DNA of 64,000 bases from Candidatus Aminicenantes bacterium (GTDB lineage Bacteria > Acidobacteriota > Aminicenantia > Aminicenantales > UBA4085), in assembly GCA_963729855.1 (NCBI GenBank), contig CAVSPT010000005.1, positions 439,661-503,660 on the forward strand. Reading direction: 5' to 3'. The translations under genes and the position numbers were made by a program. The first letter of the stretch is position 1. Each line of letters starts with the position of its first letter. This document shows, one piece after another, positions 1 to 64,000 of the stretch. Below the pieces are notes generated by a model. The model had not been told where the DNA came from, searched no databases, and saw nothing but the letters and a program-made list of their open reading frames with translations.

Positions 1-617
1 GCAGCGTCATCCTGCGCACGGCCAAGGACCCCAGGACCGCCGTCCAGCGCTACGCCCAGATGTACGGGATCTCGCTGGAGAACGGCCGGAGCGGCATCAT
101 CTACCATTCCTTCGGCATCATCGGGGCCAACTGCGACAGCTTCGCCAAGTCGGCCTTCTTCCACAAGCAGCTGGAATTCGTTCAGCCCGATCTGGTCATC
201 ATCTCCCTGGGCACGAACGACGGCTCGACCCCCTATTTTAAAAAAGAGGACTTCACGGCCAAGTACGACGCCCTCCTCCAAAAAATCCGGGAGATTTGCC
301 CGCATTCGGCCGTTCTGCTGACGACCGCGCCCGATTCGTATTTTCCCCGCCTGCGCCGGCGCACGGCCGGACCCAACTTCAACATGGCTTCCGAGCGGGA
401 GGCCGTCCTGGAGCTGGCCGCCCGAGGCCATTGCGCGGTCTGGGACCTTTATTCCATCATGGGCGGGGACGGTTCGATGAACATCTGGAGGGAAAGCGCC
501 CTGGCCAACCTGGACAACATCCACTTTACCAAGGAGGGCTATGAGCGACAGGGGCGCCTGCTCCTCGAGGCCCTGATGAAGGGATACGGATCCAATGCCG
601 CCCCTCGATCCCGCTAG
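1..617 (+). CDS. SGNH/GDSL-family hydrolase or acyltransferase (AlgJ/PatB-like), 5'-partial
   Basis: The reading frame is open from base 3 with no stop, so the gene starts upstream of the window. 'DLVIISLGTNDG' matches SGNH block III (GxND). Directly followed by an MBOAT gene. Confidence 0.75.
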   Translation, partial: SVILRTAKDPRTAVQRYAQMYGISLENGRSGIIYHSFGIIGANCDSFAKSAFFHKQLEFVQPDLVIISLGTNDGSTPYFKKEDFTAKYDALLQKIREICPHSAVLLTTAPDSYFPRLRRRTAGPNFNMASEREAVLELAARGHCAVWDLYSIMGGDGSMNIWRESALANLDNIHFTKEGYERQGRLLLEALMKGYGSNAAPRSR

Positions 618-2073
618 AATCCTGACCGTTTTCGTCTTCGATCCGAAGGACCCCCTGGGATTCGTCAGCGGAACGTTCCTGCTCCTGGCGCTCGTTTTGC
701 TGACGGTCTATCCCTTCGGCGCCCGCACCCGCCGGGGCCGGGTCCTGACGCTCCTCTTCTTCTCGCTGTTCTTCTACTACAAGACGGGCGGCGGATTCGT
801 CGCCCTTCTCGTCCTGTCGACGTTGATCGATTACGGCATCGGACGCGCGCTGGGGGCGGCCCGGACCAGGGGCGCGGGCCGGGCGCTCCTCTGGGGAGGG
901 ATCGCGGCCAACCTGGCCGTGCTGGCGGCCTTCAGATACGCGCACTGGACGCCGGGCGGCGCGGCGTCCCTGGCCGTCCCGGTGGGCATTTCGTATTACG
1001 TTTTCCAGAAAATCAGCTATCTCGCCGACGTCTATCGAAAGAAGTCGGAGCCGGTGAGGCGGGCGGACGAATTCCTGCTCTATGTGGTTTTTTTCCCCCG
1101 CGTCGCGGCCGGGCCGATCGTCCGGGCCGGCGAGTTCATGCCCCAGCTCGATCAGCCCTACAGGCCCGACCGCTTCGACGTCGGTGAGGCGGTCTTTCTC
1201 ATCCTGACGGGGTTGTTCAAGAAAGCCGTCATCGCCGATTTCATCGGCATCAGCTTCGTCGACCGCGTCTTCGCTTCGCCGGCCCTTTACTCCGGATTGG
1301 AGAACCTGCTGGCGGTCTATGGTTACGCCATCCAGATCTACTGCGACTTTTCCGGTTATACGGACATCGCCCTGGGGATCGGCCGCCTGCTGGGATTCCG
1401 CCTCCCGCCCAATTTCAAGTCGCCCTACAAGGCGGCGACGATCAGCGAGTTCTGGTCGCGCTGGCACATGACCCTTTCGCGCTGGCTGATGGACTACCTG
1501 TTCTGGCCCATCGCCCTGCGCCTGTCGGCGATCGTCAGGTCCGAGCGCTGGGCCGGGATCCGGACAGACCGGATCATTCCGGTGGCCGCGGCCATGGCCA
1601 CCTTCCTCGTCTGCGGCCTCTGGCACGGGATGGCCTGGGGTTTCATCGTCTGGGGAGCCCTCCACGGCGCGGCCGTATCGCTGGAGCGTCTATGGCGCCT
1701 GCCCCAAAAGGTCCAAAAGACCCCGAGGCGGCGGGCCATCGGACGCCTTCTCACTTTCCACTATGTCTGCCTGGGTTGGATCTTCTTCCGTTCCGGCCGC
1801 CTGGACACGGCCGGAGCGATCCTGGCCCAGATCTTCGGCCATTTCAAAGCCGGCCTGCTGTTCCAGCTCATCGGCGGCTATACGCTCGTCGTCGGCATGA
1901 TCATCCTGGGATTCAGCTTCCATTTCCTGCCGCGGGGGCTTAAATATTCGGTCAAGCGGCTGACCGTGGAGGCCTCCTGGCCGGTCCAGGCCTTCCTGCT
2001 GGCAGCCATGATCTGGCTGGTTTTTCAGTTCCGCGCCGCCGACATCCAGCCGTTCATCTACTTCCGCTTCTGA
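595..2073 (+). CDS. MBOAT-family membrane-bound O-acyltransferase (AlgI/DltB/PatA-like)
   Basis: ATG at 595. Multi-pass hydrophobic protein with an MBOAT core ('YYVFQKISYLADVYR', 'FFPRVAAGPIVRAGEF', conserved His region 'WHMTLSRWLMDY'). Overlaps the SGNH gene by 23 nt. Confidence 0.88.
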   Translation: MPPLDPARILTVFVFDPKDPLGFVSGTFLLLALVLLTVYPFGARTRRGRVLTLLFFSLFFYYKTGGGFVALLVLSTLIDYGIGRALGAARTRGAGRALLWGGIAANLAVLAAFRYAHWTPGGAASLAVPVGISYYVFQKISYLADVYRKKSEPVRRADEFLLYVVFFPRVAAGPIVRAGEFMPQLDQPYRPDRFDVGEAVFLILTGLFKKAVIADFIGISFVDRVFASPALYSGLENLLAVYGYAIQIYCDFSGYTDIALGIGRLLGFRLPPNFKSPYKAATISEFWSRWHMTLSRWLMDYLFWPIALRLSAIVRSERWAGIRTDRIIPVAAAMATFLVCGLWHGMAWGFIVWGALHGAAVSLERLWRLPQKVQKTPRRRAIGRLLTFHYVCLGWIFFRSGRLDTAGAILAQIFGHFKAGLLFQLIGGYTLVVGMIILGFSFHFLPRGLKYSVKRLTVEASWPVQAFLLAAMIWLVFQFRAADIQPFIYFRF

Positions 2074-2094
2074 ATCTTGCCGCTCTTTTGCGGT

Positions 2095-2123
2095 TTGACT
2101 CCGCTCCGGCCCGATGATATAAA
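2095..2123 (+). promoter_or_regulatory. Sigma70-like promoter candidate for mltD-like gene (TTGACT-17-TATAAA)
   Basis: Read directly: ttgact (2095-2100), 17-nt spacer, tataaa (2118-2123), ATG at 2133. Confidence 0.4.
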
Positions 2124-2132
2124 AACGGTTCA

Positions 2133-3587
2133 ATGACCTTTACCAAGATCCGGTCGATCGGGATCGTGAGTATTCTGGCCGTTCTCATCGGCTGCTCGCA
2201 CTCGGCCGGACCCAAGACCGAACCGCCTCCCGTTCGCGTCGAGGCGCCGTCCGCCCAGCCCTCCCCGGTCGAGACGAAGCCCCAGGATCAGCCCAAGACC
2301 ATCATTCCGGAGGAAGAAAAGAAAGCCGCCGCCGCCGCCGAAGCCGCGGAAAGGACCGCGCCCGTCAAGACCGAAGGCAGCGGGCCGGGCGCGCTCCTCG
2401 AGGAAGCGCTCACGGCCTACCAGGAGGCCAAGACCTGCCGCGAGAGCGGCGACCTGGACGGCGCGATCAAGGGCCTGGACGAGGCTTACAACCTGATGCT
2501 CAAGGCCAAGATCGCGGCCGACTCTCCTCTCCTGCAGGAAAGAAATGATCTGCGCATCCTGATCGCCCAGCGCATTCAAGAGATCTATGCCTGCCGGACG
2601 AATCCCGTGTCCAACGGCGGCAACGCCATCGCCCTGGTCGAGAACAAGTGGGTCCAGGATGAGATCAAGAGCTTCCAGACGACCGAACGGGCTTCGTTCC
2701 TGGAAGCCTACAAGCGTTCCGGGCTCTACCGGGGGATGATCGCCGCCGAATTCCGGAAGCTGGGCCTCCCCGAGGAGCTGTCCTGGCTGCCTGTGATCGA
2801 GAGCGGGTTCACCGCCCGGGCCCTCTCCCGGGCGCGGGCCCTGGGGATGTGGCAGTTCATCGCTTCGACCGGATACCGCTACGGCCTCAACCGCGACCGC
2901 TGGGTGGATGAGCGCATGGACCCGGAGAAGGCCACCCGGGCCGCGGGCAAGTTCCTCAGCGATCTGCATACGGCTTTCGGCGATTGGGCCACCGCCCTGG
3001 CCGCCTATAATTGCGGCGAATTCGCCGTCCAGAACGTCATCAACATCCAGCACATCAATTATCTGGACGATTTCTGGGACCTGTTCTCGCGGCTCCCCTT
3101 CGAGACGGCCCGTTTCGTGCCCCGCTTCATGGCCATCGTCCTCCTGGCCAGGAATCCCGGGAAATACGGCTTCACGCTTCCCGCGCCTTACGCGCCGCTC
3201 AAGTACGAGACGATCAAGTTCAACCGGCCCATCAAGCTGACGACGCTCTCGGCCGCCCTGGGCTTGGACGAAGCGGAACTGGCTTTCCTCAATCCCGAGC
3301 TTCGCTTCGATTCGACTCCCGACACCGAGTACGACCTCAAGGTCCCCTTGGGTCTGGGAGAGAAAGCCCTTCAAGCCGTGGACAACCTGCCCAAATACGT
3401 CCCCCCCGAGGTGAGCTACTCCTGGCACCTGATCAAACCGGGAGACACCCTCTGGGGCATCGCCCGCCAGTACGGAACGTCCGTCGACATACTCCTCAAG
3501 CTCAACGGCATGCAGAGCAATTCGCTGCTCATCCCCGGCCGGAAGCTCAAAGTCCCCGGCAAGGGCGGGATGCCCGGGGATTACTGA
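2133..3587 (+). CDS. mltD: Membrane-bound lytic murein transglycosylase D-like lipoprotein (SLT domain plus C-terminal LysM)
   Basis: Signal peptide with lipobox (LIGC). SLT catalytic region 'ESGFTARALSRARALGMWQF...AAYNCGE'. C-terminal LysM 'GDTLWGIARQYGTSVDILLKLNG'. Confidence 0.85.
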   Translation: MTFTKIRSIGIVSILAVLIGCSHSAGPKTEPPPVRVEAPSAQPSPVETKPQDQPKTIIPEEEKKAAAAAEAAERTAPVKTEGSGPGALLEEALTAYQEAKTCRESGDLDGAIKGLDEAYNLMLKAKIAADSPLLQERNDLRILIAQRIQEIYACRTNPVSNGGNAIALVENKWVQDEIKSFQTTERASFLEAYKRSGLYRGMIAAEFRKLGLPEELSWLPVIESGFTARALSRARALGMWQFIASTGYRYGLNRDRWVDERMDPEKATRAAGKFLSDLHTAFGDWATALAAYNCGEFAVQNVINIQHINYLDDFWDLFSRLPFETARFVPRFMAIVLLARNPGKYGFTLPAPYAPLKYETIKFNRPIKLTTLSAALGLDEAELAFLNPELRFDSTPDTEYDLKVPLGLGEKALQAVDNLPKYVPPEVSYSWHLIKPGDTLWGIARQYGTSVDILLKLNGMQSNSLLIPGRKLKVPGKGGMPGDY

Positions 3588-3627
3588 AGCTCCTGAGAAG
3601 GACGTTCATTGAACCCCGCCAAGGGGT

Positions 3628-4314
3628 CTAGGCGTACGGGCGGGCGCACAAATCAAGCGCCCGGCCGGTTTTTTTGCTATTCTTGCGGGCCTGCTGTTTC
3701 CAGCCCCAATTGCCCCCCATGAAATAGAGCCACTTCGGCATCAGCGGCTTGCCCATGAAGGCCGCGGCTTCGGGCGGAATGCTCCGTCCGTCCGCCAGCG
3801 CGGCCGCCGCCCGATCGAGCGCCCGCAGGACGTTGCCCAGCAGGCCCTTCGGTTTCTCCGGCATCGGCCGGCCGGCCGCGCCGCCCATCCCCATGGCCAA
3901 ACCGCCGGCCCATTCAAAACCGTTGAGATCGGCGAAGCGGCGCATGATATCGAGGGCCGGCCGATTCTGCCGGGTTTCCGGAAAGCCGCACTGGACCAGG
4001 GCGGCCAAGCGGGGCCGGGAGGCCCCGGATTTTTCTTTTCGCCCGGCGGCGATCCGATCGAGCGTCCGGATCACGGGCGCGGGCAGATGGTCCACGTACA
4101 AAGGGAAGGCGAAAATCAGAAGGTCCGCGGACAGGGCCGCGGCGATCAGGGCTTCGTCCTTTTCGGGCGCGTCGAGGGCGCCATAGATCGAGTGGATTTC
4201 GGCGTTCATGCCGCGGGACGAGAGCCCGTCTAAAAGGCGCCGGCCCAGCCCCCGCGAGGCGCTTTGATGTCCCCTGGGGCTTCCGACGAGCAGGACGGCT
4301 TTGGGGGCGGACAT
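3628..4314 (-). CDS. NAD(P)H-dependent FMN reductase / flavodoxin-fold oxidoreductase
   Basis: Real ATG at 4314 (the track's first codon is TTG at 4320). 'KAVLLVGSPRG...LLIFAFPLYVDHLPAPV' is typical of the NADPH-dependent FMN reductase family. Confidence 0.7.
   Translation of the reverse strand: MSAPKAVLLVGSPRGHQSASRGLGRRLLDGLSSRGMNAEIHSIYGALDAPEKDEALIAAALSADLLIFAFPLYVDHLPAPVIRTLDRIAAGRKEKSGASRPRLAALVQCGFPETRQNRPALDIMRRFADLNGFEWAGGLAMGMGGAAGRPMPEKPKGLLGNVLRALDRAAAALADGRSIPPEAAAFMGKPLMPKWLYFMGGNWGWKQQARKNSKKTGRALDLCARPYA
3641..3676 (+). terminator. Candidate intrinsic terminator after mltD-like gene
   Basis: cgggcgc-loop-gcgcccg stem followed by gccgg and a T7 tract. It overlaps the 3' end of the convergent flavodoxin-like ORF, so this is uncertain. 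Confidence 0.35.
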
Positions 4315-4316
4315 GG

Positions 4317-4880
4317 TCAATTCTCCTTCCCGGCCAGGAGCGGTTCGAGCCGACCCTCCCAGGGGGCGCTTTCATCGCCCGGGCGCAGGACAAACGAAAG
4401 GGCCCGGGCGTGCATGTTGATCGAATTGCGGTGAACCAGCTCGCCGAAGATCCGTTCGCTTTCTGCGTCCGCGGCGGGAAGGACCCCGATGGCGGCCAGC
4501 CGCGCCTCCGTCCCGTAGCGCATGGGATGATGGACCTCCGCGCCGATCTTCACGAAGAACGGCAGGAGAACAGGGATGCTCCGGTCGAGCGCCTTCTTGA
4601 GATGAAAGCCGTATCCCCCGTAGGTGATCGGCGTGATCCACAGCACGATATCGGCCTTGGCCAGATGGGGCAGGATGTTCGCCATCGCGTCATGCTGGAA
4701 GCACAGTCCCGGTGTCTTCGTCCAACAGGCGAAACAGCCGCGACAAGGCTTGATGTCCATTCCGGTCAAGTCGAATGCGGCGGCCGGGATTTTCCGTGCG
4801 GCCAGCCAAGCCTCGGCCCGGCCGGCGACGGCGCCGAATGGATCCGTCGGCCCGCCTCCGTTCAAAATCAGCGCGTTCAT
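4317..4880 (-). CDS. Iron-sulfur flavoprotein-like flavodoxin-family reductase
   Basis: ATG at 4880 with GGAGG 8 nt upstream. 'MNALILNGGG' flavodoxin_2 N-terminus. Cys motif 'CRGCFACW...C' is the Isf-type 4Fe-4S motif. 4-nt overlap with the TetR stop. Confidence 0.75.
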   Translation of the reverse strand: MNALILNGGGPTDPFGAVAGRAEAWLAARKIPAAAFDLTGMDIKPCRGCFACWTKTPGLCFQHDAMANILPHLAKADIVLWITPITYGGYGFHLKKALDRSIPVLLPFFVKIGAEVHHPMRYGTEARLAAIGVLPAADAESERIFGELVHRNSINMHARALSFVLRPGDESAPWEGRLEPLLAGKEN

Positions 4881-5569
4881 TTTTTCTCCTTCCGGCCGGG
4901 CGCGGAGCCGGCCTTCGGGGCCTTGGGGGCCCCCGCAGGGACGACGATCCCCTTCTCGCGTATGAGGCGGGCCCATTCCCTGTCGTTGGCGGCGCTCTCG
5001 CAGTCGGAGATCCCCGCGACCTCGGCGAACATCAGGATGTTGCCCATATCCTTGAGCGACCGGATGATCGTCTCCGTCTTCGGATCGGGGAGCTGGCCGT
5101 AGACGACGGCCGCGGCCAGGCCCAGCGTGAAGAACCAGATCGTCTCCAGGAGCCGCTCCAGCGAGGCATCCGGCATCAGCCGGAGGAGGGCGTCGTCCTT
5201 CATCCGGGCCAGGACGGAGCCATGGAAAGCCTCCAGAATGTCCTGGTTATGATGGCGGGAGAGGAAGAGGGCCTGGAAAAGGCGGCCCTCATCCCGGGCA
5301 AATTCGACGATCCCGACTCCGATGTTGAGAAAGGGGACGTCCGAATAAGGGCGCCGGGTCCGCTCGTCCATCAGGCCGCGGGCCGCTTCGAACACGGCCC
5401 GCGTCAAGCCGTCCATCGACCGGAAGGCCTTGTAGACCGGGGCGACCGAGGATTTCAAGCGGGCGGCGACGGCCCGGGCGGACAATCCGTCCAGCCCGCG
5501 GGCGCGGACCACGGCCACGGCCGCCTCCAAGACGACGTTTTTCTGAAACGCGATCGCTTTCGGTGCCAT
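4877..5569 (-). CDS. TetR/AcrR family transcriptional regulator
   Basis: N-terminal HTH 'LEAAVAVVRARGLDGLSARAVAARLKSSVAPVYKAF'. ATG at 5569 (track begins at TTG 5575). First gene of a three-gene operon with the two reductases. Confidence 0.85.
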   Translation of the reverse strand: MAPKAIAFQKNVVLEAAVAVVRARGLDGLSARAVAARLKSSVAPVYKAFRSMDGLTRAVFEAARGLMDERTRRPYSDVPFLNIGVGIVEFARDEGRLFQALFLSRHHNQDILEAFHGSVLARMKDDALLRLMPDASLERLLETIWFFTLGLAAAVVYGQLPDPKTETIIRSLKDMGNILMFAEVAGISDCESAANDREWARLIREKGIVVPAGAPKAPKAGSAPGRKEKK

Positions 5570-5595
5570 TTTCAATTCTCAATTACACCAGTTAT

Positions 5596-5609
5596 ATAAC
5601 TTATGTTAT
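5596..5609. promoter_or_regulatory. Perfect inverted repeat ATAAC-TTAT-GTTAT in the AT-rich region upstream of tetR (candidate operator)
   Basis: Seen directly in the roughly 60-bp AT-rich segment immediately 5' of the TetR start. Confidence 0.3.
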
Positions 5610-5848
5610 TTTTAAAGTCAAGCGTTTTTATCGGGCCAAGGGGAGCCGGCGGAATCCTGTTTCGTTTTGCCGGGCGTTCATCAATTTGAGGGCCGACGGC
5701 GATCCGGTTCGAAACCCGTGCGAGGACGAAGAGGGCGCGGTCCCGACTCGACGAGTCCGGAGCGGAGGTCGGTGTGCCGTTCTTCCGTCGCTCGGAAGAA
5801 CGATCGGTGTTTCGACCCGGTTCGCCGCGAGCCCTCCTCCGTCCGCCT

Positions 5849-6619
5849 CTATGTCCGGTGGGCCAGCATGGGCGACGCCTGGCTGGTCGGCATGACGATC
5901 ATTTCGGCGATGGTCACATGGGCAGGCCGGGAGGCGCAGTAAACGACCGCGTCGGCCACATCCTCCCCGCTGAGCGGAGTGATGCCCTTGTAGACGGCGG
6001 CCGCCCGGTCGCTTTCGCCGTGAAACCGGACCAGGCTGAACTCGGTCTCGACCATGCCGGGATCGACGGTGCTGACGCGGACCGGAGTCGTCACCAGGTC
6101 CATGCGCAGGCTGCGGGACAGGGCGTTGACGGCGAATTTCGTGGCACAATAGACGTTGCCGCCGGGATAGACGTCGTGTCCGGCGATCGAGCCGATGTTG
6201 ATGACGTGGCCCCTCCCCCGCCCGACCATGCCCGGCAGGACGGCCCGGCTGACATAAAGCAGGCCCTTGACGTTCGTGTCGATCATCTCCTCCCAGTCGC
6301 TGAGGAGGCCCTCGTGGAGCTTGTCCAGGCCCCGGCTCAGGCCGGCGTTGTTGACCAGGATGTCGATGGCCGCCCACTCCGCCGGCAGCCCGGCCACGGC
6401 CTTGGCCACGTCGGGCTGGCGGCGGACGTCGAGCTCGAAATGGCGGACGGGCACGCCGTACTCCTTCTTGATCTCGGCCGCCAAGGCGGCCAGGCGATCG
6501 CCGCGGCGAGCGGCCATGAGGATGCGGGAACCCTCGCGGGCGAAGGCCTTGGCGCAGGCCCGGCCGATGCCGGAGCTGGCCCCGGTGACGAAAACGATTC
6601 GATCGCGCAGGGACGGCAT
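5849..6619 (-). CDS. SDR-family NADP-dependent oxidoreductase (YdfG-like short-chain dehydrogenase)
   Basis: 'VFVTGASSGIG' Rossmann motif, 'NNAG', catalytic 'YCATK'. ATG at 6619. Confidence 0.9.
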   Translation of the reverse strand: MPSLRDRIVFVTGASSGIGRACAKAFAREGSRILMAARRGDRLAALAAEIKKEYGVPVRHFELDVRRQPDVAKAVAGLPAEWAAIDILVNNAGLSRGLDKLHEGLLSDWEEMIDTNVKGLLYVSRAVLPGMVGRGRGHVINIGSIAGHDVYPGGNVYCATKFAVNALSRSLRMDLVTTPVRVSTVDPGMVETEFSLVRFHGESDRAAAVYKGITPLSGEDVADAVVYCASRPAHVTIAEMIVMPTSQASPMLAHRT

Positions 6620-6774
6620 GATGACCTCCGGATGATGGGATTCGAACGAAAGAGCATGATGACATATTCGAGGCGTTATTGGAATGGACCGCGCTTTCCA
6701 CGGCGCCCCGAGTCTCTCCAAAGGAACGAAACGCCCCCTTGTCTAAGTTATAATAGAGGTCTATGGAGAAGCCC

Positions 6775-7593
6775 ATGAGACGAATCGCTGTGTTTTTTCT
6801 CGTTCTGTTGACCGTCTTCCTGACCAGCTGCGGTCCCATCGAGCTGGCCAGCCTCTGGAGAAAGACCGACGTGACCATCGACGGCCGGGCCGAAGATTGG
6901 CAGGGCGCCTTGTACTCCATCGAAGACAAGCCGGTCTTCGTCGGCGTGCGAAACGACGCGGACAACATCTTCATCTGCCTCCAGGTCGCCGATCCGCGGA
7001 CCTTGTCGCCGATCATGCGCAGCGGATTCGTCACCTGGTTCGATCCCTCGGGCGGAAACGGCCGCGTCCTGGGGATCAAATTCCCGATCGGCATGACGAT
7101 CGAGCCGGGCGAGGTCAATCCCGAGGGCCCGCGTGACCGCGGCGGGTCCGGGCTCCCCCCGGTCATGAACCGCGACCTGGTCGAAATCCTGGGGCCGGAA
7201 AAGGACTCCGTCCAGCGCCTGAAAAAGGACGAGCTCAAGGGAATCGAAGTGGCCCTGGAAAGCAGCAACGGCTTTTTCGTCTACGAGCTCAAGATCCCCA
7301 TGGTCAAAAGCCCGGACACCCCGTTCGCCGTCGGCGCCGCCCCCGGAAGGACGATCGGCATCACCTTCGAAACGCTCGCGGCGGACCGGAACAGGCCGGG
7401 AGGCGGCGGAGACATGGCGCCCGCCGGCGGCGGCATGGGAGGCTATGGCGGCCGCGGGGGCATGGGCGGAATGGGCGGCGGCTACGGCGGTCGGGGAGGC
7501 CGGGGCGGCCGGGGCGGCGGGGATTACGGCGGCAAGAATTCCGAGCCTCTCAAGCTGAAGCTCAAGGTCAGCCTGGCCAAACAGCCTTCCTGA
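6775..7593 (+). CDS. Lipoprotein with CBM9/DOMON-like N-domain and Gly/Tyr/Arg/Met-rich low-complexity C-terminal tail (paralog 1)
   Basis: Signal peptide with lipobox 'LTSC'. GGAG 6 nt upstream of ATG 6775 (alternative ATG at 6763). The tail 'GGMGGYGGRGGMGGMGGGYGGRGGRGGRGGGDYGG' ends in 'LKLKLKVSLAKQPS'. Confidence 0.7.
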   Translation: MRRIAVFFLVLLTVFLTSCGPIELASLWRKTDVTIDGRAEDWQGALYSIEDKPVFVGVRNDADNIFICLQVADPRTLSPIMRSGFVTWFDPSGGNGRVLGIKFPIGMTIEPGEVNPEGPRDRGGSGLPPVMNRDLVEILGPEKDSVQRLKKDELKGIEVALESSNGFFVYELKIPMVKSPDTPFAVGAAPGRTIGITFETLAADRNRPGGGGDMAPAGGGMGGYGGRGGMGGMGGGYGGRGGRGGRGGGDYGGKNSEPLKLKLKVSLAKQPS

Positions 7594-7619
7594 TCGGCCC
7601 GACGTCCTCCGGGAATGTC

Positions 7620-8402
7620 ATGAAGCGCGCGTTCGTCATCGTCTCGGCCGCAGTCCTGACGCTCCTGTCCGCCGCCTGCGGCCCGGTCGACATTCAGAGC
7701 CGCTGGCGGACGTCCGAGATCAAGATCGACGGCCGGGCGGACGACTGGGCGGGCTCCCTGCGACGGATCGAACGCTCGCCGGTCTCGGTCGGAGTCGCCA
7801 ACGACGATCGATATGTCTATATCTGCCTTCAGGTCGAGGATCCGCGGGTCGTCGCCCCGCTCCTGCGCCGGGGGCTTGTCGTCTGGTTCGATCCGGCCGG
7901 CGGTCAGGACCGCGTCCTGGGCCTGAAATTTCCGATCGGACTGCGCCGGGACGACGGCCGGGACCGGACCGACGCGACGGGCGGCCGCGCGGCCGGGCAC
8001 GGGCCGCGGATCGACCAGGAGGACGTCGAGATCCTCGGCCCGGGGCGGGACGAATCCGTGATGCTGAAGAAGGACGATCTTAAAGGCATCGAGCTGGCCC
8101 AGGAAAACGACAACGGCCTGTTCGTCTATGAGATCAAAATCCCGCTGGCCAAAAGCGGGGACGCCCCTTACGCGGTTGGGAGCACCCCCGGGCGGTCGCT
8201 GGGGGTCGGCTTCGAGCCGTCCGCCGACGCCCTCCGGCGCGGGATGCGGGGAATTTCCGGGGGCTATGGTCCCGGCTACGGCGGCCGCGGCGGAATGATG
8301 GGCCCCGGCGGCATGATGGGCCGGGGCATGGGCCGCGGCTACGACGGAGGCGGCGAGCTCAAGATCTGGATGAAGGTCGCCCTGGCTCAACCTGCCCGTT
8401 GA
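7620..8402 (+). CDS. Lipoprotein paralog 2 (about 50% identical to 6775..7593) with GGYG/RGG-like tail
   Basis: Signal peptide with lipobox 'LSAAC'. Shares the same 'IDGRA(E/D)DW...YICLQVEDPR...WFDPAGG...LGLKFPIG' core and the conserved C-terminal 'LKIWMKVALAQPAR'. Confidence 0.7.
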   Translation: MKRAFVIVSAAVLTLLSAACGPVDIQSRWRTSEIKIDGRADDWAGSLRRIERSPVSVGVANDDRYVYICLQVEDPRVVAPLLRRGLVVWFDPAGGQDRVLGLKFPIGLRRDDGRDRTDATGGRAAGHGPRIDQEDVEILGPGRDESVMLKKDDLKGIELAQENDNGLFVYEIKIPLAKSGDAPYAVGSTPGRSLGVGFEPSADALRRGMRGISGGYGPGYGGRGGMMGPGGMMGRGMGRGYDGGGELKIWMKVALAQPAR

Positions 8403-10815
8403 TTTCCGCGGGCGGTTTTTTCCTCCTCCGAAATTTCCGGACCAGCAGGACCAGCGTAAGAAGCGGCCCGTAGAAGGCCGTGGCCGCGGCGGCGAAGCCG
8501 ATGTTTCGGCCCTTGACGATCTCCATCCCCCAGCCGAACTGGTCCTCGCTGACCAGGTAGGTCCAAGTCGAGGAAGGCCCTTTCAATCGCTCCAGGTCGA
8601 GCGGCGAGACGTCCTCTTTACGGGCGAGCGCGGCCATCTCGGCGGCGACCGCCTCGCCGATCCGGCCTTCCAATTCCAGGAATTCGGCGGTCGCCGCTTT
8701 TCGGAATTCGTCGATCGGCGTTTTCCCGCCCAGGCTGACCAGATGAATGCTTTCCCGGGTGTCCTGGATCCAGGCCAAATGGTCGGACCAAAAGCGGTCC
8801 AGATAATGGAGGGTCGCCCTCCGCTCCCAATCCGCCAGGCGGCCGGCCCCGAAGCGCCTCACGGCCTCGGCAAAGAGCCCGGGTTCCCGTTCGGCGAAGA
8901 GGCCCGGCGGCGGGCCGCCGTCCGCGCCCGTCAAGATCTCGTCGCGCTTCGTTTGAATCAGTCCCCTCTGCAGCTCGATGAGCGATGAGTATTTATAGAG
9001 CGAGCGGCGGATGTCGAAGTTCTGGCCCTCGATGATCCGCTGGGCGTGCTCGATCTCGCGCTGGAGATGGCCGGCGGGAACGGCGTCCGCTCCCGGGCCC
9101 GGGCGGTGCCGGCGGAGAAGCATCCCGGTCAAACCGTAGCGCTCGAAAAGATCGTCCTCCAGGCTGATGAAAAAGCGCGTCGAGCCCGGATCGCCCTGGC
9201 GTCCGGCGCGCCCGCGCAGCTGCCGGTCGATGCGCAGACTCTCGTGCCGGTTGGTGCCGATTACATAGAGTCCGCCCAGGGACAAGGCCCGTTCCCGCTC
9301 GCCTTCGTCCGCTCCGCCCAGCTTGATGTCCGTGCCCCGCCCGGCCATGTTGGTGGAGATCGTGACCGCGCCGGGCCGCCCGGCCTCGGCGACGATTGCG
9401 GCTTCGAGCCCGTCGTTGCGGGCGTTCAGGATCTGAACGACGACGCCGGCGGCCCGCAGGTCCGCCGCCAGCTCCTCAGACTCCCTGACGCTGGCCGTAC
9501 CGACCAGGATGGGCCGCCCCCCGGCATGGACGCCGGTGATCTCCCGGAACAAAGCCCTGCGCTTGGCCGGACGGCTGGTGAAGACCTCGTCCGGAAGGTC
9601 GCGGCGCGCAGTGGGCCTATGCGGCGGGACGATCGTCGTTTCCAGGCCGTAGAATTCCTTGAATTCCTGGGCCGCCGAGCGGGCCGTGGCCGTCATGCCG
9701 CAGAGCTCCGGATAAAGGCAGAAGAAATGCTGCAGGGTGATCGAACCCAGGATGCGGCCCTCGGTCTTCCGGGTCAGCCCCTCCTTGGCCTCCACGGCGG
9801 CCTGCAGGCCGTCCGGCCAATGGCGCTTGTCCACGACCCGGCCGGTGAATTCGTCGACGATCTCGATCCGCCCGCGGCGGACGATATAGTCGATGTCGCG
9901 GCGCAGGAGGGCCTCGGCGTGCAGGGCGCAATACACCGCCTCGAGCAGGCCCAGGTTCTCCGCGGCGTAAAGATCGCGGACGCCGAGAAACTCTTCGGTC
10001 CTGTCCGCGCCGGCCTCGGTCAGGAAGACGTTGCGGTGTTCATCGTCGGTTTCGTAGTCGCGGGCCGGAGCCAGGTCCCCGGCCAGCGCGGCCATCCGGC
10101 GGGCGTCCCAAGCGGCGCGGTCCTCGGCCCCGGAAATGACCAGGGGGATGCGGGCCTCGTCGACGAGGATCGAATCGGCCTCGTCGACCAAGGCGAAATG
10201 GAAAGGACGGTGGACGAGCGAGGCGGGATCGTCGGCGATCCGGTCGCGCAAGAAATCGAAGCCCGCCTCCTTGGCCGTGGCATAGGTCACGTCGGCCCGA
10301 TAGGCCACGCGCTTTTCGGCCGGGGCCATTCCTTCCTGAACGCAGCCGACGCTGAGGCCGAGGCCCTCGAAAACCGGCCCCATCCAGCGGGCGTCTCGGC
10401 GGGCCAGGTAATCATTGAAGGTCAGGACGTGAGCGCCCCGGCCGGCCAGGGCGTGAAGGGAGGCCGGGAAGACGGCGGCCAGGGTTTTGCCCTCGCCGGT
10501 CGGCAATTCGGCGACGCGGCGGCGGGCCATGGCCAAGGCGGCGATCATCTGGACGTCGAAGGGATCGAGCCGCAGGGCCCGGCGGGCGGCCTCGCGGACC
10601 AGGGCGAAAACTTCGATCTCCCAATCGGGCGCGCGCGGTGAGGCGCCGTCCGCGCCGCGCATGTCCGCCCCGAGCGATCGGGCCCGTTCGCGGATTTCGG
10701 AGTCGGAGAGATCCGCCCGATCGCGCCGCTTGATCTCGTCGACCATGGCGGCGTATCCCCGAAGATCGTTTTCGACGGGGTTTCCCGTCGCCCGGCGAAA
10801 GAATTTAAAAGACAT
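8359..10815 (-). CDS. secA: SecA-family preprotein translocase ATPase paralog (SecA2-like, 818 aa) with C-terminal hydrophobic helix
   Basis: Walker A 'LPTGEGKTLAAV', DEAD-like 'ALVDEADSILVDEARIPLVISG', 'ISTNMAGRGTDIKLGG'. ATG at 10815 with GGAGG upstream. C-terminus 'IGFAAAATAFYGPLLTLVLLVRKFRRRKK' replaces the usual Zn-finger tail. 44-nt convergent overlap with 7620..8402. Confidence 0.85.
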   Translation of the reverse strand: MSFKFFRRATGNPVENDLRGYAAMVDEIKRRDRADLSDSEIRERARSLGADMRGADGASPRAPDWEIEVFALVREAARRALRLDPFDVQMIAALAMARRRVAELPTGEGKTLAAVFPASLHALAGRGAHVLTFNDYLARRDARWMGPVFEGLGLSVGCVQEGMAPAEKRVAYRADVTYATAKEAGFDFLRDRIADDPASLVHRPFHFALVDEADSILVDEARIPLVISGAEDRAAWDARRMAALAGDLAPARDYETDDEHRNVFLTEAGADRTEEFLGVRDLYAAENLGLLEAVYCALHAEALLRRDIDYIVRRGRIEIVDEFTGRVVDKRHWPDGLQAAVEAKEGLTRKTEGRILGSITLQHFFCLYPELCGMTATARSAAQEFKEFYGLETTIVPPHRPTARRDLPDEVFTSRPAKRRALFREITGVHAGGRPILVGTASVRESEELAADLRAAGVVVQILNARNDGLEAAIVAEAGRPGAVTISTNMAGRGTDIKLGGADEGERERALSLGGLYVIGTNRHESLRIDRQLRGRAGRQGDPGSTRFFISLEDDLFERYGLTGMLLRRHRPGPGADAVPAGHLQREIEHAQRIIEGQNFDIRRSLYKYSSLIELQRGLIQTKRDEILTGADGGPPPGLFAEREPGLFAEAVRRFGAGRLADWERRATLHYLDRFWSDHLAWIQDTRESIHLVSLGGKTPIDEFRKAATAEFLELEGRIGEAVAAEMAALARKEDVSPLDLERLKGPSSTWTYLVSEDQFGWGMEIVKGRNIGFAAAATAFYGPLLTLVLLVRKFRRRKKPPAEINGQVEPGRPSSRS

Positions 10816-11160
10816 GATGAAGACCTCCTGGCGGGAAGGAACGAGAGGGATCGGAAAGAGGAGGTCAGGTCCGAGGGGGGGCGCGGAGGGAATGCGCGCT
10901 GCAGGCGTAAAGCCCAGGCCGGGCGGATGGAGCGGCCATGGCTGTCCGTATCGGGCCGGCGCCGATGAGAAAAGACAGGGACAGCAACAGAGGCCCGATC
11001 AGCAGAGGGAAAAACACCGCCAGCGGGATGAAGGCCAGGACAAAGAAGCCCCAGCCCGCAAGCGCCGGCCGGCGAAATTCGAGGACCATCGGTCGTCCGT
11101 TCATGATCACGCGGCTCGAGGAGAAGATAGGTTCCCGGCCCGTTGAAGTCAACCCGCCGT

Positions 11161-12159
11161 CTACATTTTCCGGAAATCCGGCTCCGGGGCGGGCTTATTG
11201 CCGAGGATCTTGTCGATCCGGGCCAAAAGGGCTCCATCCAGGAGCCGGGCGGCATCCAGGGCTTTCATGTTTTCGACGACCTGTTCGGGTTTGGACGCGC
11301 CGGTCATGACGGTGCTGACGTGCTTGTTCTTCAGACACCAGGCGATGGCCAGCTGGGGCAGGGTGATCCTCAGCTCCCGGGCCAGGCTCGCCAGCTTCTT
11401 GATCTTGGCGATCTTCACCTGGGCCTCCGGGCCCTCGAACCGCTTGCGCAGCCACTGGTAATTGCGCAGGGCCAGCCGCGAACCGGCCGGAATGCCCTTG
11501 GCGTACTTGCCGGTCAGGAACCCGCTGTTGAGCGGACTCCAGACGGTCGCGCCCATCCCGAAATCACGGTACAGGCCGGCGTATTCCCGCTCGACCCGCT
11601 CCCGGACGAACATGTTGTACTGGGGCTGCTCCATGGCCGGAGGGATGAGATGCTCGCGGCGGGCGATGCCATGGGCCTCCCGGATCTGCTCGGCGCTCCA
11701 TTCGCTCGTCCCCCAATAGAACGCTTTGCCCTGGTTGACGACGTGGGTCATGGCCCGGACGGTCTCCTCGACGGGGGTCTCCTTGTCGGGGCGATGGCAG
11801 AAGAGAAGGTCGACATAGTCCATCTGCAGGCGGCGGAGCGAGGCGTCCGTACCCTCGACGATATGCTTGCGGGAGAGGCCGGTGTCGTTGGGGCCGTCCC
11901 CGCCCCAGAAGATCTTGGTCGAGACGACCAGGTCGGAGCGCTTCCACCCGAAATTCCGGAGGATGCCCCCCATCATGCTCTCGGCCCGGCCGGCGGCATA
12001 GACTTCGGCGGTGTCGAAGAAATTGACCCCGGCTTCATAGGCCGCCTTCAGGCAGGCCGCGCCGACTTCTTCGTCGATCTGGTCGCCGAACGTGATCCAA
12101 GTGCCGATGGACAGGGCCGAGACCTTGAGTCCGGATGATCCGAGATTCCTATATTCCAT
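11161..12159 (-). CDS. Aldo/keto reductase (Kv-beta/YajO-like subfamily)
   Basis: 'MEYRNLGSSGLKVSALSIGTW', AKR catalytic tetrad context, 'FDTAEVYA'. ATG at 12159 with GGAG upstream. The longer track ORF carries a spurious N-terminal extension. Confidence 0.9.
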   Translation of the reverse strand: MEYRNLGSSGLKVSALSIGTWITFGDQIDEEVGAACLKAAYEAGVNFFDTAEVYAAGRAESMMGGILRNFGWKRSDLVVSTKIFWGGDGPNDTGLSRKHIVEGTDASLRRLQMDYVDLLFCHRPDKETPVEETVRAMTHVVNQGKAFYWGTSEWSAEQIREAHGIARREHLIPPAMEQPQYNMFVRERVEREYAGLYRDFGMGATVWSPLNSGFLTGKYAKGIPAGSRLALRNYQWLRKRFEGPEAQVKIAKIKKLASLARELRITLPQLAIAWCLKNKHVSTVMTGASKPEQVVENMKALDAARLLDGALLARIDKILGNKPAPEPDFRKM

Positions 12160-12305
12160 GGTCCTTCTCCTCAGGGCGGCCGCCCGTCTACTGTATATGA
12201 AAAGCGCCGCGGGCGGTAGCCGGGAAGGAGCCGGGAATCCGCGTTCGAGGAAGACGGCCGGCGGCCGGGAGGGGGTCCGCCGCGGACGCCCAAAAATAGG
12301 CCGCG

Positions 12306-15300
12306 CTATCCGCAGATGACGCGGAACGGACAATCGTCGCAGGCGCGCTCGCGCCGCAGCGCGGGGTCGAAGGGGACGGCCGGATCGGCGATCTCCGCCA
12401 GGAGGCGGCCGATGATCTCTCCCATCAAGGCGACCCGGCGAAGCCGTTCGGCTTCGCGCTCCGCCCGGGCGGCCGCGATTTCGCCGGGACCGGATTTCGG
12501 GTCGGCGATCGTCCGATCCCAATCGCGAAACACTTGATCGCCCGTATAGGCCGAGTATTCGATCCGCGGGCTGAGACGATTCCGGCCCACCATGACGAAC
12601 GTCCCATGGATCCTCTCCGGAGCCGGGAATGGGGGAACGGGGCCCGATTCCCCGGCCGCGGCGGCCCCCGGCCCTTTCCCCAGTTCGGCCGACGTCAGGG
12701 CGCGCGACAGGATGAGGCCGTAGAGCGGCAGCTGGAGGCTCAGGACATATTTCGTCCAGGAGGCCCTGTCCTCGAGTTCCAGCTTGCGGAAATCGATGCC
12801 CAGGTAGGTCGTTTTGGCCGAGGTCTTGTAGTCGAGGACGTAATACTCGCCGCCGCGCATCTCCGTGCGGTCGATCTTCGCGGTCAGCTTGAAACCCCGA
12901 TAGTCGGCGCCGGTCCTCTTCTCCAGCCCCAGAATGCGAAGCTCCTTTCCCTCCTTCTCCAGGGCCTCGATGATCGGCACCTGATAATCGGTCAGGAACT
13001 CCTTCAAATGGCTCTTCATCTGGATCTTCATCAGATAAAGCGTGCCGCTCAAGCCGCCGCCGAAATCCCTCCGGAACCGGCGGTCGATGAGGGCCGCCAT
13101 CCGGGACAAACTCAGGTCCGCGGCCCGCACCACGCGCCCGGCGAACCGGACGAAATAGTCCTCCAGGATGGAGTGGACGAGCGTGCCGATGTCCTTCTTC
13201 TCCATCCCCTCGCCGACGTCCTCCTTCTCCCGCAGGCCCAGGACGTAGGTGTCATAGAATTGGAGCGGGCATTTGAGGTAGCTGTCGAGGGCCGTCGCCG
13301 AATACGTGAAGTTCCGCAGGAACCCGGCGACTTCGGCGCTCTTTTCCACCGCCGCGGGCCGGGCCGACCGGAGGGCCACTTCGTAGCGCACCGTTCGGAT
13401 GAATTTCCCGGCCCGCTTCTCCGCGCTCCGCTTCTGTTTCTCCCAGATGGCCTTTTCCACGAAGCGGCTGCGCTCTTTATCGTTGTTCTCGACAAAGATC
13501 ATCTGGACCCGCCGGGCCCCGCGGACGAGCGTGTCGAGATAATATTCCATGCGCCGCTCGTTGTCCCGGTAGGTCGGCAGGCCCATGGCCCGCCGCGCGG
13601 CGAAGGGCAGCAGCGAATCGGCCCGCTTGGAAGCCGGCAGGACGTCCTCGTTCATGTCCAGGATGAAGACGTCCTCGAAGGGCAGGCCGCGCGTCTCCCA
13701 GAAGCCCAGCACCTGCAGGCCGTGAAGCGGCGTTCCCTCGAAGGGCACCGTTCCGGCCGAAACGACCTTCCGGAAAAGGTTAAAGTAGCTTCCCGGATCG
13801 GCGAAGGCCGTGGCCCCCAGGAGCGACCGGCCGAGAGAGCCGAGCTGGGCCATGAAGGCTTCGGCGTAGGGGTGGAAGAAATAATGCCGGCGGGCGGCGC
13901 TGTTTTCATAGATGAAATCGAGAGCCGCGGCGAGCTTGGCCGCGAAATCGGCGACGTCGCGGATCGTCCGGAACGGGCGGATGAGCGCGGCGTGGATCGA
14001 CCGCAGCTGATCCATGAAGGCGGCCGCGTCGGGCGCGCCGTCGAGGCCCGTCGTCCGCTCCTGGACCGCCCGCCGGACGGCCGCATCGTTTTCCAGCTCC
14101 TCGAGCGCCCAGAAGGCCCTGGCGCGGCGGGCCGTCAGCTCCTCCTCGACGGCATGGAAGAGGATGCGGGTGAAATCGGCCCGCTCGTCGCGGCCGGCGA
14201 AATGGATGTTTTTCGTATAGGGATGCAGGACGAAGCGCAGATAATGCGGGGCGTAGACGCGGCCCTCCTCGTCCATCGACTGGACGAGCTCCAGCAGCTT
14301 GTCGAAGAAGCTGTAGATCGGCGTGCGGGACAGCGGATAGCCGAGAGAGATGTTGAACTCCTCGGCTTTCAGGGCGGACAGGGTCTGTTGGTGGAGGGGG
14401 AAAAGCGTTTCGGACGCCGGCAGAACGATGACCACGCGCTCATGGAGCCGGGCCCGGTCGGCCAGGAGCGGCGCCAGGACCCGGTTGAGAGCGAAGACCT
14501 GTCCGTGCGCGTCCGGGCTCTTGATGATTTCGATCTCCGTTGGCGGCGGCTCCGCGGCTCCGCCGCCCAGCCCCGCCTTCATGGCCCGGGCCCGCGTCTC
14601 CGGGTCATCGATCCCGAGCCGATCCAGCGTCCCTTCGATTCCCTTGCCTTCCAGGAGCAGGAGATCGAACTTCTCCCAATTCCGCATCGTCCGGATGAGC
14701 CGGGCCTCGGCCCCGGTCAGGGTGAAGAATCCGGCGAAAATGATCCGCTCGATATCTTCGAAAATCTCCGGCCCGACGGCTTCGGATACGGCCCGCAGCC
14801 GCGACGAGCAGGTGGAAAAGCCCCGGGCGGCCAAAATCCCATAAAACTCATCGTAGAAAACGGAGACGGACTGGAGGCGCTTCCGCGCGGCCTCGGGGAC
14901 GGACGTTTCGCCCCAGACATCGGCTTTCAGAAGCTCGTCCCGGGTCACGGCGGCGGCCTGCAGCTCCTCCAGGTCCCGAAAAAGCTTGGTCCCCAGAGGA
15001 AAGAATTGGTCGGCGGTCAGGAAATGCTCCCGGCCCAGCCGGCCGATCGAGCCGCGGTGGATCTCGAACAGGAGGGCCACGGCGTCGAGGGCGTCGATCG
15101 TCCGGTCCCTGCGCCCCATCCGTTCGCCGTAGACCTGGTCGATGAACGTCTCGATCGAACCGGTCCGCGGCGGGATAAAGCCGCTTTTTTCGCGCTCCGC
15201 AAGTGTCTTGCGCAGGTAATACGAGGGGCGGCGCTCGGGGAAAACGACCCACTGTCTGGAATAGTCCTTTCCCTCCGGATGGAGGCGCCCGGCCACGGCG

Positions 15301-15341
15301 GCGATCAGCCCCGCCCTGGGGGAAACGAATTCCAGGCTCAT
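12306..15341 (-). CDS. addB: AddB/RexB-like PD-(D/E)XK nuclease subunit of a two-subunit helicase-nuclease (no Walker A at N-terminus)
   Basis: C-terminal RecB-nuclease motif 'VLDYKTS'. Terminal Cys cluster 'CDDCPFRVIC' plus upstream 'YLKCP' (AddB-type Fe-S staple). Its ATG overlaps the addA stop as ATGA at 15338-15341. Confidence 0.8.
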   Translation of the reverse strand: MSLEFVSPRAGLIAAVAGRLHPEGKDYSRQWVVFPERRPSYYLRKTLAEREKSGFIPPRTGSIETFIDQVYGERMGRRDRTIDALDAVALLFEIHRGSIGRLGREHFLTADQFFPLGTKLFRDLEELQAAAVTRDELLKADVWGETSVPEAARKRLQSVSVFYDEFYGILAARGFSTCSSRLRAVSEAVGPEIFEDIERIIFAGFFTLTGAEARLIRTMRNWEKFDLLLLEGKGIEGTLDRLGIDDPETRARAMKAGLGGGAAEPPPTEIEIIKSPDAHGQVFALNRVLAPLLADRARLHERVVIVLPASETLFPLHQQTLSALKAEEFNISLGYPLSRTPIYSFFDKLLELVQSMDEEGRVYAPHYLRFVLHPYTKNIHFAGRDERADFTRILFHAVEEELTARRARAFWALEELENDAAVRRAVQERTTGLDGAPDAAAFMDQLRSIHAALIRPFRTIRDVADFAAKLAAALDFIYENSAARRHYFFHPYAEAFMAQLGSLGRSLLGATAFADPGSYFNLFRKVVSAGTVPFEGTPLHGLQVLGFWETRGLPFEDVFILDMNEDVLPASKRADSLLPFAARRAMGLPTYRDNERRMEYYLDTLVRGARRVQMIFVENNDKERSRFVEKAIWEKQKRSAEKRAGKFIRTVRYEVALRSARPAAVEKSAEVAGFLRNFTYSATALDSYLKCPLQFYDTYVLGLREKEDVGEGMEKKDIGTLVHSILEDYFVRFAGRVVRAADLSLSRMAALIDRRFRRDFGGGLSGTLYLMKIQMKSHLKEFLTDYQVPIIEALEKEGKELRILGLEKRTGADYRGFKLTAKIDRTEMRGGEYYVLDYKTSAKTTYLGIDFRKLELEDRASWTKYVLSLQLPLYGLILSRALTSAELGKGPGAAAAGESGPVPPFPAPERIHGTFVMVGRNRLSPRIEYSAYTGDQVFRDWDRTIADPKSGPGEIAAARAEREAERLRRVALMGEIIGRLLAEIADPAVPFDPALRRERACDDCPFRVICG

Positions 15342-18300
15342 TCCACCGTCTCCCATGTCCGGCGGTCCACGTAGGCCAGGATCCCGCGGACGGACCGCCG
15401 GGGGAAGACGTCCCGGGCGATCCGGATATATTCGCGCACTTGGGCCCGGTCGGATTCCTCGAGGCGGGAGCGGACGCCTTCGCGCGCGAAGCCGGCCCCG
15501 CCGGCCCCTTCAGCGCCGGTCTTGAAATCGATGATGGCGACGGCATCCGGATCGACCACGACGCGGTCCATCCGATAGGCCCGTCCCTCCGCATCGCAGA
15601 AGGTCAGCTCGCGCATTACCCGCCGATCGGGGCGGGGCTCGAAATATCGGGCGATCGGAGACCCGCTCAGATTGCGGGCCAAGGTCCGGGTGACTTCGGC
15701 ACACAGCCCGGCCTCCGGATCGGCCGGTCGGACGGCTTCCGCCGCCGAAGCCAAAGCCTCCTGCCATCCCCCCGTCACGAACTCCAGTCCGGCCAGAATG
15801 CGGTGGGCCAGCTCGCCGCGCCGGCGGTTCCGGTCATTGAGCGAGTCGCGGGAATTGGGGGGAAGTTCGAACGGTCCGGCGGGACGCATGGTCGGGGCCG
15901 GTTCGCTCTCGATTTTTTTCCTGCGGCTTCGGAGGGGAGGTTTTTCAGGGGCCGAGCGATAGACGATTGTTCCGCCGGAGCTCCCGGCCGGCGTCCCCCC
16001 CGCCTCCACCGGAAACGGGCCGGGTCCATCCAGCAGATTGAAGGGGAACTCGGAATTCTTCCCCTGGACCCCGACGATGTAGAGTTCGGCCTCGGCCCGG
16101 GTCAGGGCGACATAGAGCGTGTTCAGCCGGTTGACCTCGTCTTTGCGCTTGGCCGCCTCGTAGATGTCCTTGAGCCGGGAGTCGGCCTCGGCCAGGGCCT
16201 TGTTGATTTTGTAGACGCGGATCCCGCCCGCACCGCCGGGCTCTCCCGTTCCGGCCTCCGCCTCCCCGGCATCGAGATAAAAATCCGGAGCGATCCATTT
16301 TTCGCCGTAGAGCAGCAGGATGACCACGGGAAAGCCCAGGCCCTTAGCCTTGTGGATGGTCATGATCTTGATCGCCTCGATCTCCGAGGGGACGTCGATC
16401 GTCCAGCCCTCGCCGGCGGCGTCGCTCGTGAAATCCAGGAATTCCCGGAGATCGTTGTGGCCCCGACTTTCGAAATTTTTGATTGTTTCGAGGAACTTGA
16501 CCAGGGCCGCCTCCTCGCCGGGGAAGCTCCGGAAAAGGTCGAAGGCCCGGTAGATCGAGACGGCCAGGTCGTAGAGCGGATAAAAGCCGACGGCCTTGAA
16601 CAAGGGCTCGAAGAACCGACCCCAGGCGTCCTTGAATCGACGGCGAAAGGCCGTGTAGACCGGGGCGCCCGCGCGCCGGGCGCCGAAAAGGAAGCGGCGA
16701 AGATCCGCGGAGGCGATCCCGCCGCCGGAGGGTCCGGCGAAAACGTCGCCCAGCAGGAAGGCCGCGAAAGACAGATCATCGGGCGGGGAATCCAGAAAGC
16801 GCAGGAGGGCCAGGATCTCGCCGATGATCTTCCGCCCGCGGATGTCCAGGCTGCTGAAGGGGATGAAGGGGACCCCTTGACGGTCCGGATTCTTCGGGTC
16901 CGGCATCTCGTTCAGCCAAGCCGCCACGTCGACGACGGATTCGTTCTTGTAGGTCAGGACGGCGATGTCGGAATAGGCGCACCCGCGCCGGACGAGCCCG
17001 GCGATGAGGGACTGGATTTTCGCTTTTTCCGGCCGCTCGTCGGCGGCGGCCGGGTCCGCCGGCTCCCCGGATCCGCCGTTTTCATCCCGGCCGTCCTCCT
17101 CCGCCGCCTCGTTCCCGAAAAGGACATACTCGACGTATCCCGCGCCCTTGTTGTTCTCGACGACGTCCTGATGGAATTCGTTCAGCCCGCTCAGCTTCTC
17201 CGTCTCCGTGGACTCCGATTCGGTCTGGAAAACCTTTTTAACGAAATCGAGGATCTTCTCGCCGCTTCGGAAATTCTCCCTCAGCTCGCGGACCCGGATT
17301 TCGGCCGAGGCGAACCGCTCCCCGCCTTCCTCCAGCCTTTTCATGATCCGGTAATCGGCGTCCCGGAAGCCGTAGATCGCCTGCTTGGTGTCGCCGACGA
17401 CGAACAGGCTTCCGCCCTTGCTCAGCGACTCTTCGATGAGCGGACGAAGATTGGTCCATTGGATGGGCGAGGTGTCCTGAAACTCGTCGATCAGATAATG
17501 GTCGATGCGGTCGCCGAGCCGGAAATAGATGTCGGGAACGATCCCGGCGTCCATGTATCGGGCCAGCTGCTTGTTCATGTCCTCGATGAAGACGATCCCC
17601 TGCTGGCGCTTGACCCGGTCGAGCGTTCCGGCCAGCGCCCTGTAGGCCTTCAAATAGGGGGAAAAGAAATCCCGGGCGTAGAGTCCGCCGTATCCGCGGA
17701 CGGATTTTTCCAGCGCCCTCCAGCGGGCCTCGATACGGTCGTAGGCGTCCGCGCCGGCCCCCGCTTTTCCGCGGCCGGCCGGTTTCCTGACGGGCACGGT
17801 CTTGAAGCTGACCGCGGCCAGTCCGCTGAAGCGCTTCTCCCGGACGGCCGGGAGAACCCGGGAAAAATAGTGGCTGCGGGCGTTCTTCTCCAGCCCGCAG
17901 GCCTCGACCGCGCGTTCAAGCTCGTCCGTTTGGGCCGTGATCTTCTTGATGACCCGGGCATAGGCCTTGTCCAGCTTGTCGATGACCAGGTCCCCGCGCT
18001 GGGCGGCCAGGCGGCCGTAAAAGGAGGTCATCTTCTCCAGGATCGGCCCGGACGGGTCCCAGGCGTACGACGCGTCGGCCTCCTGATAGAGGGCCAAGCG
18101 GGCGAGGATGTCGCGGAAGATCGCCGCTTCGCCGGTCCTGTCCCGGATCGTGCGCAGATAGCGGTGGAAGGCGTAATCGATGAGCTCGGCGTGTTCGAGG
18201 ACGATCTCGAAATCGGGCGGAAAACCAAGGTCGACCGCCGAGGCCTTGAAGACCGTGGCCATGAAGCCGTCGATCGTCTCGACCTGGAAATCGGTGTATT

Positions 18301-18625
18301 CGGCCAGGATCCGCTCGACGGCCGCCTCCGCCCGCCGGGGCAGGATTTTCGCCCCGATGTCGATCTCCTCCCGGAGCTGGCCGATCCGCCTTTCGTCCCC
18401 GAACGAGGCGTCCTTGAGCCAGCCCAGTATCCGCTCCTTCATCTCCCGGGCGGCGTTCTTGGTGAAGGTGATGGCCAGGACGTTCCGCAGATTCGGGCCG
18501 GGAATCGTGCCCGGCCCGCCCGCCGGCTCGAGGACGAACTTCAGGAACCGCAACGACAGGGCGTGCGTCTTCCCCGATCCGGCGGAGGCTTTGAGGAGGA
18601 CGTTCTCGGGTTGAAGCCGGTTCAT
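15338..18625 (-). CDS. addA: AddA/RexA-like UvrD-family helicase with C-terminal nuclease domain
   Basis: Walker A 'ASAGSGKTHAL', 'VLAITFTKNAAREM', UvrD motifs. C-terminal 'IIDFKTG' nuclease motif. ATG at 18625. Confidence 0.85.
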   Translation of the reverse strand: MNRLQPENVLLKASAGSGKTHALSLRFLKFVLEPAGGPGTIPGPNLRNVLAITFTKNAAREMKERILGWLKDASFGDERRIGQLREEIDIGAKILPRRAEAAVERILAEYTDFQVETIDGFMATVFKASAVDLGFPPDFEIVLEHAELIDYAFHRYLRTIRDRTGEAAIFRDILARLALYQEADASYAWDPSGPILEKMTSFYGRLAAQRGDLVIDKLDKAYARVIKKITAQTDELERAVEACGLEKNARSHYFSRVLPAVREKRFSGLAAVSFKTVPVRKPAGRGKAGAGADAYDRIEARWRALEKSVRGYGGLYARDFFSPYLKAYRALAGTLDRVKRQQGIVFIEDMNKQLARYMDAGIVPDIYFRLGDRIDHYLIDEFQDTSPIQWTNLRPLIEESLSKGGSLFVVGDTKQAIYGFRDADYRIMKRLEEGGERFASAEIRVRELRENFRSGEKILDFVKKVFQTESESTETEKLSGLNEFHQDVVENNKGAGYVEYVLFGNEAAEEDGRDENGGSGEPADPAAADERPEKAKIQSLIAGLVRRGCAYSDIAVLTYKNESVVDVAAWLNEMPDPKNPDRQGVPFIPFSSLDIRGRKIIGEILALLRFLDSPPDDLSFAAFLLGDVFAGPSGGGIASADLRRFLFGARRAGAPVYTAFRRRFKDAWGRFFEPLFKAVGFYPLYDLAVSIYRAFDLFRSFPGEEAALVKFLETIKNFESRGHNDLREFLDFTSDAAGEGWTIDVPSEIEAIKIMTIHKAKGLGFPVVILLLYGEKWIAPDFYLDAGEAEAGTGEPGGAGGIRVYKINKALAEADSRLKDIYEAAKRKDEVNRLNTLYVALTRAEAELYIVGVQGKNSEFPFNLLDGPGPFPVEAGGTPAGSSGGTIVYRSAPEKPPLRSRRKKIESEPAPTMRPAGPFELPPNSRDSLNDRNRRRGELAHRILAGLEFVTGGWQEALASAAEAVRPADPEAGLCAEVTRTLARNLSGSPIARYFEPRPDRRVMRELTFCDAEGRAYRMDRVVVDPDAVAIIDFKTGAEGAGGAGFAREGVRSRLEESDRAQVREYIRIARDVFPRRSVRGILAYVDRRTWETVE

Positions 18626-18755
18626 GCCCTTCGAATCATAGCATGTTCAAGGAAGGGAAAAAATCCGGTCATTTACACCGCGCGAGGCGCTTTGGCATAA
18701 TAATCACCGATCCGTTTCCGGATCGAAGGTCTCCATCGGAGGGAAAGGAAAGACG

Positions 18756-19421
18756 ATGCCCGAACCGGAACCCGACCATCCCCTCAAAACGGTCCTCTCC
18801 ATCCTCATCGCCCTGGCCGCCACGACCGGCGCGCTGATCTCCTGGCACGCCTCGCGCGTCGGGAGCGACGCCTCCGGCGCCGACGGCCGGGCCATCGGCG
18901 CGGCCCTCGACGAGGCCGCGACCGAACTGAACATCGGTTTCGACGTCTTCGGCTTCCAAACCGCGGCCCGCCAATTCCAGCTCCACCGGGACAACGCCAA
19001 GGCCATCAAGGACGAAGCCTACCGCAATCCGGACGTCCCCGACCGCTGGCTGGACGAATGGCAGGGCGAGAGCGTGCGGGCCAAGGCCCGGGCCTCTCAG
19101 CTCAACCTCGATTTCCTGAAAACCGTCAATGGCCGTTTGACCTTTGACCCCGAGAAATACCAAGCGGTCGTCCGGGCCCAGGCTGAAAGCGAGAAGCCCC
19201 TCGACCCGGCGCCCTTCACGGCCCGGGCCGAGGCTAAAAGAAGCGAGGCCCTGCTCCTCATTTCGCTCAACGCCTTGTTCACGGCGGCCATCTTTTTCTT
19301 CACCTTCGGGCTTAAAACCGACCTGGGATTCAAGGGCCTCTGGACGGCCCTGGGGATCCTGTTGTATTTGGCCGGAACGGGGATCGCCGTTTGGCGGATC
19401 TTTTTCGCGGCGGCCTCATGA
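18756..19421 (+). CDS. Hypothetical membrane protein (N-terminal TM plus two C-terminal TMs)
   Basis: ATG at 18756 with a GGAGGGAAAGGAAAG ribosome-binding site. Hydrophobic segments. No recognisable catalytic motif. Confidence 0.55.
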   Translation: MPEPEPDHPLKTVLSILIALAATTGALISWHASRVGSDASGADGRAIGAALDEAATELNIGFDVFGFQTAARQFQLHRDNAKAIKDEAYRNPDVPDRWLDEWQGESVRAKARASQLNLDFLKTVNGRLTFDPEKYQAVVRAQAESEKPLDPAPFTARAEAKRSEALLLISLNALFTAAIFFFTFGLKTDLGFKGLWTALGILLYLAGTGIAVWRIFFAAAS

Positions 19422-21139
19422 AGACATCCTGGATCCACGACGATCACCATTTCAAAACGACGGTCACGCTCCTGCTGGCCGGCCTGACCTTCCTGACCAG
19501 CTTCATCGTCATCGTCAATGTCCGGGCCTCCGGCCGAGGGGCGGCGGCGACGCGCGACGGCCGCATGCTGGGGATCCGCTACCTGACCCACTTGGGACGA
19601 TCCTTGTGGGACGCGGCCGTCGAAAAAGACTTGGTCAACAGCTATCAGGAAGTCAGCGGCCTGCTGATGGAGGCCCAGGTCTACGAGAAAATGGCCGGCG
19701 GCGGAACGAACGCCGCTTATTACAAGATGATGCGGGAAAGCCTGGCCAAGACCCAGGCCCTGCTTCTGACCCAGGGCGAAGTCACCAAGCCAGCCTATTT
19801 CACTCCCGGCTACGGGCTTTTCAACTACTTCCAGTATATTCTGGACCACGTGACCGTCCCGGCCACGGAAATTTTCGAGCACCAGGAACAGAAGTGGGCG
19901 GAAGGCGCCTTCTGGACTTCAAAAGCCGATGCCTATTCGGCCGGGCTGGCCGTCATGGCCGTGGCCGCCTTCCTGTTGACCCTCTCGCTCGTGCTGACCG
20001 CCCATATCCGCTTCGTGATGGCCGGTGTCGGAGCGGCCCTGGTCACGGCCATCCTGGCCGTCTCGGCCTTTACGACGATGCAGCAATGGCACGGGCACAC
20101 CGACGAATCGATCGGGCTTTATGCCAAGGCATCCGGCAGCGCCCTGACCGCCCAGCTGGTCATCAACCTGAACGGGGATACCAAGCTCGCCTCGTCCTAT
20201 GCCCGGGCGGCCCGGACGGACATCGACAAAGTCCTGTCCGCCGACCCGGCTTATATGACGGCCGTTCTGCTCGGCGCGCGGGTCCATTCCGTGTTGGGTG
20301 AAGCCCAATATTTCGCGGGCGCGGCGGACGGGGGCCGGTCCGAGCTGGAGAAAGCGGCCGCCGATCTGGACCGGGCCATCGCCGGGGGGAAAACCGAGGG
20401 CTATACGTTCTGGTCCAAGGGGTACGTGAATTTTCTGCTGGGGCGGCAGGCGGCCGCGGCCGCGGCCATGAACCGGGCGCTGGCGCTCCTGCCCGACCAG
20501 AAATTTACGCTCGGTTTGGTCAAGGCCGTGGCCCTTCTCTATGCCGGGCAGATTCAAGAGGCCCGGGATCTCGTCGAGGAGGCCGTCGAATTCGCCCTGA
20601 AGAAGCCCCTCGGCGCGGATGCTATGAACGTCCGCACGATCATAAAAAACCTGGTCCGCTTCAACGAGCTCCATCCGGCCGAAGGCCTGCCGGATACGAT
20701 CACACGGTTGAAGGAAGCGGCGGTCTGCCTGGCCGTGCTGAACAAGGCCCGTCCGGCCGGAGTCAAATCCGAGATCTCTTCGCCCCGCTTCGTCGCCCTG
20801 GTCTATGACGGCGCCGGCGCCATCATCGACACGCCGGCAGCCGAGGAATACAAACGGGGCACGGGCCGGGCCCCCTTCCTCTTCGAGCTTAAGGGGATGG
20901 AAAAAGGCCAGTCCATCGTCCGCAAGGTCTACCGGCGCGCGCCCGGCCAGGTCTTCTGGATGGAAGACCTCTGGCTGGGACGGTCCGAGCACTGGGAGGG
21001 TCCCGCCGAGGCCCGCCTGATGGGATCGGTCGAAAACCAGATCCCGGAAGCGGGCGAGTTTCTCGCCAGCGGCGACTACCGCCTGGAGATCTATATCGAC
21101 GGAAATCTGAAAGCGGCGGGGACGTTCAAGGTTCTCTAG
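19418..21139 (+). CDS. Hypothetical multi-pass membrane protein with C-terminal helical-repeat (TPR-like) region
   Basis: ATGA overlap with the upstream gene stop (19418-19421). TM segments near residues 20-45 and 190-250. The Ala-rich helical repeats fit a TPR-like fold. Confidence 0.55.
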   Translation: MKTSWIHDDHHFKTTVTLLLAGLTFLTSFIVIVNVRASGRGAAATRDGRMLGIRYLTHLGRSLWDAAVEKDLVNSYQEVSGLLMEAQVYEKMAGGGTNAAYYKMMRESLAKTQALLLTQGEVTKPAYFTPGYGLFNYFQYILDHVTVPATEIFEHQEQKWAEGAFWTSKADAYSAGLAVMAVAAFLLTLSLVLTAHIRFVMAGVGAALVTAILAVSAFTTMQQWHGHTDESIGLYAKASGSALTAQLVINLNGDTKLASSYARAARTDIDKVLSADPAYMTAVLLGARVHSVLGEAQYFAGAADGGRSELEKAAADLDRAIAGGKTEGYTFWSKGYVNFLLGRQAAAAAAMNRALALLPDQKFTLGLVKAVALLYAGQIQEARDLVEEAVEFALKKPLGADAMNVRTIIKNLVRFNELHPAEGLPDTITRLKEAAVCLAVLNKARPAGVKSEISSPRFVALVYDGAGAIIDTPAAEEYKRGTGRAPFLFELKGMEKGQSIVRKVYRRAPGQVFWMEDLWLGRSEHWEGPAEARLMGSVENQIPEAGEFLASGDYRLEIYIDGNLKAAGTFKVL

Positions 21140-21626
21140 CCGGGACGTCGGTCTCCATCTTTTGGGCGAATTTTTCGATTTCGTCCGCGCGCAGCTTGGT
21201 CACACCGGCCGTGATTCCGGAGGCCTTTTTGACCATCGCTTTCTCCAGGAAATTCATCTTGTTGAAATCGAACTCTCCGCCGAAGAGCCCGGTGGCGGCG
21301 GCCTGGGCGATCAACTCGTCCGGGTAACTCTCCTTGAATTCCTTCTCGGCCTTCTCCCCTTCCTCCATGCAGCAGAGGAAAAGCCCCAGCTTCTTGGTCT
21401 TGAGCAGGCCGGCCCGGTGGTCGAGGTAGCGGCGGACGGATTTTTGGATATGCCCGGCGTGGATCGAGCCGCCGACGATCACGGCGTCATAGTTGCCCGG
21501 ATCGGGATTGTCGTCCTTTTTCAGGTCCACGGACATGACGCGCCCGTCCAGCCGGGCCGCCAGAAGGTCGACGCAGTTGCGGACGAAGCCGTGATTGGAG
21601 GCATAAACGATGAGCGTAGTTACCAT
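21126..21626 (-). CDS. Flavodoxin-domain protein (HemG-like)
   Basis: 'MVTTLIVYASNHG' flavodoxin N-terminus. ATG at 21626 with AAGGAG upstream. The track's extra N-terminal extension is rejected. Confidence 0.7.
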   Translation of the reverse strand: MVTTLIVYASNHGFVRNCVDLLAARLDGRVMSVDLKKDDNPDPGNYDAVIVGGSIHAGHIQKSVRRYLDHRAGLLKTKKLGLFLCCMEEGEKAEKEFKESYPDELIAQAAATGLFGGEFDFNKMNFLEKAMVKKASGITAGVTKLRADEIEKFAQKMETDVPAREP

Positions 21627-21842
21627 GGCAAACTCCTTGCGGCGGGCGAATAACCCGCCCGAAAAGGGCCTTATTGTACGACATCGGGGGACTTTTGTTA
21701 AGACATCGCGGCCGGGATTTTCTTGGCCGGGGAGGGAGAAATGACCGGCGGGAGGGACGGTCGGGGGTGCGCCGGAAAATCGTTTCGTGCTATATTGATC
21801 CCGAAAACCGAAGGCGGATCGGACCGGCAAGGAGGAGAGACG

Positions 21843-22499
21843 ATGAAAACGATCAAAAGACGCGCCTTCATCAGAACGGCGGCGTTCGCTTGTCCTTTCC
21901 TGGCCGCCGGCGGCGGGGCGCTTTTACGGGCCCAGCGGACACAGGAAGAGAAGGGGCTCACGGTCCTCAATGACAAATGCAACGGGTGCGGCGATTGCGT
22001 CTCGGTCTGTCCGGTGGAAGCCATCACCCTGAAGAACGAAAAGGCCGTGATCAACGTCGAAGAATGCATCGAATGCGATGCCTGCATCGACGAGTGCCCC
22101 CTGGAAGCGATCCTCTACAAGAAGGACCTCGAGGCCTACAAGAAAGACCATCCGGACCAACCCGATCCGGCCCGCAAAAACGAGCCCGCCAAGAAGGATG
22201 ACCGGCCGTCGCTTTTTAATCCCCAATTCGACAACGCCGGCGTATGGGTCATGACCGGAACGTTTGCCGATGGTTCGACGTCGTCCGAACCGATCCGCTT
22301 CGTCGGCACGGCGGCGTCCGGCGTCCTCAGGTCCGCGCAGTCGAATGAAGAGCAGGGCTCGTACAAGATCGAAGGGATTCAAGTCGAAATCCGGCTCCCC
22401 GACGGACAGATCGCCAAGGGCCGCGTCGTCTCGGGCGATCGCCTGGAAGGGACGCTTCCCGGCGGCCTGGGCCAATGGCGGGCGGAGAGGAAGCGGTAA
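21843..22499 (+). CDS. Tat-signal 2x[4Fe-4S] ferredoxin-domain protein with C-terminal extension of unknown function
   Basis: Twin-arginine motif 'KRRAFIRTAAFA'. 'CNGCGDCVSVCP' and 'CIECDACIDECP'. ATG at 21843 with GGAGAG upstream. Confidence 0.7.
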   Translation: MKTIKRRAFIRTAAFACPFLAAGGGALLRAQRTQEEKGLTVLNDKCNGCGDCVSVCPVEAITLKNEKAVINVEECIECDACIDECPLEAILYKKDLEAYKKDHPDQPDPARKNEPAKKDDRPSLFNPQFDNAGVWVMTGTFADGSTSSEPIRFVGTAASGVLRSAQSNEEQGSYKIEGIQVEIRLPDGQIAKGRVVSGDRLEGTLPGGLGQWRAERKR

Positions 22500-22564
22500 C
22501 GGGCGGAATGAAACGGCGGGTGCCGAATCCGCTATAAATCCGGCCATCCTATGCGGAGGGTCTC

Positions 22565-25099
22565 TTGCCGAAAAATGATCCAAAGACTCTGATTTTTCTG
22601 GCCATTTTTACTCTTGCCGCCGCCCCCGGCGCCGCCGAATGGCCGATGCTTAAACATTACGACCAGGCCCACATCGCCCGGATCGCCCTGCCCATCGGCG
22701 GCATCGGGACGGGAACGGTCGCCCTGGGCGGACGCGGCGACCTCCGGGATTGGGAGATCATGAACCGCCCGGCCAAGGGCTTCGCCCCCGGCGCCCCGTT
22801 TTTCGTCGTCTGGGTCAAGCCGGCCTCGGGCCCGGCCAAGATGCGGGCCCTCCAGGGACCGGTCGACCTCAATCAGTACGAAGGGCCGAGCGGCGTCAAG
22901 AACGCCACCAACCCCAACCTTCCCGCGTTCCGGGAAGCCTCGTTCGATGCCTCCTACCCCTTCGGCATCGTCAACCTGTCCGACCCGGCCATGCCCGTCC
23001 GGGTCCGCATCAAAGGCTGGAACCCTCTCATCCCCACGGACGCGGACGCCAGCGGCATTCCCATCGCCGTCCTGACCTACGAGATCGTCAACACCACCGA
23101 CCAGGACCTGACCGTCTCCGTCTGCGGAACCATCCAGAACTTCATCGGCCGCGACGGCGTCAAAGTCGTGCCTTCGAAAAACCGCAACTTCTTCCGCAAG
23201 GGGAAGACCGTCCAGGGCCTGTTCATGAAATCGGAAACGGCCCCCTCGGATGCCGAGACCTGGGGGACCATGGCCCTGACCGTTCCCCTGTCCGAGGACG
23301 TGACCTATCGCACATCCTGGCTCGAGGCGGGCTGGGGCACGTCCCTCCTCGATTTCTGGGATGACCTCCAGGATGACGGCCGTCTCTCCGAGCGCGAAGC
23401 CAAGAGCGACGAGCCCCGGGCCTCGCTGGCCGTCCAGGCCCGAATCCCGGCCCGCGGGGTCCGGGCCTTCCCCTTCTATATCACCTGGAGCTTCCCCAAC
23501 CGCGTGGCCTGGGCCTCCAAGCCCATGCGCAACTACTACGCCCTGGCCTATCCTCAGGCCTGGGACGCGGCGGACAAGACCGTCCCCCGCCTGCCCGCGC
23601 TTGAAGCCGAAACGGCGGCCTTCGTCGCCGCGTTTCTCGGCAGCGACCTGCCCGAGGCGGTCAGGGAAGCGGCGCTTTTCAACCTCAGCACGCTGCGCAC
23701 CCAGACCTGCTTCCGCACCGAGGACGGCAAGTTCTACGCCTGGGAGGGCTGCGGCGACAATGACGGCTGCTGCTGGGGCTCCTGCACCCATGTCTGGAAC
23801 TATGAGCAGTCGACGGCCTTCCTGTTCGGGGAGCTCAGCCGGTCCATGCGCGCCGTCGAATTCGGATCGCAGACGGAGGAGGACGGCCTGATGAGCTTCC
23901 GGGTCAAGCTCCCCCTGACCGAACCCCATTGGGGCAAGGCCGCGGCCGACGGCCAGATGGGCTGCATCATGAAGATGGACCGCGACTGGCAGCTTTCGGG
24001 CGACACGGCGTTCCTCCGGTCGCTCTGGCCGCGGGTCAGGAAGGCCCTGGAATTCTGCTGGATCCCCGGCGGCTGGGACGCCGACAAGGACGGGGTCATG
24101 GAAGGCTGCCAGCACAACACCATGGACGTCGAATACTACGGCCCGAACCCGCAGATGGGTCTCTGGTACCTGGGCGCCCTGCGGGCGGCCGAGGAGATGG
24201 CCCGCGGCGTGGGCGACACAGCCTTCGCCGGGACGTGCCGGGCGCTGTTCGACAAGGGCAGCCGCTGGGTCGATGAAAACCTCTTCAACGGGCGCTATTA
24301 CATCCACAAAGTCGTGCCGCCCAAGCGGAAGGAGGACATCGCCCCGCCGCTCCTCGTGGGGATGGGCGCGGCCGACGTCAGCCATCCCGATTACCAGCTG
24401 GCCAACGGCTGCCTGGTCGACCAGCTCGTCGGGCAGTTCATGGCCCATGTCTGCGGTCTGGGCTATTTGATCAAGCCGGAGAACGCCCGGACGACTCTGC
24501 AAAGCATCGTCCGCTACAATCGTCGGGATTCGATGCAGGACCACTTCAACTGCATGCGCACGTTCGCCCTGGGCGACGAAGCGGCCCTGCTCATGGCCAG
24601 CTACCCCGACGGGCGGCCGGCCAATCCCTTCCCCTATTTCACCGAAGTCATGACCGGGTTCGAATACACGGCGGCTATCGGCATGCTCTACGAGGGCCTG
24701 ACGGCCGAAGGCCTGCGCTCGATCGCCGACGTCCGGGCCCGCTACGACGGGCTGAAGCGCAACCCGTACGACGAAGCCGAATGCGGCCACCATTACGGCC
24801 GGGCCATGATCGCCTGGGCCGCGGCCCTGGCCCTGACGGGATTCCATTACTCGGGCGTGGCCCAATCGCTGGAATTCGCCCCGGTTGAGGGGCGTTTCTT
24901 CTGGTCCAACGGCCGGGCCTACGGAACGGCATTACTGAAAAAGACGGGCGGCCGGCTGACGGTGGCCGTGAGCGCTCTGAAGGGCGAGATCGCTTTCAAG
25001 AGCTTTAGCGCGGCGGGTTACGGAACGAGGTCGTTTGCCCGGCTTCAGACGGTCAAGCCGGGGACGGAGGCGACGTTCGACATGGAAGCGAAAAAATAG
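22565..25099 (+). CDS. GH116-family glycoside hydrolase (GBA2-like beta-glucosidase/glucosylceramidase), secreted
   Basis: GBA2 N-terminal domain signature 'IALPIGGIGTGTVALGGRGDLRDWEIMNRP'. Signal peptide. TTG start at 22565 with GGAGGG upstream. Confidence 0.8.
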   Translation: MPKNDPKTLIFLAIFTLAAAPGAAEWPMLKHYDQAHIARIALPIGGIGTGTVALGGRGDLRDWEIMNRPAKGFAPGAPFFVVWVKPASGPAKMRALQGPVDLNQYEGPSGVKNATNPNLPAFREASFDASYPFGIVNLSDPAMPVRVRIKGWNPLIPTDADASGIPIAVLTYEIVNTTDQDLTVSVCGTIQNFIGRDGVKVVPSKNRNFFRKGKTVQGLFMKSETAPSDAETWGTMALTVPLSEDVTYRTSWLEAGWGTSLLDFWDDLQDDGRLSEREAKSDEPRASLAVQARIPARGVRAFPFYITWSFPNRVAWASKPMRNYYALAYPQAWDAADKTVPRLPALEAETAAFVAAFLGSDLPEAVREAALFNLSTLRTQTCFRTEDGKFYAWEGCGDNDGCCWGSCTHVWNYEQSTAFLFGELSRSMRAVEFGSQTEEDGLMSFRVKLPLTEPHWGKAAADGQMGCIMKMDRDWQLSGDTAFLRSLWPRVRKALEFCWIPGGWDADKDGVMEGCQHNTMDVEYYGPNPQMGLWYLGALRAAEEMARGVGDTAFAGTCRALFDKGSRWVDENLFNGRYYIHKVVPPKRKEDIAPPLLVGMGAADVSHPDYQLANGCLVDQLVGQFMAHVCGLGYLIKPENARTTLQSIVRYNRRDSMQDHFNCMRTFALGDEAALLMASYPDGRPANPFPYFTEVMTGFEYTAAIGMLYEGLTAEGLRSIADVRARYDGLKRNPYDEAECGHHYGRAMIAWAAALALTGFHYSGVAQSLEFAPVEGRFFWSNGRAYGTALLKKTGGRLTVAVSALKGEIAFKSFSAAGYGTRSFARLQTVKPGTEATFDMEAKK

Positions 25100-25168
25100 C
25101 CCGGAGGCGCCCCCTCAACGCTCATGTTCGGGTCTCCGAAATGATAGAATGGAGGCAGGAGGCGCACC

Positions 25169-25645
25169 ATGCCCAAAGCTCTGGTTTGTTATTACAGCCG
25201 TTCCCATAACACCGAGAAGATGGCCGTCCGGATCGCCGAAGTCTTGAACCAAAAAGGCCTGCCGGCCGACTTGAAAAAAGCGGAGGACGTCCGGCCCGCA
25301 GAGCTCCTGACCTACGATTGTCTCGTCTTCGGCTCCCCGACGTATTACGGGACGATGGCCTGGCCGCTCAAGAAGCTCATCGACGAGAGCGTCAAGCACC
25401 ACGGCAAGCTCAAGGGCAAGGTCGGCGGCGCCTTCACCTCCTCCGGCAACCTGGCCGGAGGCAACGAGACGACGGTTCTGGACATCCTCAAGGCCCTGAT
25501 GATCCACGGCATGATCGTCCAGGGCGACCACCAAGGCGACCATTACGGCCCGGTGGCCGTAGGGCGGCCCGATGAACGCTCGCTCAAGAGCTGCGAAAAA
25601 TACGCCGCGCGGTTGGCCGTTCTGACCAAGAAATTGTTCGTCTGA
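25169..25645 (+). CDS. Flavodoxin-family protein (WrbA/NAD(P)H-quinone reductase-like)
   Basis: 'ALVCYYSRSHNTEKMA...LVFGSPTYYG' flavodoxin fold. GGAGG ribosome-binding site. Confidence 0.7.
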   Translation: MPKALVCYYSRSHNTEKMAVRIAEVLNQKGLPADLKKAEDVRPAELLTYDCLVFGSPTYYGTMAWPLKKLIDESVKHHGKLKGKVGGAFTSSGNLAGGNETTVLDILKALMIHGMIVQGDHQGDHYGPVAVGRPDERSLKSCEKYAARLAVLTKKLFV

Positions 25646-25662
25646 GCCCAGTCCGCTGATCC

Positions 25663-26718
25663 TCATTCCAGGTAATAGCCGACCGAGAAAAAGCTGACCC
25701 AATGGCGAAGGGAAAAGGGCGCCGTCGTGCCCATCCCCGTCTTCTTGAGAGGCAGGACGCCTTCGCTGTAGGTGTCCGAGAAGCGGATGAGCGAGCCGCG
25801 GATTTTTTTGTGAAGGGCTCGGTCGATGATTTTTTCGGCCGCCAGGAGGCCGAAGGGAACGGAATACTTGCCGCACCAGTACGTGTTGCGATAGTCGAGA
25901 TAGGTGGTCCCCCACAGCTCCTTGGTCAGGCTTTCGATCCCGGCCGCCTGCTGGGGACCCTCGAGATAGGTCTTGATCAGGCGGCGATCGACGGCCAGGG
26001 CCTGTTCCCAGGCCTTTTCGCCTTCGCCGTACGGCGAGTTCTTGAAATCCTGGCCGTAGTGATTGCCGTCCGAGGAGATGAGAAAGAAAATGTCCCGGCC
26101 GGCGGCCAGTCCTTTTTCCTTCATATACGCGGCGATCGCCTCGGCCAGCTTCCCGGAAATCTCGTCCATCCGGGCGAAGGGCATCGGGGCGACCATGATG
26201 GGCGTGATCTTGACCTCCGGATTGAAGTACTGAAGGAACGGCAGGAGAGCTTCGATCGAATGCTCGATCGTGTGGGCCTGGTTGTTCGTGATGAAGACGG
26301 ACGCGTCCAAGCGGCCTTTGAGAAACTCGCGCAGGCCGGAGATCGGGATGGGCTTGTTCAGCCCCGGCCAGAGCTTGAATTCGTCGAAGATGAGAACGCC
26401 GTTCAGGTTGGGAAAGACCGACCGGACGGTGCCGTGGGTCACTCCGAAGATGACGACTTCCTTGGCCCGCAGCATCTTGAACAGCGGATAGTAAAGGCGC
26501 CCGGCGTAGAGGTAATCGTCATGGGGCGAGATGGCCGCGACTAGGCCGTCGGACGAAAAGGTTTCCTTTTCGATCCCCTGAAGGTAGTCGACGAGCGTGC
26601 GCATGCCGGCCGGGTTCCAGCAAAACCCGACGTCGTCCTTGACCGGCCGGACATCCTGGCCGGAGGGGGCGGCGGAGGCCAGGACGATGGCCGCCAGAAT
26701 GATGAGACTTATTTTCAT
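25663..26718 (-). CDS. Memo1/LigB-superfamily protein (AmmeMemoRadiSam system protein B-like), with signal peptide
   Basis: 'AISPHDDYLYAG...VVIFGVTHG' resembles the Memo 'PHAGY...GPSH' core. N-terminal signal peptide. ATG at 26718 with GGAGGG upstream. Confidence 0.5.
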   Translation of the reverse strand: MKISLIILAAIVLASAAPSGQDVRPVKDDVGFCWNPAGMRTLVDYLQGIEKETFSSDGLVAAISPHDDYLYAGRLYYPLFKMLRAKEVVIFGVTHGTVRSVFPNLNGVLIFDEFKLWPGLNKPIPISGLREFLKGRLDASVFITNNQAHTIEHSIEALLPFLQYFNPEVKITPIMVAPMPFARMDEISGKLAEAIAAYMKEKGLAAGRDIFFLISSDGNHYGQDFKNSPYGEGEKAWEQALAVDRRLIKTYLEGPQQAAGIESLTKELWGTTYLDYRNTYWCGKYSVPFGLLAAEKIIDRALHKKIRGSLIRFSDTYSEGVLPLKKTGMGTTAPFSLRHWVSFFSVGYYLE

Positions 26719-26734
26719 GGTCGTCCCTCCCGCT

Positions 26735-28327
26735 TCAATAAATCCAGTTTTTGGGAGCATCCGGCGCTCTCTTGAAGATATGGTCGGCCATGGCCCCCGT
26801 CAATTCGTCGCTTGTGAACGGGCTCCAGCCGTGGCCGCCCCGGTCGCCGTAGCGGAACTCGCCCCCATACGGCGGGTTGACCGCCTTCTCCAGCGTTTCC
26901 TGAAGAAGATAGCAGGCTTCGTTGAGGTAGAAATTGTCCATGCGGCCGCAATAGACGTGGATCTTGCCGGCCAACTTCGGTCCTATCGCCGCCCAGTTCT
27001 TTTCCAGATAACGGCGGAGATCATACCGCTCCCCGGCCCAGGCCGCGACGGCCTTGTCGATCACTCCGCTGACCGGGTCCCAGAGGGGCCGGGGATAGCC
27101 GTCCTCGGCCACGGGCGCGAACACGGCATTCCAGACGGCCCATTGTCCGCCCGATCGATAGCGGTCGCCGACGGCCTCCTCGTAAAGGCATTCCTGGTCC
27201 ATGGTGGTGGACAGGTTGCCGTGGGTGTCCCGCTCCGCTCCCCGCGGGACCCGCGTCCACTCGTGGTCGATGGAATAGGCGTTGGCGTCCTCGTAGAGAT
27301 TGACGATCTGGTATTTGCGGAAATCGACGGGATCGGGGAAAAACGACCACGTCCCGCCGAACACGTCGGGATAGAAAACCTGGTCGGCCAGCGAAATCCA
27401 GCCGCCGGTCGAGCCGCCCGTGAGGAGGCGGGCCCATGGTCGGGGGATCGCCCGGAACGTCTTCTCGAGGTGCGGGATCAGCTCGGTCACGATGGCGTCG
27501 CCATAGGGCCCGACGTTGGCCGAATTGACTCCGTAGGCATCGTCATAGTACGGGCAGGCTTGTTCGACGGTCACCTGGATGAAGCGCGGCCTTTCGTCCG
27601 CGTTCCAGATTTTGAAAGCGGCGTTGCCGGGGTCTTCGCTGAACCGCCCGACGTTGCCGCGCGGAAAATGGCCCTGGTCGTAAAGGACGGGGTAGCGGAC
27701 ATCCGGATGCTCATCGTAACCCTTCGGCAACAGGACGTTGGCCCCGATCTCCATGGGCCGGCCCCAGAACGCGCTCAGCAGGCGGCTCCGGATCCGGATG
27801 TGTTTGAGATGGGCGGTGTCCTTGTAAGGCGGAAGGGGCGGCAGGATATGGTTCAAGACGAGCGCCGGAGACGGCGGCAGGCCCGCCCCGATGCGCACCT
27901 TGACCGGGTCGCTGTAGAGGTTGCCGGGTGAGCGGCGCCAGTTCTGGCCCTCGCCCTGGTCCATGTGCAGCTGTACCGTTTTGCCGTCCGCCCGTTTGAA
28001 CGTCGTATAGACATTGAGCCAGGCTTGGACGAAATAATCGCCCTCGGGAATTTCGCTCAGCCGCCGGATGGGATAGCCGAAGGCCGCATCGTCGATCGCG
28101 GCCGGGGCGGCCGGCCGGAGGCCGTCCACGTTGAGGCCGAAGACGGGCGTTCCGTTCATGCCCGGGTTGAAACGTTCCGTCCGCGAGAGCAGGAGCAACA
28201 AGCGGCCGGAGACGGGTTCGGCCCGGACGGCCGGGTCCAGCGACACGGTCAACCGGACGGGTGCGGCGGCAGGGGCGGCGGAGATCAAAAAAAACAAGGC
28301 GAGCAGAGGCAGAATTCGGATCTTCAT
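26735..28327 (-). CDS. Secreted alpha/beta-hydrolase esterase (esterase D / enterochelin-esterase-like fold)
   Basis: 'LLTGGSTGGW' GxSxG nucleophile elbow. Signal peptide 'MKIRILPLLALFFLISAAPAAA'. Confidence 0.65.
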   Translation of the reverse strand: MKIRILPLLALFFLISAAPAAAPVRLTVSLDPAVRAEPVSGRLLLLLSRTERFNPGMNGTPVFGLNVDGLRPAAPAAIDDAAFGYPIRRLSEIPEGDYFVQAWLNVYTTFKRADGKTVQLHMDQGEGQNWRRSPGNLYSDPVKVRIGAGLPPSPALVLNHILPPLPPYKDTAHLKHIRIRSRLLSAFWGRPMEIGANVLLPKGYDEHPDVRYPVLYDQGHFPRGNVGRFSEDPGNAAFKIWNADERPRFIQVTVEQACPYYDDAYGVNSANVGPYGDAIVTELIPHLEKTFRAIPRPWARLLTGGSTGGWISLADQVFYPDVFGGTWSFFPDPVDFRKYQIVNLYEDANAYSIDHEWTRVPRGAERDTHGNLSTTMDQECLYEEAVGDRYRSGGQWAVWNAVFAPVAEDGYPRPLWDPVSGVIDKAVAAWAGERYDLRRYLEKNWAAIGPKLAGKIHVYCGRMDNFYLNEACYLLQETLEKAVNPPYGGEFRYGDRGGHGWSPFTSDELTGAMADHIFKRAPDAPKNWIY

Positions 28328-28416
28328 CGTTCGACGGGGGCTCATCATGCCCGAAAGCATACTTCGGTTGAGCGTTCGGCGTCAAAAGTCTACAATGAAT
28401 CGACAAGGAGAACGCC

Positions 28417-29118
28417 ATGGACCGACGAAAATTCGTCAAGACGCTGGCCGGCGCCCCGCCGATCCCCGGCGGGGAAACGGACCCGCCGTCCGGGCTTCAA
28501 GCCATCACACTCCTGCCGCCGGAAAGGGACGGCGGCCGGTCCGTGTTGGCTTCCCTTTGGGAAAGACGGACGCAACGGGAGATCGGCCCGGAACCGCTCC
28601 CGCCGCAAGTGCTCTCCAACCTGCTGTGGGCGGCGTTCGGCGTGAATCGCCGGGAAGGTGGTCTGGGGGGCAAGCCCGGTCGGACGGCCGCCTCGGCCAG
28701 CAATTCGCAGGAAATCGACCTCTACGTGGCCCTGCCGGAGGGCGTCTATTCATATGAGGCGGGCCCGCATCGGCTGGCGCCGGTCGCGGCCGGAGATTTC
28801 CGGTCAAGATCATGGTGGGCCAGCGCGGAAACGGCCCCGGTCAATATCTTTTTCATTGCCGACCTCGCCCGGTACGTCAAGGAAGGGCAGCCCGATCCCC
28901 ATATCGACGATCCGGAAGTCCAGAAATCCTACTTCTACCTGGCCGCGGGCTCGATCGCGGAGAACATCTACCTCTTCGCCGCTTCGCTGGATTTGGCCGC
29001 CTGGCTCCACAATTGTGACAGGACCCACACGCCCGCGGATTTCAAGCTTCGGCCTGAACAGCGGGTGCTCTTCGCCCAAACGGTCGGGTATCCCCGTCGC
29101 GGAAAACGGGCCGGTTGA
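28417..29118 (+). CDS. Tat-signal nitroreductase-superfamily (SagB/ThcOx-like) dehydrogenase
   Basis: 'RRKFVKTLAG' twin-arginine motif, nitroreductase-like core. AAGGAG ribosome-binding site. Confidence 0.6.
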   Translation: MDRRKFVKTLAGAPPIPGGETDPPSGLQAITLLPPERDGGRSVLASLWERRTQREIGPEPLPPQVLSNLLWAAFGVNRREGGLGGKPGRTAASASNSQEIDLYVALPEGVYSYEAGPHRLAPVAAGDFRSRSWWASAETAPVNIFFIADLARYVKEGQPDPHIDDPEVQKSYFYLAAGSIAENIYLFAASLDLAAWLHNCDRTHTPADFKLRPEQRVLFAQTVGYPRRGKRAG

Positions 29119-29242
29119 CGGATTTTCACGGCGCACATCCATCCTCCCCTGTCTAAGGTCGCAGCGCACGGACGTTGTCGGGGGAATGCCGATATTTTGT
29201 CAAGACTCCGTGTCTTCCGCCGACGAACGGATTCCTCCCGAT

Positions 29243-29271
29243 TTGTCAAAAAGCGGACTTTCGATTATAAA
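29243..29271 (+). promoter_or_regulatory. Sigma70-like promoter candidate (TTGTCA-17-TATAAA) for 29287 gene
   Basis: Read directly in the 170-bp intergenic region. Confidence 0.4.
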
Positions 29272-29286
29272 AGTGGCGGAGAAAGA

Positions 29287-32010
29287 AACATGACCTCGAC
29301 CTCCCGCCGCCTGCCCGCCCGCTTTTCGCCGGCCGCCGCCTCACTCGTCGTTCTGATCGGCGCCTCGGTTTTTCTCTGGCCCGCCCAAAAAGCCGCCGAC
29401 CGCCCGGCCGCTCCCGTCGTTTCGGCCGAGTCCGGACGCCTGCCCAGCGGACAGATCGTGACGCCCGCCGGGCGGCAGGTCGAGCTTCCCGAGCTGAGGC
29501 CGCACGTCCTGGCCATGAGCCCGGACGGCCGGCTGCTGGTCACTTCGGGCCGCTCGCACGAGATCGTCTCCATCGACCCCGTCGAGGGGCGCATTCTCCA
29601 GCGCATCGCCCTCCCGCCGGAGCCGCCCGAAGCGGCCGAGCCGGAAGCCTCCTCGGACAACATCCTCAAACCCGACGAAAAGGGCGAGCTCAGCTACACT
29701 GGCCTGGCCTTCTCTCCCGACGGCCGCCGCCTCTACCTCAGCAACGTCAACGGCAGCATCAAGGTTTTCGGCGTCGCTCCCGACGGGAGGATCACCGGAA
29801 AATTCTCGTTCCTGCTGCCGCCGGCCAACGCGCCGCGCCGGAAAGAGGAGATTCCTTCGGGCATCGCCGTCTCTCCCGACGGCGCCAAGCTCTACATCGT
29901 CCTCAATCTCTCCGGGCGGCTGGGCGAATTCTCCGCCGCCGACGGCCGCCTTCGGCGGACGATCGATGTCGGCTTCGCCCCCTACGACGTCGTCCTCGCC
30001 GGCAGCCGGGCGTTCGTCAGCAACTGGGGCGGCCGCCGGCCCCGGCGCGGCGACGCGACCGGCCCGGCCGGCCGCGGCACATTGGTCAAGGTGGACCCCA
30101 AAACCGGCATCGCCGACAGCGGCTCGGTCAGCGTCATCGACCTCGACTCCTGGCGGCCCGTTTCCGAACACCCGGTCCAATTGCACTCCTCGGCCCTGGC
30201 CGTCTCGCCCGACCGCCGCTACGTCGTCTGCGCCAACGCCGCCAGCGACACGCTCAGCGTCATCGACGTGCGCGGCGACGCGGTGATCGAGACGATCTCG
30301 GCCAAGGCCGGCCCGGCCGACCTCTTCGGCGCCTCGCCCTCGGCCGTGGCCTTCGACCCGCAGGGCCGCTATCTCTATGTCGCCAACGGCACCCAGAACG
30401 CCGTGGCGGTCATCCGCTTCGATCCGGACCATAAAAAAAGCTGCTTCCTCGGCCTCATCCCGACGGGGTGGTGGCCCGGAGCGATCCTCTACGACGCTCG
30501 GCGCGGCCAGCTCTGCGTGGCCAACATCAAGGGCCTGGCCCGGGAGAAGCGCCTGGACAAGCGCACCGGCGCGCCCGGCTTCAACACCCACCTCTACCTC
30601 GGGTCGCTTTCGCTCATCCCCGTTCCCTCCGAGGCCGACCTTCCGGCCATGACCCGGACGGTCTGGACGAATTTCTTCCGGGAGCGCGTTGCCGAGTCCC
30701 TGCTTCCGCCCCGGCCGGGGCGGCCGGCCCGGGCCGTTCCCGAGAGGATCGGGGAGCCCAGCCTGATCAAGCACGTCGTTTACATCATCAAGGAGAACCG
30801 GTCCTACGACCAGGTCCTGGGCGACGTCCGGGAAGGCGACGGCGATCCGGCCCTGACCCTCTTCGGCGAGGCCGTCACGCCCAACCAGCACAAGCTGGTC
30901 CGGGAATTCGTCCTCCTCGACAACACCTACTGCAACGGCATCCTCAGCGCCGACGGCCACCAATGGTCGACCACGGCCTTCGCCACGGACTACATGGAAA
31001 AATCCTTCGGCGGCTGGCCGCGCAGCTACCCCGACGGCATGGGCCCCGACGAGGTCGACGCCCTGGCCTACGCCCCGACCGGATTTCTCTGGGACAACGC
31101 CCTACGCCGCGGCAAGACGCTCCGCGACTACGGCGAGTTCACCATGGCCGACGTCCGCTGGGCCGATCGCCGGCGCAAGGACGAGATCGGCTGGCTGGAC
31201 GGCTGGCGGGAATACAATCAGCCCAGGGGCGAGATCCTGATCGGCAGCGTCCCGGCCGTCGAGACTTTGCGCCCCTACATCGCCGAGAAGACCGTCGGCT
31301 GGTCGATGGAGATCCCCGACCAATTCCGGGCCGGCTATTTCATAAAGGAATTGAAGGAGTTCGAGAAAACGGGGAATTTCCCCGACCTGGTGATCATCTG
31401 CCTGCCCAACGACCACACCACGGGGACCAAGGAGGGCACGCCCAAGCCGGCCTCCCACGCCGCCGACAACGACCTGGCCTTCGGACGGATCGTCGAGGCC
31501 GTCAGCCGGAGCCGCTTCTGGAAGGATACGGCCGTCTTCGCCATCGAGGACGACCCGCAGGACGGCTGGGACCATGTCAGCGGCTTCCGAACCACGGCCT
31601 ACCTCGCCTCCCCCTACGCCAAGCGCGGCCGGACGGTCAGCGCCTTCTACAACACCGTCAGCCTGCTTCGGACGATCGAGCAGATCCTGGGCCTGCCGCC
31701 GATGAACCAGTTCGACGCCTCCGCGTCGCCCATGACCGAGGCCTTCACCGACCAGCCGGATTTCACCCCGTTCCAGGCCGTTCCCAACCGGATCCCCTTG
31801 GACGCGATGAATCCCCCGCCGGCCTCGATCAGGGACCCGCTGCTGCGCCGGCAGGCACGGATATCGGCGAGCCTGGACTTCCGCCATGTCGACGCCTGCC
31901 CCGAGGATGTCCTGAACCGCATCCTCTGGCACGCGGTCAAGGGGCCGGGCGTTCCCTATCCGGAATGGGCCGTCCGTCCGCATCCGGACGCCGGGGACCA
32001 TGACGATTAA
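29287..32010 (+). CDS. Secreted beta-propeller (YVTN/lactonase-like repeats) fused to phosphoesterase-family domain (phospholipase C/AcpA-like)
   Basis: N-terminal repeats 'SPDGRRLYLSN', 'SPDGAKLYIV', 'SPDRRYVVCAN', 'DPQGRYLYVANG'. C-terminal Pfam-phosphoesterase hallmark 'VVYIIKENRSYDQVLG'. Signal peptide. Confidence 0.75.
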   Translation, partial: NMTSTSRRLPARFSPAAASLVVLIGASVFLWPAQKAADRPAAPVVSAESGRLPSGQIVTPAGRQVELPELRPHVLAMSPDGRLLVTSGRSHEIVSIDPVEGRILQRIALPPEPPEAAEPEASSDNILKPDEKGELSYTGLAFSPDGRRLYLSNVNGSIKVFGVAPDGRITGKFSFLLPPANAPRRKEEIPSGIAVSPDGAKLYIVLNLSGRLGEFSAADGRLRRTIDVGFAPYDVVLAGSRAFVSNWGGRRPRRGDATGPAGRGTLVKVDPKTGIADSGSVSVIDLDSWRPVSEHPVQLHSSALAVSPDRRYVVCANAASDTLSVIDVRGDAVIETISAKAGPADLFGASPSAVAFDPQGRYLYVANGTQNAVAVIRFDPDHKKSCFLGLIPTGWWPGAILYDARRGQLCVANIKGLAREKRLDKRTGAPGFNTHLYLGSLSLIPVPSEADLPAMTRTVWTNFFRERVAESLLPPRPGRPARAVPERIGEPSLIKHVVYIIKENRSYDQVLGDVREGDGDPALTLFGEAVTPNQHKLVREFVLLDNTYCNGILSADGHQWSTTAFATDYMEKSFGGWPRSYPDGMGPDEVDALAYAPTGFLWDNALRRGKTLRDYGEFTMADVRWADRRRKDEIGWLDGWREYNQPRGEILIGSVPAVETLRPYIAEKTVGWSMEIPDQFRAGYFIKELKEFEKTGNFPDLVIICLPNDHTTGTKEGTPKPASHAADNDLAFGRIVEAVSRSRFWKDTAVFAIEDDPQDGWDHVSGFRTTAYLASPYAKRGRTVSAFYNTVSLLRTIEQILGLPPMNQFDASASPMTEAFTDQPDFTPFQAVPNRIPLDAMNPPPASIRDPLLRRQARISASLDFRHVDACPEDVLNRILWHAVKGPGVPYPEWAVRPHPDAGDHDD

Positions 32011-33247
32011 ACCGCCCGTCCGGCGCTTCACCGCGCGCGAGGTCCTCAAGTACGTCGGACCGGGGCTCCTCGTCACCATCGGCTTCATCGATCCCGGCAA
32101 TTGGGCCGCCAACATCGCCGCCGGGTCGATTTACGGCTACAAGCTCCTCTGGGTCCTGACCCTGGCCACGGTTTTCCTGGTCGTCCTGCAGCACAACGCC
32201 GCCCACCTCGGCATCGCCACAGGGCTGTGCCTGTCCGAGGCCGTGACGGCCTATTTCCCGAGGACCGGAGGCCGGGTCATCCTCGGCACGGCCGTGGCCG
32301 CCGCCGTCTGCACGGCCCTGGCCGAGATCCTCGGCGCCGCGATCGCCCTGCAGATGCTGTTCCAGATCCCGCTCAAGATCGGCGCTTGTCTGACCTCGGT
32401 CTTCGTCCTGGTGATGCTGGCCACAAACTCCTACCGCTACCTGGAGCGCTGGCTGGTCGGCTTCGTCTCGCTCATCGGTCTGGCTTTCCTCTATGAGCTG
32501 TTCCTCCCCCGAGTGCCCTGGGGGCAGGCCGCGCCCGGCTGGGTCATCCCCGCCTTTCCGGCCGGGGCCATGCCCATCATCATGAGCATCCTGGGGGCGG
32601 TCGTCATGCCCCACAACCTCTTCCTTCACTCCGAAATCATCCAGAGCCGGGAATGGAACCGGGCCGACGAGAAGACGATCCGCCACCAGCTCAAGTTCGA
32701 GCTGTTCGACACGCTCTTTTCCATGGGCATCGGCTGGGTCATCAACAGCGCCATGGTCATCGTCGCCGCGGCGACCTTCTTCTCGCGGAAGATCGCCGTC
32801 AGCGACCTGGCCCAGGCCCGGGCCATGCTCGAGCCCCTGCTGGGCCGGAGCGCCCAATTGGTCTTCGCCCTGGCCCTGCTGTTCGCCGGGCTGGCCTCGG
32901 GAGTGACGGCCGGAATGAGCGGCGGGACGATCATGTCCGGGATCTTCGGGCGTCCCTACGATCTCAAGGAAAGCGTTTCACGGGCCGGCGTCGCCGTCAC
33001 CATCCTGGGCGGACTGGCCTTCATCTTCGTCCTGACGGACACCTTCAAGGGCCTTCTGCTGTCCCAGATGCTGTTGAGCATCCAGCTGCCGATCACGATT
33101 TTCACCATGATCGTCCTGACCTCGTCGAAAAAGGTCATGGGCCCCTTCGTCAATTCGAAAGGCGACCGGACCGTCCTCGGCCTGATCGGAACGGTCGTCG
33201 CGGGACTGAACGTCGTCCTGCTCTTGACCCTTTTGGGAATCCTCTGA
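32000..33247 (+). CDS. mntH: Nramp-family divalent metal (Mn2+/Fe2+) transporter
   Basis: 'GPGLLVTIGFIDPGNWAANIAAG' Nramp signature, 11-12 TM helices. Overlaps the upstream gene by 11 nt. Confidence 0.9.
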   Translation: MTIKPPVRRFTAREVLKYVGPGLLVTIGFIDPGNWAANIAAGSIYGYKLLWVLTLATVFLVVLQHNAAHLGIATGLCLSEAVTAYFPRTGGRVILGTAVAAAVCTALAEILGAAIALQMLFQIPLKIGACLTSVFVLVMLATNSYRYLERWLVGFVSLIGLAFLYELFLPRVPWGQAAPGWVIPAFPAGAMPIIMSILGAVVMPHNLFLHSEIIQSREWNRADEKTIRHQLKFELFDTLFSMGIGWVINSAMVIVAAATFFSRKIAVSDLAQARAMLEPLLGRSAQLVFALALLFAGLASGVTAGMSGGTIMSGIFGRPYDLKESVSRAGVAVTILGGLAFIFVLTDTFKGLLLSQMLLSIQLPITIFTMIVLTSSKKVMGPFVNSKGDRTVLGLIGTVVAGLNVVLLLTLLGIL

Positions 33248-33251
33248 GGTC

Positions 33252-34526
33252 CTATCGCTTTTCGTAGGATTCCAATACGGCCTGGTAGACCATGGCCTTG
33301 AACTTGGCCTGTAAATCGATCGTCCCGGCCGGCAGCAGCTGGGTCATCAGCACGCAGACCATCTTTTCCGCCGGATCGACCCAACCCATCGTGTAATAAG
33401 CGCCGCCCCAGCCGAACGCCCCCACCGTCCCCGGCTGGCCGTTCCGCCCCAGCCGGTCCGTGACCCAGAAGCCCAGTCCGAAGGCCTGGTTCTTGTAGAG
33501 CGCCCCGGCATGGTCGGCGAGCATCAGCTCGACGGTCTTGGGGCTGAGGAGCCGCGCGCCCTGGAGCTCGCCTCCGTTGAGCAGCATCTGCAGAAATCGG
33601 GCGTAATCCTCGGCCGTGGACAGCAGGCCGGCGCCGCCGGAACAGCAGAGGCGCGGGCCCTTGACGTAGAAATTGTCCTTGGCGTCCTCGATGAGCTTGA
33701 GGCCGCCCTCCTCCGCGGCCCCGTAGACGGGCGTGAACCGGCCGAGCTTGGATTCGGGCAGGAAGAAACAGGTGTCGGCCATGCCCAGCGGCCCGGTGAT
33801 CCGGCCGGCCACGAAATCGGCCAGGCTCAGACCGGAGGCGACTTCGACGACGGCGCCGAGGATGTCGGTGTTATATCCATAGACGAATTTCTCTCCGGGC
33901 TGGACATCCAAGGGCAGGGTCGCCAGCTTCCGGACGACGTCGCCGATGGGGACGCTCTTGTCCGCCAGAAACCATCCGCTCAGCCCGGCCGCTTTATATT
34001 CGCCCGCCGCCGGCCCTTCCCCATAGGAGATGCCCGCCGTGTGGGTCAGCAGGTCGCGCAGGGTGATCGGCCGCTTGAGGGGAACAAGCGAATAGCCCTC
34101 GGCGTCTTTTTCCTCGGACTGCACGGCGACCCTGGCCTTGGCGAACTCCGGGAAGTATTTGGAGACGGGATCGTCGATGAGGAGCTTGCCCTCCTCCTGA
34201 AGAATCATGATCGCCGTCGACGTCACGGCCTTGGACTGGGAGGCGATGCGGAAGATGGCGTTGACGGGCATGGCCGTCCTCCGGACGGGATCGAGCTCGC
34301 CCAAAGCCTTCTTATAGGCGACGCGGCCGTCGCGCAGGATCATCGCCACCATTCCGACGGTCTGGCCTTTGTCTATGGATTCCTGCATGACGCGGGTCAG
34401 GCGCTCCAGGCGCTCGGCGGACAGGCCGGCATCGCCGGGCTTGACGGTCGGCAGCTGGGCGGCGGAGAGAAACAAGGCGGCGCAAAGAACGAGCGCAGGG
34501 GTCGTGTAGATTTTTTGGAGAGTCAT
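33252..34526 (-). CDS. Beta-lactamase-family serine hydrolase (class C-like / esterase), secreted
   Basis: 'FRIASQSKAVT' SxxK motif, signal peptide, AAGGAG ribosome-binding site. Confidence 0.75.
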   Translation of the reverse strand: MTLQKIYTTPALVLCAALFLSAAQLPTVKPGDAGLSAERLERLTRVMQESIDKGQTVGMVAMILRDGRVAYKKALGELDPVRRTAMPVNAIFRIASQSKAVTSTAIMILQEEGKLLIDDPVSKYFPEFAKARVAVQSEEKDAEGYSLVPLKRPITLRDLLTHTAGISYGEGPAAGEYKAAGLSGWFLADKSVPIGDVVRKLATLPLDVQPGEKFVYGYNTDILGAVVEVASGLSLADFVAGRITGPLGMADTCFFLPESKLGRFTPVYGAAEEGGLKLIEDAKDNFYVKGPRLCCSGGAGLLSTAEDYARFLQMLLNGGELQGARLLSPKTVELMLADHAGALYKNQAFGLGFWVTDRLGRNGQPGTVGAFGWGGAYYTMGWVDPAEKMVCVLMTQLLPAGTIDLQAKFKAMVYQAVLESYEKR

Positions 34527-34705
34527 GGGAGCTCCTTGAAAGGGATGCCGTCTGACCCTGCTTTTATATCAGAATCCGAATGGAATTTCTTCCTCCTCGA
34601 TGGAAAAGCCGATATAATCGGGTCGGCCCGTCCCGCCCGGCCCGGGAGCGCAACGCTTCCGGCGCCGGCCCGATGGAGTCTCAATCGGCGTCCGGGAGAT
34701 CGTCC

Positions 34706-37000
34706 ATGCCGCGCAAATTGTTTTCCGTCCTCGCCCTCCTTCAAATCCTGGCCTGCGCCGTCCTCGCCGGCCAAACGCCGTCGCCGATCCCGCTCGACAA
34801 GGGCTGGAAATTTCGGCCCGGCGACGATCCGGCCTATGCCAAGCCGGGATTCGACGATTCGAAATGGGTCTCCCTCAAGGTCGATCAGGTCTGGGAGGAG
34901 CAGGGCTATGAAAAGCTCGACGGTTTCGCCTGGTACCGTCTGAGGATCGTGATCCCCTCTCAACTCAAGAATTCCGCGGCGCTTAAAGACGGACTCCGGA
35001 TCTGTCTGGGCAAGATCAACAATTTCGATCAATCCTACCTCAACGGCAGGATCTTCGGCATCAACGGCGCGGCCGTTCCGGGCTCGACGCCGGTCGACAA
35101 CGCCTATACCAAAGCCGATCCGGCCCTGTGGAACGTGGAACGGGTTTATGTCCTGCCGATCGATGACCCGCGCATCCGTTGGGACGCGGAGAACGTCCTG
35201 GCCGTCCGCGTTTTTGACGAAGGCGGCCAGGGCGGAATGTGGTCGGGCGGGCAGAACGCCCGCCCGGTCGAAATATCCGATGACCTGGTCGGAGACCAGG
35301 CCGGGCGTCCGTTCCTTATCCGGGACGGGACGGTGACGAAATCATATTCCCTCAAGAATCTGTCCGGCTCACGCACGCTCAAAGGCATCCTCACCGTCCG
35401 GGCCGTCGGCACGCTGACCAAGGCCGAGATTTCGAAGACAACCGAGGCCGTCTCGCTCCCCCCCAACGCCTCGCGGGACTTCAAATGGACCATCACCGGC
35501 CTGGATCAAGCCGCGCTCATCCGCTATGAATTCGCCTTCGACGGCTTCGCCGAAAAATGGGCCTCTATGGAGGAAAGCCCGTATGTGCTCACGCCTCGGC
35601 CGCCGGCCGAGCCCCGCATCAACGGGCCCCTCGTCTACGGCGCCCGGCCCGGGCATCCGTTCCTCTACGCCATTCCGGCGACGGGGGCGCGTCCCATGAC
35701 CTATGGGGCCTCGGGGCTGCCCGCGGGCCTGTCTCTCGATCCGTCGAGCGGGATCATCACCGGCCGGGCCGGGACTAAGGGCGAGTATTCCGTCGTCTTG
35801 AGCGCCAAAAACGTCCGAGGCCGCACCGAGCGGACGCTCAAGATCGTTATCGGCGAAACGATCGCCCTGACCCCGCCCATGGGCTGGAACTCCTGGAACT
35901 GCTGGGGCCTGAGCGTGGACGAGGAGAAGGTCGTCGCCAGCGGCAAGGTGTTCAAGGACAAGGGCCTGCTCGACCACGGCTGGTCCTACATCAATATCGA
36001 CGACGGCTGGGAGATCAAGGGCGACTCCCCCGCGGCCAAGCGCAACGCCCAGGGCGACATCATCACCAGCGACAAGTTCACGGACATGAAGCGGCTGGGC
36101 GACCGGATTCATGCCCTCGGCCTCAAGTTCGGCATCTACAGCTCGCCCGGCCCCCTGACCTGCGGCGGCTACACGGCGACGTACGGATACGAGGCCAACG
36201 ACGCCCGGTCCTACGGCGCCTGGGGCGTCGATTATCTCAAGTACGACTGGTGCTCCTACGACACGATCTCCAAAGGCCAGACCCGGGAGGAATTGCAGAA
36301 GCCCTATCTTGTCATGCGCCGGGAATTGGACAAGACCGGCCGGGACATCGTCTTCAGCCTCTGCCAGTACGGCATGGGCAAGGTCTGGGAATGGGGGGCG
36401 GGCGTGGGCGGAAACCTGTGGCGGACGACGGACGACATCACCGACACCTGGGACAGCCTGCGCGGCATCGGCTTCTCGCAGATCGAGAACGCCCCGTTCG
36501 CCGGCCCGGGGCATTGGAACGACCCGGACATGCTGGTCGTGGGCTGGGTCGGCTGGGGGCCGAGCCTCCATCCCTCGCACCTCACGCCCGACGAGCAATA
36601 CACTCACATCAGCTTGTGGAGCCTGCTCTCGGCCCCCCTTCTCATCGGCTGCGATCTGACCCGGCTCGACGATTTCACCCTCAATCTCCTGACCAACGAC
36701 GAGGTCCTGGCCCTGGACCAGGATCCCTTGGGCCGGGCGGCCGTGCCGAAAGTGAAGGCCGGGGACATCCAGGTCTGGGTCAAGGAGCTCCACGACGGGA
36801 GCCGGGCCGTCGGGCTCTTCAACCTGGGAGCGGATTCCGCCGCTTACAATCTGAGCCTTAGAAGCTTGGGTTTGGAAGACCGGACCGCGGTCCGCGATCT
36901 CTGGCGGCAGAAGGATCTGGGATCGGCCGAGGCCGGGATGGTCGCCTGCCGGATCCCGGCCCATGGCGTCGTCCTTCTCAAGCTGAGCCGGACGCGCTGA
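34706..37000 (+). CDS. GH27 alpha-galactosidase with N-terminal beta-sandwich and putative Ig-like domain, secreted
   Basis: 'LTPPMGWNSWNCWG' GH27 N-terminal signature. 'DYLKYDWC' nucleophile region. 'GASGLPAGLSLDPSSGIITG' putative-Ig domain. ATG at 34706 after GGGAG. Confidence 0.85.
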   Translation: MPRKLFSVLALLQILACAVLAGQTPSPIPLDKGWKFRPGDDPAYAKPGFDDSKWVSLKVDQVWEEQGYEKLDGFAWYRLRIVIPSQLKNSAALKDGLRICLGKINNFDQSYLNGRIFGINGAAVPGSTPVDNAYTKADPALWNVERVYVLPIDDPRIRWDAENVLAVRVFDEGGQGGMWSGGQNARPVEISDDLVGDQAGRPFLIRDGTVTKSYSLKNLSGSRTLKGILTVRAVGTLTKAEISKTTEAVSLPPNASRDFKWTITGLDQAALIRYEFAFDGFAEKWASMEESPYVLTPRPPAEPRINGPLVYGARPGHPFLYAIPATGARPMTYGASGLPAGLSLDPSSGIITGRAGTKGEYSVVLSAKNVRGRTERTLKIVIGETIALTPPMGWNSWNCWGLSVDEEKVVASGKVFKDKGLLDHGWSYINIDDGWEIKGDSPAAKRNAQGDIITSDKFTDMKRLGDRIHALGLKFGIYSSPGPLTCGGYTATYGYEANDARSYGAWGVDYLKYDWCSYDTISKGQTREELQKPYLVMRRELDKTGRDIVFSLCQYGMGKVWEWGAGVGGNLWRTTDDITDTWDSLRGIGFSQIENAPFAGPGHWNDPDMLVVGWVGWGPSLHPSHLTPDEQYTHISLWSLLSAPLLIGCDLTRLDDFTLNLLTNDEVLALDQDPLGRAAVPKVKAGDIQVWVKELHDGSRAVGLFNLGADSAAYNLSLRSLGLEDRTAVRDLWRQKDLGSAEAGMVACRIPAHGVVLLKLSRTR

Positions 37001-37030
37001 TCATTCCGCTTCGCCGGCCGGCCGGCGGGC

Positions 37031-38470
37031 TTAGAAGCCGAGGGCGGACCGCGCGGCAAAATTCGAGAGCAGGGACGGCAGCACGCCCAGGACGAGACAG
37101 ACCAGGGCGGACACCGCCAGGACGAAACCCACCGGGAGCGACGACTCGAGCGTCGCCTTGCCCGCGGGGTCCTCCATGAACATGGCCCGGCCGATGCGGA
37201 AATAATAAAACAGGGAGATGACGGAATTGACGGCCCCGGCCACGGCCAAGACGATCAGCCCCTTGTCGATGGCGGCCAGAAAAAGGAAATACTTGCCCAT
37301 GAATCCCGCCGTCGGCGGGATGCCGGCCAGCGAGAGCAGGACGATGACGATGCCCGCCGCGGCCGCCGGCGACTTGCGGGCCAGGCCGCGCAGGCCGTCG
37401 ACGTCTTCGCCGAACCCCTTCCCCCGGCGGACGAGCAGGATCAGGCCGAAGGCGGCGGCGTTCATGAAGACATAGACGAAGACGTAGAAGAGGACCGCGG
37501 CCCGGGCCTGTTCGCCCCAGGCGGCCAGGCCGATGACGATGTACCCGGAATGGGCGATCGAGGAATAGGCCATCATCCGCTTCAGATTCTTCTGGGTCAA
37601 AGCGGCCAGGTTGCCCCAGAACATGGTCAGGATGGCCAAATAAACAAAAAGGACGCTCCACTGGGCCTGGAAGCCGGCGAAGATCCCGGACATGGCCCGG
37701 ATGAGGACGGCGAAAACGGCGGCCTTGGGGGCCGTCGACAGAAACATGGACATGGGCGTCGGGGCGCCCTCATAGACGTCCGGGGCCCACATATGGAAGG
37801 GGACCATGGCCGCCTTAAAGAACAAGCCGGAGAAGAAGAGGACCATCCCGGTCAGGACAAAATGGGAATCGGCCGCGGCCAGACCGCGGGCGATGGCCGC
37901 ATAATTCGTCTCGCCGGTCAGGCCGAAGATCAGGGCCATGCCCAGCAGCATCAGGCCCGAGCTCAGCGTCCCGAGGAAGAAGTATTTGATGCCGGCCTCG
38001 GAAGAGCGGCGGTCCTTTTTGAACAGTCCGGCCAGGATGTACGACGTGACGGCGAAAAGCTCGAAGGCGACGTAGGTCGAGATCAAATCGACGGTCGAGG
38101 CCGAGACCGTCATGCCGATCATGGCCAGCGGAAGGAGGATGTAGATCTCGCCCGGCTCATAGCGCTCGACGCCGAAGAAGCGGAAGGACAGGACGACCGT
38201 CAGCCCTCCGGCCGCCAGGACGGCCAGCTTGACGAAGACGGCGAAGGGATCGACGAGCAGGCTTCCGGCGTAGAAGGCCCCTCCGCTCAAGGGCGCCCGG
38301 AGAAGCGCCGCCCCGGCCGCCGCCATCCCGGCCAGCGAAACCCAGCCGGCCGCCCGGGGACCGCGGCGTCCGCCGAAGAGGTGGACGAACAGGGCCGCCG
38401 CCGCCGCGGCCAGCAAGACGATCTCCGGGGCCAGAGGCTTGAGCCCGGAAGCGAACGCCGACATATCCAT
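37031..38470 (-). CDS. nuoN: NADH-quinone oxidoreductase subunit N
   Basis: Polytopic antiporter-like subunit. Final gene of the operon. ATG at 38470 overlaps the nuoM stop. Confidence 0.9.
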   Translation of the reverse strand: MDMSAFASGLKPLAPEIVLLAAAAAALFVHLFGGRRGPRAAGWVSLAGMAAAGAALLRAPLSGGAFYAGSLLVDPFAVFVKLAVLAAGGLTVVLSFRFFGVERYEPGEIYILLPLAMIGMTVSASTVDLISTYVAFELFAVTSYILAGLFKKDRRSSEAGIKYFFLGTLSSGLMLLGMALIFGLTGETNYAAIARGLAAADSHFVLTGMVLFFSGLFFKAAMVPFHMWAPDVYEGAPTPMSMFLSTAPKAAVFAVLIRAMSGIFAGFQAQWSVLFVYLAILTMFWGNLAALTQKNLKRMMAYSSIAHSGYIVIGLAAWGEQARAAVLFYVFVYVFMNAAAFGLILLVRRGKGFGEDVDGLRGLARKSPAAAAGIVIVLLSLAGIPPTAGFMGKYFLFLAAIDKGLIVLAVAGAVNSVISLFYYFRIGRAMFMEDPAGKATLESSLPVGFVLAVSALVCLVLGVLPSLLSNFAARSALGF

Positions 38471-40056
38471 CAACGGGCCTCGCCTTTGGCGGCCGGCCGC
38501 GGAGCGGCCCCCGCCGCGCCCGCCAACGGCTTATATTCAGGGACGGGGGCGGAGATCTCTTTTTCATAGAAGCCCGGATTGACGATGCGGATGACCTTCT
38601 CGACCGGTTTGTCCAGGACGTCGAGGATCGGTTTGGGGAAGATGCCGATGCCGAAGGCCAGAAAGACGAGGGGCAGGAAAAGGGCAAGCTCCCTCAAGCT
38701 GAGGTCCTTGAGGGACTCATTGGCCGGGTTCTGGAGCCTGCCGAACATGACCCGCTGGTAGAGCCACAGCATGTACCCGGCGCCGAGGATGATGCCGGTC
38801 GCGGCGACCGCCATCCAGACCGCGTTCACCGGGAAGACCCCCATCAGGATCATGAATTCGCCGATGAAGCCGTTCAGGCCGGGCAGGCCGATCGAAGACA
38901 TGGTCATGATCAGGAAGACCGCCGCGTAGACGGGCATCCGCGATGACAGGCCCCCGAACTCGGAGATCAGGCGGGTATGGCGCCTCTCGTAGAGGACGCC
39001 GACGATGAGAAAGAGGGCGCCGGTGGAGACGCCGTGGTTGATCATCTGCAGGACGGCCCCCTTGACGGCCAGGGGCGTCAGGGCGAACAGTCCGAGCATG
39101 ACGAACCCCATGTGCGACACCGAGGAGTAGGCGATCAGCCTCTTCATGTCCTTCTGCATGAGCGAAACGAGCGCGCCGTAGACGATGGAAATGAGGGCCA
39201 GGACGGCCACCAGCGGCACGAAGCGGCGGGCCGCTTCCGGGAAGAGCGGCAGGGAGAAGCGGACGAAGCCGTAGGTCCCCATCTTCAGCAGGACGCCGGC
39301 CAGGATGACGGAGCCGGCCGTGGGCGCCTCGACATGGGCGTCGGGAAGCCAGGTGTGGAAAGGAAACATCGGGACCTTGATGGCGAAGCCGAGAAAAAAG
39401 GCCAGGAAGACCCAAGCCTGCAGGGCGGCCGGCAGGATCGACCCCGTGGCCAGCATGGCCGTCCAATCGAAGGTGCGGTAGCGGGAGTAAAGGACCAGGA
39501 TGCCGACCAGCATCATGACCGAGCCGAAGAGCGTGTATAAAAAGAACTTGATGGCGGCATAGAGCCGGCGTTCGCCGCCGTAGATGCCGATCAGGAAATA
39601 CATCGGAACGAGGACGATCTCCCAGAAGACGTAGAACAGGATGAGGTCGAGCGAGACGAAGACCCCGATCATTCCGACTTCGAGAAGAAGCAGGAAGACG
39701 TAATATTCCTTCATCCTCGCCTTGACCGCGTTCCACGAGCTGAGGATGGCGATGAAGCTCAGGAGCGACGTCAGCAGGACGAGGAGAAGGGAAATCCCGT
39801 CGATTCCCATCAGGTATTGGACGCGCACAGATTTGATCCAGGGGGCCCGCTCGACGAACTGCATCTCGCCGGAACCGGCCTGGAAGCCCGTCAGCAGATA
39901 AAGCGTGGCCAGGAATTCCAGTCCGGCGACGGTGTTGGCCGCCAGCTTGACCGCCTTCTCTTTCCGCCCAGGCAGAACGAGAATGAGGATGAGCCCGGCC
40001 AGCGGGAAGAAGGTGATGAAGCTGAGAATCGGAATGCCGAAAATGGTCATGTTCAT
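38470..40056 (-). CDS. nuoM: NADH-quinone oxidoreductase subunit M
   Basis: NuoM/ND4 signatures 'FYVFWE', 'MYFLIG'. Start ATG at 40056 or 40050. Confidence 0.9.
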   Translation of the reverse strand: MNMTIFGIPILSFITFFPLAGLILILVLPGRKEKAVKLAANTVAGLEFLATLYLLTGFQAGSGEMQFVERAPWIKSVRVQYLMGIDGISLLLVLLTSLLSFIAILSSWNAVKARMKEYYVFLLLLEVGMIGVFVSLDLILFYVFWEIVLVPMYFLIGIYGGERRLYAAIKFFLYTLFGSVMMLVGILVLYSRYRTFDWTAMLATGSILPAALQAWVFLAFFLGFAIKVPMFPFHTWLPDAHVEAPTAGSVILAGVLLKMGTYGFVRFSLPLFPEAARRFVPLVAVLALISIVYGALVSLMQKDMKRLIAYSSVSHMGFVMLGLFALTPLAVKGAVLQMINHGVSTGALFLIVGVLYERRHTRLISEFGGLSSRMPVYAAVFLIMTMSSIGLPGLNGFIGEFMILMGVFPVNAVWMAVAATGIILGAGYMLWLYQRVMFGRLQNPANESLKDLSLRELALFLPLVFLAFGIGIFPKPILDVLDKPVEKVIRIVNPGFYEKEISAPVPEYKPLAGAAGAAPRPAAKGEAR

Positions 40057-40060
40057 GATC

Positions 40061-42058
40061 CTAGAAAATCGCCACGACCAGCGCCAGGATGACGGCGATG
40101 CCGAACACCAAGGCCATGGCATAGTTGTAGACATACCCGGTCTGGAGCCGCTTCAGGACCCGCGAAAACGTCCGGCCGGCGGCGCCGACTCCGTTGACCG
40201 CGCCGTCCACGACCCCGCCGTCGAAGCGAATGGAGACGTTGGAGATCATCCGGGTCAGGAAGGCGGCCCCGTTGACGATCCCGTCGATGATATGGGCGTC
40301 GATCCAGCCGCCGGCCCGGCCCAGGGCCATGGCCCCGGCGATGAAGACGCCGTCGTAGAGCTCATCGACGTAATATTTGCGGGTCAAGATCCGATAGGCC
40401 AGCTTCAGCCTGGCGGCCAGGCGGCGGGCCGGTTCCCCCTCCCGCTTGACGTAGATCCACCAAGCCAGGCCGATGCCTCCGGCCGCGACCGCGGCCGATA
40501 CGGCCATCAGGATGTATTCCGTCCTGGCGGCCAGCGGAAATTCGCGCGTTCCGGTGCTGGCTTCGAGGAAGCGGCCGAACCAATTTCCCCCGCCCAACGC
40601 GGCCGGCAGGCCGATGTAACCGCCCACGATGGACAGCCCGGCCAGGACGATGAGCGGCCGGATCATCACCGGCGGCGACTCATGGAGGTGATGCACCGCT
40701 TCGGACTCGATCCGCTCCCGGCCGTGGAACGTCAGAAAAACGAGGCGGAACATGTAAAACGCGGTCAATGCCGCGCCCAGCAGGCCGAGGGCGTAGACGA
40801 GGCGGTGGCCGGACACCCAAGCCGCGGCCAGGATCTCGTCCTTGGAGAAGAATCCGGCCAGCCCCGGGATTCCGGCGATGGCCAGCGCCCCGGCCAGGAA
40901 GACCCTGTAGGTCTTGGGGATATGCGCCCTCAAGCCCCCCATTTTGCGCATGTCCTGCTCGCCGGACAGGGCATGGATGACGCTGCCCGCGGCCAGGAAG
41001 AGGAGGCTCTTGAAGAAGGCGTGGGTCATGAGGTGGAAGACGCCGGCCGAATAGGCGCCGACGCCCAGGCCAAGGAACATATAGCCGATCTGGCTGATGG
41101 TCGAGTAGGCCAGGACCCTTTTAATGTCGTTCTGGACGAGGCCCATGCTGGCCGCATAGACCGCGGTGAACGCGCCGACCAGGGCCACGACCGTCAGGGC
41201 CGTGCCGGAGAAGGAGAAGAGCGCGTGCATGCGGGCGACCATGTAGACGCCGGCCGTGACCATCGTCGCGGCATGGATGAGGGCCGAGACCGGAGTCGGG
41301 CCCTCCATAGCGTCGGGCAGCCAGGTGTAGAGCGGGATCTGGGCCGACTTGCCCGTTGCGCCCAGGAACAGAAAGAGGGCGGCGGCGGTGGCCAGGCCCT
41401 TGCTCAGCGCCCCGCCCTCGACCAGGGCGGTGATCTTGGCCGTGTCGATCGTGCCCAAGGCGGCGACGAGCAGTCCGGCGCCCAGGAGGAACCCGAAATC
41501 GCCGACCCGGTTGGTGATGAAAGCCTTCTTGCCGGCATTCACCGCGGAGTCCTTGGTGAACCAGAAGCCGATCAGCAGATAGGAGCACAGCCCCACGCCT
41601 TCCCAGCCGATGAAGATCACGGCCAAGTTGGCGCCCAGCACCAGGATGAGCATGGCGAACGTGAACAGGTTGAGGTAGGCGAAGAACCGGGCGTAGCTCT
41701 TCTCGTGGGCCATGTAGCCGATGGAGTAGATGTGGATGAGCAGGCCGACGCCGGTGACGACCAGGGTCATCACGGCGGTCAGGGAATCGTAGCGGAAGGC
41801 CAGGTCGATGGAGAACGAAGCGGCCTTCCCTCCGAAAAGGGGCACCAGGCCGGACGGGATCCAGGTGAAGAGCTTTTCGACCAGGACGGCCTCGGGCCGG
41901 CCCAGAAGTCCGATGAAGGAAGCGGCCGCGGCGGCGAAGCTCAGGCCGGCCATGCCGACGGCGATGCCGTGGATCGTCCGCCTGGAAAAATATTTCACGC
42001 CCAGCAGGCCGTTGAGGAGCACCCCAACGAGCGGAAAAACGGGAATCAGCGCGAACAT
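40061..42058 (-). CDS. nuoL: NADH-quinone oxidoreductase subunit L
   Basis: NuoL/ND5 'GWEGVGLCSYLLIGFW', about 16 TM helices. Confidence 0.9.
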   Translation of the reverse strand: MFALIPVFPLVGVLLNGLLGVKYFSRRTIHGIAVGMAGLSFAAAAASFIGLLGRPEAVLVEKLFTWIPSGLVPLFGGKAASFSIDLAFRYDSLTAVMTLVVTGVGLLIHIYSIGYMAHEKSYARFFAYLNLFTFAMLILVLGANLAVIFIGWEGVGLCSYLLIGFWFTKDSAVNAGKKAFITNRVGDFGFLLGAGLLVAALGTIDTAKITALVEGGALSKGLATAAALFLFLGATGKSAQIPLYTWLPDAMEGPTPVSALIHAATMVTAGVYMVARMHALFSFSGTALTVVALVGAFTAVYAASMGLVQNDIKRVLAYSTISQIGYMFLGLGVGAYSAGVFHLMTHAFFKSLLFLAAGSVIHALSGEQDMRKMGGLRAHIPKTYRVFLAGALAIAGIPGLAGFFSKDEILAAAWVSGHRLVYALGLLGAALTAFYMFRLVFLTFHGRERIESEAVHHLHESPPVMIRPLIVLAGLSIVGGYIGLPAALGGGNWFGRFLEASTGTREFPLAARTEYILMAVSAAVAAGGIGLAWWIYVKREGEPARRLAARLKLAYRILTRKYYVDELYDGVFIAGAMALGRAGGWIDAHIIDGIVNGAAFLTRMISNVSIRFDGGVVDGAVNGVGAAGRTFSRVLKRLQTGYVYNYAMALVFGIAVILALVVAIF

Positions 42059-42061
42059 GGA

Positions 42062-42364
42062 TCAGCCTTTCAAGTCGTTGAGCTCGTCGATGTCGTAGCT
42101 GCGTTTATTGCGGAAATAGGCCAGGACCAGGGCGAAGCCGACGGCGGCCTCGGCCACGGCCATGATGACGACGAAGAGGGCGAAGATCTGTCCCTTGGGC
42201 GAATGAAGGTGCCGGCCCAGGCCGGCCAGGATGACGTTGACCCCGTTGAGCAGGAGCTCGAGCGACATCAGCATGATGACCAGGTTCTTGCGGAAGAGGA
42301 CGCCGAACAGGCCGAGGAAGAAGAGGATCAGGCCCAGACCGATGACGGCGTTAATCGGGATCAT
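42062..42364 (-). CDS. nuoK: NADH-quinone oxidoreductase subunit K
   Basis: 100-aa, 3-TM ND4L-like protein 'LMSLELLLNGVNV'. Confidence 0.9.
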   Translation of the reverse strand: MIPINAVIGLGLILFFLGLFGVLFRKNLVIMLMSLELLLNGVNVILAGLGRHLHSPKGQIFALFVVIMAVAEAAVGFALVLAYFRNKRSYDIDELNDLKG

Positions 42365-42857
42365 GGAGGAGCTTCCTTCGGGCGATGATGACGGCCCCGA
42401 TGAGCACGGCCAGGAGGAGGATCGAGGCCAGCTCGAAGGGGACGAGGTACGTGGAGAAGAGCATCTCGGACAGCGCCTTCAAATCGGCCGCCTGTTCGTG
42501 GCCGGCGGCCGGGACGTACCGGTATTTCAGGAGGACGGCGGCGATCTCGCCCAGCAGGAGGGCGGGAACGGCGAAGATGAAGATCTTGGGGAAGAGCTTG
42601 CGCCGCTCCCTGACGACCTCGTCGAGATTGACGATGATGATGACGAAAATATAGAGGACGACGATGCCGCCGCCGTAGACCAGGATCTGGATGGCGCCGA
42701 GGTATTCGGCTTCCAGGGTGAAAAAGACCCCGGCCACGGACAAGACGGTGAAGGCCAGGTAAAGGACGCTGTGCATGGCGCTCTTCTGCAGGATGACCAG
42801 GAGGGCCGAGACCACGGCCAGGGCGGCGAAGAAAGCGAAAATGGCCAGACTGATCAT
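42351..42857 (-). CDS. nuoJ: NADH-quinone oxidoreductase subunit J
   Basis: ATG at 42857. ND6-like hydrophobic protein. Confidence 0.8.
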   Translation of the reverse strand: MISLAIFAFFAALAVVSALLVILQKSAMHSVLYLAFTVLSVAGVFFTLEAEYLGAIQILVYGGGIVVLYIFVIIIVNLDEVVRERRKLFPKIFIFAVPALLLGEIAAVLLKYRYVPAAGHEQAADLKALSEMLFSTYLVPFELASILLLAVLIGAVIIARRKLLHDPD

Positions 42858-43330
42858 GGGCGGCAGCCTCCGCACAGGTGCTGATGGAGATCCTCGCCTT
42901 GAACGTACATGGCGGGCAGGTCGAAATGGAGAGCGGCCTTGTCGACCGCCGTCATGCGGAACTCCCGGGAAAACCGGATGGCCGCGGTCGGACAGACTTC
43001 GACGCACAGGCCGCAGAAGGTGCAGCGCTCCAGGGTCCAGTCGAATTTCGTCGGGCGCATGGTCCTGGCTCCCTCGGCCTTCAGGCCTTCGATGTCGAAG
43101 CAGCCCGTCGGGCAGATCCGCTGGCAGGCCTTGCAGGCCACGCACAGCGGCCCGCCCTGTTCGTCGCGATAGAGGCGGAGCAGGCCGCGGAAACGGGCCC
43201 CCGGCTCCCGGACCTGCTCCGGGTACTGGACGGTGACCTTGCGGCTGAAATAATGGCGCAGGGTGACGGACAGGCCGAGGAGCATGTCGGTCAGGAAGAA
43301 TTTCCTGAGGAAACGGCCGATCGATCTCAT
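42854..43330 (-). CDS. nuoI: NADH-quinone oxidoreductase subunit I (2x[4Fe-4S])
   Basis: 'CVACKACQRICP' and 'CTFCGLCVEVCP'. ATG at 43330. Confidence 0.9.
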   Translation of the reverse strand: MRSIGRFLRKFFLTDMLLGLSVTLRHYFSRKVTVQYPEQVREPGARFRGLLRLYRDEQGGPLCVACKACQRICPTGCFDIEGLKAEGARTMRPTKFDWTLERCTFCGLCVEVCPTAAIRFSREFRMTAVDKAALHFDLPAMYVQGEDLHQHLCGGCRP

Positions 43331-44355
43331 AGCACGGACCCCACCAGGGCGACCACGAGGAGGTTGACGAGCGACAGGGGAATGAGCCATTTCCAGACCA
43401 GCTGGATGAGCGAATCGAAGCGGTAGCGCGGGAACGTGCCCCGGATCCAGACGTAGCAATAGAGAAAGAACATGATCTTGATCAGGTACCAGACGAAGCC
43501 GGGGAGAAGATGGAGAACCCGCAGGGCCCGGACGTTGGGAAACGGCGGGAGCCAGCCGCCGAAGAAGAGGACGACCACGAGCGAGGAGACCAGGACCATG
43601 TGGGCATATTCGGCCACGTAGAAGTAGGCGAATTTAAAGCCCGAATATTCGGTGTGGTAGCCGGCCACCAGCTCGGATTCGGCCTCCGGCAGGTCGAAGG
43701 GGGCGCGGTTGGTCTCGGCGATGGCCGAGATCCAGAAGACGACGAAGGAAACGGGCAGGAGGAAGCCGTACCAGACGTGCGACGATTCCTGGCGGCGGAC
43801 GATCTCGACCAGGTCCATGGAGCGGGAAACGAAGGCGACGGAAAGGACGGTCAGTCCGACCGGGATCTCGTAGCTCAGGATCTGGATGACCGAGCGCAGG
43901 GCGCCCATCAGGGGATATTTGGAGTTGGAGGCCCAGCCGCCGAAGATGACGCCGAAAACCGAGATGGAGGACAGACCCAGGATGAGGAGCAGGCCGACCG
44001 GGCTCTCGGCCACCCAGAGCTTGAGCTCGTAAGTCCCGATGCGGATCGGTTCGCCGAGGGGCAGGAAGCAGAAGGACAGAAGGGTCGAAAACATCACCAG
44101 GACGGGAGCGATGTTGAAGAGGAACGTGTCGGCCCGGCTCTGGATGATGTCTTCCTTGAAGAACAGCTTGACCGCGTCGGCGAAGGGCTGGAGGATGCCC
44201 TGCCAGCCGACCCGGTTGGGACCGATGCGGCCCTGGATCCAGGCCACGACCCGGCGCTCCAGCCAGATCATGACGATGACCATGACCATGGGGTAGACGA
44301 TGATGGCCAGGATCTTGACCACGGGGATGAGGAAATCGGCGACGAAGGGCGTCAT
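43327..44355 (-). CDS. nuoH: NADH-quinone oxidoreductase subunit H
   Basis: ND1-like 'GPNRVGWQGILQPFADAVKLF'. ATGA overlap with the nuoD stop. Confidence 0.9.
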   Translation of the reverse strand: MTPFVADFLIPVVKILAIIVYPMVMVIVMIWLERRVVAWIQGRIGPNRVGWQGILQPFADAVKLFFKEDIIQSRADTFLFNIAPVLVMFSTLLSFCFLPLGEPIRIGTYELKLWVAESPVGLLLILGLSSISVFGVIFGGWASNSKYPLMGALRSVIQILSYEIPVGLTVLSVAFVSRSMDLVEIVRRQESSHVWYGFLLPVSFVVFWISAIAETNRAPFDLPEAESELVAGYHTEYSGFKFAYFYVAEYAHMVLVSSLVVVLFFGGWLPPFPNVRALRVLHLLPGFVWYLIKIMFFLYCYVWIRGTFPRYRFDSLIQLVWKWLIPLSLVNLLVVALVGSVL

Positions 44356-45446
44356 TTGTCGATTTCCCCCAGGACGATGTCCAGCGAGCCGAGGATGGCC
44401 ACAACGTCGGCGAAGAGGCTGCCCTTGCACATCAGCTCCAGCGACTGGAGATTGATGAACGAGGGCGATTTCATCTTGACCCGTTCGGGCTTGTCCGTGC
44501 CGTTGGAGCGGATGAAGAAACCCAGCTCGCCCTTGGGCGCCTCGATGGAGTGGAAGATCTCGCCGGGGGCGATCTTGAAGACGCGCGGCACCTTGGCCCG
44601 GAACTCCCCGTCCGGCAGGCGGTCCAGGGCCTGGCGGACGATGGACAGGCTCTGCCCGATCTCGGCCAGGCGGACGCGATAACGGTCATAGAGGTCGCCG
44701 TTCTTGCCCAAGGGCACGCTGAATTCGAAATCCCCGTACGAGCTGTAGGGGTGGCGTTTGCGGACATCCCAATCGACGCCGGACGCGCGCAGGGCCGGCC
44801 CGGTCAGCCCGTAGGCCACGGCGTCGGCCGCCGAGATGGTCCCTATCCCGACCGTGCGCTGGAGCCAGATGCGGTTCTCGTTGAGGAGGCGCTCGATGTC
44901 CTTCAGCACGGCCGGCAGGCCGGCCATGATTTTGCGGATGCGGGCGACAGGACCGGGGGTCAGGTCGTAGGGCACGCCGCCCAGCCGCAGGGCGTGGACG
45001 GTCAGGCGGCCTCCGGCGTAGTCCTCGAAGAAATCGAGGATGTTCTCCCGGGCCTCGAACCCGTAAAGCAGGACGGTCATGGCCCCGATGTCATTGGCCA
45101 TGAAACCGACCCAGGCCAGGTGCGATGCCAGGCGCTGGAGCTCGGTCAGGATGACCCGGATGTATTGGCCGCGCTTGGGCACCTCGACGCCGGCCAGCTT
45201 CTCCGCGGCCAGGGCGAAGGCCAGATTGTTGGAGACCGAAGCGAGGTAGTCAAGGCGGTCGGTAAGCGGGACGATCTGATGATAGGTCTGGCTTTCCCAG
45301 AGCTTTTCCATGCCCCGGTGCAGGTAGCCGACGATGGGCTCGATGCCCCGGACGACCTCGTTGTCGACCCGCAGCTTGAGGCGGAGCACTCCGTGGGTGG
45401 AGGGGTGCTGCGGCCCCATGTTGAGCTCGATCTCTTTAAAGGCCAC
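44352..45446 (-). CDS. nuoD: NADH-quinone oxidoreductase subunit D (49-kDa subunit)
   Basis: 'ELNMGPQHPSTHGVLRL'. GTG start at 45446 (alternative ATG at 45419). Confidence 0.9.
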   Translation of the reverse strand: MAFKEIELNMGPQHPSTHGVLRLKLRVDNEVVRGIEPIVGYLHRGMEKLWESQTYHQIVPLTDRLDYLASVSNNLAFALAAEKLAGVEVPKRGQYIRVILTELQRLASHLAWVGFMANDIGAMTVLLYGFEARENILDFFEDYAGGRLTVHALRLGGVPYDLTPGPVARIRKIMAGLPAVLKDIERLLNENRIWLQRTVGIGTISAADAVAYGLTGPALRASGVDWDVRKRHPYSSYGDFEFSVPLGKNGDLYDRYRVRLAEIGQSLSIVRQALDRLPDGEFRAKVPRVFKIAPGEIFHSIEAPKGELGFFIRSNGTDKPERVKMKSPSFINLQSLELMCKGSLFADVVAILGSLDIVLGEIDK

Positions 45447-45945
45447 GCTTCGTCCCGTGGAGCGGAAAATCTTTGCGAAGGGGATATCCCTCGAAATCGT
45501 CGGGCAGATAAATCCGCTTCAGGTCGGGATGGCCGGCGAAGCGGATCCCGAACATGTCGTAGGCCTCGCGCTCGGCCCAATCCGCCGACTTATAGATCGG
45601 CTGGGCGGAGTCGATCTCCTCGCCTTCGGCCGCGTCGACGGACAGGCGGACGCGCAGTCCGGCCGGGAACCCGTAGAGCTGGTAGAGAACCTCGAAGCGC
45701 GGTCCCGCCGGACCGGGCTCGGCGGAACCCTTTTTCAGCCGGTCCAGGGCGATGATGTCCAGGAGGGCGTTGAAACCCTGCTCCTCTTTAAGAAAGGCCA
45801 ATGCTGCGCGCAGGCCGGACAGGCGCAGCTTGACGATCAATCCGTCCGCGGCCAAGGACGTCTCCAAAACGGCGGCGCCCAGCCGCCCGCGCAGGGCGTC
45901 GGCGACGTCCTGGAGACGGCGATCGTTATCCTGCGCGGCGGGCAT
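45436..45945 (-). CDS. nuoC: NADH-quinone oxidoreductase subunit C (30-kDa subunit)
   Basis: '[42 protein letters not shown]'. Confidence 0.9.
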
Positions 45946-46429
45946 GGGGTTTGAGGATTTCCCGGGTCGGATGCATATGGGCGATCTGGTCCTGTAAAGT
46001 CATCAAGCCGTGAAGAAGGCCCTGCGGCGTGGGGGGGCAGCCGGCGACGAAGACGTCCACCGGGATGACCTTGTCCACGCCCTGCAGAACGGAGTACGTC
46101 GGAAAGGGACCGCCTCCTATGGCGCAGTTGCCCATGGCCACGACCCACTTCGGGTCGGGCATCTGTTCCCAAAGGCGGCGGACGACCGGGGCCATCTTGT
46201 TGGTCACCGTGCCGGCGACGATGAACAGGTCGGCCTGGCGCGGAGAGGCCCGGAAGAGCTCCATGCCGAAGCGGCTGATATCGTAGCGGGCCGCGGCCGT
46301 GGCGATCATCTCGATGGCGCAGCAGGCCAGGCCGGAGCCGAAGGGCCAAAGCGAATTCTTCATGGCCCAGGTGATGAACCGGTCGGCCTTGGCCAGCAGA
46401 AAGGGTTCTTTGAGGCCCGGGTCAGTCAT
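45926..46429 (-). CDS. nuoB: NADH-quinone oxidoreductase subunit B (PSST/N2 cluster)
   Basis: 'GLACCAIEM', '[10 protein letters not shown]', 'GCPP'. ATG at 46429 after GGAGG. Confidence 0.9.
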
Positions 46430-46793
46430 CGTTCCTCCGGAATTCGAGCGCGCCCGCCTTCCATGCGTAGACGTACCCGAGAAGCAGGATGGCGATGAAG
46501 ATGGCCGCTTCAACCACGCCGAACAGCTTCAGCCTGTCGTGGACGATGGCCCAGGGGAAGAGAAAGAACGTTTCGACCTCGAAGACGATGAAGGCCAGCG
46601 TAAGCAGGTAAAAGCGAATGGAATAGGATTCGCGGGCTGTCGGCGTGGCCGGGTCCACGCCGCACTCATAGGGAACATGCTTGTCGCCGACGTTGCTCCT
46701 CCGGTAGCGGATGAGAGAGATGCCCAGCAGAAGGCCGACGGAAAAAATCACCGAAATGACAAAAAAAAGAAAAAAATACCAATCGTTCTGCAT
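46422..46793 (-). CDS. nuoA: NADH-quinone oxidoreductase subunit A
   Basis: ND3-like 'YECGVDP', '[12 protein letters not shown]'. ATG at 46793. Confidence 0.9.
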
Positions 46794-46852
46794 GTTCGTG
46801 CGCGCAATTATACACGAATGGTCTTTCAAAATAAACGGAGAAAAGCCCGCCC

Positions 46853-47878
46853 TCATACCCCGGCCATGGCGCCGTGTGAGGACTGGAAAGCCCGCCAGCG
46901 CTTGATGCGCAGGACGGCGCGGAGGCACGAAAACAGGCAGGCGGCGGCGATGATGCCCAGGATCAAGGCCAGGCTCCAGTCCCTTATGGCGGCGAGCTTG
47001 GCCGGCCCGGCCGCCCCTCCGGTCATGGCCGCCCAGGAGGCGCGGATTCCCTCGGCATGCGCGCCGAGGGTCTGAACGATCATGATCAGCACCGCCGCGT
47101 CGATCACCGCCCGCGCGCCGACGCGCAGCCGAGTGAGATTCGGACGGATCAGATTGATCAGGGCCAGGACCGCGCCGGCGGCGATGAGGACGGCGATGGG
47201 GACGAAATAGCGCGACTGGAAATCAAGCCAGAGCGCCGAGGAGGGAAGATCCTTGAGGGCGCCGTCAAGGGACAGGACGATCGGGAAGTGGAACCTTCCC
47301 AGCCACCAGCCCAGGACGAGCAGGCTGGCGACGAGATCGGCGATGGAGGAGCTCCGGGGAGCCCTGATCATATCGCGGACGGCCGGCAGGCGGCGGGGAT
47401 TCCAATCCCCGCGGCCGGCGGATTGGCGCTGGAAGCGCTCCCCGACGGCGAATCCGAGGGTGATCATGGCGAACAGGGTCAGGGCCGTCGTCCAGAGATG
47501 TCCCAGCCCCTGGAACAGCAGGGCCCCGGAGTGGGCGGCCCGGTACGAAGGGACGAAGATCATGAGCCCGGCCCAAATCAGAAACCAGGGAACCAAATAG
47601 ATCCCGGCGGCCACTTTGAGGACGAATTCATAGATGGGATAAAGCTGGGGCCCGATGAGGTGCCGCTGGGGAAGGAAGCGTCCGGCCACGGTGAAGGGGC
47701 TCCCCCGCCGTTTGAGCAGGGCGGAGAGATCCTCCTCGTTTAAAACCCGGCCAAGCTCCTTCCCGCGCTCCTCGATCTGCAGGCGGATGTCTTCGGCAAG
47801 CTCGGCGATGACGTCGATTTTCTGGTCCTTGGGCAGCCAGAAACGGACGGCGTTCAGATAGCGTTCAACGAGATCCAT
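46853..47878 (-). CDS. PadR-associated membrane protein (HAAS/DUF1700-like putative sensor)
   Basis: N-terminal 'MDLVERYLNAVRFWLPKDQKIDVIAELAEDIRLQIEE' helix typical of PadR-partner proteins, followed by several TM helices. Overlaps padR by 14 nt. Confidence 0.6.
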   Translation of the reverse strand: MDLVERYLNAVRFWLPKDQKIDVIAELAEDIRLQIEERGKELGRVLNEEDLSALLKRRGSPFTVAGRFLPQRHLIGPQLYPIYEFVLKVAAGIYLVPWFLIWAGLMIFVPSYRAAHSGALLFQGLGHLWTTALTLFAMITLGFAVGERFQRQSAGRGDWNPRRLPAVRDMIRAPRSSSIADLVASLLVLGWWLGRFHFPIVLSLDGALKDLPSSALWLDFQSRYFVPIAVLIAAGAVLALINLIRPNLTRLRVGARAVIDAAVLIMIVQTLGAHAEGIRASWAAMTGGAAGPAKLAAIRDWSLALILGIIAAACLFSCLRAVLRIKRWRAFQSSHGAMAGV

Positions 47879-48212
47879 GGCGCGTCTCCTTCATGATATC
47901 GTTCAGGGAAGCCGTGATCGTCTCCCACTCCGCGGACAATTGCCTGAAGATCCGCTGTCCTTCGGCGGACAGGCGATAGAAGCGCTTGGGCCTCTTGTCC
48001 TCGTCCCGCCATTCGCTGACCAGCAGCCCCTGGCTTTCCAGCCGCCGCAGGAGCGGATACAGCGTCCCTTCATCGACGACCATTCCCATTTCGGCCAGGG
48101 CCTTGCGCAGGGTGTAGCCGTACTGTTCACTCCGAAGCTCGGCCAGGACCGCCAGCGGGACGCACCCGCGGCGAAGCTCGAGGCGTAGGTTTTCGAACTG
48201 ATCGTTGGTCAT
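47865..48212 (-). CDS. PadR-family transcriptional regulator
   Basis: Winged HTH 'CVPLAVLAELRSEQYGYTLRKALAEMGMVVDEGTLYPLLRRLESQGLL'. Confidence 0.85.
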   Translation of the reverse strand: MTNDQFENLRLELRRGCVPLAVLAELRSEQYGYTLRKALAEMGMVVDEGTLYPLLRRLESQGLLVSEWRDEDKRPKRFYRLSAEGQRIFRQLSAEWETITASLNDIMKETRHGSR

Positions 48213-48230
48213 GGCGGCGGCCTTTCCTTT

Positions 48231-48276
48231 TATACAGTGTCACGTATAGTGTATGTTACACAGTATAGACTGTCAA
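48231..48276. repeat. Cluster of short direct/inverted repeats (TATACAGTGT ... GTATAGTGTAT ... ACACAGTATAGACTGTC) immediately upstream of padR
   Basis: Read directly. AT-rich. Candidate PadR operator and boundary of the low-GC island. Confidence 0.35.
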
Positions 48277-48368
48277 GTCTTTTTTTCGATCCCCATCATC
48301 TCGAATAGCCGGGCGCGCGTTCGCTCCTGCGCTGCGAGAAATACGCCGAGCGGCAGCAAAAAAACCAT

Positions 48369-48396
48369 TTGACAATATCGCGCACTGTGTTATATT
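48369..48396 (+). promoter_or_regulatory. Strong sigma70-like promoter (TTGACA-16-TATATT) for gdhA
   Basis: Read directly. Followed by a roughly 190-nt leader before ATG 48590. Confidence 0.5.
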
Positions 48397-48523
48397 TTCG
48401 AGAAAATTGTGAATGGCTTTGTTAAGTTATACAGATGAAGCGAGAAGATTTCTCTCCGGGGAGAAATGACCGAGGGGCCGGAACCTAAAAAGTGGCGGGG
48501 ATGAAAGAAAGCAGGGCCCCTGA

Positions 48524-49942
<1,419 letters not shown>

Positions 49943-49970
49943 TTCATCAAGCGCGATCCCGTCGCAAAAA

Positions 49971-50002
49971 GGGTGCCCGTCGCGAGACGGGCACCCTTTT
50001 TC
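49971..50002 (+). terminator. Rho-independent terminator after gdhA
   Basis: gggtgcccgtc-gcga-gacgggcaccc perfect 11-bp stem followed by tttttc. An upstream A-run makes it potentially bidirectional. Confidence 0.75.
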
Positions 50003-50106
50003 ATTTCAGAATCGGTCTTCGCTTCATCATTGAGAAAGCACGCCGCTTCATACTCCGACGGCCGGCTCGGTCGGATGGCCGGCAGGCCCTGACCCGGTTC
50101 AGGCCC

Positions 50107-50136
50107 TTGACCACGGGCCGGAGCGGGAGCTAATAT
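50107..50136 (+). promoter_or_regulatory. Sigma70-like promoter candidate (TTGACC-18-TAATAT) for comDE-like genes
   Basis: Read directly. Confidence 0.3.
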
Positions 50137-50222
50137 TCTATTCTAAGATGACAGCGATGCCGAGGTTAAGGGCCGGTTCCTCATAGAGGGCAGAAAACCA
50201 AATTCATAGAGGCCGTTGGGTG

Positions 50223-50762
50223 ATGATTAGCGCCAGATCGGTTTTGGACGAACTGAAGGCTTGCCATGTGACGTTCTGTGTCGGTTTGGCGGAAACGGCA
50301 TTGGCCGCTCTGGCCGCCCTTCTCGAGAACGATCAGTCGGTGCGGTTCGTTCCCGTGACCCGGGAAGGGGAAGCATTTGCTCTGGCTTCCGGATTGTGGA
50401 TCGGCGGACAGAACGCGGTCATCTTGGTGCAAAATACAGGATTGCTGGAGAGCGGAGATGCGCTCCGCGGAACGGCTCAACGCATGCGGGTCCCGGTCCT
50501 TTGCCTGATCGCGTATCGCGGCCACTCGCATTTGCTCGGGCAAAAAAAGCATAACGGGTCTGAGCCGCGGAATCCCGACGAGTTCAGCCGTCCCGACTTG
50601 GATTCGGCGGCTCTCGTCACGGAGCCCACATTGAATGCCTGGGGCATTCCCTTTGAATTCCTGGACTCCGATGCCGATCTCCCGAAAATATCACGAGCTT
50701 TCGACCGCGCCCAAAGGGAATCTCGGCCGGTCGCCCTCCTGGTCACGAACACGATGGTTTAA
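50223..50762 (+). CDS. Sulfopyruvate/phosphonopyruvate decarboxylase alpha-subunit-like (TPP enzyme N-terminal pyrimidine-binding half)
   Basis: About 180 aa: 'HVTFCVGLAETALAALAALLENDQSVRFVPVTREGEAFALASGLWIGGQNAVILVQNTG' fits a TPP enzyme N-terminal domain. Partnered immediately with the beta half. Confidence 0.65.
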   Translation: MISARSVLDELKACHVTFCVGLAETALAALAALLENDQSVRFVPVTREGEAFALASGLWIGGQNAVILVQNTGLLESGDALRGTAQRMRVPVLCLIAYRGHSHLLGQKKHNGSEPRNPDEFSRPDLDSAALVTEPTLNAWGIPFEFLDSDADLPKISRAFDRAQRESRPVALLVTNTMV

Positions 50763-50780
50763 TGATTCCTGGCGGAGACG

Positions 50781-51371
50781 ATGCTAACCAAGGAACAGCT
50801 GCTTAAGCCCCTGGCCCAGCTCCGAAGCACGGCCGTTGTCGTGACCTGCATGAGCGTAACGCGCCCCTGGGGACGCTATTCGTCGAGCGAGCTGGATTTT
50901 GCCTCGGCTGACAGCGCCATGGGTCATACGGCCGATCTGGCTCTGGGGATCGCTCTGGCCCAGCCGCAGCGCAAGGTCATCTGCTTAAATGGCGATGGAA
51001 GCATGTTGATGACCTTGGGAACGCTGGCCACGGTCGTCGCCGCGCGAGCCACGAACTTCGCCCTCTTCATCGTCCAGAATGATTCTTACGAGCTGACCGG
51101 ACATCAGCCGATTCCGGCGGCGGGGCGCATTGATTTTGCCCGGCTGGCGCGAGGCGCGGGTTTCGAACACGTCTATGATTTTGAAAATGCGGATGATTAT
51201 GAAAGGCGATTGCCGGCCGTTCTTGCGGAGGAAGGACCGGTGTTTGCGGCGGTTCGAGTCGAAAAAGGCGCGGAAGGCCCCATCAGCCGAAGCGCAAAGG
51301 AACCGTCTCGGTACCTTCAAGTCTCGCTCGCTGAATCAGCCCATCGTCTCAGGAAGATGTTGATATCGTAG
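50781..51371 (+). CDS. Sulfopyruvate/phosphonopyruvate decarboxylase beta-subunit-like (TPP-binding C-terminal half)
   Basis: 'ICLNGDGSMLM' GDG-x24-N thiamine-diphosphate motif. GGAG ribosome-binding site. Gene starts 19 nt after the alpha stop. Confidence 0.65.
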   Translation: MLTKEQLLKPLAQLRSTAVVVTCMSVTRPWGRYSSSELDFASADSAMGHTADLALGIALAQPQRKVICLNGDGSMLMTLGTLATVVAARATNFALFIVQNDSYELTGHQPIPAAGRIDFARLARGAGFEHVYDFENADDYERRLPAVLAEEGPVFAAVRVEKGAEGPISRSAKEPSRYLQVSLAESAHRLRKMLIS

Positions 51372-51509
51372 CCAAGCCGGCGGACCGCCCCCGCTCATCG
51401 CGCCGCCCGCCGTATGAGGTTCAAATCCTGCGGCCGAAATTATCGAAAACGATCGAAAGCCGAAAAGACCAGATCAATCATCGGGCCCAGGTCAAATCCC
51501 GGCTCCAAG

Positions 51510-51539
51510 TTGACGGATTTTTGGATTTTCCCATATAAT
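51510..51539 (+). promoter_or_regulatory. Sigma70-like promoter (TTGACG-18-TATAAT) upstream of the Cys-rich response regulator
   Basis: Read directly. Perfect -10 hexamer. Confidence 0.5.
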
Positions 51540-51660
51540 GGACAGCCGGAATGAAGATCTACTGAATACGGTGGGGCATTCCGGGGGGATTTCTTATGTT
51601 GCGCGGAGAGAGCATATTCGATAAACAAAGGAAAGCAGGGAGATCGACGTCCATTCCATA

Positions 51661-52371
51661 ATGCCGTCGGAGCCAATCATCATGGAGAAAAAGATAGGAT
51701 CCTTTATCCAGGTCTATTGTCCGGAAATCATGGACATGATCAACCCGGGAGAATGGACGGATTGCCCTTATTATCGAGGCCAGAAGCTCGACATGTCGAA
51801 TACCGAGGAGGCGTTGAAGCAGATCTTCCGCTGCCATGTCCAATGCGACTGCAAGATTCAATATCAGTATTACGAGGAGGGGAAGCTGGTGAAGAAGGTT
51901 CTCGATTCCGTGGAGGACCAGGAAAGCCTCCGCCGGATCCTTCTTCTGGTGAGCAAACCGACCGAGAAGCCGAATAAAAAAACGAAAATCCTGATCGTTG
52001 ACGACGACGCGGATTTCCTCGAAATGCACTCCGTTGTCCTGAAAAACAAGGGATACGAAGTCATCACGGCCCCGAGTGCAAAAAAATGCGAGCAGGCCCT
52101 GGAGAAAGGCCGGCCCGACCTCGTGATCCTGGACGTCATGATGGAGCAGTTCGACGCCGGATTTGAACTGAGCAAGAAGATCAAGAAGAAGTATGACGGC
52201 CTGCCGGTGATGCTCCTCACGTCCATCGGGCAACAAACAGGGCTGGACTTCTCCTCCAACGCCGAGGTCTTAAGAACGACCGGCGCCGACGCTCTTCTCG
52301 ACAAGCCGGTCAGTCCCGAGGTGTTCATCGCCGAAATTGAGAGGTTGACCGCGCCCATGAAGAAGCGGTAA
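51661..52371 (+). CDS. Response regulator with N-terminal Cys-rich domain and C-terminal receiver (REC) domain
   Basis: C-terminal 'KILIVDDDADFLEMH...DLVILDVMM...KPV' REC with phospho-acceptor Asp. N-terminal about 90 aa with C20, C35, C58, H59, C62, C64 ('YCPE','DCPYY','RCHVQCDC'). Alternative ATG at 51682 has the better ribosome-binding site. Confidence 0.7.
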   Translation: MPSEPIIMEKKIGSFIQVYCPEIMDMINPGEWTDCPYYRGQKLDMSNTEEALKQIFRCHVQCDCKIQYQYYEEGKLVKKVLDSVEDQESLRRILLLVSKPTEKPNKKTKILIVDDDADFLEMHSVVLKNKGYEVITAPSAKKCEQALEKGRPDLVILDVMMEQFDAGFELSKKIKKKYDGLPVMLLTSIGQQTGLDFSSNAEVLRTTGADALLDKPVSPEVFIAEIERLTAPMKKR

Positions 52372-52387
52372 GAGACCCGCGGCTTCC

Positions 52388-54475
52388 ATGGACATCCTCA
52401 GCATCTCCAACGCCAAGTGCCGCAAGTGCTACCGGTGCGTACGGGAGTGCCCGACCAATGCCCTGAAAATCGACCAGGGGGTGGTCAAGAGAATCTGGAG
52501 CCGCTGCATTCTCTGCGGGCTCTGCTACCGGCACTGCCCCCACGCGGCCGTGAACGCCCATACCGGAATCAAGCGCGTCCTCGATCTGCTCGAGTCGGGG
52601 CAGAAAGTCGTCGCCTGCCTGGACCCCACTTTTCCGGCGGTCTTGGACAGGGGCACGCCGGGCCAGCTTGTGACCGCGTTGAAAAAACTCGGTTTTCACG
52701 AAGTCTGGGAGGCCGCGGTCGGGGGCGACTTGGTGGCCGAACCCTACCGTTCCTGGCTCGCCCAAAATAGGGAATCTAGCTGGATTTCTTCATTCTGCCC
52801 GTCGCTCGTCTTTTACATTCAAAAATTCGCCCCCTCTCTGAGCAGCCAGCTCGTGCCGATCGTTTCTCCGATGATTGCCTGCGGCCGAGCGGTTAAACAG
52901 CTCTTGGGTGCCGACACGAAAGTGGTTTTTATCGGTCCGTGCATCTCTCGAATCTGGGAGCGCATGGACCGGAGCGGAAGGGAAGCCATCGATTATGTAT
53001 TGGTCTATCGGGACATCACCAACACTCTCAGGGCGAGAGGAATCGACCGCGAAGAACAAGAACCGTCAGAATTTGACGGGCCCCGGAGCAGCCTGGGAAG
53101 GGTCCTGAGCTTTTCGGGGGGGATGAGCAAGTGCGCCGGGTTCGAGCAGGACCTCCTGAATCTGGACTATGTGGTTGAGGCCGGAGCCCCAGAAGCCATG
53201 CGGGCCTTGAAGCAGCTCCAGGAAGGAAAGATCCGCGCGCGGTTTCTCGACTTGCTGTTGTGCCGTGGCTGCATCAACGGTCCCGTAACGGACATGCAAA
53301 TCTCGGGTCCCAGTCGAAAGCAGATTGTCGTGGATTTCATTAAAGCCCAGGATCTGGTCGAGCCGGCGAAAAAAAAGGAAGGCCTCGGGGAGCCCTCTCA
53401 TTTGAATCTCACACGGAGCTTTCGACCCCATGATGCGTCCCTGCCGGATCCCACGGACGCGGAGGTCGAGGCCGTTCTGGCTCAACTCGGGAAATCCTAC
53501 CCCGACCAAAACCTGGACTGCGGGGCCTGCGGCTACAGCTCCTGCCGGGAGAAGGCCAAGGCCATCGTCCTGGGATTGGCTGAGATGGAAATGTGCCACC
53601 ATTTTCTTTTGGAACGCCTCCAGAGCCTCTATTCGCAGCTGGAAAAGTCTCACCGCCAGCTCAAGAGCTCCCATGAGCAATTGGAGGGGGCCCAACGGCA
53701 GTTGATCCAGACGGAGAAAATGGCCTCCCTCGGACAGTTGGCGGCGGGCGTGGCCCATGAGCTGAACAACCCCATCGGCACGATCATGATGTTCAGCCGG
53801 ATGATCCAGAAGGAAATGGCCCAGGATCAAAAATGGCAGAAGGATATCACCATCGTCGTCCAGGAAGCGGACCGGGCGGCTAAGATCATCAAGGACCTGC
53901 TGAGCTTCGCCAGGGAAACGAAGGTCAAGCCAGGGCAGGTGAGCATCAATCCGGTCATCCAAGAAACCCTATCGCTTCTTGTCAAGCAATCTCTCTTTCA
54001 CAATATCGAAGTGGTTGTCCTCTTGGACCCGACGCTGCCGACGACGTTTGCCGATCCGGACCTCCTGAAGCAGGTATTTTTCAACATCATCCTGAACGGC
54101 GCCCAGGCTATGGAAGGGAAAGGGACGTTGACCATCCAAACTCAGAACATCGATAACGGCAGGACCATCGAAATCCGGATCCAAGACACCGGCAAGGGAA
54201 TCCCCGAGAAACACATCCCCAAGCTCTTCGACCCGTTCTTCACGACCAAGGAGAAGGGAACGGGGCTGGGCCTGGCCCTTGTTTACAGCATCGTTTCCAA
54301 ACACAAGGGATCGATCGCCGTAGAAAGCGAGCTGGAGAAAGGCGCCACGTTCCTCATCCGGCTGCCCATCCTGAGCCAGGAAGACTGGCTGAAGCGTGAA
54401 GGCCAGGTCGAAGACTTAGGGACCGGGCTCGAAGGAAAATACAATGAAAGCCCAAGCAAAGATCTTATTGGTTGA
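52388..54475 (+). CDS. Histidine kinase with N-terminal [FeFe]-hydrogenase-like (HydS-type sensory) domain: 2x[4Fe-4S] ferredoxin + H-domain-like + Cx2Cx4Cx16C + HisKA + HATPase_c
   Basis: 'CRKCYRCVRECP', 'CILCGLCYRHCP'. H-cluster motif analogues 'SSFCPS' (TSCCP), 'GPCISRIWE' (MPCxxKxxE), 'LLLCRGCINGP' (MACxGGCxxG). 'CGACGYSSC-x16-C'. H-box 'AHELNNPIG'. HATPase 'DTGKGIPEKH...GTGLGLALV'. Confidence 0.8.
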   Translation: MDILSISNAKCRKCYRCVRECPTNALKIDQGVVKRIWSRCILCGLCYRHCPHAAVNAHTGIKRVLDLLESGQKVVACLDPTFPAVLDRGTPGQLVTALKKLGFHEVWEAAVGGDLVAEPYRSWLAQNRESSWISSFCPSLVFYIQKFAPSLSSQLVPIVSPMIACGRAVKQLLGADTKVVFIGPCISRIWERMDRSGREAIDYVLVYRDITNTLRARGIDREEQEPSEFDGPRSSLGRVLSFSGGMSKCAGFEQDLLNLDYVVEAGAPEAMRALKQLQEGKIRARFLDLLLCRGCINGPVTDMQISGPSRKQIVVDFIKAQDLVEPAKKKEGLGEPSHLNLTRSFRPHDASLPDPTDAEVEAVLAQLGKSYPDQNLDCGACGYSSCREKAKAIVLGLAEMEMCHHFLLERLQSLYSQLEKSHRQLKSSHEQLEGAQRQLIQTEKMASLGQLAAGVAHELNNPIGTIMMFSRMIQKEMAQDQKWQKDITIVVQEADRAAKIIKDLLSFARETKVKPGQVSINPVIQETLSLLVKQSLFHNIEVVVLLDPTLPTTFADPDLLKQVFFNIILNGAQAMEGKGTLTIQTQNIDNGRTIEIRIQDTGKGIPEKHIPKLFDPFFTTKEKGTGLGLALVYSIVSKHKGSIAVESELEKGATFLIRLPILSQEDWLKREGQVEDLGTGLEGKYNESPSKDLIG

Positions 54476-54845
54476 TGACGACCCCGATTTTCTGGAGATG
54501 CACAAGGCCGTTCTCCAGAGCCGGGGCTATGAGGTTTTCACCGCCGCGAGCGCCCAGGAAGGCCTGGGACGCGTCCGGGCGGAGATGCCGGACCTGATCA
54601 TCCTGGACCTCATGATGGAGAAGCATGACGCGGGATTTTCCTTCAGCAAGGCGGTCAAGACCGACCCGCTGTTCAGGACGATCCCCATCCTCATGGTGAC
54701 GTCGGTGGCCGAGGCCACCGGCTATCGCTTTTCGCTCGAGGAAGACGGGTATTGGATGAAAACGGACGATTTCCTGAATAAGCCCGTTCCGCCTGAAGTC
54801 CTCCTGGAAGCCGTCGATAAACTCCTGCAGAAGAAAAAAGAATGA
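54444..54845 (+). CDS. Stand-alone receiver-domain response regulator (CheY-like)
   Basis: 'ILLVDDDPDFLEMH...DLIILDLMM...KPV'. Overlaps the kinase stop. Confidence 0.8.
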   Translation: MKAQAKILLVDDDPDFLEMHKAVLQSRGYEVFTAASAQEGLGRVRAEMPDLIILDLMMEKHDAGFSFSKAVKTDPLFRTIPILMVTSVAEATGYRFSLEEDGYWMKTDDFLNKPVPPEVLLEAVDKLLQKKKE

Positions 54846-54846
54846 A

Positions 54847-56325
54847 ATGAATACACAAGGCCGAATTCTCGTCGTCGACGATGAAATGGGAATCCGCGAA
54901 GGCTGCCGGCGCGTCCTGGCGGAGGAAGGGTACGACATCGACCTGGCCGGAGACGGAAATGCCGGCCTGCAGAGGGCCCGGGAGAAATCCTATGACCTCG
55001 TCCTGGTCGACCTCATGATGCCGGGCATCGGCGGGCTGGACATGATCAATAAGATCCACGAGATCGATCCCGAGATCATCATGGTCGTGATCACGGGATT
55101 TGCCACCATCGAAACGGCGGTCGAGGCGACGAAGAGGGGGGCCTACGATTACCTTCCGAAACCCTTCACTCCGGAAACGCTGGCCGTCCTGGTCAAGAGG
55201 GGGCTCGAGAAGCGGGAGCTCCGATTGGAGGCCCAGAGGCTTCAGCAGGAACGGGAGCAGAGGCTCCTGGAGCTGGCCGGTGAAAAGAGCCGCCTCCGGA
55301 GCATCATCGGCTGCATGGCCGACGGCGTTCTGGTCACGAACCTCGAGGGTCACCTGGTCCTCTGGAACGCCTCCGCCGTGAACATGCTGAAACTCCGGGG
55401 AACGGACGAACCCGGGAAACCTCCGGGCCATTACATCAAGAATCAGCCTTTGATCGAATCCCTGGCAAAAATCATGAACTCGAAGGACGAAAGTGTCTCG
55501 ATGATCAGCCAGGAGATCCCCTCGGATGACGCGAAATCGGTCCTGATGGCCCAGATGGCCCCCGTCCGGGACGACCAGGGGAAGCTTCTCGGAGCCGTGA
55601 CGGTCCTGAGGGACATCACGAAGCTCAAGGAGATCGATAAGATCAAATCCCAGTTCGTCTCCATGGTGGCGCATGAGCTTCGCTCGCCCTTGGCGGCCAT
55701 CGAAGGCTGGCTGGGCCTCCTGCTGTCCGGCGAAGTCGAAGGGGACAAAGAACAAAAACGACAATGGCTGCGGCGGGCGAAAGAGCGGGCCCACTCTCTC
55801 CTGGCTCTCGTCCAGGACTTGCTGGAGATCAACAAGATCGAGGCCGGGAAGGTCGCCCTGAAGATGGAGTCCCTCCAGATGACCGACATCCTGGGCAAGA
55901 TCATCGACTTTCTCAAGCCCGAAGCGGACAAGAAAAATGTCTCCATCCAAATGAGATCTCCCGCGCCGATTCCGCTCCTCCGGGCCGACGTTCAGGACAT
56001 GGAAAAGCTCTTCACCAACCTGATCAGCAATGCCATCAAATACAACGTCGAGAAGGGTTCGATCACGATCGAAACGTCTTTGGATGCGAACTACGTCGGG
56101 ATTCACGTCCACGATACCGGGATCGGCATATCCCGGGACGACCTTCCGCGGATTTTCGACGATTTCTTCCGGGCCGAAAACAGCAAAACGGCTAAGATCA
56201 GCGGAACAGGACTGGGGTTGACGATCGCCAAGAAAATCGTGGACTCCCACTTCGGGCATATCGAAGTGAAGAGCGAGCCGGATAAGGGAAGCACCTTCTC
56301 CGTCTACCTGCCTTACCGGACATGA
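54847..56325 (+). CDS. Hybrid sensor: N-terminal receiver + PAS + HisKA + HATPase_c histidine kinase
   Basis: 'ILVVDDEMGIREG...DLVLVDLMMPG', PAS-like 'IGCMADGVLVTNLEGHLVLWN', 'VAHELRSPLAAI', 'GTGLGLTIAKKIV'. Confidence 0.8.
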   Translation: MNTQGRILVVDDEMGIREGCRRVLAEEGYDIDLAGDGNAGLQRAREKSYDLVLVDLMMPGIGGLDMINKIHEIDPEIIMVVITGFATIETAVEATKRGAYDYLPKPFTPETLAVLVKRGLEKRELRLEAQRLQQEREQRLLELAGEKSRLRSIIGCMADGVLVTNLEGHLVLWNASAVNMLKLRGTDEPGKPPGHYIKNQPLIESLAKIMNSKDESVSMISQEIPSDDAKSVLMAQMAPVRDDQGKLLGAVTVLRDITKLKEIDKIKSQFVSMVAHELRSPLAAIEGWLGLLLSGEVEGDKEQKRQWLRRAKERAHSLLALVQDLLEINKIEAGKVALKMESLQMTDILGKIIDFLKPEADKKNVSIQMRSPAPIPLLRADVQDMEKLFTNLISNAIKYNVEKGSITIETSLDANYVGIHVHDTGIGISRDDLPRIFDDFFRAENSKTAKISGTGLGLTIAKKIVDSHFGHIEVKSEPDKGSTFSVYLPYRT

Positions 56326-56347
56326 AAGAAGAGCAAAGAGAGCCGAG

Positions 56348-58612
56348 ATGAGTCTAAGCCGAACGCATCAACCCAACGAAATCCTCAGGAAGGAGCAGCT
56401 GGCTCCGGCGATCACGCTGTTCGAAGTCTATGCTCCGCTCGTCGCCCGAACCGTCCGGGCCGGCCAGTTTGTCGTCGTTCGGGCCGACGACTATGCGGAA
56501 CGGATTCCGCTCACGGTCGCCGACCGCAGCCTCGAAAACCAATCCATCACCCTGATCGTCCAAGTCGTCGGCCTCTCGACCAGGAAGATGGACACGCTCA
56601 AAGCCGGGGATGCGTTCCTCGACGTCGTCGGGCCCCTGGGGCAGCCGACGGAGATCAAGAAGGCCGGGACCGTGGTCTGTATCGGGGGAGGCGTCGGCGT
56701 CGCGCCCGTCTATCCCATCACCAAAGCTTTCAGAGCGGCGGGAAGCCGCATTCTGGCCATCATCGGCGCTAAGAACAAAGAGATGATCATCCTGGAAAAC
56801 GAGATGCGGGCCGTGAGCGACGAGCTTTACATCACGACGGACGACGGCACGGCCGGCCGCCGGGGGTTCGTCTCGGACGAACTCCAAAGGCTGATCACGG
56901 ACAAAGTGCCGATCGACCTGGTCATCGCCATCGGGCCCGGGATCATGATGAAAGTCATATCCGACATCACCAGGAAACACGGGATCCCGACGATCATCAG
57001 CCTGAACTCGCTGATGGTGGACGGGACCGGCATGTGCGGCAGCTGCCGGATCACCGTGGGGAACGAGACGAAGTTTGTCTGTGTCGACGGGCCCGAGTTC
57101 GACGCCCACCAGGTGGATTTCCAGGAGCTCCTCAAGAGGTCGGAAATGTACAAGCGAGAGGAGCACCGGGCCATGTGGGATCATGCCTGCCGGCTCCTGG
57201 CCGCCGAGAAGGCGCTCGGCAAGGCCAAACGTCGGGAGCCCATGCCCAAACAGGACCCCAAGCTCCGGGTTCAAAATTTCAACGAGGTCGCCCTGGGCTA
57301 CACCAAGGAGCAGGCCATTCGTGAAGCCTCGCGGTGCTTGAGTTGTAAAAAGTCGCCCTGCGTGGCCGGATGCCCGGTCGACATCGATATCCCGGGCTTC
57401 ATCGAACTCGTCCGGAAGGGCGACCTCATCGCGGCCAGTCATAAGATCAAAGAGAAGAACAGCCTCCCCGCCATCTGCGGACGGGTCTGCCCCCAGGAAG
57501 AGCAATGCGAGGTCGCCTGCGTCCTGTCCAAAAAAGGGCAGCCCATCGCCATCGGTCGGCTGGAACGGTACGTGGCCGATTATGAATTCCAGCAGGGGGA
57601 CGTCCGGATGCCGAAAAATCTGAGCCCGACGGGGAAAAAGGTCGCCGTCATCGGGGCCGGGCCGGCCGGTTTGTCGGCGGCCAGCGAACTTGCCAAAATG
57701 GGGCACAGCGTCATCGTCTTCGAGGCCCTCCACAAGCCGGGCGGCGTTCTCGTTTACGGGATTCCCGAGTTCCGTCTTCCCAAGTGGATCGTCCAGCGCG
57801 AATGCGAATACATCGGCAGGCTGGGGGCCGAAATCCGGGTGAGCCAGGTCGCCGGAAAATCCTTCACCATCGACGACCTTTTGAGCAACGGCTATGATGC
57901 CGTCTTCATCGGGACCGGGGCGGGCCTGCCGTACTTCATGAAAATCCCCGGGGAGAACCTGAACGGGGTGTACTCGGCCAACGAGTTCCTGTCCCGGGTG
58001 AACCTCATGAAGGCCTATCTTTTCCCGGAATTCCAGACCCCCGTCCATTATGGGCAGAAGATCGCCGTCGTGGGAGGCGGGAACGTGGCCATGGATTCCG
58101 CCCGGACCTCGCTCCGCTTGGGAGCCGAAAAAGTCTACCTGATCTACCGCCGGGCGAGAGAACAAATGCCGGCCCGCGAGGAGGAGATCGAGAACGCTTT
58201 CGAGGAAGGCGTCGAACCGCGCCTGCTGACCAATCCCATTCGGATCCTGGGAAACGAAAAAGGCTGGGTGAAGGGGATCGAATGCATCCAGATGGAGCTC
58301 GGAGAAGCGGATGGATCAGGCCGGAGACGGCCAATTCCCAAAAAGGGCTCTGAGCACATTATTGATGTCGACATGGTGATCATGGCCATCGGCCAGGGCC
58401 CCAATCCCCTCTTGACGTCGACGACCGCCGGCTTGGCGCTGACAAAGACGGGGAACATCATTGCCGACGAAACGACGGGCAAGACCTCGAAGAAAGGAGT
58501 GTTCGCCGGCGGCGACATCGTCACCGGCGCGGCCACGGTCATCCTGGCCATGGGGGCGGGCAAAAAGGCGGCCCAATCGATCGACGTCTATTTAAGGACT
58601 GGAGAGTGGTGA
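56348..58612 (+). CDS. Fused NfnA-NfnB-like flavoprotein: PyrK/SudB-like FAD + [2Fe-2S] domain fused to GltD/SudA-like 2x[4Fe-4S] FAD/NAD(P)H oxidoreductase
   Basis: N-terminal half 'GGGVGVAPV', 'CGSCRI...C.DGPEF'. C-terminal half 'CLSCKKSPCVAGCP', 'CGRVCPQEEQCEVAC', 'VAVIGAGPAGLSAA', 'GVFAGGDIVTG'. Confidence 0.8.
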   Translation: MSLSRTHQPNEILRKEQLAPAITLFEVYAPLVARTVRAGQFVVVRADDYAERIPLTVADRSLENQSITLIVQVVGLSTRKMDTLKAGDAFLDVVGPLGQPTEIKKAGTVVCIGGGVGVAPVYPITKAFRAAGSRILAIIGAKNKEMIILENEMRAVSDELYITTDDGTAGRRGFVSDELQRLITDKVPIDLVIAIGPGIMMKVISDITRKHGIPTIISLNSLMVDGTGMCGSCRITVGNETKFVCVDGPEFDAHQVDFQELLKRSEMYKREEHRAMWDHACRLLAAEKALGKAKRREPMPKQDPKLRVQNFNEVALGYTKEQAIREASRCLSCKKSPCVAGCPVDIDIPGFIELVRKGDLIAASHKIKEKNSLPAICGRVCPQEEQCEVACVLSKKGQPIAIGRLERYVADYEFQQGDVRMPKNLSPTGKKVAVIGAGPAGLSAASELAKMGHSVIVFEALHKPGGVLVYGIPEFRLPKWIVQRECEYIGRLGAEIRVSQVAGKSFTIDDLLSNGYDAVFIGTGAGLPYFMKIPGENLNGVYSANEFLSRVNLMKAYLFPEFQTPVHYGQKIAVVGGGNVAMDSARTSLRLGAEKVYLIYRRAREQMPAREEEIENAFEEGVEPRLLTNPIRILGNEKGWVKGIECIQMELGEADGSGRRRPIPKKGSEHIIDVDMVIMAIGQGPNPLLTSTTAGLALTKTGNIIADETTGKTSKKGVFAGGDIVTGAATVILAMGAGKKAAQSIDVYLRTGEW

Positions 58613-58944
58613 GCCCCCTGTTGGCACAACGTCGTCTCCGTCAACCGCCCGGCGTCTGGCTTTCAGCCGCCAGAGCAAACTGTTCAAAGACGCGCGCCCG
58701 GGATGTCTAAAGCGACTTCAATCGGCTGAGCCGGGGCCTGCGCCGGCTCATGGCCGGCAGCCGCAAATTCGGCCTGTCCTCCATCACCCGCGACGACATC
58801 AGCGGCCTCCCCTGCGTCCTCGACGTCGACAAGGACGAGGTGGAAAAGATCCCCAAGGGCCGAGGACGCGGGATCCGACCGACGGAAAAGGGTGCTTTTC
58901 GGGCGCCGCGGGGGCTTGTGGTAAAATAGTTACAAGGACCGACG

Positions 58945-59886
58945 ATGTTCTCAAGACCGCGGCTTGCCGTTGCCGTCCTTCTCTTGGGCCTGGCCGTCGC
59001 CGCGCGCCCGGCCGCGGCCCAGGAAAAAAGCGGGGAACTCACCCACCAGATCTCCGTGCGCGCGATCTCCCTCGCCGTCACCGTCCAGGACAGGTCCGGG
59101 CGGTACGTCAACGACCTGGGCCGGGAGGATTTCACGGTCCTCGAGAACGGCCAGAAGAAGGAGATCACCTATTTCAAATACGATTTCGAGGCCCCCCTGA
59201 GCCTGGCCGTCCTCCTCGACGTCAGCGGAAGCATGGCCCTCCAGGACAAGCTCAAGGACTGCCGGGAGGCTCTGAAGGCTTTGATCACCGGACGTCTCGG
59301 TCCGCGCGACGAGGTCGCGCTCCTCATCTTCGCCGACGGGCAGGTCGAGGTCGCGGCGCCGTTCTCGACCGATAAGACCCGCTTCCTGGCCGTTTTGGAC
59401 AGGACCGAGGCCTTCGGGCAGACGGCCCTGAACGACGCCGTGACCGCATCGTCGGAATTCGCCAACCGGGGGCATAACGAGAAGAGGACCCTCCTCCTGC
59501 TGACGGACGGAATCGAGAACGACAGCCGGACGACCCCGGACCAGGCCCTCCAGATCGCCCGGCGCGTGGACGTCCCCATCTACACGGTCGGATATAAAAT
59601 CCCCCTGAGCGAACGGCTCCTCCTGGAGCATAAGCGGCGCGCGGGGACGACGCCGGCCGGAATCATCGACGATTTGCAGAAGTTCTCCCGGACCACGGGC
59701 GGGAAAGCGTTCCTCTCGAATTCCCCGCCGGAGCTGAAGGGGGCGCTGGACGAGATCCGGCGCGAGGTGAGCCACCAATACCTTTTGGGGTATACTTCCT
59801 ATAAGGATCCGGGGGGCGAGTATAGAGAAATCAGCGTCCTGACCTCCAACAAGGGATATCGAGTCAGGACGCGCCAAGGATATTGA
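58945..59886 (+). CDS. Secreted von Willebrand factor A (VWA) domain protein
   Basis: MIDAS 'LLDVSGSM', signal peptide, AAGGA ribosome-binding site. Confidence 0.75.
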   Translation: MFSRPRLAVAVLLLGLAVAARPAAAQEKSGELTHQISVRAISLAVTVQDRSGRYVNDLGREDFTVLENGQKKEITYFKYDFEAPLSLAVLLDVSGSMALQDKLKDCREALKALITGRLGPRDEVALLIFADGQVEVAAPFSTDKTRFLAVLDRTEAFGQTALNDAVTASSEFANRGHNEKRTLLLLTDGIENDSRTTPDQALQIARRVDVPIYTVGYKIPLSERLLLEHKRRAGTTPAGIIDDLQKFSRTTGGKAFLSNSPPELKGALDEIRREVSHQYLLGYTSYKDPGGEYREISVLTSNKGYRVRTRQGY

Positions 59887-59907
59887 GGGAACTCAAAGGA
59901 GGTCCAC

Positions 59908-60543
59908 ATGAGGAACAGCAGGAGAGCGGCTCTGGTCCTGGCCGTCGCCCTGGTCGGCCTGGTCCTGGCCCCGGCCTGCGCGACCAAGACGATGGTCAAC
60001 GAGCAGATCGCCGGCCTGGACAAGAAGGTCGAGGGCGTGGAGACGTCGGTCGAGGAAAACCAGAAAAGGCTCAAGGAGCACGACGAACGGCTGGCCACCA
60101 TCGGTTCGCTGATCAGCCAGCAAGAGGCCCAATTCAAGGCCGTCGACGGGAAGATCGAAGACGTCCGGAAAGTCGCCCAGGGCAAGCTCCTCTACCAGGA
60201 GACGATCCGGAACAAGGACGCCCATTTCAAGTTCGACAGCTACGAACTGAGCCCGGAGATCAAGTCCGCCCTGGACGCCTTTGTCGAAAAGCTCATCGCC
60301 GAAAACAAAGGAGTCTACCTCGAGATCCAGGGCCACACCGACTCGGTCGGGCCGGAGGAATGGAACCTGATCCTGGGGAACAAACGGGCCGGGGCGGTCC
60401 TCGAATACCTCTACAAGCAGCACCACATCCCGCTCCACCGCATGCAGGTCATCAGTTTCGGGAGCGCCAATCCGGTGGGCGACAACAAGACGGCCGAGGG
60501 ACGGGCCCAGAACCGGAGAGTGGAGGTCCTCGTTTACGAATGA
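59908..60543 (+). CDS. OmpA-family lipoprotein (coiled-coil N-terminal region plus OmpA-like peptidoglycan-binding domain)
   Basis: Lipobox 'LAPAC'. OmpA C-terminal 'IQGHTDSVGPEEWNLILGNKRAGAV...RRVEVLVYE'. AAAGGAGG ribosome-binding site. Confidence 0.8.
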   Translation: MRNSRRAALVLAVALVGLVLAPACATKTMVNEQIAGLDKKVEGVETSVEENQKRLKEHDERLATIGSLISQQEAQFKAVDGKIEDVRKVAQGKLLYQETIRNKDAHFKFDSYELSPEIKSALDAFVEKLIAENKGVYLEIQGHTDSVGPEEWNLILGNKRAGAVLEYLYKQHHIPLHRMQVISFGSANPVGDNKTAEGRAQNRRVEVLVYE

Positions 60544-60610
60544 CCTGAGATTTTGAAGCTTGGAGGGGGGCCTGTCCGGAGGGGGGCGATCCCCCTGCTC
60601 CCGTGCGCCG

Positions 60611-63394
60611 TCAAGTTTCTACGCCGCACCTCTTGCCGGGGTCGGACAGGAAGCCCAGGCCGATCTCGCTGTCGGCATCGATAACGACGCACATCTCACA
60701 GCCGCCGCAGGCCGCGGGCACGTCGATGACCCTCAGGACGCCGGCCAAGTGCTCGTACTCGGGCAGGAGGCCGGGCAAAGAGTTCGGGGACTGGAGGAAG
60801 AAATCCCGGGCGAAAATAATCCCCTCCTCGTCCGGGTAGAGGGCCAGGTAATAGATCCGGGACTCGACCAGGTCCTGGAAGAAATGCGTCCCGAAGGACA
60901 GGTCGGGGACGTAATTGCCGACCTTGCGGGCGATCTCGATCAGCATGGCCGAGTTGTTGATGTCCGAATAGGTGACGTTGACGCCCAGCTTGATGTCCCC
61001 CCGGCTCCCCCACCGGCCCGGGCCCATGAGGACGAAGGAGCGGCGGGGCAGCATGGCGTTGAGCCGGCTGACCGCTTCTCCGATGGCGACCATGTCGCCG
61101 TGCGAGGCCACGGCCGCGTATTCGTCGGGGTCGATATAGACGATGGTCTTGATCCCCCCGACCCGGGCATTGGTCAGGAATTTGTTGGCCGAGAAGAGCT
61201 TGCGTTTTTCCGGGATCCAGCTGGGGACGACGACCGGCACTTCATCGCCCAGGCGGCTCTGGGGGCGGCACTGGAGGATGTGGAGCATGGTCCCGTCATG
61301 GGCGAACTCGACGTCCATGGGGATGCCGAAAGCCTCCTGCAGGACGCGCATGATCTCGCGCATCTGCTTGAGGAAGGGGGTATTTTCGATCAGCCCGGCG
61401 AAGTTGACGACCAGGACGTCGCGGTCAAGCCGGCTCATGGCCCGGCTGGCTTTACGAACCGTGCTCCCGTCGTAGACGGAGAAGAGGCGGTCCCAAAGAG
61501 GAAATCCCTCCCCGACGTCCTGCAGGATGTCCTCGATCGGGTGGGTTTCGAAACGGCGGGTCTCGATGTTGATGACGTCGATGCTCTTCTGGGAGTAATG
61601 GAGGATCTGCTCGGGGGTGGCATTGACGCGGATTCCCGGCTGGCCGGGGCTGACGAGCATGGGATAGTCGTTGCTCAGGCGGTCGACGGCCCGCGTGCCC
61701 AGGCCGGTCACCAGGCGCAGGACGCCGTCCTCGCGCTTGATGCGAGGCGACCAGCGGAATTCGTTGTTTCCGAAGGCCACCCCGGCGAAGGCCGGAAAGA
61801 AATACTTCCCCACCCTTTTCCCGACGACGCGCTGAATGAGGACGCCCATCTCTTCGTAATAGTCGAGCAGGCCGCGTTCGGACCGGTACTGGATGGCGTC
61901 GGGGTTGAAAATGGAGGCGTAGACCTCGGCCACGGCGTCGCCCAGGGCGGCCAGCCGCTCCTCCTTGGTCCCGACATTGGCCAGGAAAAGGCTGCGGTAC
62001 TTCCCGGAAAAGGCCGAGCCGCGGCTGTCCTCGAGCAGGCTCGAGGAGCGGACGATGAGCGGCCCCTCGCCGGCGTCCTCCAGGATGAGCTTGAGCTGGA
62101 CCATCATCTCCGGGGAGAAGAAGGACTGCTTGCAGACCTGTTCGAGATAGGGGTAGTTGTGGCGGATCTCCTCGATGGGCGAGAATTTGAAGCTCTGCAA
62201 ATCCTCGAGGAAATTGTAATGGATAAAGTCCATCAGCCCGTCCGAAGTGACGAACCAGGATTCGGGCACACGGAACTCCCCGATGACCGGATCACCCAAC
62301 GCTTTCTTCCTCAGGATATGCTCGCCCAGGATCATGCCCGCCGACTTCCCCCCCAGCCGGCCGGTTCCCTGGCCGGGGCCCGTGACCCGGGAAAGGACGC
62401 GGTGGAAATCGTGGACAGTCATGTGATCGCGGGCAATGCGGATGAACTGGAGCCGGTCGCTGAGGAAACGGCGGATCAGAGCGATACGGGCCTGAAGATC
62501 GTCCGATTGGGACAGGGCCTGTTCGTCCTCGCGCGTCGAGCGGCAGAAACGGTTGACGATCTCCTTGATCTCGAGCAGGCTGATCTCCCGTTTCTCCATG
62601 GCCACCATGAAGAAATTGAGCTTGTCCTGGCGGGCCCACTGCTTGATCAAGGCGGTCAGGTCGCGGTCGGTCAAGGCCAGGGAGGCGATCCAAAGGGCCT
62701 CCTCAAAGACCTTCTCCAGTGAAGCCACGCTATGCTTGGGCAAAGGCTGGTTTTCGTCACGGCCGGCCGTCAGGTCGCCGCCGTATAATTCCGGGGAGAA
62801 GTGATAGAGAAGGCCCTGCACGCCCGGCACGCCCTGCCAGTGCAGGTGGTTCATAAGCCGCCGCAGGATGCGCTTATAGAGCAGGGGGTCGGTTTCGCGA
62901 AGCAGGTCAAGAATGACCTCCCAATCGGCCTTTCGTTTGCCCGGGGCCTCGACACGGACGTTGGAGCCGTAAGCCGGAGGGACGCCTTCCCAATCCTCGA
63001 TGAGCCGCCCCAGTCGGTTGGCGATGAGCTCAATGAGCTTCTTCTCCTCGAGCGTAAAGGGGTCCTCGCGCCGGGGCGAAGCGTTCTCGAAATAGCAGAC
63101 TTCCAGAGTGCCGACCGTGACGCCGCGCGTCCGCAGCGGAACGCGCTGGATCCATTTGGTCTCGACGAACCCGGGGGAGAAAAAAACGGCCTGGCGATAC
63201 TTGATCCGGGCCCGGCACAGGTCCGGATACTGCCAGCCCGAGGGAATGGTATCGACGATTTTCTGGAGGATTTTCTCCGAGGACAGCCCCGGGGTCCCGA
63301 GGAGGGCGACGATCGCCTGAAGGCACTCCAGTTCCTTGACCCGCTCGCGCAACGCGCCTCCCGGAAATTCGGCCTGCGTCCGGTCTTGGCTCAT
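60611..63394 (-). CDS. Large protein with central PEP/pyruvate-binding (PPDK_N / PEP-synthase N-terminal-like) domain, no recognisable phospho-His swivel motif
   Basis: 'LIVRSSSLLEDSRGSAFSGKYRSLFLANV' matches the PPDK_N core. I could not find a GG(R/K)TSHAAI-type motif. ATG at 63394 after GGGAGG. Confidence 0.6.
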   Translation of the reverse strand: MSQDRTQAEFPGGALRERVKELECLQAIVALLGTPGLSSEKILQKIVDTIPSGWQYPDLCRARIKYRQAVFFSPGFVETKWIQRVPLRTRGVTVGTLEVCYFENASPRREDPFTLEEKKLIELIANRLGRLIEDWEGVPPAYGSNVRVEAPGKRKADWEVILDLLRETDPLLYKRILRRLMNHLHWQGVPGVQGLLYHFSPELYGGDLTAGRDENQPLPKHSVASLEKVFEEALWIASLALTDRDLTALIKQWARQDKLNFFMVAMEKREISLLEIKEIVNRFCRSTREDEQALSQSDDLQARIALIRRFLSDRLQFIRIARDHMTVHDFHRVLSRVTGPGQGTGRLGGKSAGMILGEHILRKKALGDPVIGEFRVPESWFVTSDGLMDFIHYNFLEDLQSFKFSPIEEIRHNYPYLEQVCKQSFFSPEMMVQLKLILEDAGEGPLIVRSSSLLEDSRGSAFSGKYRSLFLANVGTKEERLAALGDAVAEVYASIFNPDAIQYRSERGLLDYYEEMGVLIQRVVGKRVGKYFFPAFAGVAFGNNEFRWSPRIKREDGVLRLVTGLGTRAVDRLSNDYPMLVSPGQPGIRVNATPEQILHYSQKSIDVINIETRRFETHPIEDILQDVGEGFPLWDRLFSVYDGSTVRKASRAMSRLDRDVLVVNFAGLIENTPFLKQMREIMRVLQEAFGIPMDVEFAHDGTMLHILQCRPQSRLGDEVPVVVPSWIPEKRKLFSANKFLTNARVGGIKTIVYIDPDEYAAVASHGDMVAIGEAVSRLNAMLPRRSFVLMGPGRWGSRGDIKLGVNVTYSDINNSAMLIEIARKVGNYVPDLSFGTHFFQDLVESRIYYLALYPDEEGIIFARDFFLQSPNSLPGLLPEYEHLAGVLRVIDVPAACGGCEMCVVIDADSEIGLGFLSDPGKRCGVET

Positions 63395-63518
63395 GCCCGC
63401 CTCCCTGGGATCAAGGGACTCGTCTCAAAGGACTCTCACGACGAAAGCGGCACCCCGGGCCAAGCCTGGGGCCCCGGCCGCCGACAGGGCTATCCTATCA
63501 TGAACGCGGGGTGAAGGG

Positions 63519-63548
63519 AAAAAACCCGCCCCACTCCGCCGATGCGGG
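63519..63548 (-). terminator. Candidate intrinsic terminator after the 3'-terminal GDH gene
   Basis: On the minus strand a short GC stem (cccgc/gcggg) is followed by a U6 tract. Weak stem. Confidence 0.3.
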
Positions 63549-63589
63549 GTAGGGCAGGACAAAAAAAGTTCTACCGGGGACGGACGGAC

Positions 63590-64000
<411 letters not shown>

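Follow-up and report, generated by a model that had tools for sequence, protein, structure and literature searches.

CBM9 modules, represented here by TmCBM9-2 of Thermotoga maritima Xyn10A (PDB 1I82), are typically appended to a glycoside hydrolase, and the sugar clamp of TmCBM9-2 is an exposed pair of tryptophans, W71 and W175, a binding Trp lying in the loop before the last strand. The haem-b DOMON/EB_dh proteins (2IVF_C; NxrC, 7B04_C; the cytochrome domain of cellobiose dehydrogenase) have a comparable fold, and in EBDH-gamma the axial Lys is near the region before the last strand. Spy, CpxP and ZraP, the LTXXQ proteins, are alpha-helical cradles, with ZraP having a Gly-rich, Met/His-containing disordered end segment. 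RcsF and NlpE are enterobacterial outer-membrane lipoprotein sensors of envelope stress, and RcsF monitors LPS via a disordered, positively charged segment. Among low-complexity sequences, the RGG/GAR boxes of FUS, fibrillarin and Sm D1 are free tails, GroEL ends in a (GGM)n tail, and the Met-motif binders of Cu(I)/Ag(I) have repeated MxxM/MxM, usually together with His and in a copper-resistance context.

Two adjacent genes, A and B, in the Aminicenantes DNA analysed here (64 kb, termed the window; positions are those within it) encode lipoproteins for which these systems are the nearest known comparisons. The features of the locus are as follows.

6723 to 6754, plus strand: promoter-like region upstream of A, GGAAC-N13-GTCTAA(G), overlapping a perfect TATAAT at 6749-6754
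6775 to 7593, plus strand: gene A, a 272-aa lipoprotein
6775 to 6831, plus strand: lipobox-ending signal peptide of A, MRRIAVFFLVLLTVFLTS-C19, as seen in the sequence itself
6838 to 7374, plus strand: predicted beta-sandwich core of A, residues 22-200
about 7090 to 7173, plus strand: variable charged insert within the core of A, residues 106-133, low pLDDT
7390 to 7542, plus strand: predicted disordered Gly/Arg/Met(/Tyr) loop of A, residues 206-256, pLDDT about 40
7543 to 7578, plus strand: last beta-strand of A, closing the sandwich, EPLKLKLKVSLA, with strand 260-266 at pLDDT 97
7620 to 8402, plus strand: gene B, a 260-aa lipoprotein and paralogue of A, with the codon of its lipobox Cys20 at 7677-7679
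8235 to 8354, plus strand: predicted disordered Gly/Arg/Met loop of B, residues 206-245, pLDDT below 50 for 206-244
8355 to 8390, plus strand: last beta-strand region of B, ELKIWMKVALAQ, with strand 249-254 at pLDDT 95
8392 to 8425, plus strand: hairpin resembling an intrinsic terminator (8-bp stem, 6 GC pairs) and then a T-run, TTTTTT, closing the A-B unit

That these are tandem paralogous lipoproteins, as a first-pass annotation of this DNA proposed, is borne out by two co-oriented ORFs, each with an N-terminal signal peptide that runs into a lipobox, ...VFLTS-C19 in A (LTS-C19, Cys codon 6829-6831) and ...LLSAA-C20 in B (SAA-C20). The paralogy stands, with an identity slightly lower than the 'about 50%' then given: BLASTP yields 44% over 271 aa (E 1e-66), and 49% for the 201-aa N-domain. 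Initiation at another ATG, at 6763, would lengthen the product of gene A to 276 aa; the start at 6775 is favoured by a GGAG at 6765-6768, and 6775 is also where the start of the 100% identical P0001 was called. Only 26 nt, without a terminator, separate A from B on the same strand, and tblastn finds no third copy in the window. Of 250 full-length family members, 222 have a lipobox Cys at the equivalent position and the remaining 28 have SPase-I-type signal peptides. By these sequence features A and B are exported proteins anchored in a membrane by a predicted lipid-modified cysteine; the side of the membrane on which they sit is something that we infer.

By sequence similarity A and B belong to a very large, unnamed family. 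It has 424 homologs in a database clustered at 90% identity and, with clustering at 50% identity, no fewer than 1,936 clusters (E below 1e-30), and it occurs in uncultured Aminicenantes, Acidobacteriota, Ignavibacteriota, Bacteroidota, Omnitrophota and others. Each member is a single-domain protein, 253-360 aa long, and an apparent redoxin fusion in P0072 was not significant on rescanning. The genome scan used alignment A2, alignment A1 being too divergent. Pfam (at E<=10) and NCBIfam scans of A and B give zero matches. Searching the PDB with the full-length profile retrieves low-complexity matches only (linkers, RG tails, the GroEL GGM tail and ZraP), while the N-domain alone gives one chance match and a domain-only profile of 63 sequences nothing significant. 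Searched for the family, for its motif and for Gly-rich lipoproteins of Aminicenantes, the literature yielded papers on eukaryotic RGG proteins only.

In AlphaFold models A and B are all-beta, and each is modelled as a single beta-sandwich of the CBM9/DOMON/ethylbenzene-dehydrogenase-gamma superfamily. In structure comparisons CBM9 comes closest, together with 4jpq and Sas6/CBM74, which are putative carbohydrate-binding proteins. The resemblance to CBM9/DOMON-type sandwiches suspected earlier from the letters is upheld as a CBM9-type fold; there is fold similarity to EBDH-gamma or NxrC as well. The family and TmCBM9-2 have the same order of motifs, IDGxxxDW, xNDxxxLYxxL, xWFD, GxxVYExxxP, xIGxxF and then the last strand. 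At the level of sequence the relationship is faint: A and B have no Pfam match to CBM9_1 (PF06452), for which the best E is 0.015 among 4 of 49 relatives, and hhalign against TmCBM9-2 aligns only 45 N-terminal columns at a probability of 41%. Several core motifs, WFDPxGG, FGIxFPxG, EILGPG and VYELKVP, are strongly conserved, which suggests a specific site within the sandwich itself, and a picture in which it is only a scaffold leaves them unexplained. The invariant residues include D36, W42, N60, D61, R82, W88, D90, E137, Y170 and E171.

What was initially described as a 40-50-aa tail of Gly, Tyr, Arg and Met is indeed a low-complexity stretch of RGG type, these four residues making up more than 80% of 40-50 residues in A and B, but it is not a tail. 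In the AlphaFold models it is an internal loop between the penultimate and the last beta-strands, and the 'LK..KVxLA' motif, its conservation correctly recognized, is not the end of the protein after a free tail: it is the last beta-strand, packed into the sandwich at pLDDT 95-97. That motif, in the form 'PLKxWxxVxLA', comes after the Gly-rich stretch in 120 of 120 retrieved homologs. The 50 aa of loop A include 29 G, 5 R, 4 M and 3 Y, with a GGRGGMGG, a tri-RGG (RGGRGGRGG) and one more RGG; the 40 aa of loop B include 20 G, 6 R, 6 M and 3 Y, with one RGG and several RG. At the DNA level there are imperfect repeats of 9, 18, 27 and 39 bp in loop A (7427-7523) and of 12 and 18 bp in loop B (8283-8339).

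Family-wide, the loop is 35-70 residues long and is found in all 120 homologs, where its pooled composition is 44% G, 12% R and 11% M, compared with 9.8%, 6.1% and 3.0% for the same residues outside it. The 'GGYGG' taken at first as a signature is specific to this clade: Tyr is present in 40 of 120 loops and amounts to 1% of the pooled residues, W being at 0.1% and F at 0.9%. The family-wide element is GGRGGMGG, of which the GRGGMG part is in 76 of 117 distinct loops. Alternation of R and M is more frequent than in shuffled loops (377 against 284), and M-x2-3-M spacings, in the form M-G2-3-M, are common. The loop is kept in genomes across 32-69% GC, its content of R and M does not depend on genomic GC, and in genomes below 45% GC it still has 34% G, 12% R and 10% M. 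Such sequence statistics indicate that the composition of the loop is under selection, with GGRGGMGG as its core motif. To judge from strand order and motif correspondence, the loop sits where CBM9 has a ligand-side loop. Its likeness to RGG/GAR boxes and to the GroEL tail, which extends to the short motifs RGGRGGRGG, GRGGMGG and GGM and to predicted disorder, is one of composition and not of homology; in contrast to the RGG/GAR boxes the family stretch is closed at both ends, is poor in aromatics and is in an extracytoplasmic compartment without RNA. As to the further idea that RGG/GY tails are uncommon in secreted bacterial proteins, Gly-rich disordered segments of this kind do have a precedent among periplasmic stress proteins, the tail of ZraP being matched.

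The first-pass annotation did not see the family-wide context, a regulon of sigmaE-like ECF type that includes Spy-like LTXXQ proteins. A sigmaE-like ECF promoter (GGAAT-N17/18-GTCTAA) is upstream of the family gene or its operon in 15 of 80 loci from related species, and in those loci the family gene is usually directly after a Spy/CpxP-like LTXXQ gene. The motif [GCT]GAA[TC]-N16-19-GTCTAA has only 24 occurrences in 1.7 Mb of loci: 9 are upstream of ECF sigma genes, covering 9 of 9 such genes, 10 are upstream of operons running from LTXXQ to the family gene, and 2 lie immediately 5' of the family gene itself (L039 and L040), with 2 occurrences in 1,680 random windows as a control. The commonest immediate upstream neighbours on the same strand are LTXXQ (11 of 77) and Metal_resist (10 of 77), and three loci (L014, L038 and L085) have the order ECF sigma, small TM LTXXQ protein, LTXXQ, family gene. 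In three others (L002, L026 and L031) an MdtC-like RND pump with OEP, and HlyD with MacB, are upstream; heavy-metal efflux was considered for these and rejected, as the pumps score as MdtC/MacB and not as CusA/CzcA. About 80% of the species loci are without ECF or LTXXQ linkage, with neighbourhoods otherwise heterogeneous, and a conserved operon sought around P0042, P0047, P0056 and P0114 gave four different neighbourhoods. There is a precedent in Prevotella intermedia, where solid as against planktonic culture induced a sigmaE-like ECF gene together with an LTXXQ gene (PMC2633007).

In the window itself tblastn finds no ECF or LTXXQ gene. Upstream of A, GGAAY-N12-19-GTCTAA has its single match in the 64 kb (6723-6746; 0.18 expected by chance), TTGTCTAA occurs once in the window, and the ortholog locus L008 retains the promoter-like stretch. 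The spacing in this stretch is 13 nt versus the 17-18 nt of the ECF motif in related loci, and ECF control of A-B in this particular genome is a tentative inference.

A function that we favour tentatively, as plausible though short of probable, is that of a membrane-tethered envelope-stress protein with the cationic Met-rich loop as its binding element, the ligand and any chaperone-like action being conjectural. The gene would, in many lineages, be part of a sigmaE-like ECF envelope-stress regulon, co-transcribed with genes for Spy/CpxP-like LTXXQ proteins or else following those for efflux pumps of multidrug type. The rigid sandwich would be a scaffold tethered to the membrane and the flexible loop the working part, placed where CBM9 has part of its ligand-binding site. 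Under envelope stress the loop might act as a 'fly-casting' binder of damaged or unfolded envelope proteins, or alternatively of anionic envelope polymers (LPS, EPS, eDNA), and the protein might cooperate with soluble Spy-like holdases. With Spy, CpxP and ZraP the family has in common the regulatory setting in related genomes, operon and ECF-type promoter, and, for ZraP, the disordered end segment that the PDB profile search picked up; in contrast to them it is an all-beta sandwich, predicted to be lipid-anchored and without the LTXXQ motif, Pfam and NCBIfam giving no match to an LTXXQ or Metal_resist domain in A or B. Like RcsF and NlpE, members would be small lipoproteins tied to envelope-stress signalling, with no kinship to either in sequence or fold, and a sensing role by that analogy is speculation.

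Other readings of the same data have to be weighed. A glycan-binding module, the CBM9-like sandwich tethering polysaccharide (EPS or capsule made by the cell itself, peptidoglycan, or polymers from plants) to the membrane with the loop as an accessory, is unlikely but deserves to be kept in mind, as it would account for the fold, for the sub-threshold CBM9_1 matches, for the pairing by hhalign of the IDG..DW..ND..LY..DP motif with TmCBM9-2 and for TonB-dependent receptors downstream in about 6 of 78 loci. Yet kinship to CBM9 in sequence is under every curated threshold, no CAZyme recurs among 77 upstream and 78 downstream neighbours, the protein is a stand-alone lipoprotein with no enzyme attached, and, comparing the W175 side alone, the topologically equivalent loop has been replaced by a disordered Gly/Arg/Met one nearly devoid of Trp and other aromatics. 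That the loop might instead be a periplasmic metal buffer or sensor for soft ions (Cu(I)/Ag(I), perhaps Zn), much like the tails of ZraP and the Met-rich segments of CueO and PcoA, we regard as distinctly doubtful. Its three- to four-fold enrichment in Met irrespective of genomic GC, the Met spacings, the ZraP match and the neighbours that fall into the Pfam families 'Metal_resist' and LTXXQ, to which ZraP belongs, speak for it; against this the loop is strongly cationic (median net charge +4 in 120 homologs) and has 0.6% H and 0% C, neither cop, cus nor czc genes are in the neighbourhoods, the neighbouring pumps are of multidrug types, and 'Metal_resist' is only a family name.

The earlier suggestion of a condensate or matrix protein, whose RGG/Met loop would form multivalent contacts with polyanions (eDNA, polyphosphate, acidic EPS, LPS) and so a gel or coat, draws on motifs identical to those of FUS-type RGG boxes (the tri-RGG and GRGGMGG), on the disordered, cationic and repetitive nature of the loops, on DNA-level repeats that would allow rapid length variation, and on a T9SS surface-sorting domain on one operon partner. 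It is improbable in view of the low valency of one short loop per protein, the limited reach of a loop closed at both ends by the sandwich, and the rarity of Tyr/Phe 'stickers' family-wide. Electron transfer by a haem-b DOMON/EB_dh-type protein, taking its axial Met from the loop that precedes the last strand, is very improbable: in alignments A1, A4 and A6 no invariant or near-invariant column of the structured core is Met, His or Lys, the Mets being confined to the disordered loop, so that the known axial-ligand residues are not conserved; a disordered Gly-rich loop is unlikely to supply a fixed axial ligand; A and B have no Pfam match to haem-b EB_dh/DOMON; and neither the 77 upstream and 78 downstream neighbours nor the window include genes for redox partners, molybdoenzyme alpha/beta subunits among them. 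An artefact, with the Gly-rich region out of frame (which the first-pass annotation named as what would overturn it) or the ORFs not genes, might be suspected as high GC gives long shadow ORFs on the opposite strand. It is already refuted by the conservation data, namely the number of homologs and clusters and the retention of the loop across genomic GC, and an out-of-frame reading fails because conservation extends to the strand beyond the loop, which the beta-sandwich needs for its structure. The reading frame of both Gly-rich stretches is certain.

If the envelope-stress function is right, a family thousands strong across little-studied phyla has been missed by annotation and would be a core component of their envelope-stress response, and its loop would be one of the rare disordered regions that are conserved, selected for composition and at work outside the bacterial cytoplasm. 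Were the loop merely decorative, what is left would be a CBM9/DOMON-like subfamily that is new. For organisms without genetics, the promoter motif and operon partners offer a concrete, testable regulon. At its most far-reaching, and as a long shot, the loop would be an extracytoplasmic bacterial counterpart of eukaryotic RGG domains. The envelope would be studded with thousands of these lipoproteins, which on sigmaE-type stress would form a multivalent, reversible network or condensate with anionic envelope polymers or unfolded proteins, an ATP-free 'periplasmic hydrogel' protecting or repairing the envelope beside Spy-like chaperones.

The gene convergent with the A-B pair is that for SecA2. 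As this arrangement is common only to the closest ortholog locus, a functional link was set aside and it is treated as local synteny.

Genes A and B encode predicted exported paralogs with 44% identity across 271 residues (E 1e-66), rising to 49% within the first 200; each protein opens with a hydrophobic signal peptide and carries a lipobox Cys (C19 in A, C20 in B).

6763/6775-7593, plus strand: ORF of gene A
7620-8402, plus strand: ORF of gene B
8392-8425: hairpin and T-run after gene B

The likely start of gene A is 6775, as a GGAG (6765-6768) stands 6 nt ahead of that ATG and P0001, a 272-aa database protein identical to A, begins there. Since the 26-nt gap between the genes lacks a terminator and a hairpin with a T-run follows B, the two are probably a single transcription unit. 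Long opposite-strand ORFs at 5628-7268 and 7524-8390 were dismissed as shadow ORFs of a region of 65-70% GC. The A-B tandem occurs only in close relatives (P0002 and P0012 lie on one 7-kb contig), and the ortholog locus L008 has A and lacks B. Paralog clustering recurs beyond this clade, at L006 (14-718 and 1508-2335) and L007, where a second, more divergent copy is found two genes upstream of P0114 with an unannotated 253-aa lipoprotein-like gene between.

The composition that the first-pass annotation ascribed to the glycine-rich stretches was confirmed, with 50 residues in A (G29 R5 M4 Y3) and 40 in B (G20 R6 M6 Y3). The underlying DNA has imperfect tandem repeats of 9-39 bp, and repeat-unit indels distinguish close relatives. 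All 120 retrieved homologs have such a stretch (35-71 residues, median 50), and in all 120 it is followed by the motif P-L-K-x-W-x-x-V-x-L-A. In AlphaFold2 models of A (pLDDT 80.6, pTM 0.75) and B (80.3, 0.74) this motif is the last strand of a beta-sandwich, at pLDDT 95-97, and the stretch itself is at about 40, so that what had been termed a tail is an internal loop, disordered and linking the penultimate strand to the last. Its being out of frame had been a concern; given the motif that follows it in every homolog and forms the last modelled strand, there is no doubt about the reading frame. Mid-domain, at residues about 106-133, is another disordered insert, which is shorter, charged and of variable length.

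Pooled over the 120 homologs the loop is 44% G, 12% R, 11% M and 7% P, as against 9.8% G, 6.1% R and 3.0% M in the remainder of the protein, and its median net charge is +4. Of 117 distinct loops, 76 contain GRGGMG and 58 contain GGRGGMGG, with R/M alternation above that of shuffled loops (RM 377 versus 284 expected). The bias is not mutational, since loops from the 31 loci with GC below 45% still have G 34%, R 12% and M 10%, and the R and M fractions show no correlation with genomic GC. GGYGG, named in the first-pass annotation, is a clade peculiarity, as Tyr occurs in only 40 of the 120 loops. Some Omnitrophota and Ignavibacteria, which are among the family's most distant members, have a shorter or more mixed loop.

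The earlier guess of a CBM9/DOMON-type fold proved right on structural comparison: the proteins are CBM9/DOMON/EB_dh-type sandwiches. The disordered loop that separates their final two strands is cationic, rich in Met and under selection for composition.

Fold matches with their paired scores
Ethylbenzene dehydrogenase gamma (2IVF_C): 12.0 / 11.8
CBM9-2 of T. maritima Xyn10A (1I82_A): 11.5 / 10.9
NxrC (7B04_C): 11.1 / 10.8
BACUNI_03838 (4JPQ): 10.3 / 9.8
Sas6/CBM74: 9.6 / 9.3
DOMON domain of dopamine beta-hydroxylase: 9.5 / 9.0

Foldseek with model A agrees (CBM9 7NWO, E 4.9e-6; 1I82, 1.4e-5; NxrC, 2e-5; ethylbenzene dehydrogenase gamma, 2.1e-5). The sequence-level tie to these fold families is weak: Pfam and NCBIfam scans of A and B gave no match, PDB sequence searches gave only low-complexity matches or noise, and CBM9_1 matched 4 of 49 relatives (best E 0.015). 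In hhalign only the N-terminal IDG..DW..ND..LY..DP block aligned with CBM9-2 (probability 41%); the residue numbering of the CBM9-2 sequence used agrees with the published binding residues.

A and B are members of a very large family that lacks annotation and is mostly predicted to be lipid-anchored. When 1.84 billion cluster representatives were searched with a profile, 1,936 matched at E<=1e-30, 4,358 at E<=1e-10 and 5,791 at E<=1e-3; each of the top 150 has a single domain (253-360 aa). Among 250 full-length members, 222 have a lipobox Cys and the other 28 a signal-peptidase-I type signal, so predicted export is universal and lipidation usual. The contig-truncated member P0072 has an extension after the last strand resembling the beginning of a thioredoxin domain of TlpA/redoxin type ("...FRGQKPVVLFFGSYT"), with an AhpC-TSA match of E 0.016 in one scan that was not recovered at E<=0.01; if real, this could be a fused domain, suggesting a link to redox or folding in the envelope.

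A relative is encoded in 112 genomes of the GTDB species set, and 80 of these, every one a MAG, were taken for context; they represent Aminicenantes, other Acidobacteriota, Ignavibacteriota, Bacteroidota, Rhodothermales, Omnitrophota, Zixibacteria, Latescibacterota and Cloacimonetes. Source annotations are "hypothetical" or, wrongly, "YgcG". No universal operon surrounds the gene. The commonest Pfam families among 77 immediate upstream neighbors are LTXXQ (11) and Metal_resist (10), both representing the Spy/CpxP/ZraP family and confirmed on one-by-one re-scanning, with weak Spy matches. The order is ECF sigma factor, small membrane-anchored LTXXQ, soluble LTXXQ and family gene at L014, L038 and L085; ECF, zf-HC2 anti-sigma factor and family gene at L061; ECF, then further on HlyD, MacB and family gene at L026 and L031; and two MdtC-like RND genes, OEP and family gene at L002. 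The best-scoring models for the sigma factors are of RpoE/SigW type, with scores under those models' cutoffs. The E. coli Bae regulon similarly unites spy and mdtABC. At L085 the LTXXQ/Metal_resist repeat protein upstream (2332-3264, plus strand) bears a T9SS C-terminal sorting domain (Por_Secre_tail/FlgD_ig), which implies that this Spy-like protein would be exported to the cell surface. Unlike the ECF/LTXXQ context, an Ignavibacteria/Bacteroidota clade (L036, L042, L047, L055-L057) has a conserved single-domain response regulator upstream and a conserved opposite-strand gene downstream, the latter probably the source of five Rieske matches pooled over loci.

Upstream DNA of the loci shares a motif that looks like a promoter, GGAAT(A)-N17/18-(T)GTCTAA(T), and is similar to the enterobacterial sigmaE consensus. 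The pattern [GCT]GAA[TC]-N16-19-GTCTAA has 24 matches in 1.71 Mb of locus sequence, both strands.

Positions of the 24 motif matches
Ahead of the nine ECF sigma genes (autoregulation): 9
Ahead of LTXXQ-to-family operons: 10
Directly ahead of the family gene (L039; L040, 36 nt from the ORF): 2
Ahead of a TonB-dependent receptor adjoining the family gene (L028, 9750-9778, minus strand): 1
Elsewhere: 2

As a control, two of 1,680 random 260-nt windows passed a relaxed criterion. The motif precedes the family gene, on its strand, in 15 of the 80 species loci. In a sizeable minority of lineages the family is part of a sigmaE-like ECF regulon that also includes Spy-like proteins and efflux pumps. 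In Prevotella intermedia a sigmaE-like ECF gene and an LTXXQ gene are co-induced on solid versus planktonic culture (PMC2633007). The motif is sharply defined across several phyla (L014, L026-L029, L031, L038-L040, L061, L085) and, in uncultured lineages of FCB and Acidobacteriota, could delimit an entire envelope-stress regulon.

Upstream of A, GGAAC-N13-GTCTAAG (6723-6747) is the sole such match in the window, against 0.18 expected; TTGTCTAA is unique there, and the promoter-like stretch is conserved in L008. ECF control of A in this genome is only suggestive, because the spacing is 13 nt, versus 17-18 in the related loci, and a perfect TATAAT (6749-6754) overlaps the stretch. No ECF or LTXXQ homolog is present within the 64-kb window.

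Tentatively, the loop may be the functional binding element of a membrane-tethered factor that acts during envelope stress, either by holding unfolded envelope proteins or acting as their adaptor, or by binding anionic envelope polymers. The fold would also suit a CBM9-like glycan binder, though this is unlikely. Motif order along the protein is that of CBM9, which topologically would place the loop at the one bearing Trp175 of CBM9-2, one half of its sugar clamp, whereas the family's loop is nearly without aromatics (W 0.1%, Y 1.1%, F 0.9% over 120 homologs). Its methionines might instead bind soft metal, but the loop is cationic and His-free and the pumps are of multidrug type, making this improbable. 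A polyanion-driven condensate or matrix protein, for which the cationic loop could be considered, has a slim chance. A haem protein is highly improbable, the structured core having no invariant Met, His or Lys able to ligate haem, and with the frame secure an artefact is scarcely credible. The fold is known, and so is the general notion that periplasmic stress proteins may carry disordered Gly-rich segments; the family itself, the architecture and motif of its loop, and the ECF/Spy-like regulon context appear undescribed, as Pfam/NCBIfam scans and literature searches found no curated model or paper on it.

Unrelated genes flank A-B: an SDR, a TetR regulator, FMN reductases and a convergent SecA2. 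Further on, ORFs of about 1,000 aa overlap on opposite strands (12306-15374), one at 12534-15374 (plus), with no match in a Pfam scan, and one at 12306-15356 (minus). The SecA paralog (817 aa, 8359-10815, minus) scores above the cutoff of NCBIfam equivalog TIGR04221 (800 bits versus 725), the mycobacterial-type accessory SecA2, unexpected for an Aminicenantes-like genome. In place of the typical SecA zinc-finger tail its C-terminus has a hydrophobic segment (IGFAAAATAFYGPLLTLVLLV) and then RKFRRRKK. Its 3′ end overlaps that of gene B by 44 nt (8359-8402), the terminator-like hairpin of A-B (8392-8415) is inside its coding region, and its synteny with gene A is also found at L008 (84% identity).

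Follow-up and report, generated by a model that had tools for sequence, protein, structure and literature searches.

Textbooks present SecA as a soluble motor that binds to the membrane and leaves it again in cycles, and the biology of SecA2 has been described almost wholly in Gram-positive pathogens. The mycobacterial type of SecA2 (TIGR04221; M. tuberculosis Rv1821, PDB 4UAQ) goes together with an essential housekeeping SecA1 and serves the export of a particular subset of proteins via SecYEG. It has no helical wing domain and no zinc-binding tail, carries a P-[ST]-S-T-W-T-Y motif and ends about 17 residues past this motif with no hydrophobic segment. Extra SecA-like ATPases are also present in Gram-negative lineages, namely the secondary SecA_DEAD proteins of Planctomycetes, Verrucomicrobia and others, which are reported to be related to the actinobacterial SecA2 clade; they miss most or all of SecA_SW and have type-I-secretion-like gene links (PMC4452313).

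The secM-secA and RAPP-like arrest peptides (ApdA, ApdP and the 'RQH' uORFs upstream of secA, secDF or yidC) are encoded by unannotated small ORFs directly upstream of a sec gene (PMC7897499, PMC10987492, PMC10951233). The peptides begin with a hydrophobic localisation signal and have a conserved R-x-P-P close to their C-terminal end, while the downstream Shine-Dalgarno (SD) sequence is hidden in a stem which would be opened by a stalled ribosome. Bacterial tail-anchored proteins, such as E. coli DjlC, Flk and SciP/TssL, have a large cytoplasmic N-terminal domain without a signal peptide and one hydrophobic segment near the C-terminus; they insert without SecYEG, and the natural and designed examples have extremely short, weakly charged exported tails with lysines on the cytoplasmic N-terminal flank (PMC6794478). 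In the PglC-type monotopic phosphoglycosyl transferases, 20–30 hydrophobic residues that predictors read as transmembrane contain a central conserved X-Pro, the free terminus is basic and the globular domain lies on the same cytoplasmic side. For PglC, experiments have established that a central X-Pro combined with a basic free terminus makes a membrane helix re-entrant (PMC6133551).

The window, i.e., the whole 64-kb stretch of DNA that was analysed, comes from an Aminicenantes bacterium and contains a gene whose product was compared with these systems:

8359..10815, minus strand: secA2-type gene with an ATG start, 818 aa, assigned by Pfam, family-model and structural comparison
8557..8580, minus strand: G746-P-S-S-T-W-T-Y753 signature, also present in M. 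tuberculosis SecA2 (PTSTWTYM) and predicted as a short beta-strand ahead of the tail

The Pfam analysis revealed the domains SecA_DEAD (3.8e-93), P-loop_SecA (5.7e-60), SecA_PP_bind (4.9e-29) and, in part, SecA_SW (2.4e-21), while the SEC-C zinc motif had no Pfam match in the 818-aa protein. The features of the SecA ATPase superfamily, DEAD-like motor motifs, a preprotein cross-linking domain and a helical scaffold, are all present. Walker A (G107-E-G-K-T), DEAD (D211-E-A-D), motif V (R493-G-T-D) and motif VI (R536-A-G-R-Q-G) were found, with residues invariant in a 69-sequence alignment. The protein scored 800.1 bits against the TIGR04221 model SecA2_Mycobac, above the equivalog cutoff of 725, and remained below the cutoffs of all canonical SecA models (PRK12904, 712.8 < 814; TIGR00963, 701.1 < 800). 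The streptococcal-type SecA2 of the SecA2-SecY2 accessory Sec system was rejected as a candidate (TIGR03714, 520.9 bits < 930), and no secY2 or asp genes were found around the gene in the window or in loci L001–L004.

M. tuberculosis SecA2 (4uaq) was the only protein aligned end to end, with residues 3–758 in one stretch (E 9e-179), whereas the alignments with canonical SecA were broken at residues 629–632, where the wing domain starts. The wing region comprises 23 residues, against 77 in C. difficile SecA2, and the AF2 model (pLDDT 77) has only two short helices (639–655) at this position. The Foldseek comparison gave a SecA fold with a TM score of 0.76 to 4uaq. Judged by these models and alignments, the protein is a mycobacterial-type SecA2 ATPase without helical wing domain or zinc tail, similar in size to its mycobacterial counterpart and collinear with it over the full length. 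The sequence-only reading had taken it for a short, SecA2-sized SecA with intact ATPase motifs and a missing zinc-binding tail, and on all three points our results agree with it; the alignment to the SecA1 and SecA2 families added the wing domain to the missing parts. The Aminicenantes protein differs from the mycobacterial one in its diderm rather than actinobacterial host, in 65 more residues past the STWTY motif, which hold a hydrophobic helix-GP-helix and a polybasic cluster, and in a candidate leader of the arrest-peptide type. It is also unlike the secondary SecA_DEAD proteins, as the scaffold domain is kept in this family and conserved neighbours of the type-I-secretion kind are absent.

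The additional C-terminal residues form a tail with the following parts:

8440..8502, minus strand: hydrophobic segment I772-V792 (IGFAAAATAFYGPLLTLVLLV, 21 aa), with an invariant N771-x-G773 before it and a conserved G783-P784 in its middle; predicted helix-break-helix
8416..8439, minus strand: polybasic cluster R793-K800 (RKFRRRKK); the family median is 5 Lys/Arg within the 10 residues past the segment
8359..8415, minus strand: non-conserved C-terminal extension P801-S818 (PPAEINGQVEPGRPSSRS, 18 residues) and stop codon, with a 44-nt overlap with the 3' end of a convergent lipoprotein gene

The segment I772-V792 holds by far the most hydrophobic 19-mer of the protein (summed Hessa-type dG +1.2 kcal/mol, with the second-best 19-mer at +8.6; Kyte-Doolittle mean 1.96) and the only strongly hydrophobic one; it lies near the C-terminus, and an N-terminal signal is absent. 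The tail is present in 70/70 complete genes from GTDB species-representative genomes and in virtually every one of the 120 best database homologs, so it is not a product of chance or of a frameshift. Its order is specific to the family (a short helix, N-x-G, 11 small or hydrophobic residues, G-P, about nine aliphatic residues and 5–8 Lys/Arg), and the tail is conserved in its sequence (N-I-G-F-A-A-x-A-A...G-P-L...polybasic) in 163/163 distinct relatives, nearly all of them Aminicenantes. Among these 163 unique tails, N and G are 100% conserved, G-P 82–83%, and an internal Pro occurs in 96%; the median uncharged run is 23 aa, followed by a median of 11 and up to 44 further residues. Similar tails were also found on SecA2-type proteins in Bacteroidota and Calditrichaeota genome bins. 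The sequence-only reading correctly described a 21-residue hydrophobic segment followed by RKFRRRKK, but the protein does not end there, as the 18 non-conserved residues come after. The possibility, raised in the same reading, of an amphipathic helix disagrees with the uniform hydrophobicity of the tail (Eisenberg <H> 0.73; hydrophobic moment 0.07–0.13, and 0.07 across the 163 unique tails).

The conserved hydrophobic, positively charged tail probably pins the protein to the inner membrane. A positive-inside stop-transfer, as had been proposed, does not fit the topology of a tail anchor, since a segment that spans the membrane behind a cytoplasmic motor of 770 aa would place 5–8 Lys/Arg in the periplasm. 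The median flank charges are −1 on the N-side and +5 on the C-side, with a median of 5 Lys/Arg in the 10 residues past the segment; the charge bias delta(C-N), +6 in the median, lies above zero in 99.4% of the tails. Given this bias and the internal Pro in 96% of tails, both tail ends are most likely cytoplasmic, and the bias together with the central Gly-Pro favours a re-entrant monotopic anchor over a classic N-in/C-out tail anchor. The tail shares with the PglC helix the conserved central X-Pro (here G-P), the polybasic free end and, as a prediction, a cytoplasmic location of both this end and the globular domain. The likeness is one of pattern, not of sequence: the Aminicenantes module lies at the C-terminus, as a mirror image, and its break is Gly-Pro, not Ser-Pro. 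In the AF2 model the helix breaks at residue 782/783, in a tail of low confidence (pLDDT 33–60). In the mechanism that we propose, the tail module would act as a permanent membrane anchor. The motor and the polybasic cluster flanking the hydrophobic stretch would both lie on the cytoplasmic face, the stretch itself would dip into the inner leaflet as a helix-break-helix, and the Lys/Arg cluster would bind anionic lipid head groups. Such anchoring would hold the motor beside SecYEG rather than let it cycle through the cytosol.

A segment of 21–23 residues could also span the inner membrane as in a classic tail-anchored protein, with the polybasic stretch and the variable extension in the periplasm. 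Its length, its uniform hydrophobicity and a summed dG of about +1.2 to +1.8 kcal/mol are compatible with a true membrane-spanning helix, transmembrane helices tolerate prolines, and the single hydrophobic segment near the C-terminus after a large N-terminal domain without signal peptide is what the SecYEG-independent tail-anchored proteins have. We nevertheless regard this topology as unlikely, because 5–8 Lys/Arg and up to 44 residues in all would have to cross against the membrane potential, and because the positive charge lies on the C-terminal flank, the reverse of the short, weakly charged C-terminal stretches of DjlC, Flk and SciP/TssL with their positive N-flank. The tail might, on the other hand, not be an anchor at all and instead lie in the signal-peptide groove or clamp of SecA2 as an auto-inhibitory intramolecular pseudo-substrate, a reversed mimic of a signal peptide. 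Canonical SecA has an auto-inhibitory C-terminal tail or linker: in B. subtilis SecA the C-terminal linker, and in E. coli SecA the tail, fills or blocks the groove for the substrate. Conservation of the Aminicenantes tail extends to sequence and not just to hydrophobicity, and the invariant N-x-G with the small-residue-rich first half (GxxxG/AxxxA-like) suggests specific packing. This possibility appears quite improbable, as AF2 leaves the tail undocked on the body, 23 uncharged residues followed by 5–8 basic ones are a typical lipid-binding design, and other SecA2-type lineages have, instead of the hydrophobic tail, short basic amphipathic helices that likewise look membrane-binding.

Directly upstream of secA2 and in the same orientation, at a gap of about 40–80 nt across the loci, lies a small ORF (uORF), which is the only neighbour conserved across the family; no protein-coding neighbour is common to more than 22/68 secA2 loci. 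The leader in the window contains:

10865..11104, minus strand: upstream small ORF of 79 aa if ATG 11104 is used (exact start uncertain), candidate monitoring substrate or arrest peptide
10874..10885, minus strand: R-A-P-P arrest-type motif, codons CGC GCC CCC CCT, followed by two more residues and the stop codon; CCC at 10879..10877 is the codon expected in the P-site
10859..10866, minus strand: anti-SD GACCUCCU, which shares bases with the stop codon of the uORF and lies at +13 to +20 nt, counted from the first base of the codon expected in the P-site
10822..10829, minus strand: SD sequence of secA2, AGGAGGUC, which pairs with the anti-SD in an 8-bp stem without mismatch
11124..11152, minus strand: TTGACT-17-TATCTT, a match to the sigma-70-like promoter consensus and no more than that, a short way ahead of the uORF

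The peptide in the window has about 33 hydrophobic residues with central prolines, a spacer and the end SLRAPPRT-stop, and uORF peptides matched no Pfam family. A uORF with a hydrophobic N-part and a C-terminal R-[S/G/A]-P-P was found in 65/68 loci, against a background of 2.9% for other long ORFs treated by the same procedure; the distant tail-bearing SecA2 genes L085–L087 are without it. None of the 61 unique peptides departs from R and P-P, even though codons and the remaining peptide sequence vary, and in 58 of them the motif sits 1–3 residues before the stop. The hydrophobicity is high in nearly all (Kyte-Doolittle 19-mer mean 2.4–3.1; median uncharged run 30 aa). The Aminicenantes uORF resembles the RAPP-like peptides in its position, its hydrophobic N-terminal signal, its R-x-P-P and the sequestered SD, with stalling here predicted. 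It differs in the SecA2-type gene downstream, the dominance of RSPP, the unusually long (about 30 aa) and proline-interrupted hydrophobic region, the shorter spacer and the use of the Pro-Pro codons as anti-SD in many loci. The text and supplements of PMC10987492, as far as accessible, do not mention Aminicenantes or Acidobacteriota groups.

The SD of secA2 (AGGAGG, 8 nt upstream of the start) has its pairing partner within the footprint of the stalled ribosome in 49/59 unique loci, against 24% of dinucleotide shuffles; since the leader is pyrimidine-rich, the SD is paired somewhere in 70% of the shuffles too, and only the position of the partner is distinctive. The anti-SD either overlaps the uORF stop codon or consists of the Pro-Pro codons themselves. 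The small upstream gene thus appears, from the motif and the position of the hairpin, to control secA2 synthesis in a SecM-like feedback design. The uORF would encode a membrane-targeted peptide ending in R-[A/S/G]-P-P, and a ribosome stalled at this motif would cover or unwind the anti-SD and leave the SD free, until membrane insertion of the nascent peptide pulls the arrest open and the hairpin closes again. In favour of stalling, RAPP and RGPP stall ribosomes, and RSPP and RDPP are arrest-permissive (PMC10951233, PMC12992588). Besides the lack of a uORF at L085–L087, two observations have to be set against the arrest. The commonest variant of this family is RSPP (39 peptides, with RGPP in 16 and RAPP in 6), which was only 'partially permissive' in the ApdA/ApdP contexts (PMC12992588). 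Moreover, the spacer from the end of the hydrophobic core to the P-site Pro is 25 residues long in the median (15–46), below the more than 30 between localisation signal and arrest point that Fujiwara et al. used as a criterion, so part of the hydrophobic region may remain in the ribosome tunnel at arrest; a spacer above 30 results only when the signal is taken to be the N-terminal half of the 30-aa hydrophobic run.

The explanation as a whole, a SecA2 motor with a re-entrant tail anchor and secM-secA-like uORF feedback, is in our view fairly probable. Were the protein instead the only, housekeeping SecA of Aminicenantes, merely resembling actinobacterial SecA2, the leader would be no surprise, as arrest peptides are typical there (secM-secA and the secA-upstream groups of Fujiwara et al.). 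The gene is present in 222 species-representative genomes, and a second, canonical secA was absent from the 64 kb of the window as well as from 85 related loci of about 1 Mb in total, which is a small fraction of any genome. This assignment is improbable in the light of the failed canonical and passed SecA2 cutoffs and of two derived characters that M. tuberculosis SecA2 has as well, namely the missing wing domain and the STWTY motif. The same protein type also occurs in a Bacteroidota genome bin; to our knowledge, Bacteroidota always have a long canonical SecA of their own, and canonical SecA is regarded as universal in bacteria. Next to the gene, an ORF at 7620..8402 (plus strand) converges on secA2 with a real 44-nt overlap. 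Together with the ORF at 6763..7593 (plus strand) it makes up a pair of paralogs of 49% identity, both with a lipobox-like signal peptide and a C-terminal region rich in Gly. The sequence-only reading had noted the overlap and the two Gly-rich lipoprotein paralogs. Its further proposal, that SecA2 is a dedicated exporter of these two lipoproteins, could draw on M. smegmatis, in which the known SecA2-dependent substrates include lipoproteins, and on the convergent adjacency in the window and loci L002, L003 and L005. The idea is very hard to maintain, since the adjacency is limited to these four closest relatives (SecA2 identity about 78% or more) among 68 loci, the lipoprotein family has 424 members in Aminicenantes and Thermoanaerobaculaceae that are mostly encoded elsewhere, and the genes are convergent, not co-transcribed.

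The literature search found no description of a membrane-anchored SecA2 tail or of an R-x-P-P leader on such a gene. If the anchor is confirmed, a built-in hydrophobic and polybasic anchor in a large Gram-negative SecA2 family would make permanent tethering an evolved solution and a natural test case for how far SecA function needs release from the membrane. An R-x-P-P leader with an SD-sequestering hairpin would extend arrest-peptide feedback to an accessory SecA. The anchor and arrest predictions are addressable in E. coli or B. subtilis despite the uncultured host. A more tentative, though possible, wider view is that uncultivated Gram-negative phyla (Aminicenantes/Acidobacteriota, Bacteroidota, Calditrichaeota) commonly have SecA2 in a membrane-resident form and that the soluble mycobacterial SecA2 is a derived tail-less offshoot; the Aminicenantes motor would then be a dedicated insertion or export device. 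An R-x-P-P arrest peptide, handled by the pathway as one of its substrates, would adjust the level of the motor, as the first monitoring-substrate circuit for an accessory SecA. That the candidate monitoring peptide is a small membrane protein points to membrane-protein insertion as a role of the Aminicenantes SecA2.

The secA2 ORF starts 8 nt downstream of the Shine-Dalgarno sequence AGGAGG. Pfam recognised SecA_DEAD, SecA_PP_bind, P-loop_SecA and, in two pieces, SecA_SW, and it found no SEC-C zinc motif in the 818-aa protein. The four ATPase motifs below are invariant in an alignment of 69 family sequences.

Gene and ATPase motifs of SecA2 (window coordinates for the gene, residue numbers for the protein).
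8359..10815, minus strand: secA2 ORF, ATG start, 818 aa
Residues 107-111: Walker A, GEGKT
Residues 211-214: DEAD
Residues 493-496: motif V, RGTD
Residues 536-541: motif VI, RAGRQG

The protein passed the NCBI curated model TIGR04221, the mycobacterial SecA2 equivalog (800 bits, cutoff 725), while the canonical SecA models and the streptococcal, listerial and Bacillus SecA2 models all scored below their own cutoffs. M. tuberculosis SecA2 (4uaq) was the sole solved structure aligning in one piece (residues 3-758, E 9e-179); the alignments with canonical SecA break off where the long scaffold helix ends (residues 629-632), and 23 residues stand where C. difficile SecA2 has 77. The AlphaFold2 model (69 homologs, pLDDT 77, pTM 0.74) has only two short helices (639-655) at the wing-domain position, so the helical wing domain appears to be essentially missing, as in M. 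tuberculosis SecA2. A Foldseek search with this model returned SecA structures exclusively, the top target-normalised TM-score belonging to 4uaq (0.76, 42% identity). Moreover, the PTSTWTYM of M. tuberculosis SecA2 is matched by P-S-S-T-W-T-Y directly before the tail. The sequence-only reading had described intact ATPase motifs, a missing zinc-binding tail and a likeness to mycobacterial SecA2, all of which agree with these results; the comparison with SecA families that it proposed adds the wing domain to the zinc tail as a part that is missing.

The nearest database proteins are 60-93% identical and belong to Aminicenantes/Aminicenantales metagenome bins; those that bear a name are already labelled 'accessory Sec system translocase SecA2'. 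The exact sequence had no match in the protein database, the best being 93% identical and partial. Both window lipoproteins have exact or near-exact matches there (P0272, P0285) on a contig of 1,380,231 bp, and secA2 was probably given another start, or skipped, in the gene calling on that contig. In seven loci from long-read-derived genome bins (L008, L020, L028, L031, L033, L039 and L076), secA2 is seemingly split across reading frames, most likely through assembly indel errors rather than pseudogenisation.

Indirect arguments suggest that SecA2 is an accessory paralog. A search with its protein sequence (tblastn) found no second secA in the 64-kb window or in 85 fetched loci, which cover a small part of any genome. 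That SecA2 serves as the sole SecA of Aminicenantes is nevertheless improbable, given that it passes TIGR04221 and none of the canonical SecA models and that it has derived characters in common with M. tuberculosis SecA2. SecA is regarded as universal in bacteria, and Bacteroidota, in which the same type of protein occurs, have a canonical SecA of their own; both points likewise speak against a sole SecA.

The C-terminus reads, in order, ...GPSSTWTYLVSEDQFGWGMEIVKGRN-IGFAAAATAFYGPLLTLVLLV-RKFRRRKK-PPAEINGQVEPGRPSSRS. In hydrophobicity, the 21 residues I772-V792 stand far above every other 19-mer in the protein (Kyte-Doolittle mean 1.96), with a summed Hessa-type dG of +1.2 kcal/mol vs +8.6 for the next-best 19-mer. 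The 21-residue segment and the RKFRRRKK behind it were therefore described correctly from sequence alone, except that 26 residues, not 8, follow the segment. The same tail is present in all of the best 120 homologs with a complete C-terminus. When GTDB was scanned, one genome per species, with a profile built from the final 150 residues, 222 encoding stretches came up; nearly all of the top 80 are from Aminicenantes, and the tail is kept in 70/70 complete genes among them. Its composition was summarised over 163 distinct tails.

Composition of 163 distinct SecA2 tails.
N-x-G at tail start: N and G invariant
Eight positions after N-x-G: mostly Gly/Ala
G-P, twelve residues past N: 82-83% conserved
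Residues past G-P: about 9 Leu/Ile/Val/Phe
Internal proline: 96%
Uncharged run: median 23 residues
Eisenberg mean hydrophobicity <H>: 0.73
Hydrophobic moment: 0.07 (0.07-0.13)
Ten residues past the run: median 5 Lys/Arg, no acidic residues
Net charge of N-flank (15 residues): median -1
Net charge of C-flank (15 residues): median +5
Charge difference, C minus N: positive in 99.4%

An amphipathic helix, which would have spoken against a membrane segment, is ruled out by a hydrophobic moment of 0.07-0.13 at <H> 0.73.

The sequence-only reading had termed the basic cluster a 'positive-inside stop-transfer' and had spoken of a 'tail-anchored' SecA, two views that are mutually exclusive here. The ATPase must be cytoplasmic, and therefore a single span would place the Lys/Arg cluster plus as many as 44 more residues outside, where the exported cluster would break the positive-inside rule. 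Known bacterial tail anchors differ from this: what they export is extremely short, and their lysines sit on the cytoplasmic flank (PMC6794478). The closer likeness is with PglC, in which a central helix-breaking X-Pro and a basic free end form an experimentally established re-entrant helix-break-helix in one leaflet (PMC6133551). The SecA2 tail also has a central X-Pro, a conserved basic free end and the globular domain on the same side, and it is seemingly a C-terminal mirror image of the PglC element. AlphaFold2 breaks the tail helix at 782/783 (helices 774-781 and 783-797) with low confidence; as the model is good for the motor and low for 747-818, it was taken for the tail only as a weak indication that the helix breaks. 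We prefer the reading of a monotopic anchor with both ends cytoplasmic, whose hydrophobic stretch would dip into one leaflet as a re-entrant helix-break-helix. A true membrane-spanning helix, with the exported charges that it entails, and a cytosolic pseudo-signal-peptide are less likely alternatives to the monotopic anchor. What we infer here for SecA2 includes its membrane association, its topology and its substrates.

An exhaustive profile search with the C-terminal region against 1.84 billion cluster representatives yielded 412 proteins at E <= 1e-10. Among the best 150 of these, 96 have a hydrophobic segment past (S/A)TWTY, which is no prevalence estimate, as the query profile held a tail and the ranking favours tails; 92 of the 96 carry at least 3 Lys/Arg past the segment. 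Five of the best 150 have mycobacterial-type ends, and many others have short basic amphipathic ends (e.g., ...GDFMKGLKEGLGCFKGLKRAL), which may be alternative membrane-binding elements in other SecA2-type lineages. Such basic amphipathic-looking ends past (S/A)TWTY (e.g., GDFMKGLKEGLGCFKGLKRAL and AVLNQLIRGVVKRLGRIFK) were seen in the database proteins P0211, P0219, P0236, P0247, P0151 and P0258. Both organism-named representatives, one from a Bacteroidota bin and one from a Calditrichaeota bin, are tail-bearing SecA2 proteins. The neighbour-joining tree, whose sole outgroup was E. coli SecA, has a star-like, unresolved base that fits both gain and loss of the tail. Nothing relevant came up in searches of the literature, whether on a SecA or SecA2 with a transmembrane tail or tail anchor or on SecA2 in the phyla concerned. 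SecA2-type motors that end in a conserved hydrophobic and polybasic stretch, probably an anchor, are widespread in uncultured Gram-negative lineages, a real finding whose interest goes beyond what ordinary annotation suggests.

Upstream of secA2, an ORF of 61-106 codons on the same strand ends approximately 40-80 nt 5' of the gene and has R-[S/G/A]-P-P among its last residues in 65 of the 68 loci with enough upstream DNA, against a background of 2.9% by the same procedure in 872 other long ORFs of the same loci. R, P and P are invariant in 61 distinct peptides (RSPP 39, RGPP 16, RAPP 6), while the other residues and the choice of codons vary freely, and the motif lies 1-3 residues ahead of the stop in 58 of them; one locus has RDPP. 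The N-terminal part is strongly hydrophobic (Kyte-Doolittle 19-mer 2.4-3.1), and the peptide has no Pfam family. From its conservation, this small ORF appears to be a partner of secA2.

Features of the secA2 leader in the window.
11152..11124, minus strand: sigma-70-like promoter (sequence match)
10865..11104, minus strand: upstream ORF, encoding ...FFVLAFIPLAVFFPLLIGPLLLSLSFLIGAG...SLRAPPRT
10885..10874, minus strand: RAPP codons of the upstream ORF
10879..10877, minus strand: first Pro of RAPP, expected P-site codon
10866..10859, minus strand: anti-Shine-Dalgarno GACCUCCU, overlapping the stop codon of the upstream ORF
10829..10822, minus strand: secA2 Shine-Dalgarno AGGAGGUC, in a perfect 8-bp stem with the anti-Shine-Dalgarno

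RAPP and RGPP are well established as motifs that arrest ribosomes on monitoring substrates, which are encoded upstream of secA, secDF and yidC (PMC7897499, PMC10951233, PMC10987492); RSPP and RDPP, which proteomes strongly avoid, are arrest-permissive (the same sources and PMC12992588). In Aminicenantes, secA2 would be coupled to an upstream ORF that newly joins the RAPP-like arrest peptides, and ribosomes would be expected to stall at its R-x-P-P. The available portions of the text and supplements of the arrest-peptide survey PMC10987492 make no mention of Aminicenantes, Acidobacteriota groups or SecA2. An R-x-P-P ORF is absent from three distant loci that encode tail-bearing SecA2 (L085-L087), and therefore the leader is specific to the Aminicenantes clade. 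One of them has a very hydrophobic 92-aa ORF ahead of SecA2 (L086, 9693-9971) that lacks R-x-P-P and ends in ...HRYKLYKPALCN; this ORF may be another type of leader, or else a small membrane partner. The hydrophobic stretch of the upstream ORF (e.g., window 10960-11060, minus strand; loci L001-L083) spans about 30 residues, nearly always broken by a central Pro-rich turn (FPPLL, LPLPF, FFPLL) reminiscent of the helix-Gly-Pro-helix in the SecA2 tail.

When the first Pro codon occupies the P-site, the anti-Shine-Dalgarno starts at +13 and would lie inside the mRNA channel of the stalled ribosome or at its entrance. Two layouts occur across the loci: the anti-Shine-Dalgarno is at the stop codon of the upstream ORF (+12 to +20), or the Ser/Ala-Pro-Pro codons themselves form it (CCCUCCUU, -3 to +6). 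A partner of the Shine-Dalgarno falls within the stalled-ribosome footprint in 49 of 59 distinct loci vs 24% of dinucleotide shuffles. Pairing at any position is less distinctive (85% vs 70% of shuffles), being common in shuffles too because the leader is pyrimidine-rich, and the folding energy is no better than that of shuffles (z = -0.48). The position of the partner is the only distinctive feature of the leader fold. No Rfam family matched the leader. The arrangement follows the secM-secA and mifM-yidC2 logic, in which arrest exposes the Shine-Dalgarno, as summarised in PMC10987492. Arrest on the upstream ORF would expose the secA2 Shine-Dalgarno, and once the nascent peptide meets the membrane machinery, the arrest would be released and the hairpin would close.

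Loci of relatives with 68-82% identity have a common gene order (AddAB-like genes, aldo-keto reductase, small ORF, secA2), which is not kept at more distant loci. The window also contains, as claimed, two Gly-rich lipoprotein paralogs (6763..7593 and 7620..8402, plus strand; 49% identical, with lipobox-type signal peptides), the second convergent with secA2 and overlapping it by 44 nt. Their proposed role as dedicated SecA2 substrates has no comparative support, since homologs adjoin secA2 only in the window, L002, L003 and L005, the widest-shared protein family within 5 kb of secA2 reaches at most 22 of 68 non-redundant loci (clustering of all ORFs), and 424 members of the unannotated lipoprotein family are detectable across Aminicenantes and Thermoanaerobaculaceae. 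This role was rejected on synteny.

The AlphaFold2 model of the lipoprotein (pLDDT 79) is a beta-sandwich with a disordered Gly/Met/Arg-rich linker (209-257) before a high-confidence last strand (264-270). In the PDB it most resembles CBM9 carbohydrate-binding modules and the gamma subunits of ethylbenzene dehydrogenase and nitrite oxidoreductase (E about 4e-6, TM 0.3-0.45). A terminator-like hairpin and T-run of the second lipoprotein gene (8392-8425, plus strand) lie within the tail-coding part of secA2 on the opposite strand, where the T-run is complementary to the polybasic cluster's Lys codons. Elsewhere in the window, GC content drops to 0.53-0.58 at 48001-56000 vs 0.63-0.68 in the remainder, and a strongly positive AT skew extends from about 36 to 48 kb; this may reflect an island of foreign DNA or a run of genes in a different orientation.

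Follow-up and report, generated by a model that had tools for sequence, protein, structure and literature searches.

A low-GC tract in an Aminicenantales chromosome is probably a composite recombinant region with two histories

INTRODUCTION

Classical genomic islands are linked to tRNA genes and borne by integrases. Recombination-mediated replacement of alleles or cassettes, including homology-facilitated illegitimate recombination, is another known process. In this study we describe a low-GC tract in the chromosome of a member of the Aminicenantales (Acidobacteriota), found in a window of 64,000 nucleotides, by which we mean the whole stretch of DNA that was analysed. The NuoD encoded in the window has its named relatives among Aminicenantales/Aminicenantes. 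Like classical islands the tract is contiguous, deviates in GC and is about 10 kb long; close relatives lack it at the corresponding site, and its cargo consists of accessory genes for metabolism and regulation. Unlike them it is without a tRNA target, integrase, IS or flanking repeats, it combines at least two histories in a mosaic, with donors that would belong to the same order, and it replaced resident genes instead of being inserted cleanly. As in allelic or cassette replacement, its breakpoints are intergenic and lie at transcription-unit boundaries, and its gdhA-TPP part is an allele of a related lineage in which it adjoins the same operon. The deletion and the pseudogene scar that remain at the site fit such a replacement too. 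However, the operon that might have served as anchor has a donor-recipient homology of ~75% nt, low for known homologous recombination, and the mechanism can only be suggested.

Three known protein systems resemble products of the tract. ComDE and phosphonopyruvate decarboxylase are split alpha/beta thiamine-diphosphate (TPP) enzymes. NfnAB is a two-subunit NADH-dependent ferredoxin:NADP+ oxidoreductase (T. maritima 4YLF, P. furiosus NfnI 5JCA), the fold of which also serves as the small subunit of glutamate synthase. Putative sensory [FeFe]-hydrogenases comprise the 'histidine kinase-linked' HydDB group C1, with HydS of T. maritima (TmHydS) in group C and HydS of T. mathranii (TamHydS) in group D (PMC5037454, PMC8163306).

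RESULTS

Composition of the tract

The first-pass annotation had proposed a lower-GC stretch of about 10 kb, and such a stretch is indeed present: GC is 0.574 at 48289-58627 versus 0.644 elsewhere in the window, with a sharp trough at ~48.2-58.6 kb. Non-overlapping control windows of equal size never fell below 0.631 (sd 0.009), 1-kb bins of the tract differ from the remainder (Mann-Whitney p = 1.6e-6), and the best two-breakpoint low-GC segment is 48180-56400. GC3 of the eight tract genes is 0.66-0.81 (mean 0.733) versus 0.842±0.043 (p=6.6e-6) in the 43 other genes of the 64-kb window, from which alone the genome-wide distribution was estimated. G/C-ending codons are rarer than elsewhere in 17 of 18 amino-acid families; they are still in the majority, and the A/T-ending codons reported earlier were therefore an overstatement, as were flanks of ~68% GC (measured 0.62-0.66). 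Likewise, AGGAG ribosome-binding sites, thought to be typical of the tract, precede one of its eight genes (gdhA) versus 12 of the 43 others. The second, high-GC glutamate dehydrogenase near the 3' end of the window does exist, as a fragment at 63590-63973 on the minus strand (GC3 0.92). The GC/GC3 deviation is thus significant but uneven in strength, with GC3 z scores near -4 in gdhA and both TPP genes versus -0.7 to -2.2 in the sensor/Nfn operon. The tetranucleotide signature, corrected for composition, did not deviate (r=0.934, within the control range of 0.879 to ~0.97).

Edges of the tract and the replaced segment

On the left, padR (47865-48212, minus strand; 115 aa; Pfam PadR, E=5e-18) is a native flank gene outside the imported DNA, and its protein is 88.7% identical to PadR of L021, a relative without the island. 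The adjoining AT-rich repeats TATACAGTGT and GTATAGTGTA (48213-48288), which include promoter-like sites on the minus strand, align with L021; since they are common to the window and to this island-less relative they belong to the flank, as the promoter/operator region of padR, and not to the tract in which they had been placed. Homology to L021 stops at 48288 and homology to L011, which carries the gdhA cassette, begins at 48359, leaving a junction interval (48289-48358) with homology to neither. Past 48288, L021 holds blaI, nuoE-like and nuoF-like genes, a 2Fe-2S/4Fe-4S ferredoxin and a glutamate synthase (GC3 0.82-0.90), and in relatives of ~88-93% identity these genes, the synthase being of the FMN type, fill the interval from padR to the VWA gene, and an esterase gene follows beyond them.

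On the right, the gene of a VWA-domain protein (58945-59886, plus strand; Pfam VWA_2) is again native, 93% nt identical to L020 with dS 0.18. Upstream of it L020 has an intact glutamate-synthase C-terminus, and the window retains only the decayed 3' end of a gene for FMN-binding glutamate synthase (58694-58873, plus strand), a remnant that is 76% nt identical to the end of this ORF, carries an in-frame stop and a 30-nt deletion and has lost its stop codon. Homologues of the L020 ORF are annotated as FMN-binding glutamate synthase; this ORF matches residues 435-489 of the L021 glutamate synthase at 89% identity, and tblastn with the latter matches 58696-58779 of the window. The remnant is what the replaced native segment left behind as a scar. 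The native order padR, glutamate synthase, VWA was joined from L021 and L020, separate metagenome contigs from different samples, by a 54-residue overlap at 89% identity and not on one contig. The synteny comparison that had been proposed thus showed other genes in the padR-VWA interval of close relatives and allowed both junctions to be mapped.

No integrase, tRNA or direct repeat had been noticed at the edges, and our searches agree: we found no tRNA in the window, no Rfam match, no integrase, transposase or IS in any ORF of the window and no repeat bracketing the tract, and plasmid matches did not exceed ~66% identity and covered single genes only. As mobile-element machinery is absent, recombination probably took place at intergenic transcription-unit boundaries; promoters at 48369 and 51510 and a terminator at 49966-50001 fall at segment ends.

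The gdhA and TPP cassettes

Segment A (48359-51407) consists of two cassettes on the plus strand. The gdhA cassette (48359-50009, 91% nt identical to L011) has a promoter (TTGACA-16-TATATT at 48369-48396), a leader of ~190 nt with a palindrome at 48536-48557 that is conserved in the leader alignment, the coding sequence of an NADP-specific glutamate dehydrogenase (48590-49942; NCBIfam NF006929, score 765.6, cut-off 536; GC3 0.67, z=-4.0) and, as the terminator, a perfect 16-bp hairpin. The second cassette (50106-51407, 86% nt identical to L011, dS 0.36-0.39 for both genes) encodes a split TPP enzyme with subunits TPP_N (50220-50762, ~180 aa; Pfam TPP_enzyme_N) and TPP_C (50781-51371, ~196 aa; Pfam TPP_enzyme_C), of GC3 0.66-0.67. 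The earlier reading of this enzyme as a ComDE-like decarboxylase holds as a likeness: ComDE and phosphonopyruvate decarboxylase share its split architecture and are its best family and PDB matches. However, it stays far under the curated cut-offs for these decarboxylases (70 vs 148, 97 vs 221 and 103 vs 312 for the TIGR03845, TIGR03846 and TIGR03297 profiles), and its genes have no CoM or phosphonate pathway genes nearby. By sequence it is thus ComDE/phosphonopyruvate-decarboxylase-like.

The sensor/Nfn operon

The five-gene operon (51498-58627, plus strand) has its own promoter, TTGACG-18-TATAAT at 51510-51539. Over a stretch of 7134 bp with precisely these ends, L018 and L019 match the window at 92.9% nt identity, within different flanks, and the gene order is kept in every full-length locus recovered. 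The first gene (51661-52371) encodes a response regulator of 236 aa with a C-terminal receiver (Pfam Response_reg, residues 110-226); its N-terminal Cys/His-rich domain, in which C20, C35, C58, H59 and C62 are invariant among 11 aligned homologues, has no match in Pfam. Further downstream follow a single-domain response regulator (54444-54845; 133 aa; Pfam Response_reg, 2e-19) and a hybrid histidine kinase with the Pfam domain order REC-PAS-HisKA-HATPase (54847-56325; 492 aa, 91.5% aa identical to L018). Earlier gene calls (padR, gdhA, ComDE-like, a sensory cascade and an Nfn-like protein) were broadly right, but the [FeFe]-hydrogenase-like domain of the first kinase had been missed.

This kinase (52388-54475; 695 aa; Pfam Fe_hyd_lg_C 1e-40, FeS, HisKA, HATPase_c) has, in order, two CxxCxxCxxxC motifs, an H-domain, a Cx2Cx4Cx16C motif, HisKA (H457) and HATPase_c. 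In alignment with T. maritima HydA and CpI it shows the motifs SSFCP, GPC and LLLCRGC and retains the four Cys ligands of the H-cluster, and its motifs are invariant among 11 homologues. With the sensory [FeFe]-hydrogenases it shares the two N-terminal [4Fe-4S] motifs, all four cluster-ligating cysteines of the H-domain, the loss of the proton-relay Cys299, the C-terminal Cx2Cx4Cx16C motif, the change of Met353 to Gly seen in TmHydS and that of Met497 to Leu seen in TamHydS. In contrast to them, position 299 is Phe, HisKA and HATPase are fused directly where a PAS domain would otherwise be, and the kinase is set within a four-protein phosphorelay together with a fused NfnAB; no characterised member has this architecture. 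HydEFG maturase genes were not seen within the window.

The last gene (56348-58612) encodes a fused NfnA-NfnB-type oxidoreductase of 754 aa. It is homologous to both subunits over their full length, residues 10-273 matching T. maritima NfnA (4ylf_A, 2e-77) and 294-754 NfnB (4ylf_B, 5e-184), but forms one polypeptide where NfnAB has two. TIGR01316 scores above its cut-off (607.6 vs 471.75), and NF009414 does not reach it (1077.6 vs 1103).

Two histories

The two parts of the tract differ in their nearest relatives. For gdhA, the window is close to L011 (dS 0.30, 96.4% aa) versus dS 1.0-1.4 to L042 and L043, from which L011 itself is separated by dS 1.2-1.4. In all five operon genes L011 clusters with L042 and L043 (79-92% aa), and the window is the outgroup (65-80% aa, dS 0.85-1.6), so that dS to the same contig, L011, differs 4-fold between the gdhA-TPP part and the operon; dS values near saturation are rough. 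The closest copy of segment A hence sits in a distant Aminicenantales lineage, where it adjoins the same operon. Over the operon the window compares with L011 at 70-80% aa and dN 0.13-0.19, versus 55-80% aa and dN 0.15-0.40 for nuo against L026, a core baseline that assumes L011 and L026 to be from the same population because assembly ERZ27250177 is common to L013 and L026. Against L018 the operon is 92.9% nt identical; over core genes identity to L021 and L023 is 88-91%. The operon is thus about as far from its relatives as the nuo core genes are from theirs.

In the window and L011, gdhA and the TPP genes have a GC3 of 0.62-0.70; at the corresponding locus of L042 and L043 they have 0.78-0.87. 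The whole block in L011 is low (0.62-0.73). Operon GC3 is 0.75-0.81 in the window, lower than in most neighbouring genes, and 0.78-0.90 in L042 and L043. As these genes have higher GC3 at the L042/L043 locus, low GC is not intrinsic to them. The closeness of gdhA and TPP to L011, while the neighbouring genes of that lineage stand at dS 1.2-1.5 from those of the window, is a phylogenetic incongruence that argues for lateral exchange, and the recent ancestor common to the low-GC3 alleles of the window and L011 places this exchange within the order. Judged by these comparisons, the 3-kb gdhA-TPP part is an allele of low GC that has passed laterally between lineages, and the 7-kb operon resembles a set of genes long established in its lineage, one that may itself go back to an older transfer.

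DISCUSSION

It seems likely to us that recombination made the low-GC tract a composite region with two histories. Its composition, mosaic structure, two junctions, scar and domain content are observed, and from these we infer how the DNA was transferred, by what kind of recombination and to what physiological effect. Of the two readings in the first-pass annotation, old acquisition and compositional domain, each accounts for one part of the tract and neither for all of it.

A compositional domain of native genes, inherited vertically at the site and low in GC through protein composition or codon usage with no transfer, is unlikely, even though several features of the operon agree with it. More than half (~60%) of its GC deficit falls at codon positions 1 and 2, and its GC3 is 0.78 in all four lineages compared (the window, L018, L029 and L030). 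Parsimony polarisation of synonymous changes on the window branch, rough in GC-rich sequence, gave 67 S>W and 36 W>S for the operon and 57 S>W and 17 W>S for nuo, with per-site rate ratios of ~1.9-2.0 for both; neither this nor the GC3 of the four lineages gives a signal of amelioration. The normal tetranucleotide signature is in keeping with such a domain too. Against it stand the higher GC3 at the orthologous L042/L043 locus and the incongruence between the gdhA/TPP and operon phylogenies, which together refute it for segment A, and the other genes and pseudogene scar at the site.

That one event brought in the whole tract as a single island, from a distant donor of lower GC and with slow amelioration since, appears quite improbable for a patchwork of two pieces. 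In favour of it, the GC trough is unbroken, relatives lack the tract at this site, and gdhA has very close kin in other phyla (Zixibacteria 84-86% aa, Omnitrophota 79-81% aa). However, the nearest gdhA alleles are still those of Aminicenantales (89-96%), the operon homologues recovered at ≥61% identity are all on acidobacterial-type contigs in the same gene order, the 4-fold difference in dS separates the parts, the tetranucleotide signature is in the native range, and AT-to-GC synonymous change is not in excess of that in nuo. We give hardly any credence to an assembly chimera of co-occurring Aminicenantales strains: related populations do share the same peat and sediment metagenomes and all breakpoints are intergenic, but an independently assembled contig from Logan (L007) agrees with the window at 100% identity from 48036 to 50633, across the left junction (and that one only, the others lying at ~51.45 kb and ~58.63 kb), the mutated right-edge remnant would not arise by co-assembly of intact strains, and the contig of the window is 1.38 Mb long.

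For the composite region we propose that the ~10.3 kb tract took the place of a native, GC-typical segment between padR and the VWA gene by homologous or illegitimate recombination. The blaI-like regulator, the NuoE- and NuoF-like proteins, the ferredoxin and the FMN-glutamate synthase would thereby have been lost, apart from the decayed 3' stump of the synthase; the replaced module may be present elsewhere in the source genome. NADP-gdhA and the split TPP genes would have come as two promoter-to-terminator cassettes from a lower-GC source within the order. The operon would belong to the same clade as the window and have been relocated, with a small GC deficit that is due mostly to protein composition and a stable, slightly lower GC3 and not to un-ameliorated foreign DNA.

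Gene content and neighbourhoods that recur, though not universally, suggest that the block is physiologically coupled. A probable H2/redox-sensing phosphorelay might be paired with an NADPH-generating Nfn and an NADPH-using glutamate dehydrogenase, and an ammonium-assimilation module of the glutamate-synthase type would have been swapped for one of the GDH type. As such, the tract is a clear yet fairly ordinary swap of a gene block between related bacteria.

Composition and gene content of the low-GC tract

The tract at 48289-58627, whose edges were set by homology to relatives, is best described as a recombinant patchwork, in which a laterally exchanged gdhA/TPP cassette and a relocated resident sensor/Nfn operon have replaced a glutamate-synthase module. 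Base composition clearly sets it apart in a window of 63.3% GC. The sliding profile has one deep trough, from ~48.0 to 57 kb (0.51-0.60 vs 0.60-0.69 elsewhere), and a two-breakpoint segmentation fits best at 48180-56400. The first-pass annotation had claimed a lower-GC island of about 10 kb, and the trough is borne out: GC is 0.574 in the tract against 0.644 in the remaining window, non-overlapping control windows of the same size reach a minimum of 0.631 (sd 0.009), and 1-kb bins inside and outside the tract differ (p=1.6e-6). GC3 of the eight tract genes is 0.66-0.81 (mean 0.733), compared with 0.842±0.043 in the 43 other genes of the window (p=6.6e-6). Other parts of the same description need correction. 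The flanks, put at ~68% GC, measure 62-66%. The codons, described as A/T-ending, are so in a relative sense: G/C-ending codons are less frequent in the tract for 17 of 18 degenerate amino-acid families, but they are still the majority. Strong AGGAG ribosome-binding sites had been noted throughout the island; within it the motif occurs only at gdhA, thus at one of eight tract genes vs 12 of 43 others. The tetranucleotide comparison suggested there was run: the base-composition-corrected signature (r=0.934) lies inside the range of control segments (0.879 to ~0.97). The genes of segment A (48359-51407) have GC3 z-scores of about -4 and those of the operon (51498-58627) of -0.7 to -2.2; the operon's GC shortfall extends over all codon positions (GC1 -0.04, GC2 -0.06, GC3 -0.06).

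To the left of the tract, on the minus strand throughout, lie nuoN to nuoA, a 341-aa gene and padR, and the named relatives of NuoD are Candidatus Aminicenantales and Aminicenantes. The first tract gene, gdhA (48590-49942), belongs to the NADP-specific GDH family by its whole-protein score (NF006929, 765.6 bits; curated cut-off 536). It is followed by a split TPP enzyme (50220-50762 and 50781-51371), earlier called a ComDE-like decarboxylase. A resemblance to ComDE/phosphonopyruvate decarboxylase exists, but the scores are far below the curated cut-offs (TIGR03845 70.3 vs 147.95, TIGR03846 97.2 vs 221.5, TIGR03297 60-103 vs 312.5 bits). The operon encodes a 236-aa response regulator with a Cys/His-rich N-terminal domain and a receiver, a histidine kinase of 695 aa with an [FeFe]-hydrogenase H-domain as its sensor, a protein made up of one receiver domain, a REC-PAS-HisKA-HATPase kinase and a 754-aa NfnA-NfnB fusion. 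On the right come a VWA gene, genes for OmpA-like and PPDK_N-like proteins and a second GDH gene, of which the 3' half is present; the latter has a GC3 of 0.92, in agreement with the high-GC GDH annotated at the 3' end of the window. The remaining annotated ORFs of the window (at least 100 aa) either belong to ordinary housekeeping genes or lack a Pfam match. Exact-sequence look-ups returned no record for the hydrogenase-like kinase and Nfn, and for gdhA only a 2.6-kb Logan contig and the source contig, which is 1.38 Mb long.

The gdhA leader contains a palindrome, TTTCAATAT-N4-ATATTGGAA (48536-48557), immediately 5' of the ribosome-binding site. Together with a TTGACA/TATATT promoter it is kept in four lineages (the window and the related loci L011, L042 and L043), the leaders of which diverge otherwise. 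It could be the operator of a nitrogen or redox regulator; Rfam at permissive thresholds gave no match to the leader.

Search for signs of mobility

The edges had been described as free of integrase, tRNA and direct repeats, and our searches agree. Among the ORFs of 100 aa or more in the 64-kb window none encodes an integrase, a transposase or another mobility function, ARAGORN predicted no tRNA or tmRNA gene in it, and Rfam at gathering thresholds had no match over its whole length. Direct repeats at the tract edges are short chance-level matches, none of them bracketing 48.3 and 58.6 kb. An imperfect 14-nt inverted match (48285-48298/58269-58282) was rejected as a terminal repeat, being a chance match with its right arm within the Nfn gene. 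A plasmid origin has no support, since plasmid searches gave only generic single-gene matches of at most 66% identity. The tract thus shares with a classical genomic island a deviant composition and absence from the same site in close relatives, but has no counterpart to the mobility gene, the tRNA/tmRNA neighbour or the flanking direct repeats. Of all copies of the operon, a mobile element was seen close by only in L018 (90-1228), a locus carrying a close relative of the operon: an IS3-family transposase pair 1.7 kb upstream of the operon, which is absent from the otherwise collinear L019.

Junctions and the replaced module

Two relatives define the insertion site, from which the tract is absent in both. 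L021, on the padR side, has a nuo operon 88% identical in nucleotides and aligns through padR and the AT-rich operator region to window position 48288. Beyond this point it continues into a blaI-like gene, NuoE-like and NuoF-like genes, a ferredoxin and an FMN-glutamate synthase, with GC3 values of 0.82-0.90 from blaI to the synthase. L020, on the other side, has a VWA gene 93% identical in nucleotides to that of the window, upstream of which are an esterase gene and an ORF whose 3' end is intact. The homologues of this ORF are FMN-binding glutamate synthases; it shares 89% identity with the L021 synthase at residues 435-489 and ~70% with the L018-type synthase. In the window, 58694-58873 is a decayed copy of its 3' end (76% identity) that has acquired an in-frame stop and a 30-nt deletion and has lost its stop codon. 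Nor does the window have the esterase gene that L020 carries between this ORF and VWA. From the end of the L021 homology at 48288 and the stump at 58694-58873 we infer that the imported DNA is bounded by 48289-48358 and 58627-58693 and that a native glutamate-synthase module was replaced. The independently assembled Logan contig L007 is identical across the left junction. Strong promoter-like sites (48369, 51510) and a perfect hairpin (49966-50001) coincide with the segment ends. Because mobility genes are lacking, recombination at intergenic boundaries would be the most economical explanation of how the tract was brought in.

The nuo neighbourhood is generally fluid, and further indels set the window apart from the 88%-identical L021: beta-lactamase and alpha-galactosidase genes (33252-37000) take the place of a 271-aa ORF of L021, and the DUF3863/3864 gene found in L021 between nuoA and the 341-aa gene is missing from the window (46794-46852).

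Segment A as a probable laterally exchanged cassette

The closest match to the first part of the tract is in L011, which represents L008-L017, an Aminicenantales population including GCA_050015275.1. Gene order from gdhA to Nfn is the same there as in the window, but the block is sited between pst and hypAB genes. Nucleotide identity between the window and L011 is 91% over 48359-50009 (gdhA with promoter and leader) and 86% over 50106-51407 (TPP genes), but just 74.7% over 51679-58593. Codon analysis gives a dS of 0.30 for gdhA and 0.36-0.39 for the TPP genes, whereas the operon's five genes, on that very contig, are at 1.24-1.55. The block also occurs, again at the pst-hypAB site, in two more lineages, L042 and L043. 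These are the partners of L011 in every one of the five operon genes (79-92% aa), with the window as outgroup (65-80% aa), whereas gdhA and both TPP genes pair the window with L011 as mutually closest relatives; the gdhA of L011 is as distant from L042/L043 (dS 1.2-1.4) as is that of the window. Since this incongruence is seen inside single contigs, it is independent of binning. The window and L011 also share a low GC3 in gdhA and the TPP genes, 0.62-0.70 vs 0.78-0.87 in L042 and L043. This affinity to L011 and the low GC3 argue that segment A is a set of low-GC alleles that has been exchanged laterally. Its closest relatives are found in Aminicenantales (89-96% aa), with Zixibacteria (84-86%) and Omnitrophota (79-81%) further away. 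That low GC might be an intrinsic property of the block is rejected on account of L042/L043, which carry it at a GC3 of 0.78-0.90.

The whole gdhA-to-Nfn block of L011 (10001-20544), and of L008-L017, has a GC3 of 0.62-0.73 vs 0.81-0.92 in its flanks, a range below that of the sister lineages L042/L043. Here the block seems to deviate in composition a second time and independently, perhaps because an allele from a relative of lower GC has replaced it.

The sensor/Nfn operon as a probable resident

The second part of the tract has other relatives. Exactly the 7134-bp stretch 51498-58627 is 92.9% identical in nucleotides to L018 and L019. The operon is also present in L028/L029 at about 89-95% amino-acid identity (L029 ~93% nt over aligned coding sequence) and in L030 at about 85-92% (88% nt); in L018, L019 and L029 it stands between a methyltransferase and a glutamate synthase/ferredoxin/NuoF-like cluster. 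Core genes (nuo, Nramp) of the comparably close L021, L023 and L024 are 88-91% identical to the window with a dS of 0.11-0.64, and the dS of the operon between the window and L018 is 0.14-0.22. Against the distant lineage the operon, at 70-80% aa identity and a dN of 0.13-0.19, is on a par with nuo (distant locus L026), at 55-80% aa and 0.15-0.40. GC3 of the operon is 0.78 in the window, L018, L029 and L030 alike. Polarised synonymous changes on the window branch comprise 67 GC-to-AT and 36 AT-to-GC in the operon, and 57 and 17 in nuo. The implied per-site rate ratio is ~1.9-2.0 for both, so the operon, having no AT-to-GC excess relative to nuo, bears no sign of amelioration by this measure. 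All full-length loci recovered keep the order of the five genes, even at 61% identity and in 49%-GC genomes, and the species-representative genomes with homologues of the kinase are Aminicenantes and Terriglobales MAGs. No genome contig scanned matches the source species at 100%, the best hits reaching 72-75%. By these comparisons the operon behaves as a resident.

The hydrogenase-like kinase, Nfn and their possible function

The 695-aa kinase was compared with sensory [FeFe]-hydrogenases by the Cys299, Met353 and Met497 positions described in PMC8163306. Its residues C137, C185, C292 and C295 align with the H-cluster ligands C300, C355, C499 and C503 of CpI and are invariant among 11 homologues. 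The proton-relay Cys299 is lost (Phe in the motif SSFCP), and Met353 and Met497 are replaced by Gly (GPC) and Leu (LLLC). An N-terminal 2x[4Fe-4S] region has CxxCxxCxxxC motifs at residues 11 and 40, also matched by the Pfam FeS model PF04060, and a Cx2Cx4Cx16C motif lies at 378-403. Features of this kind have been reported for putative sensory HydS enzymes (PMC8163306), and HydDB lists a class 'C1 histidine kinase-linked (putative)' of undetermined role (PMC5037454). The kinase therefore has the Cys ligands, the lost Cys299 and the Fe-S motifs in common with the putative sensory enzymes (groups C and D; HydDB C1). It differs from group C/M2f, where the H-domain carries a fused PAS domain: Pfam detects no PAS domain in it and HisKA and HATPase follow the H-domain directly, a PAS domain being present instead in the separate REC-PAS kinase. 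No HydE, HydF or HydG maturase genes were found within the 64-kb window. L011 encodes a second Fe_hyd_lg_C protein (425 aa; 5803-9491) flanked by HATPase_c_2, PHP and HATPase genes, and a similar HATPase-PHP pair lies 3' of the NuoE/F-like cluster in L018; these form a putative further hydrogenase-linked regulatory set.

In the 236-aa response regulator the N-terminal ~100 aa (51661-51990) have no Pfam match, and C20, C35, C58, H59 and C62 are invariant in 11 homologues. This is probably a metal-binding output or input domain. An AlphaFold single-sequence model had a pLDDT below 50 over it and was discarded.

The last gene product is homologous over its full length to NfnA (FAD/NAD + 2Fe-2S; residues 10-273 vs 4ylf_A, 2e-77) and NfnB (2x[4Fe-4S] + FAD/NADPH; 294-754 vs 4ylf_B, 5e-184). 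It scores 607.6 against TIGR01316 (cut-off 471.75) and 1077.6 bits against the fused-form model NF009414 (cut-off 1103). Nfn produces NADPH from NADH and reduced ferredoxin, and NADP-GDH consumes NADPH. The operon adjoins gdhA in the window, L011, L042 and L043, another GDH in L002 and L033, and glutamate synthase in L018, L019 and L029. A glutamate-forming enzyme (gdhA, other GDH or FMN-glutamate synthase) is beside it in four of about nine arrangement types. That it always lies next to glutamate-metabolism genes is ruled out by L004, L038, L031 and L030, where the neighbours are glycogen-related, peptidase or metallo-beta-lactamase genes. The PPDK_N-like 927-aa protein (60611-63394, minus strand) and the second GDH (63590-64000, minus strand) are encoded 2 kb off the tract; in the Terriglobales MAG locus L002 such a pair (46% and 65% aa) directly adjoins the operon, with a split TPP enzyme, which suggests an old functional neighbourhood.

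Implications

As a compositional island the tract is well resolved but ordinary, a GC trough without mobility genes that splits into two histories and in which the two junctions and the pseudogene scar have been mapped. It serves as a caution that a low-GC tract need not be one foreign island. Of greater interest is its gene content, and the operon, in which a hydrogenase-like histidine kinase, as yet uncharacterised, is tied to a fused Nfn enzyme, most deserves follow-up. It is reasonable, though unproven, to suppose that the supply of reductant for ammonium assimilation is controlled by sensing of redox state or H2. A more specific reading is that the operon is an H2-/ferredoxin-redox-sensing phosphorelay tuning NADPH supply and the GDH/glutamate-synthase route in anaerobic Acidobacteriota, with the swap of the glutamate-synthase module for gdhA as an adaptive module exchange around this sensor; we regard this as rather unlikely. 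If the kinase truly senses H2 or redox state, these loci would be a concrete, testable system for the unproven signalling by sensory [FeFe]-hydrogenases. Should the phosphorelay reading be true, it would give a first physiological role to a group-C1-type 'histidine kinase-linked' [FeFe]-hydrogenase.
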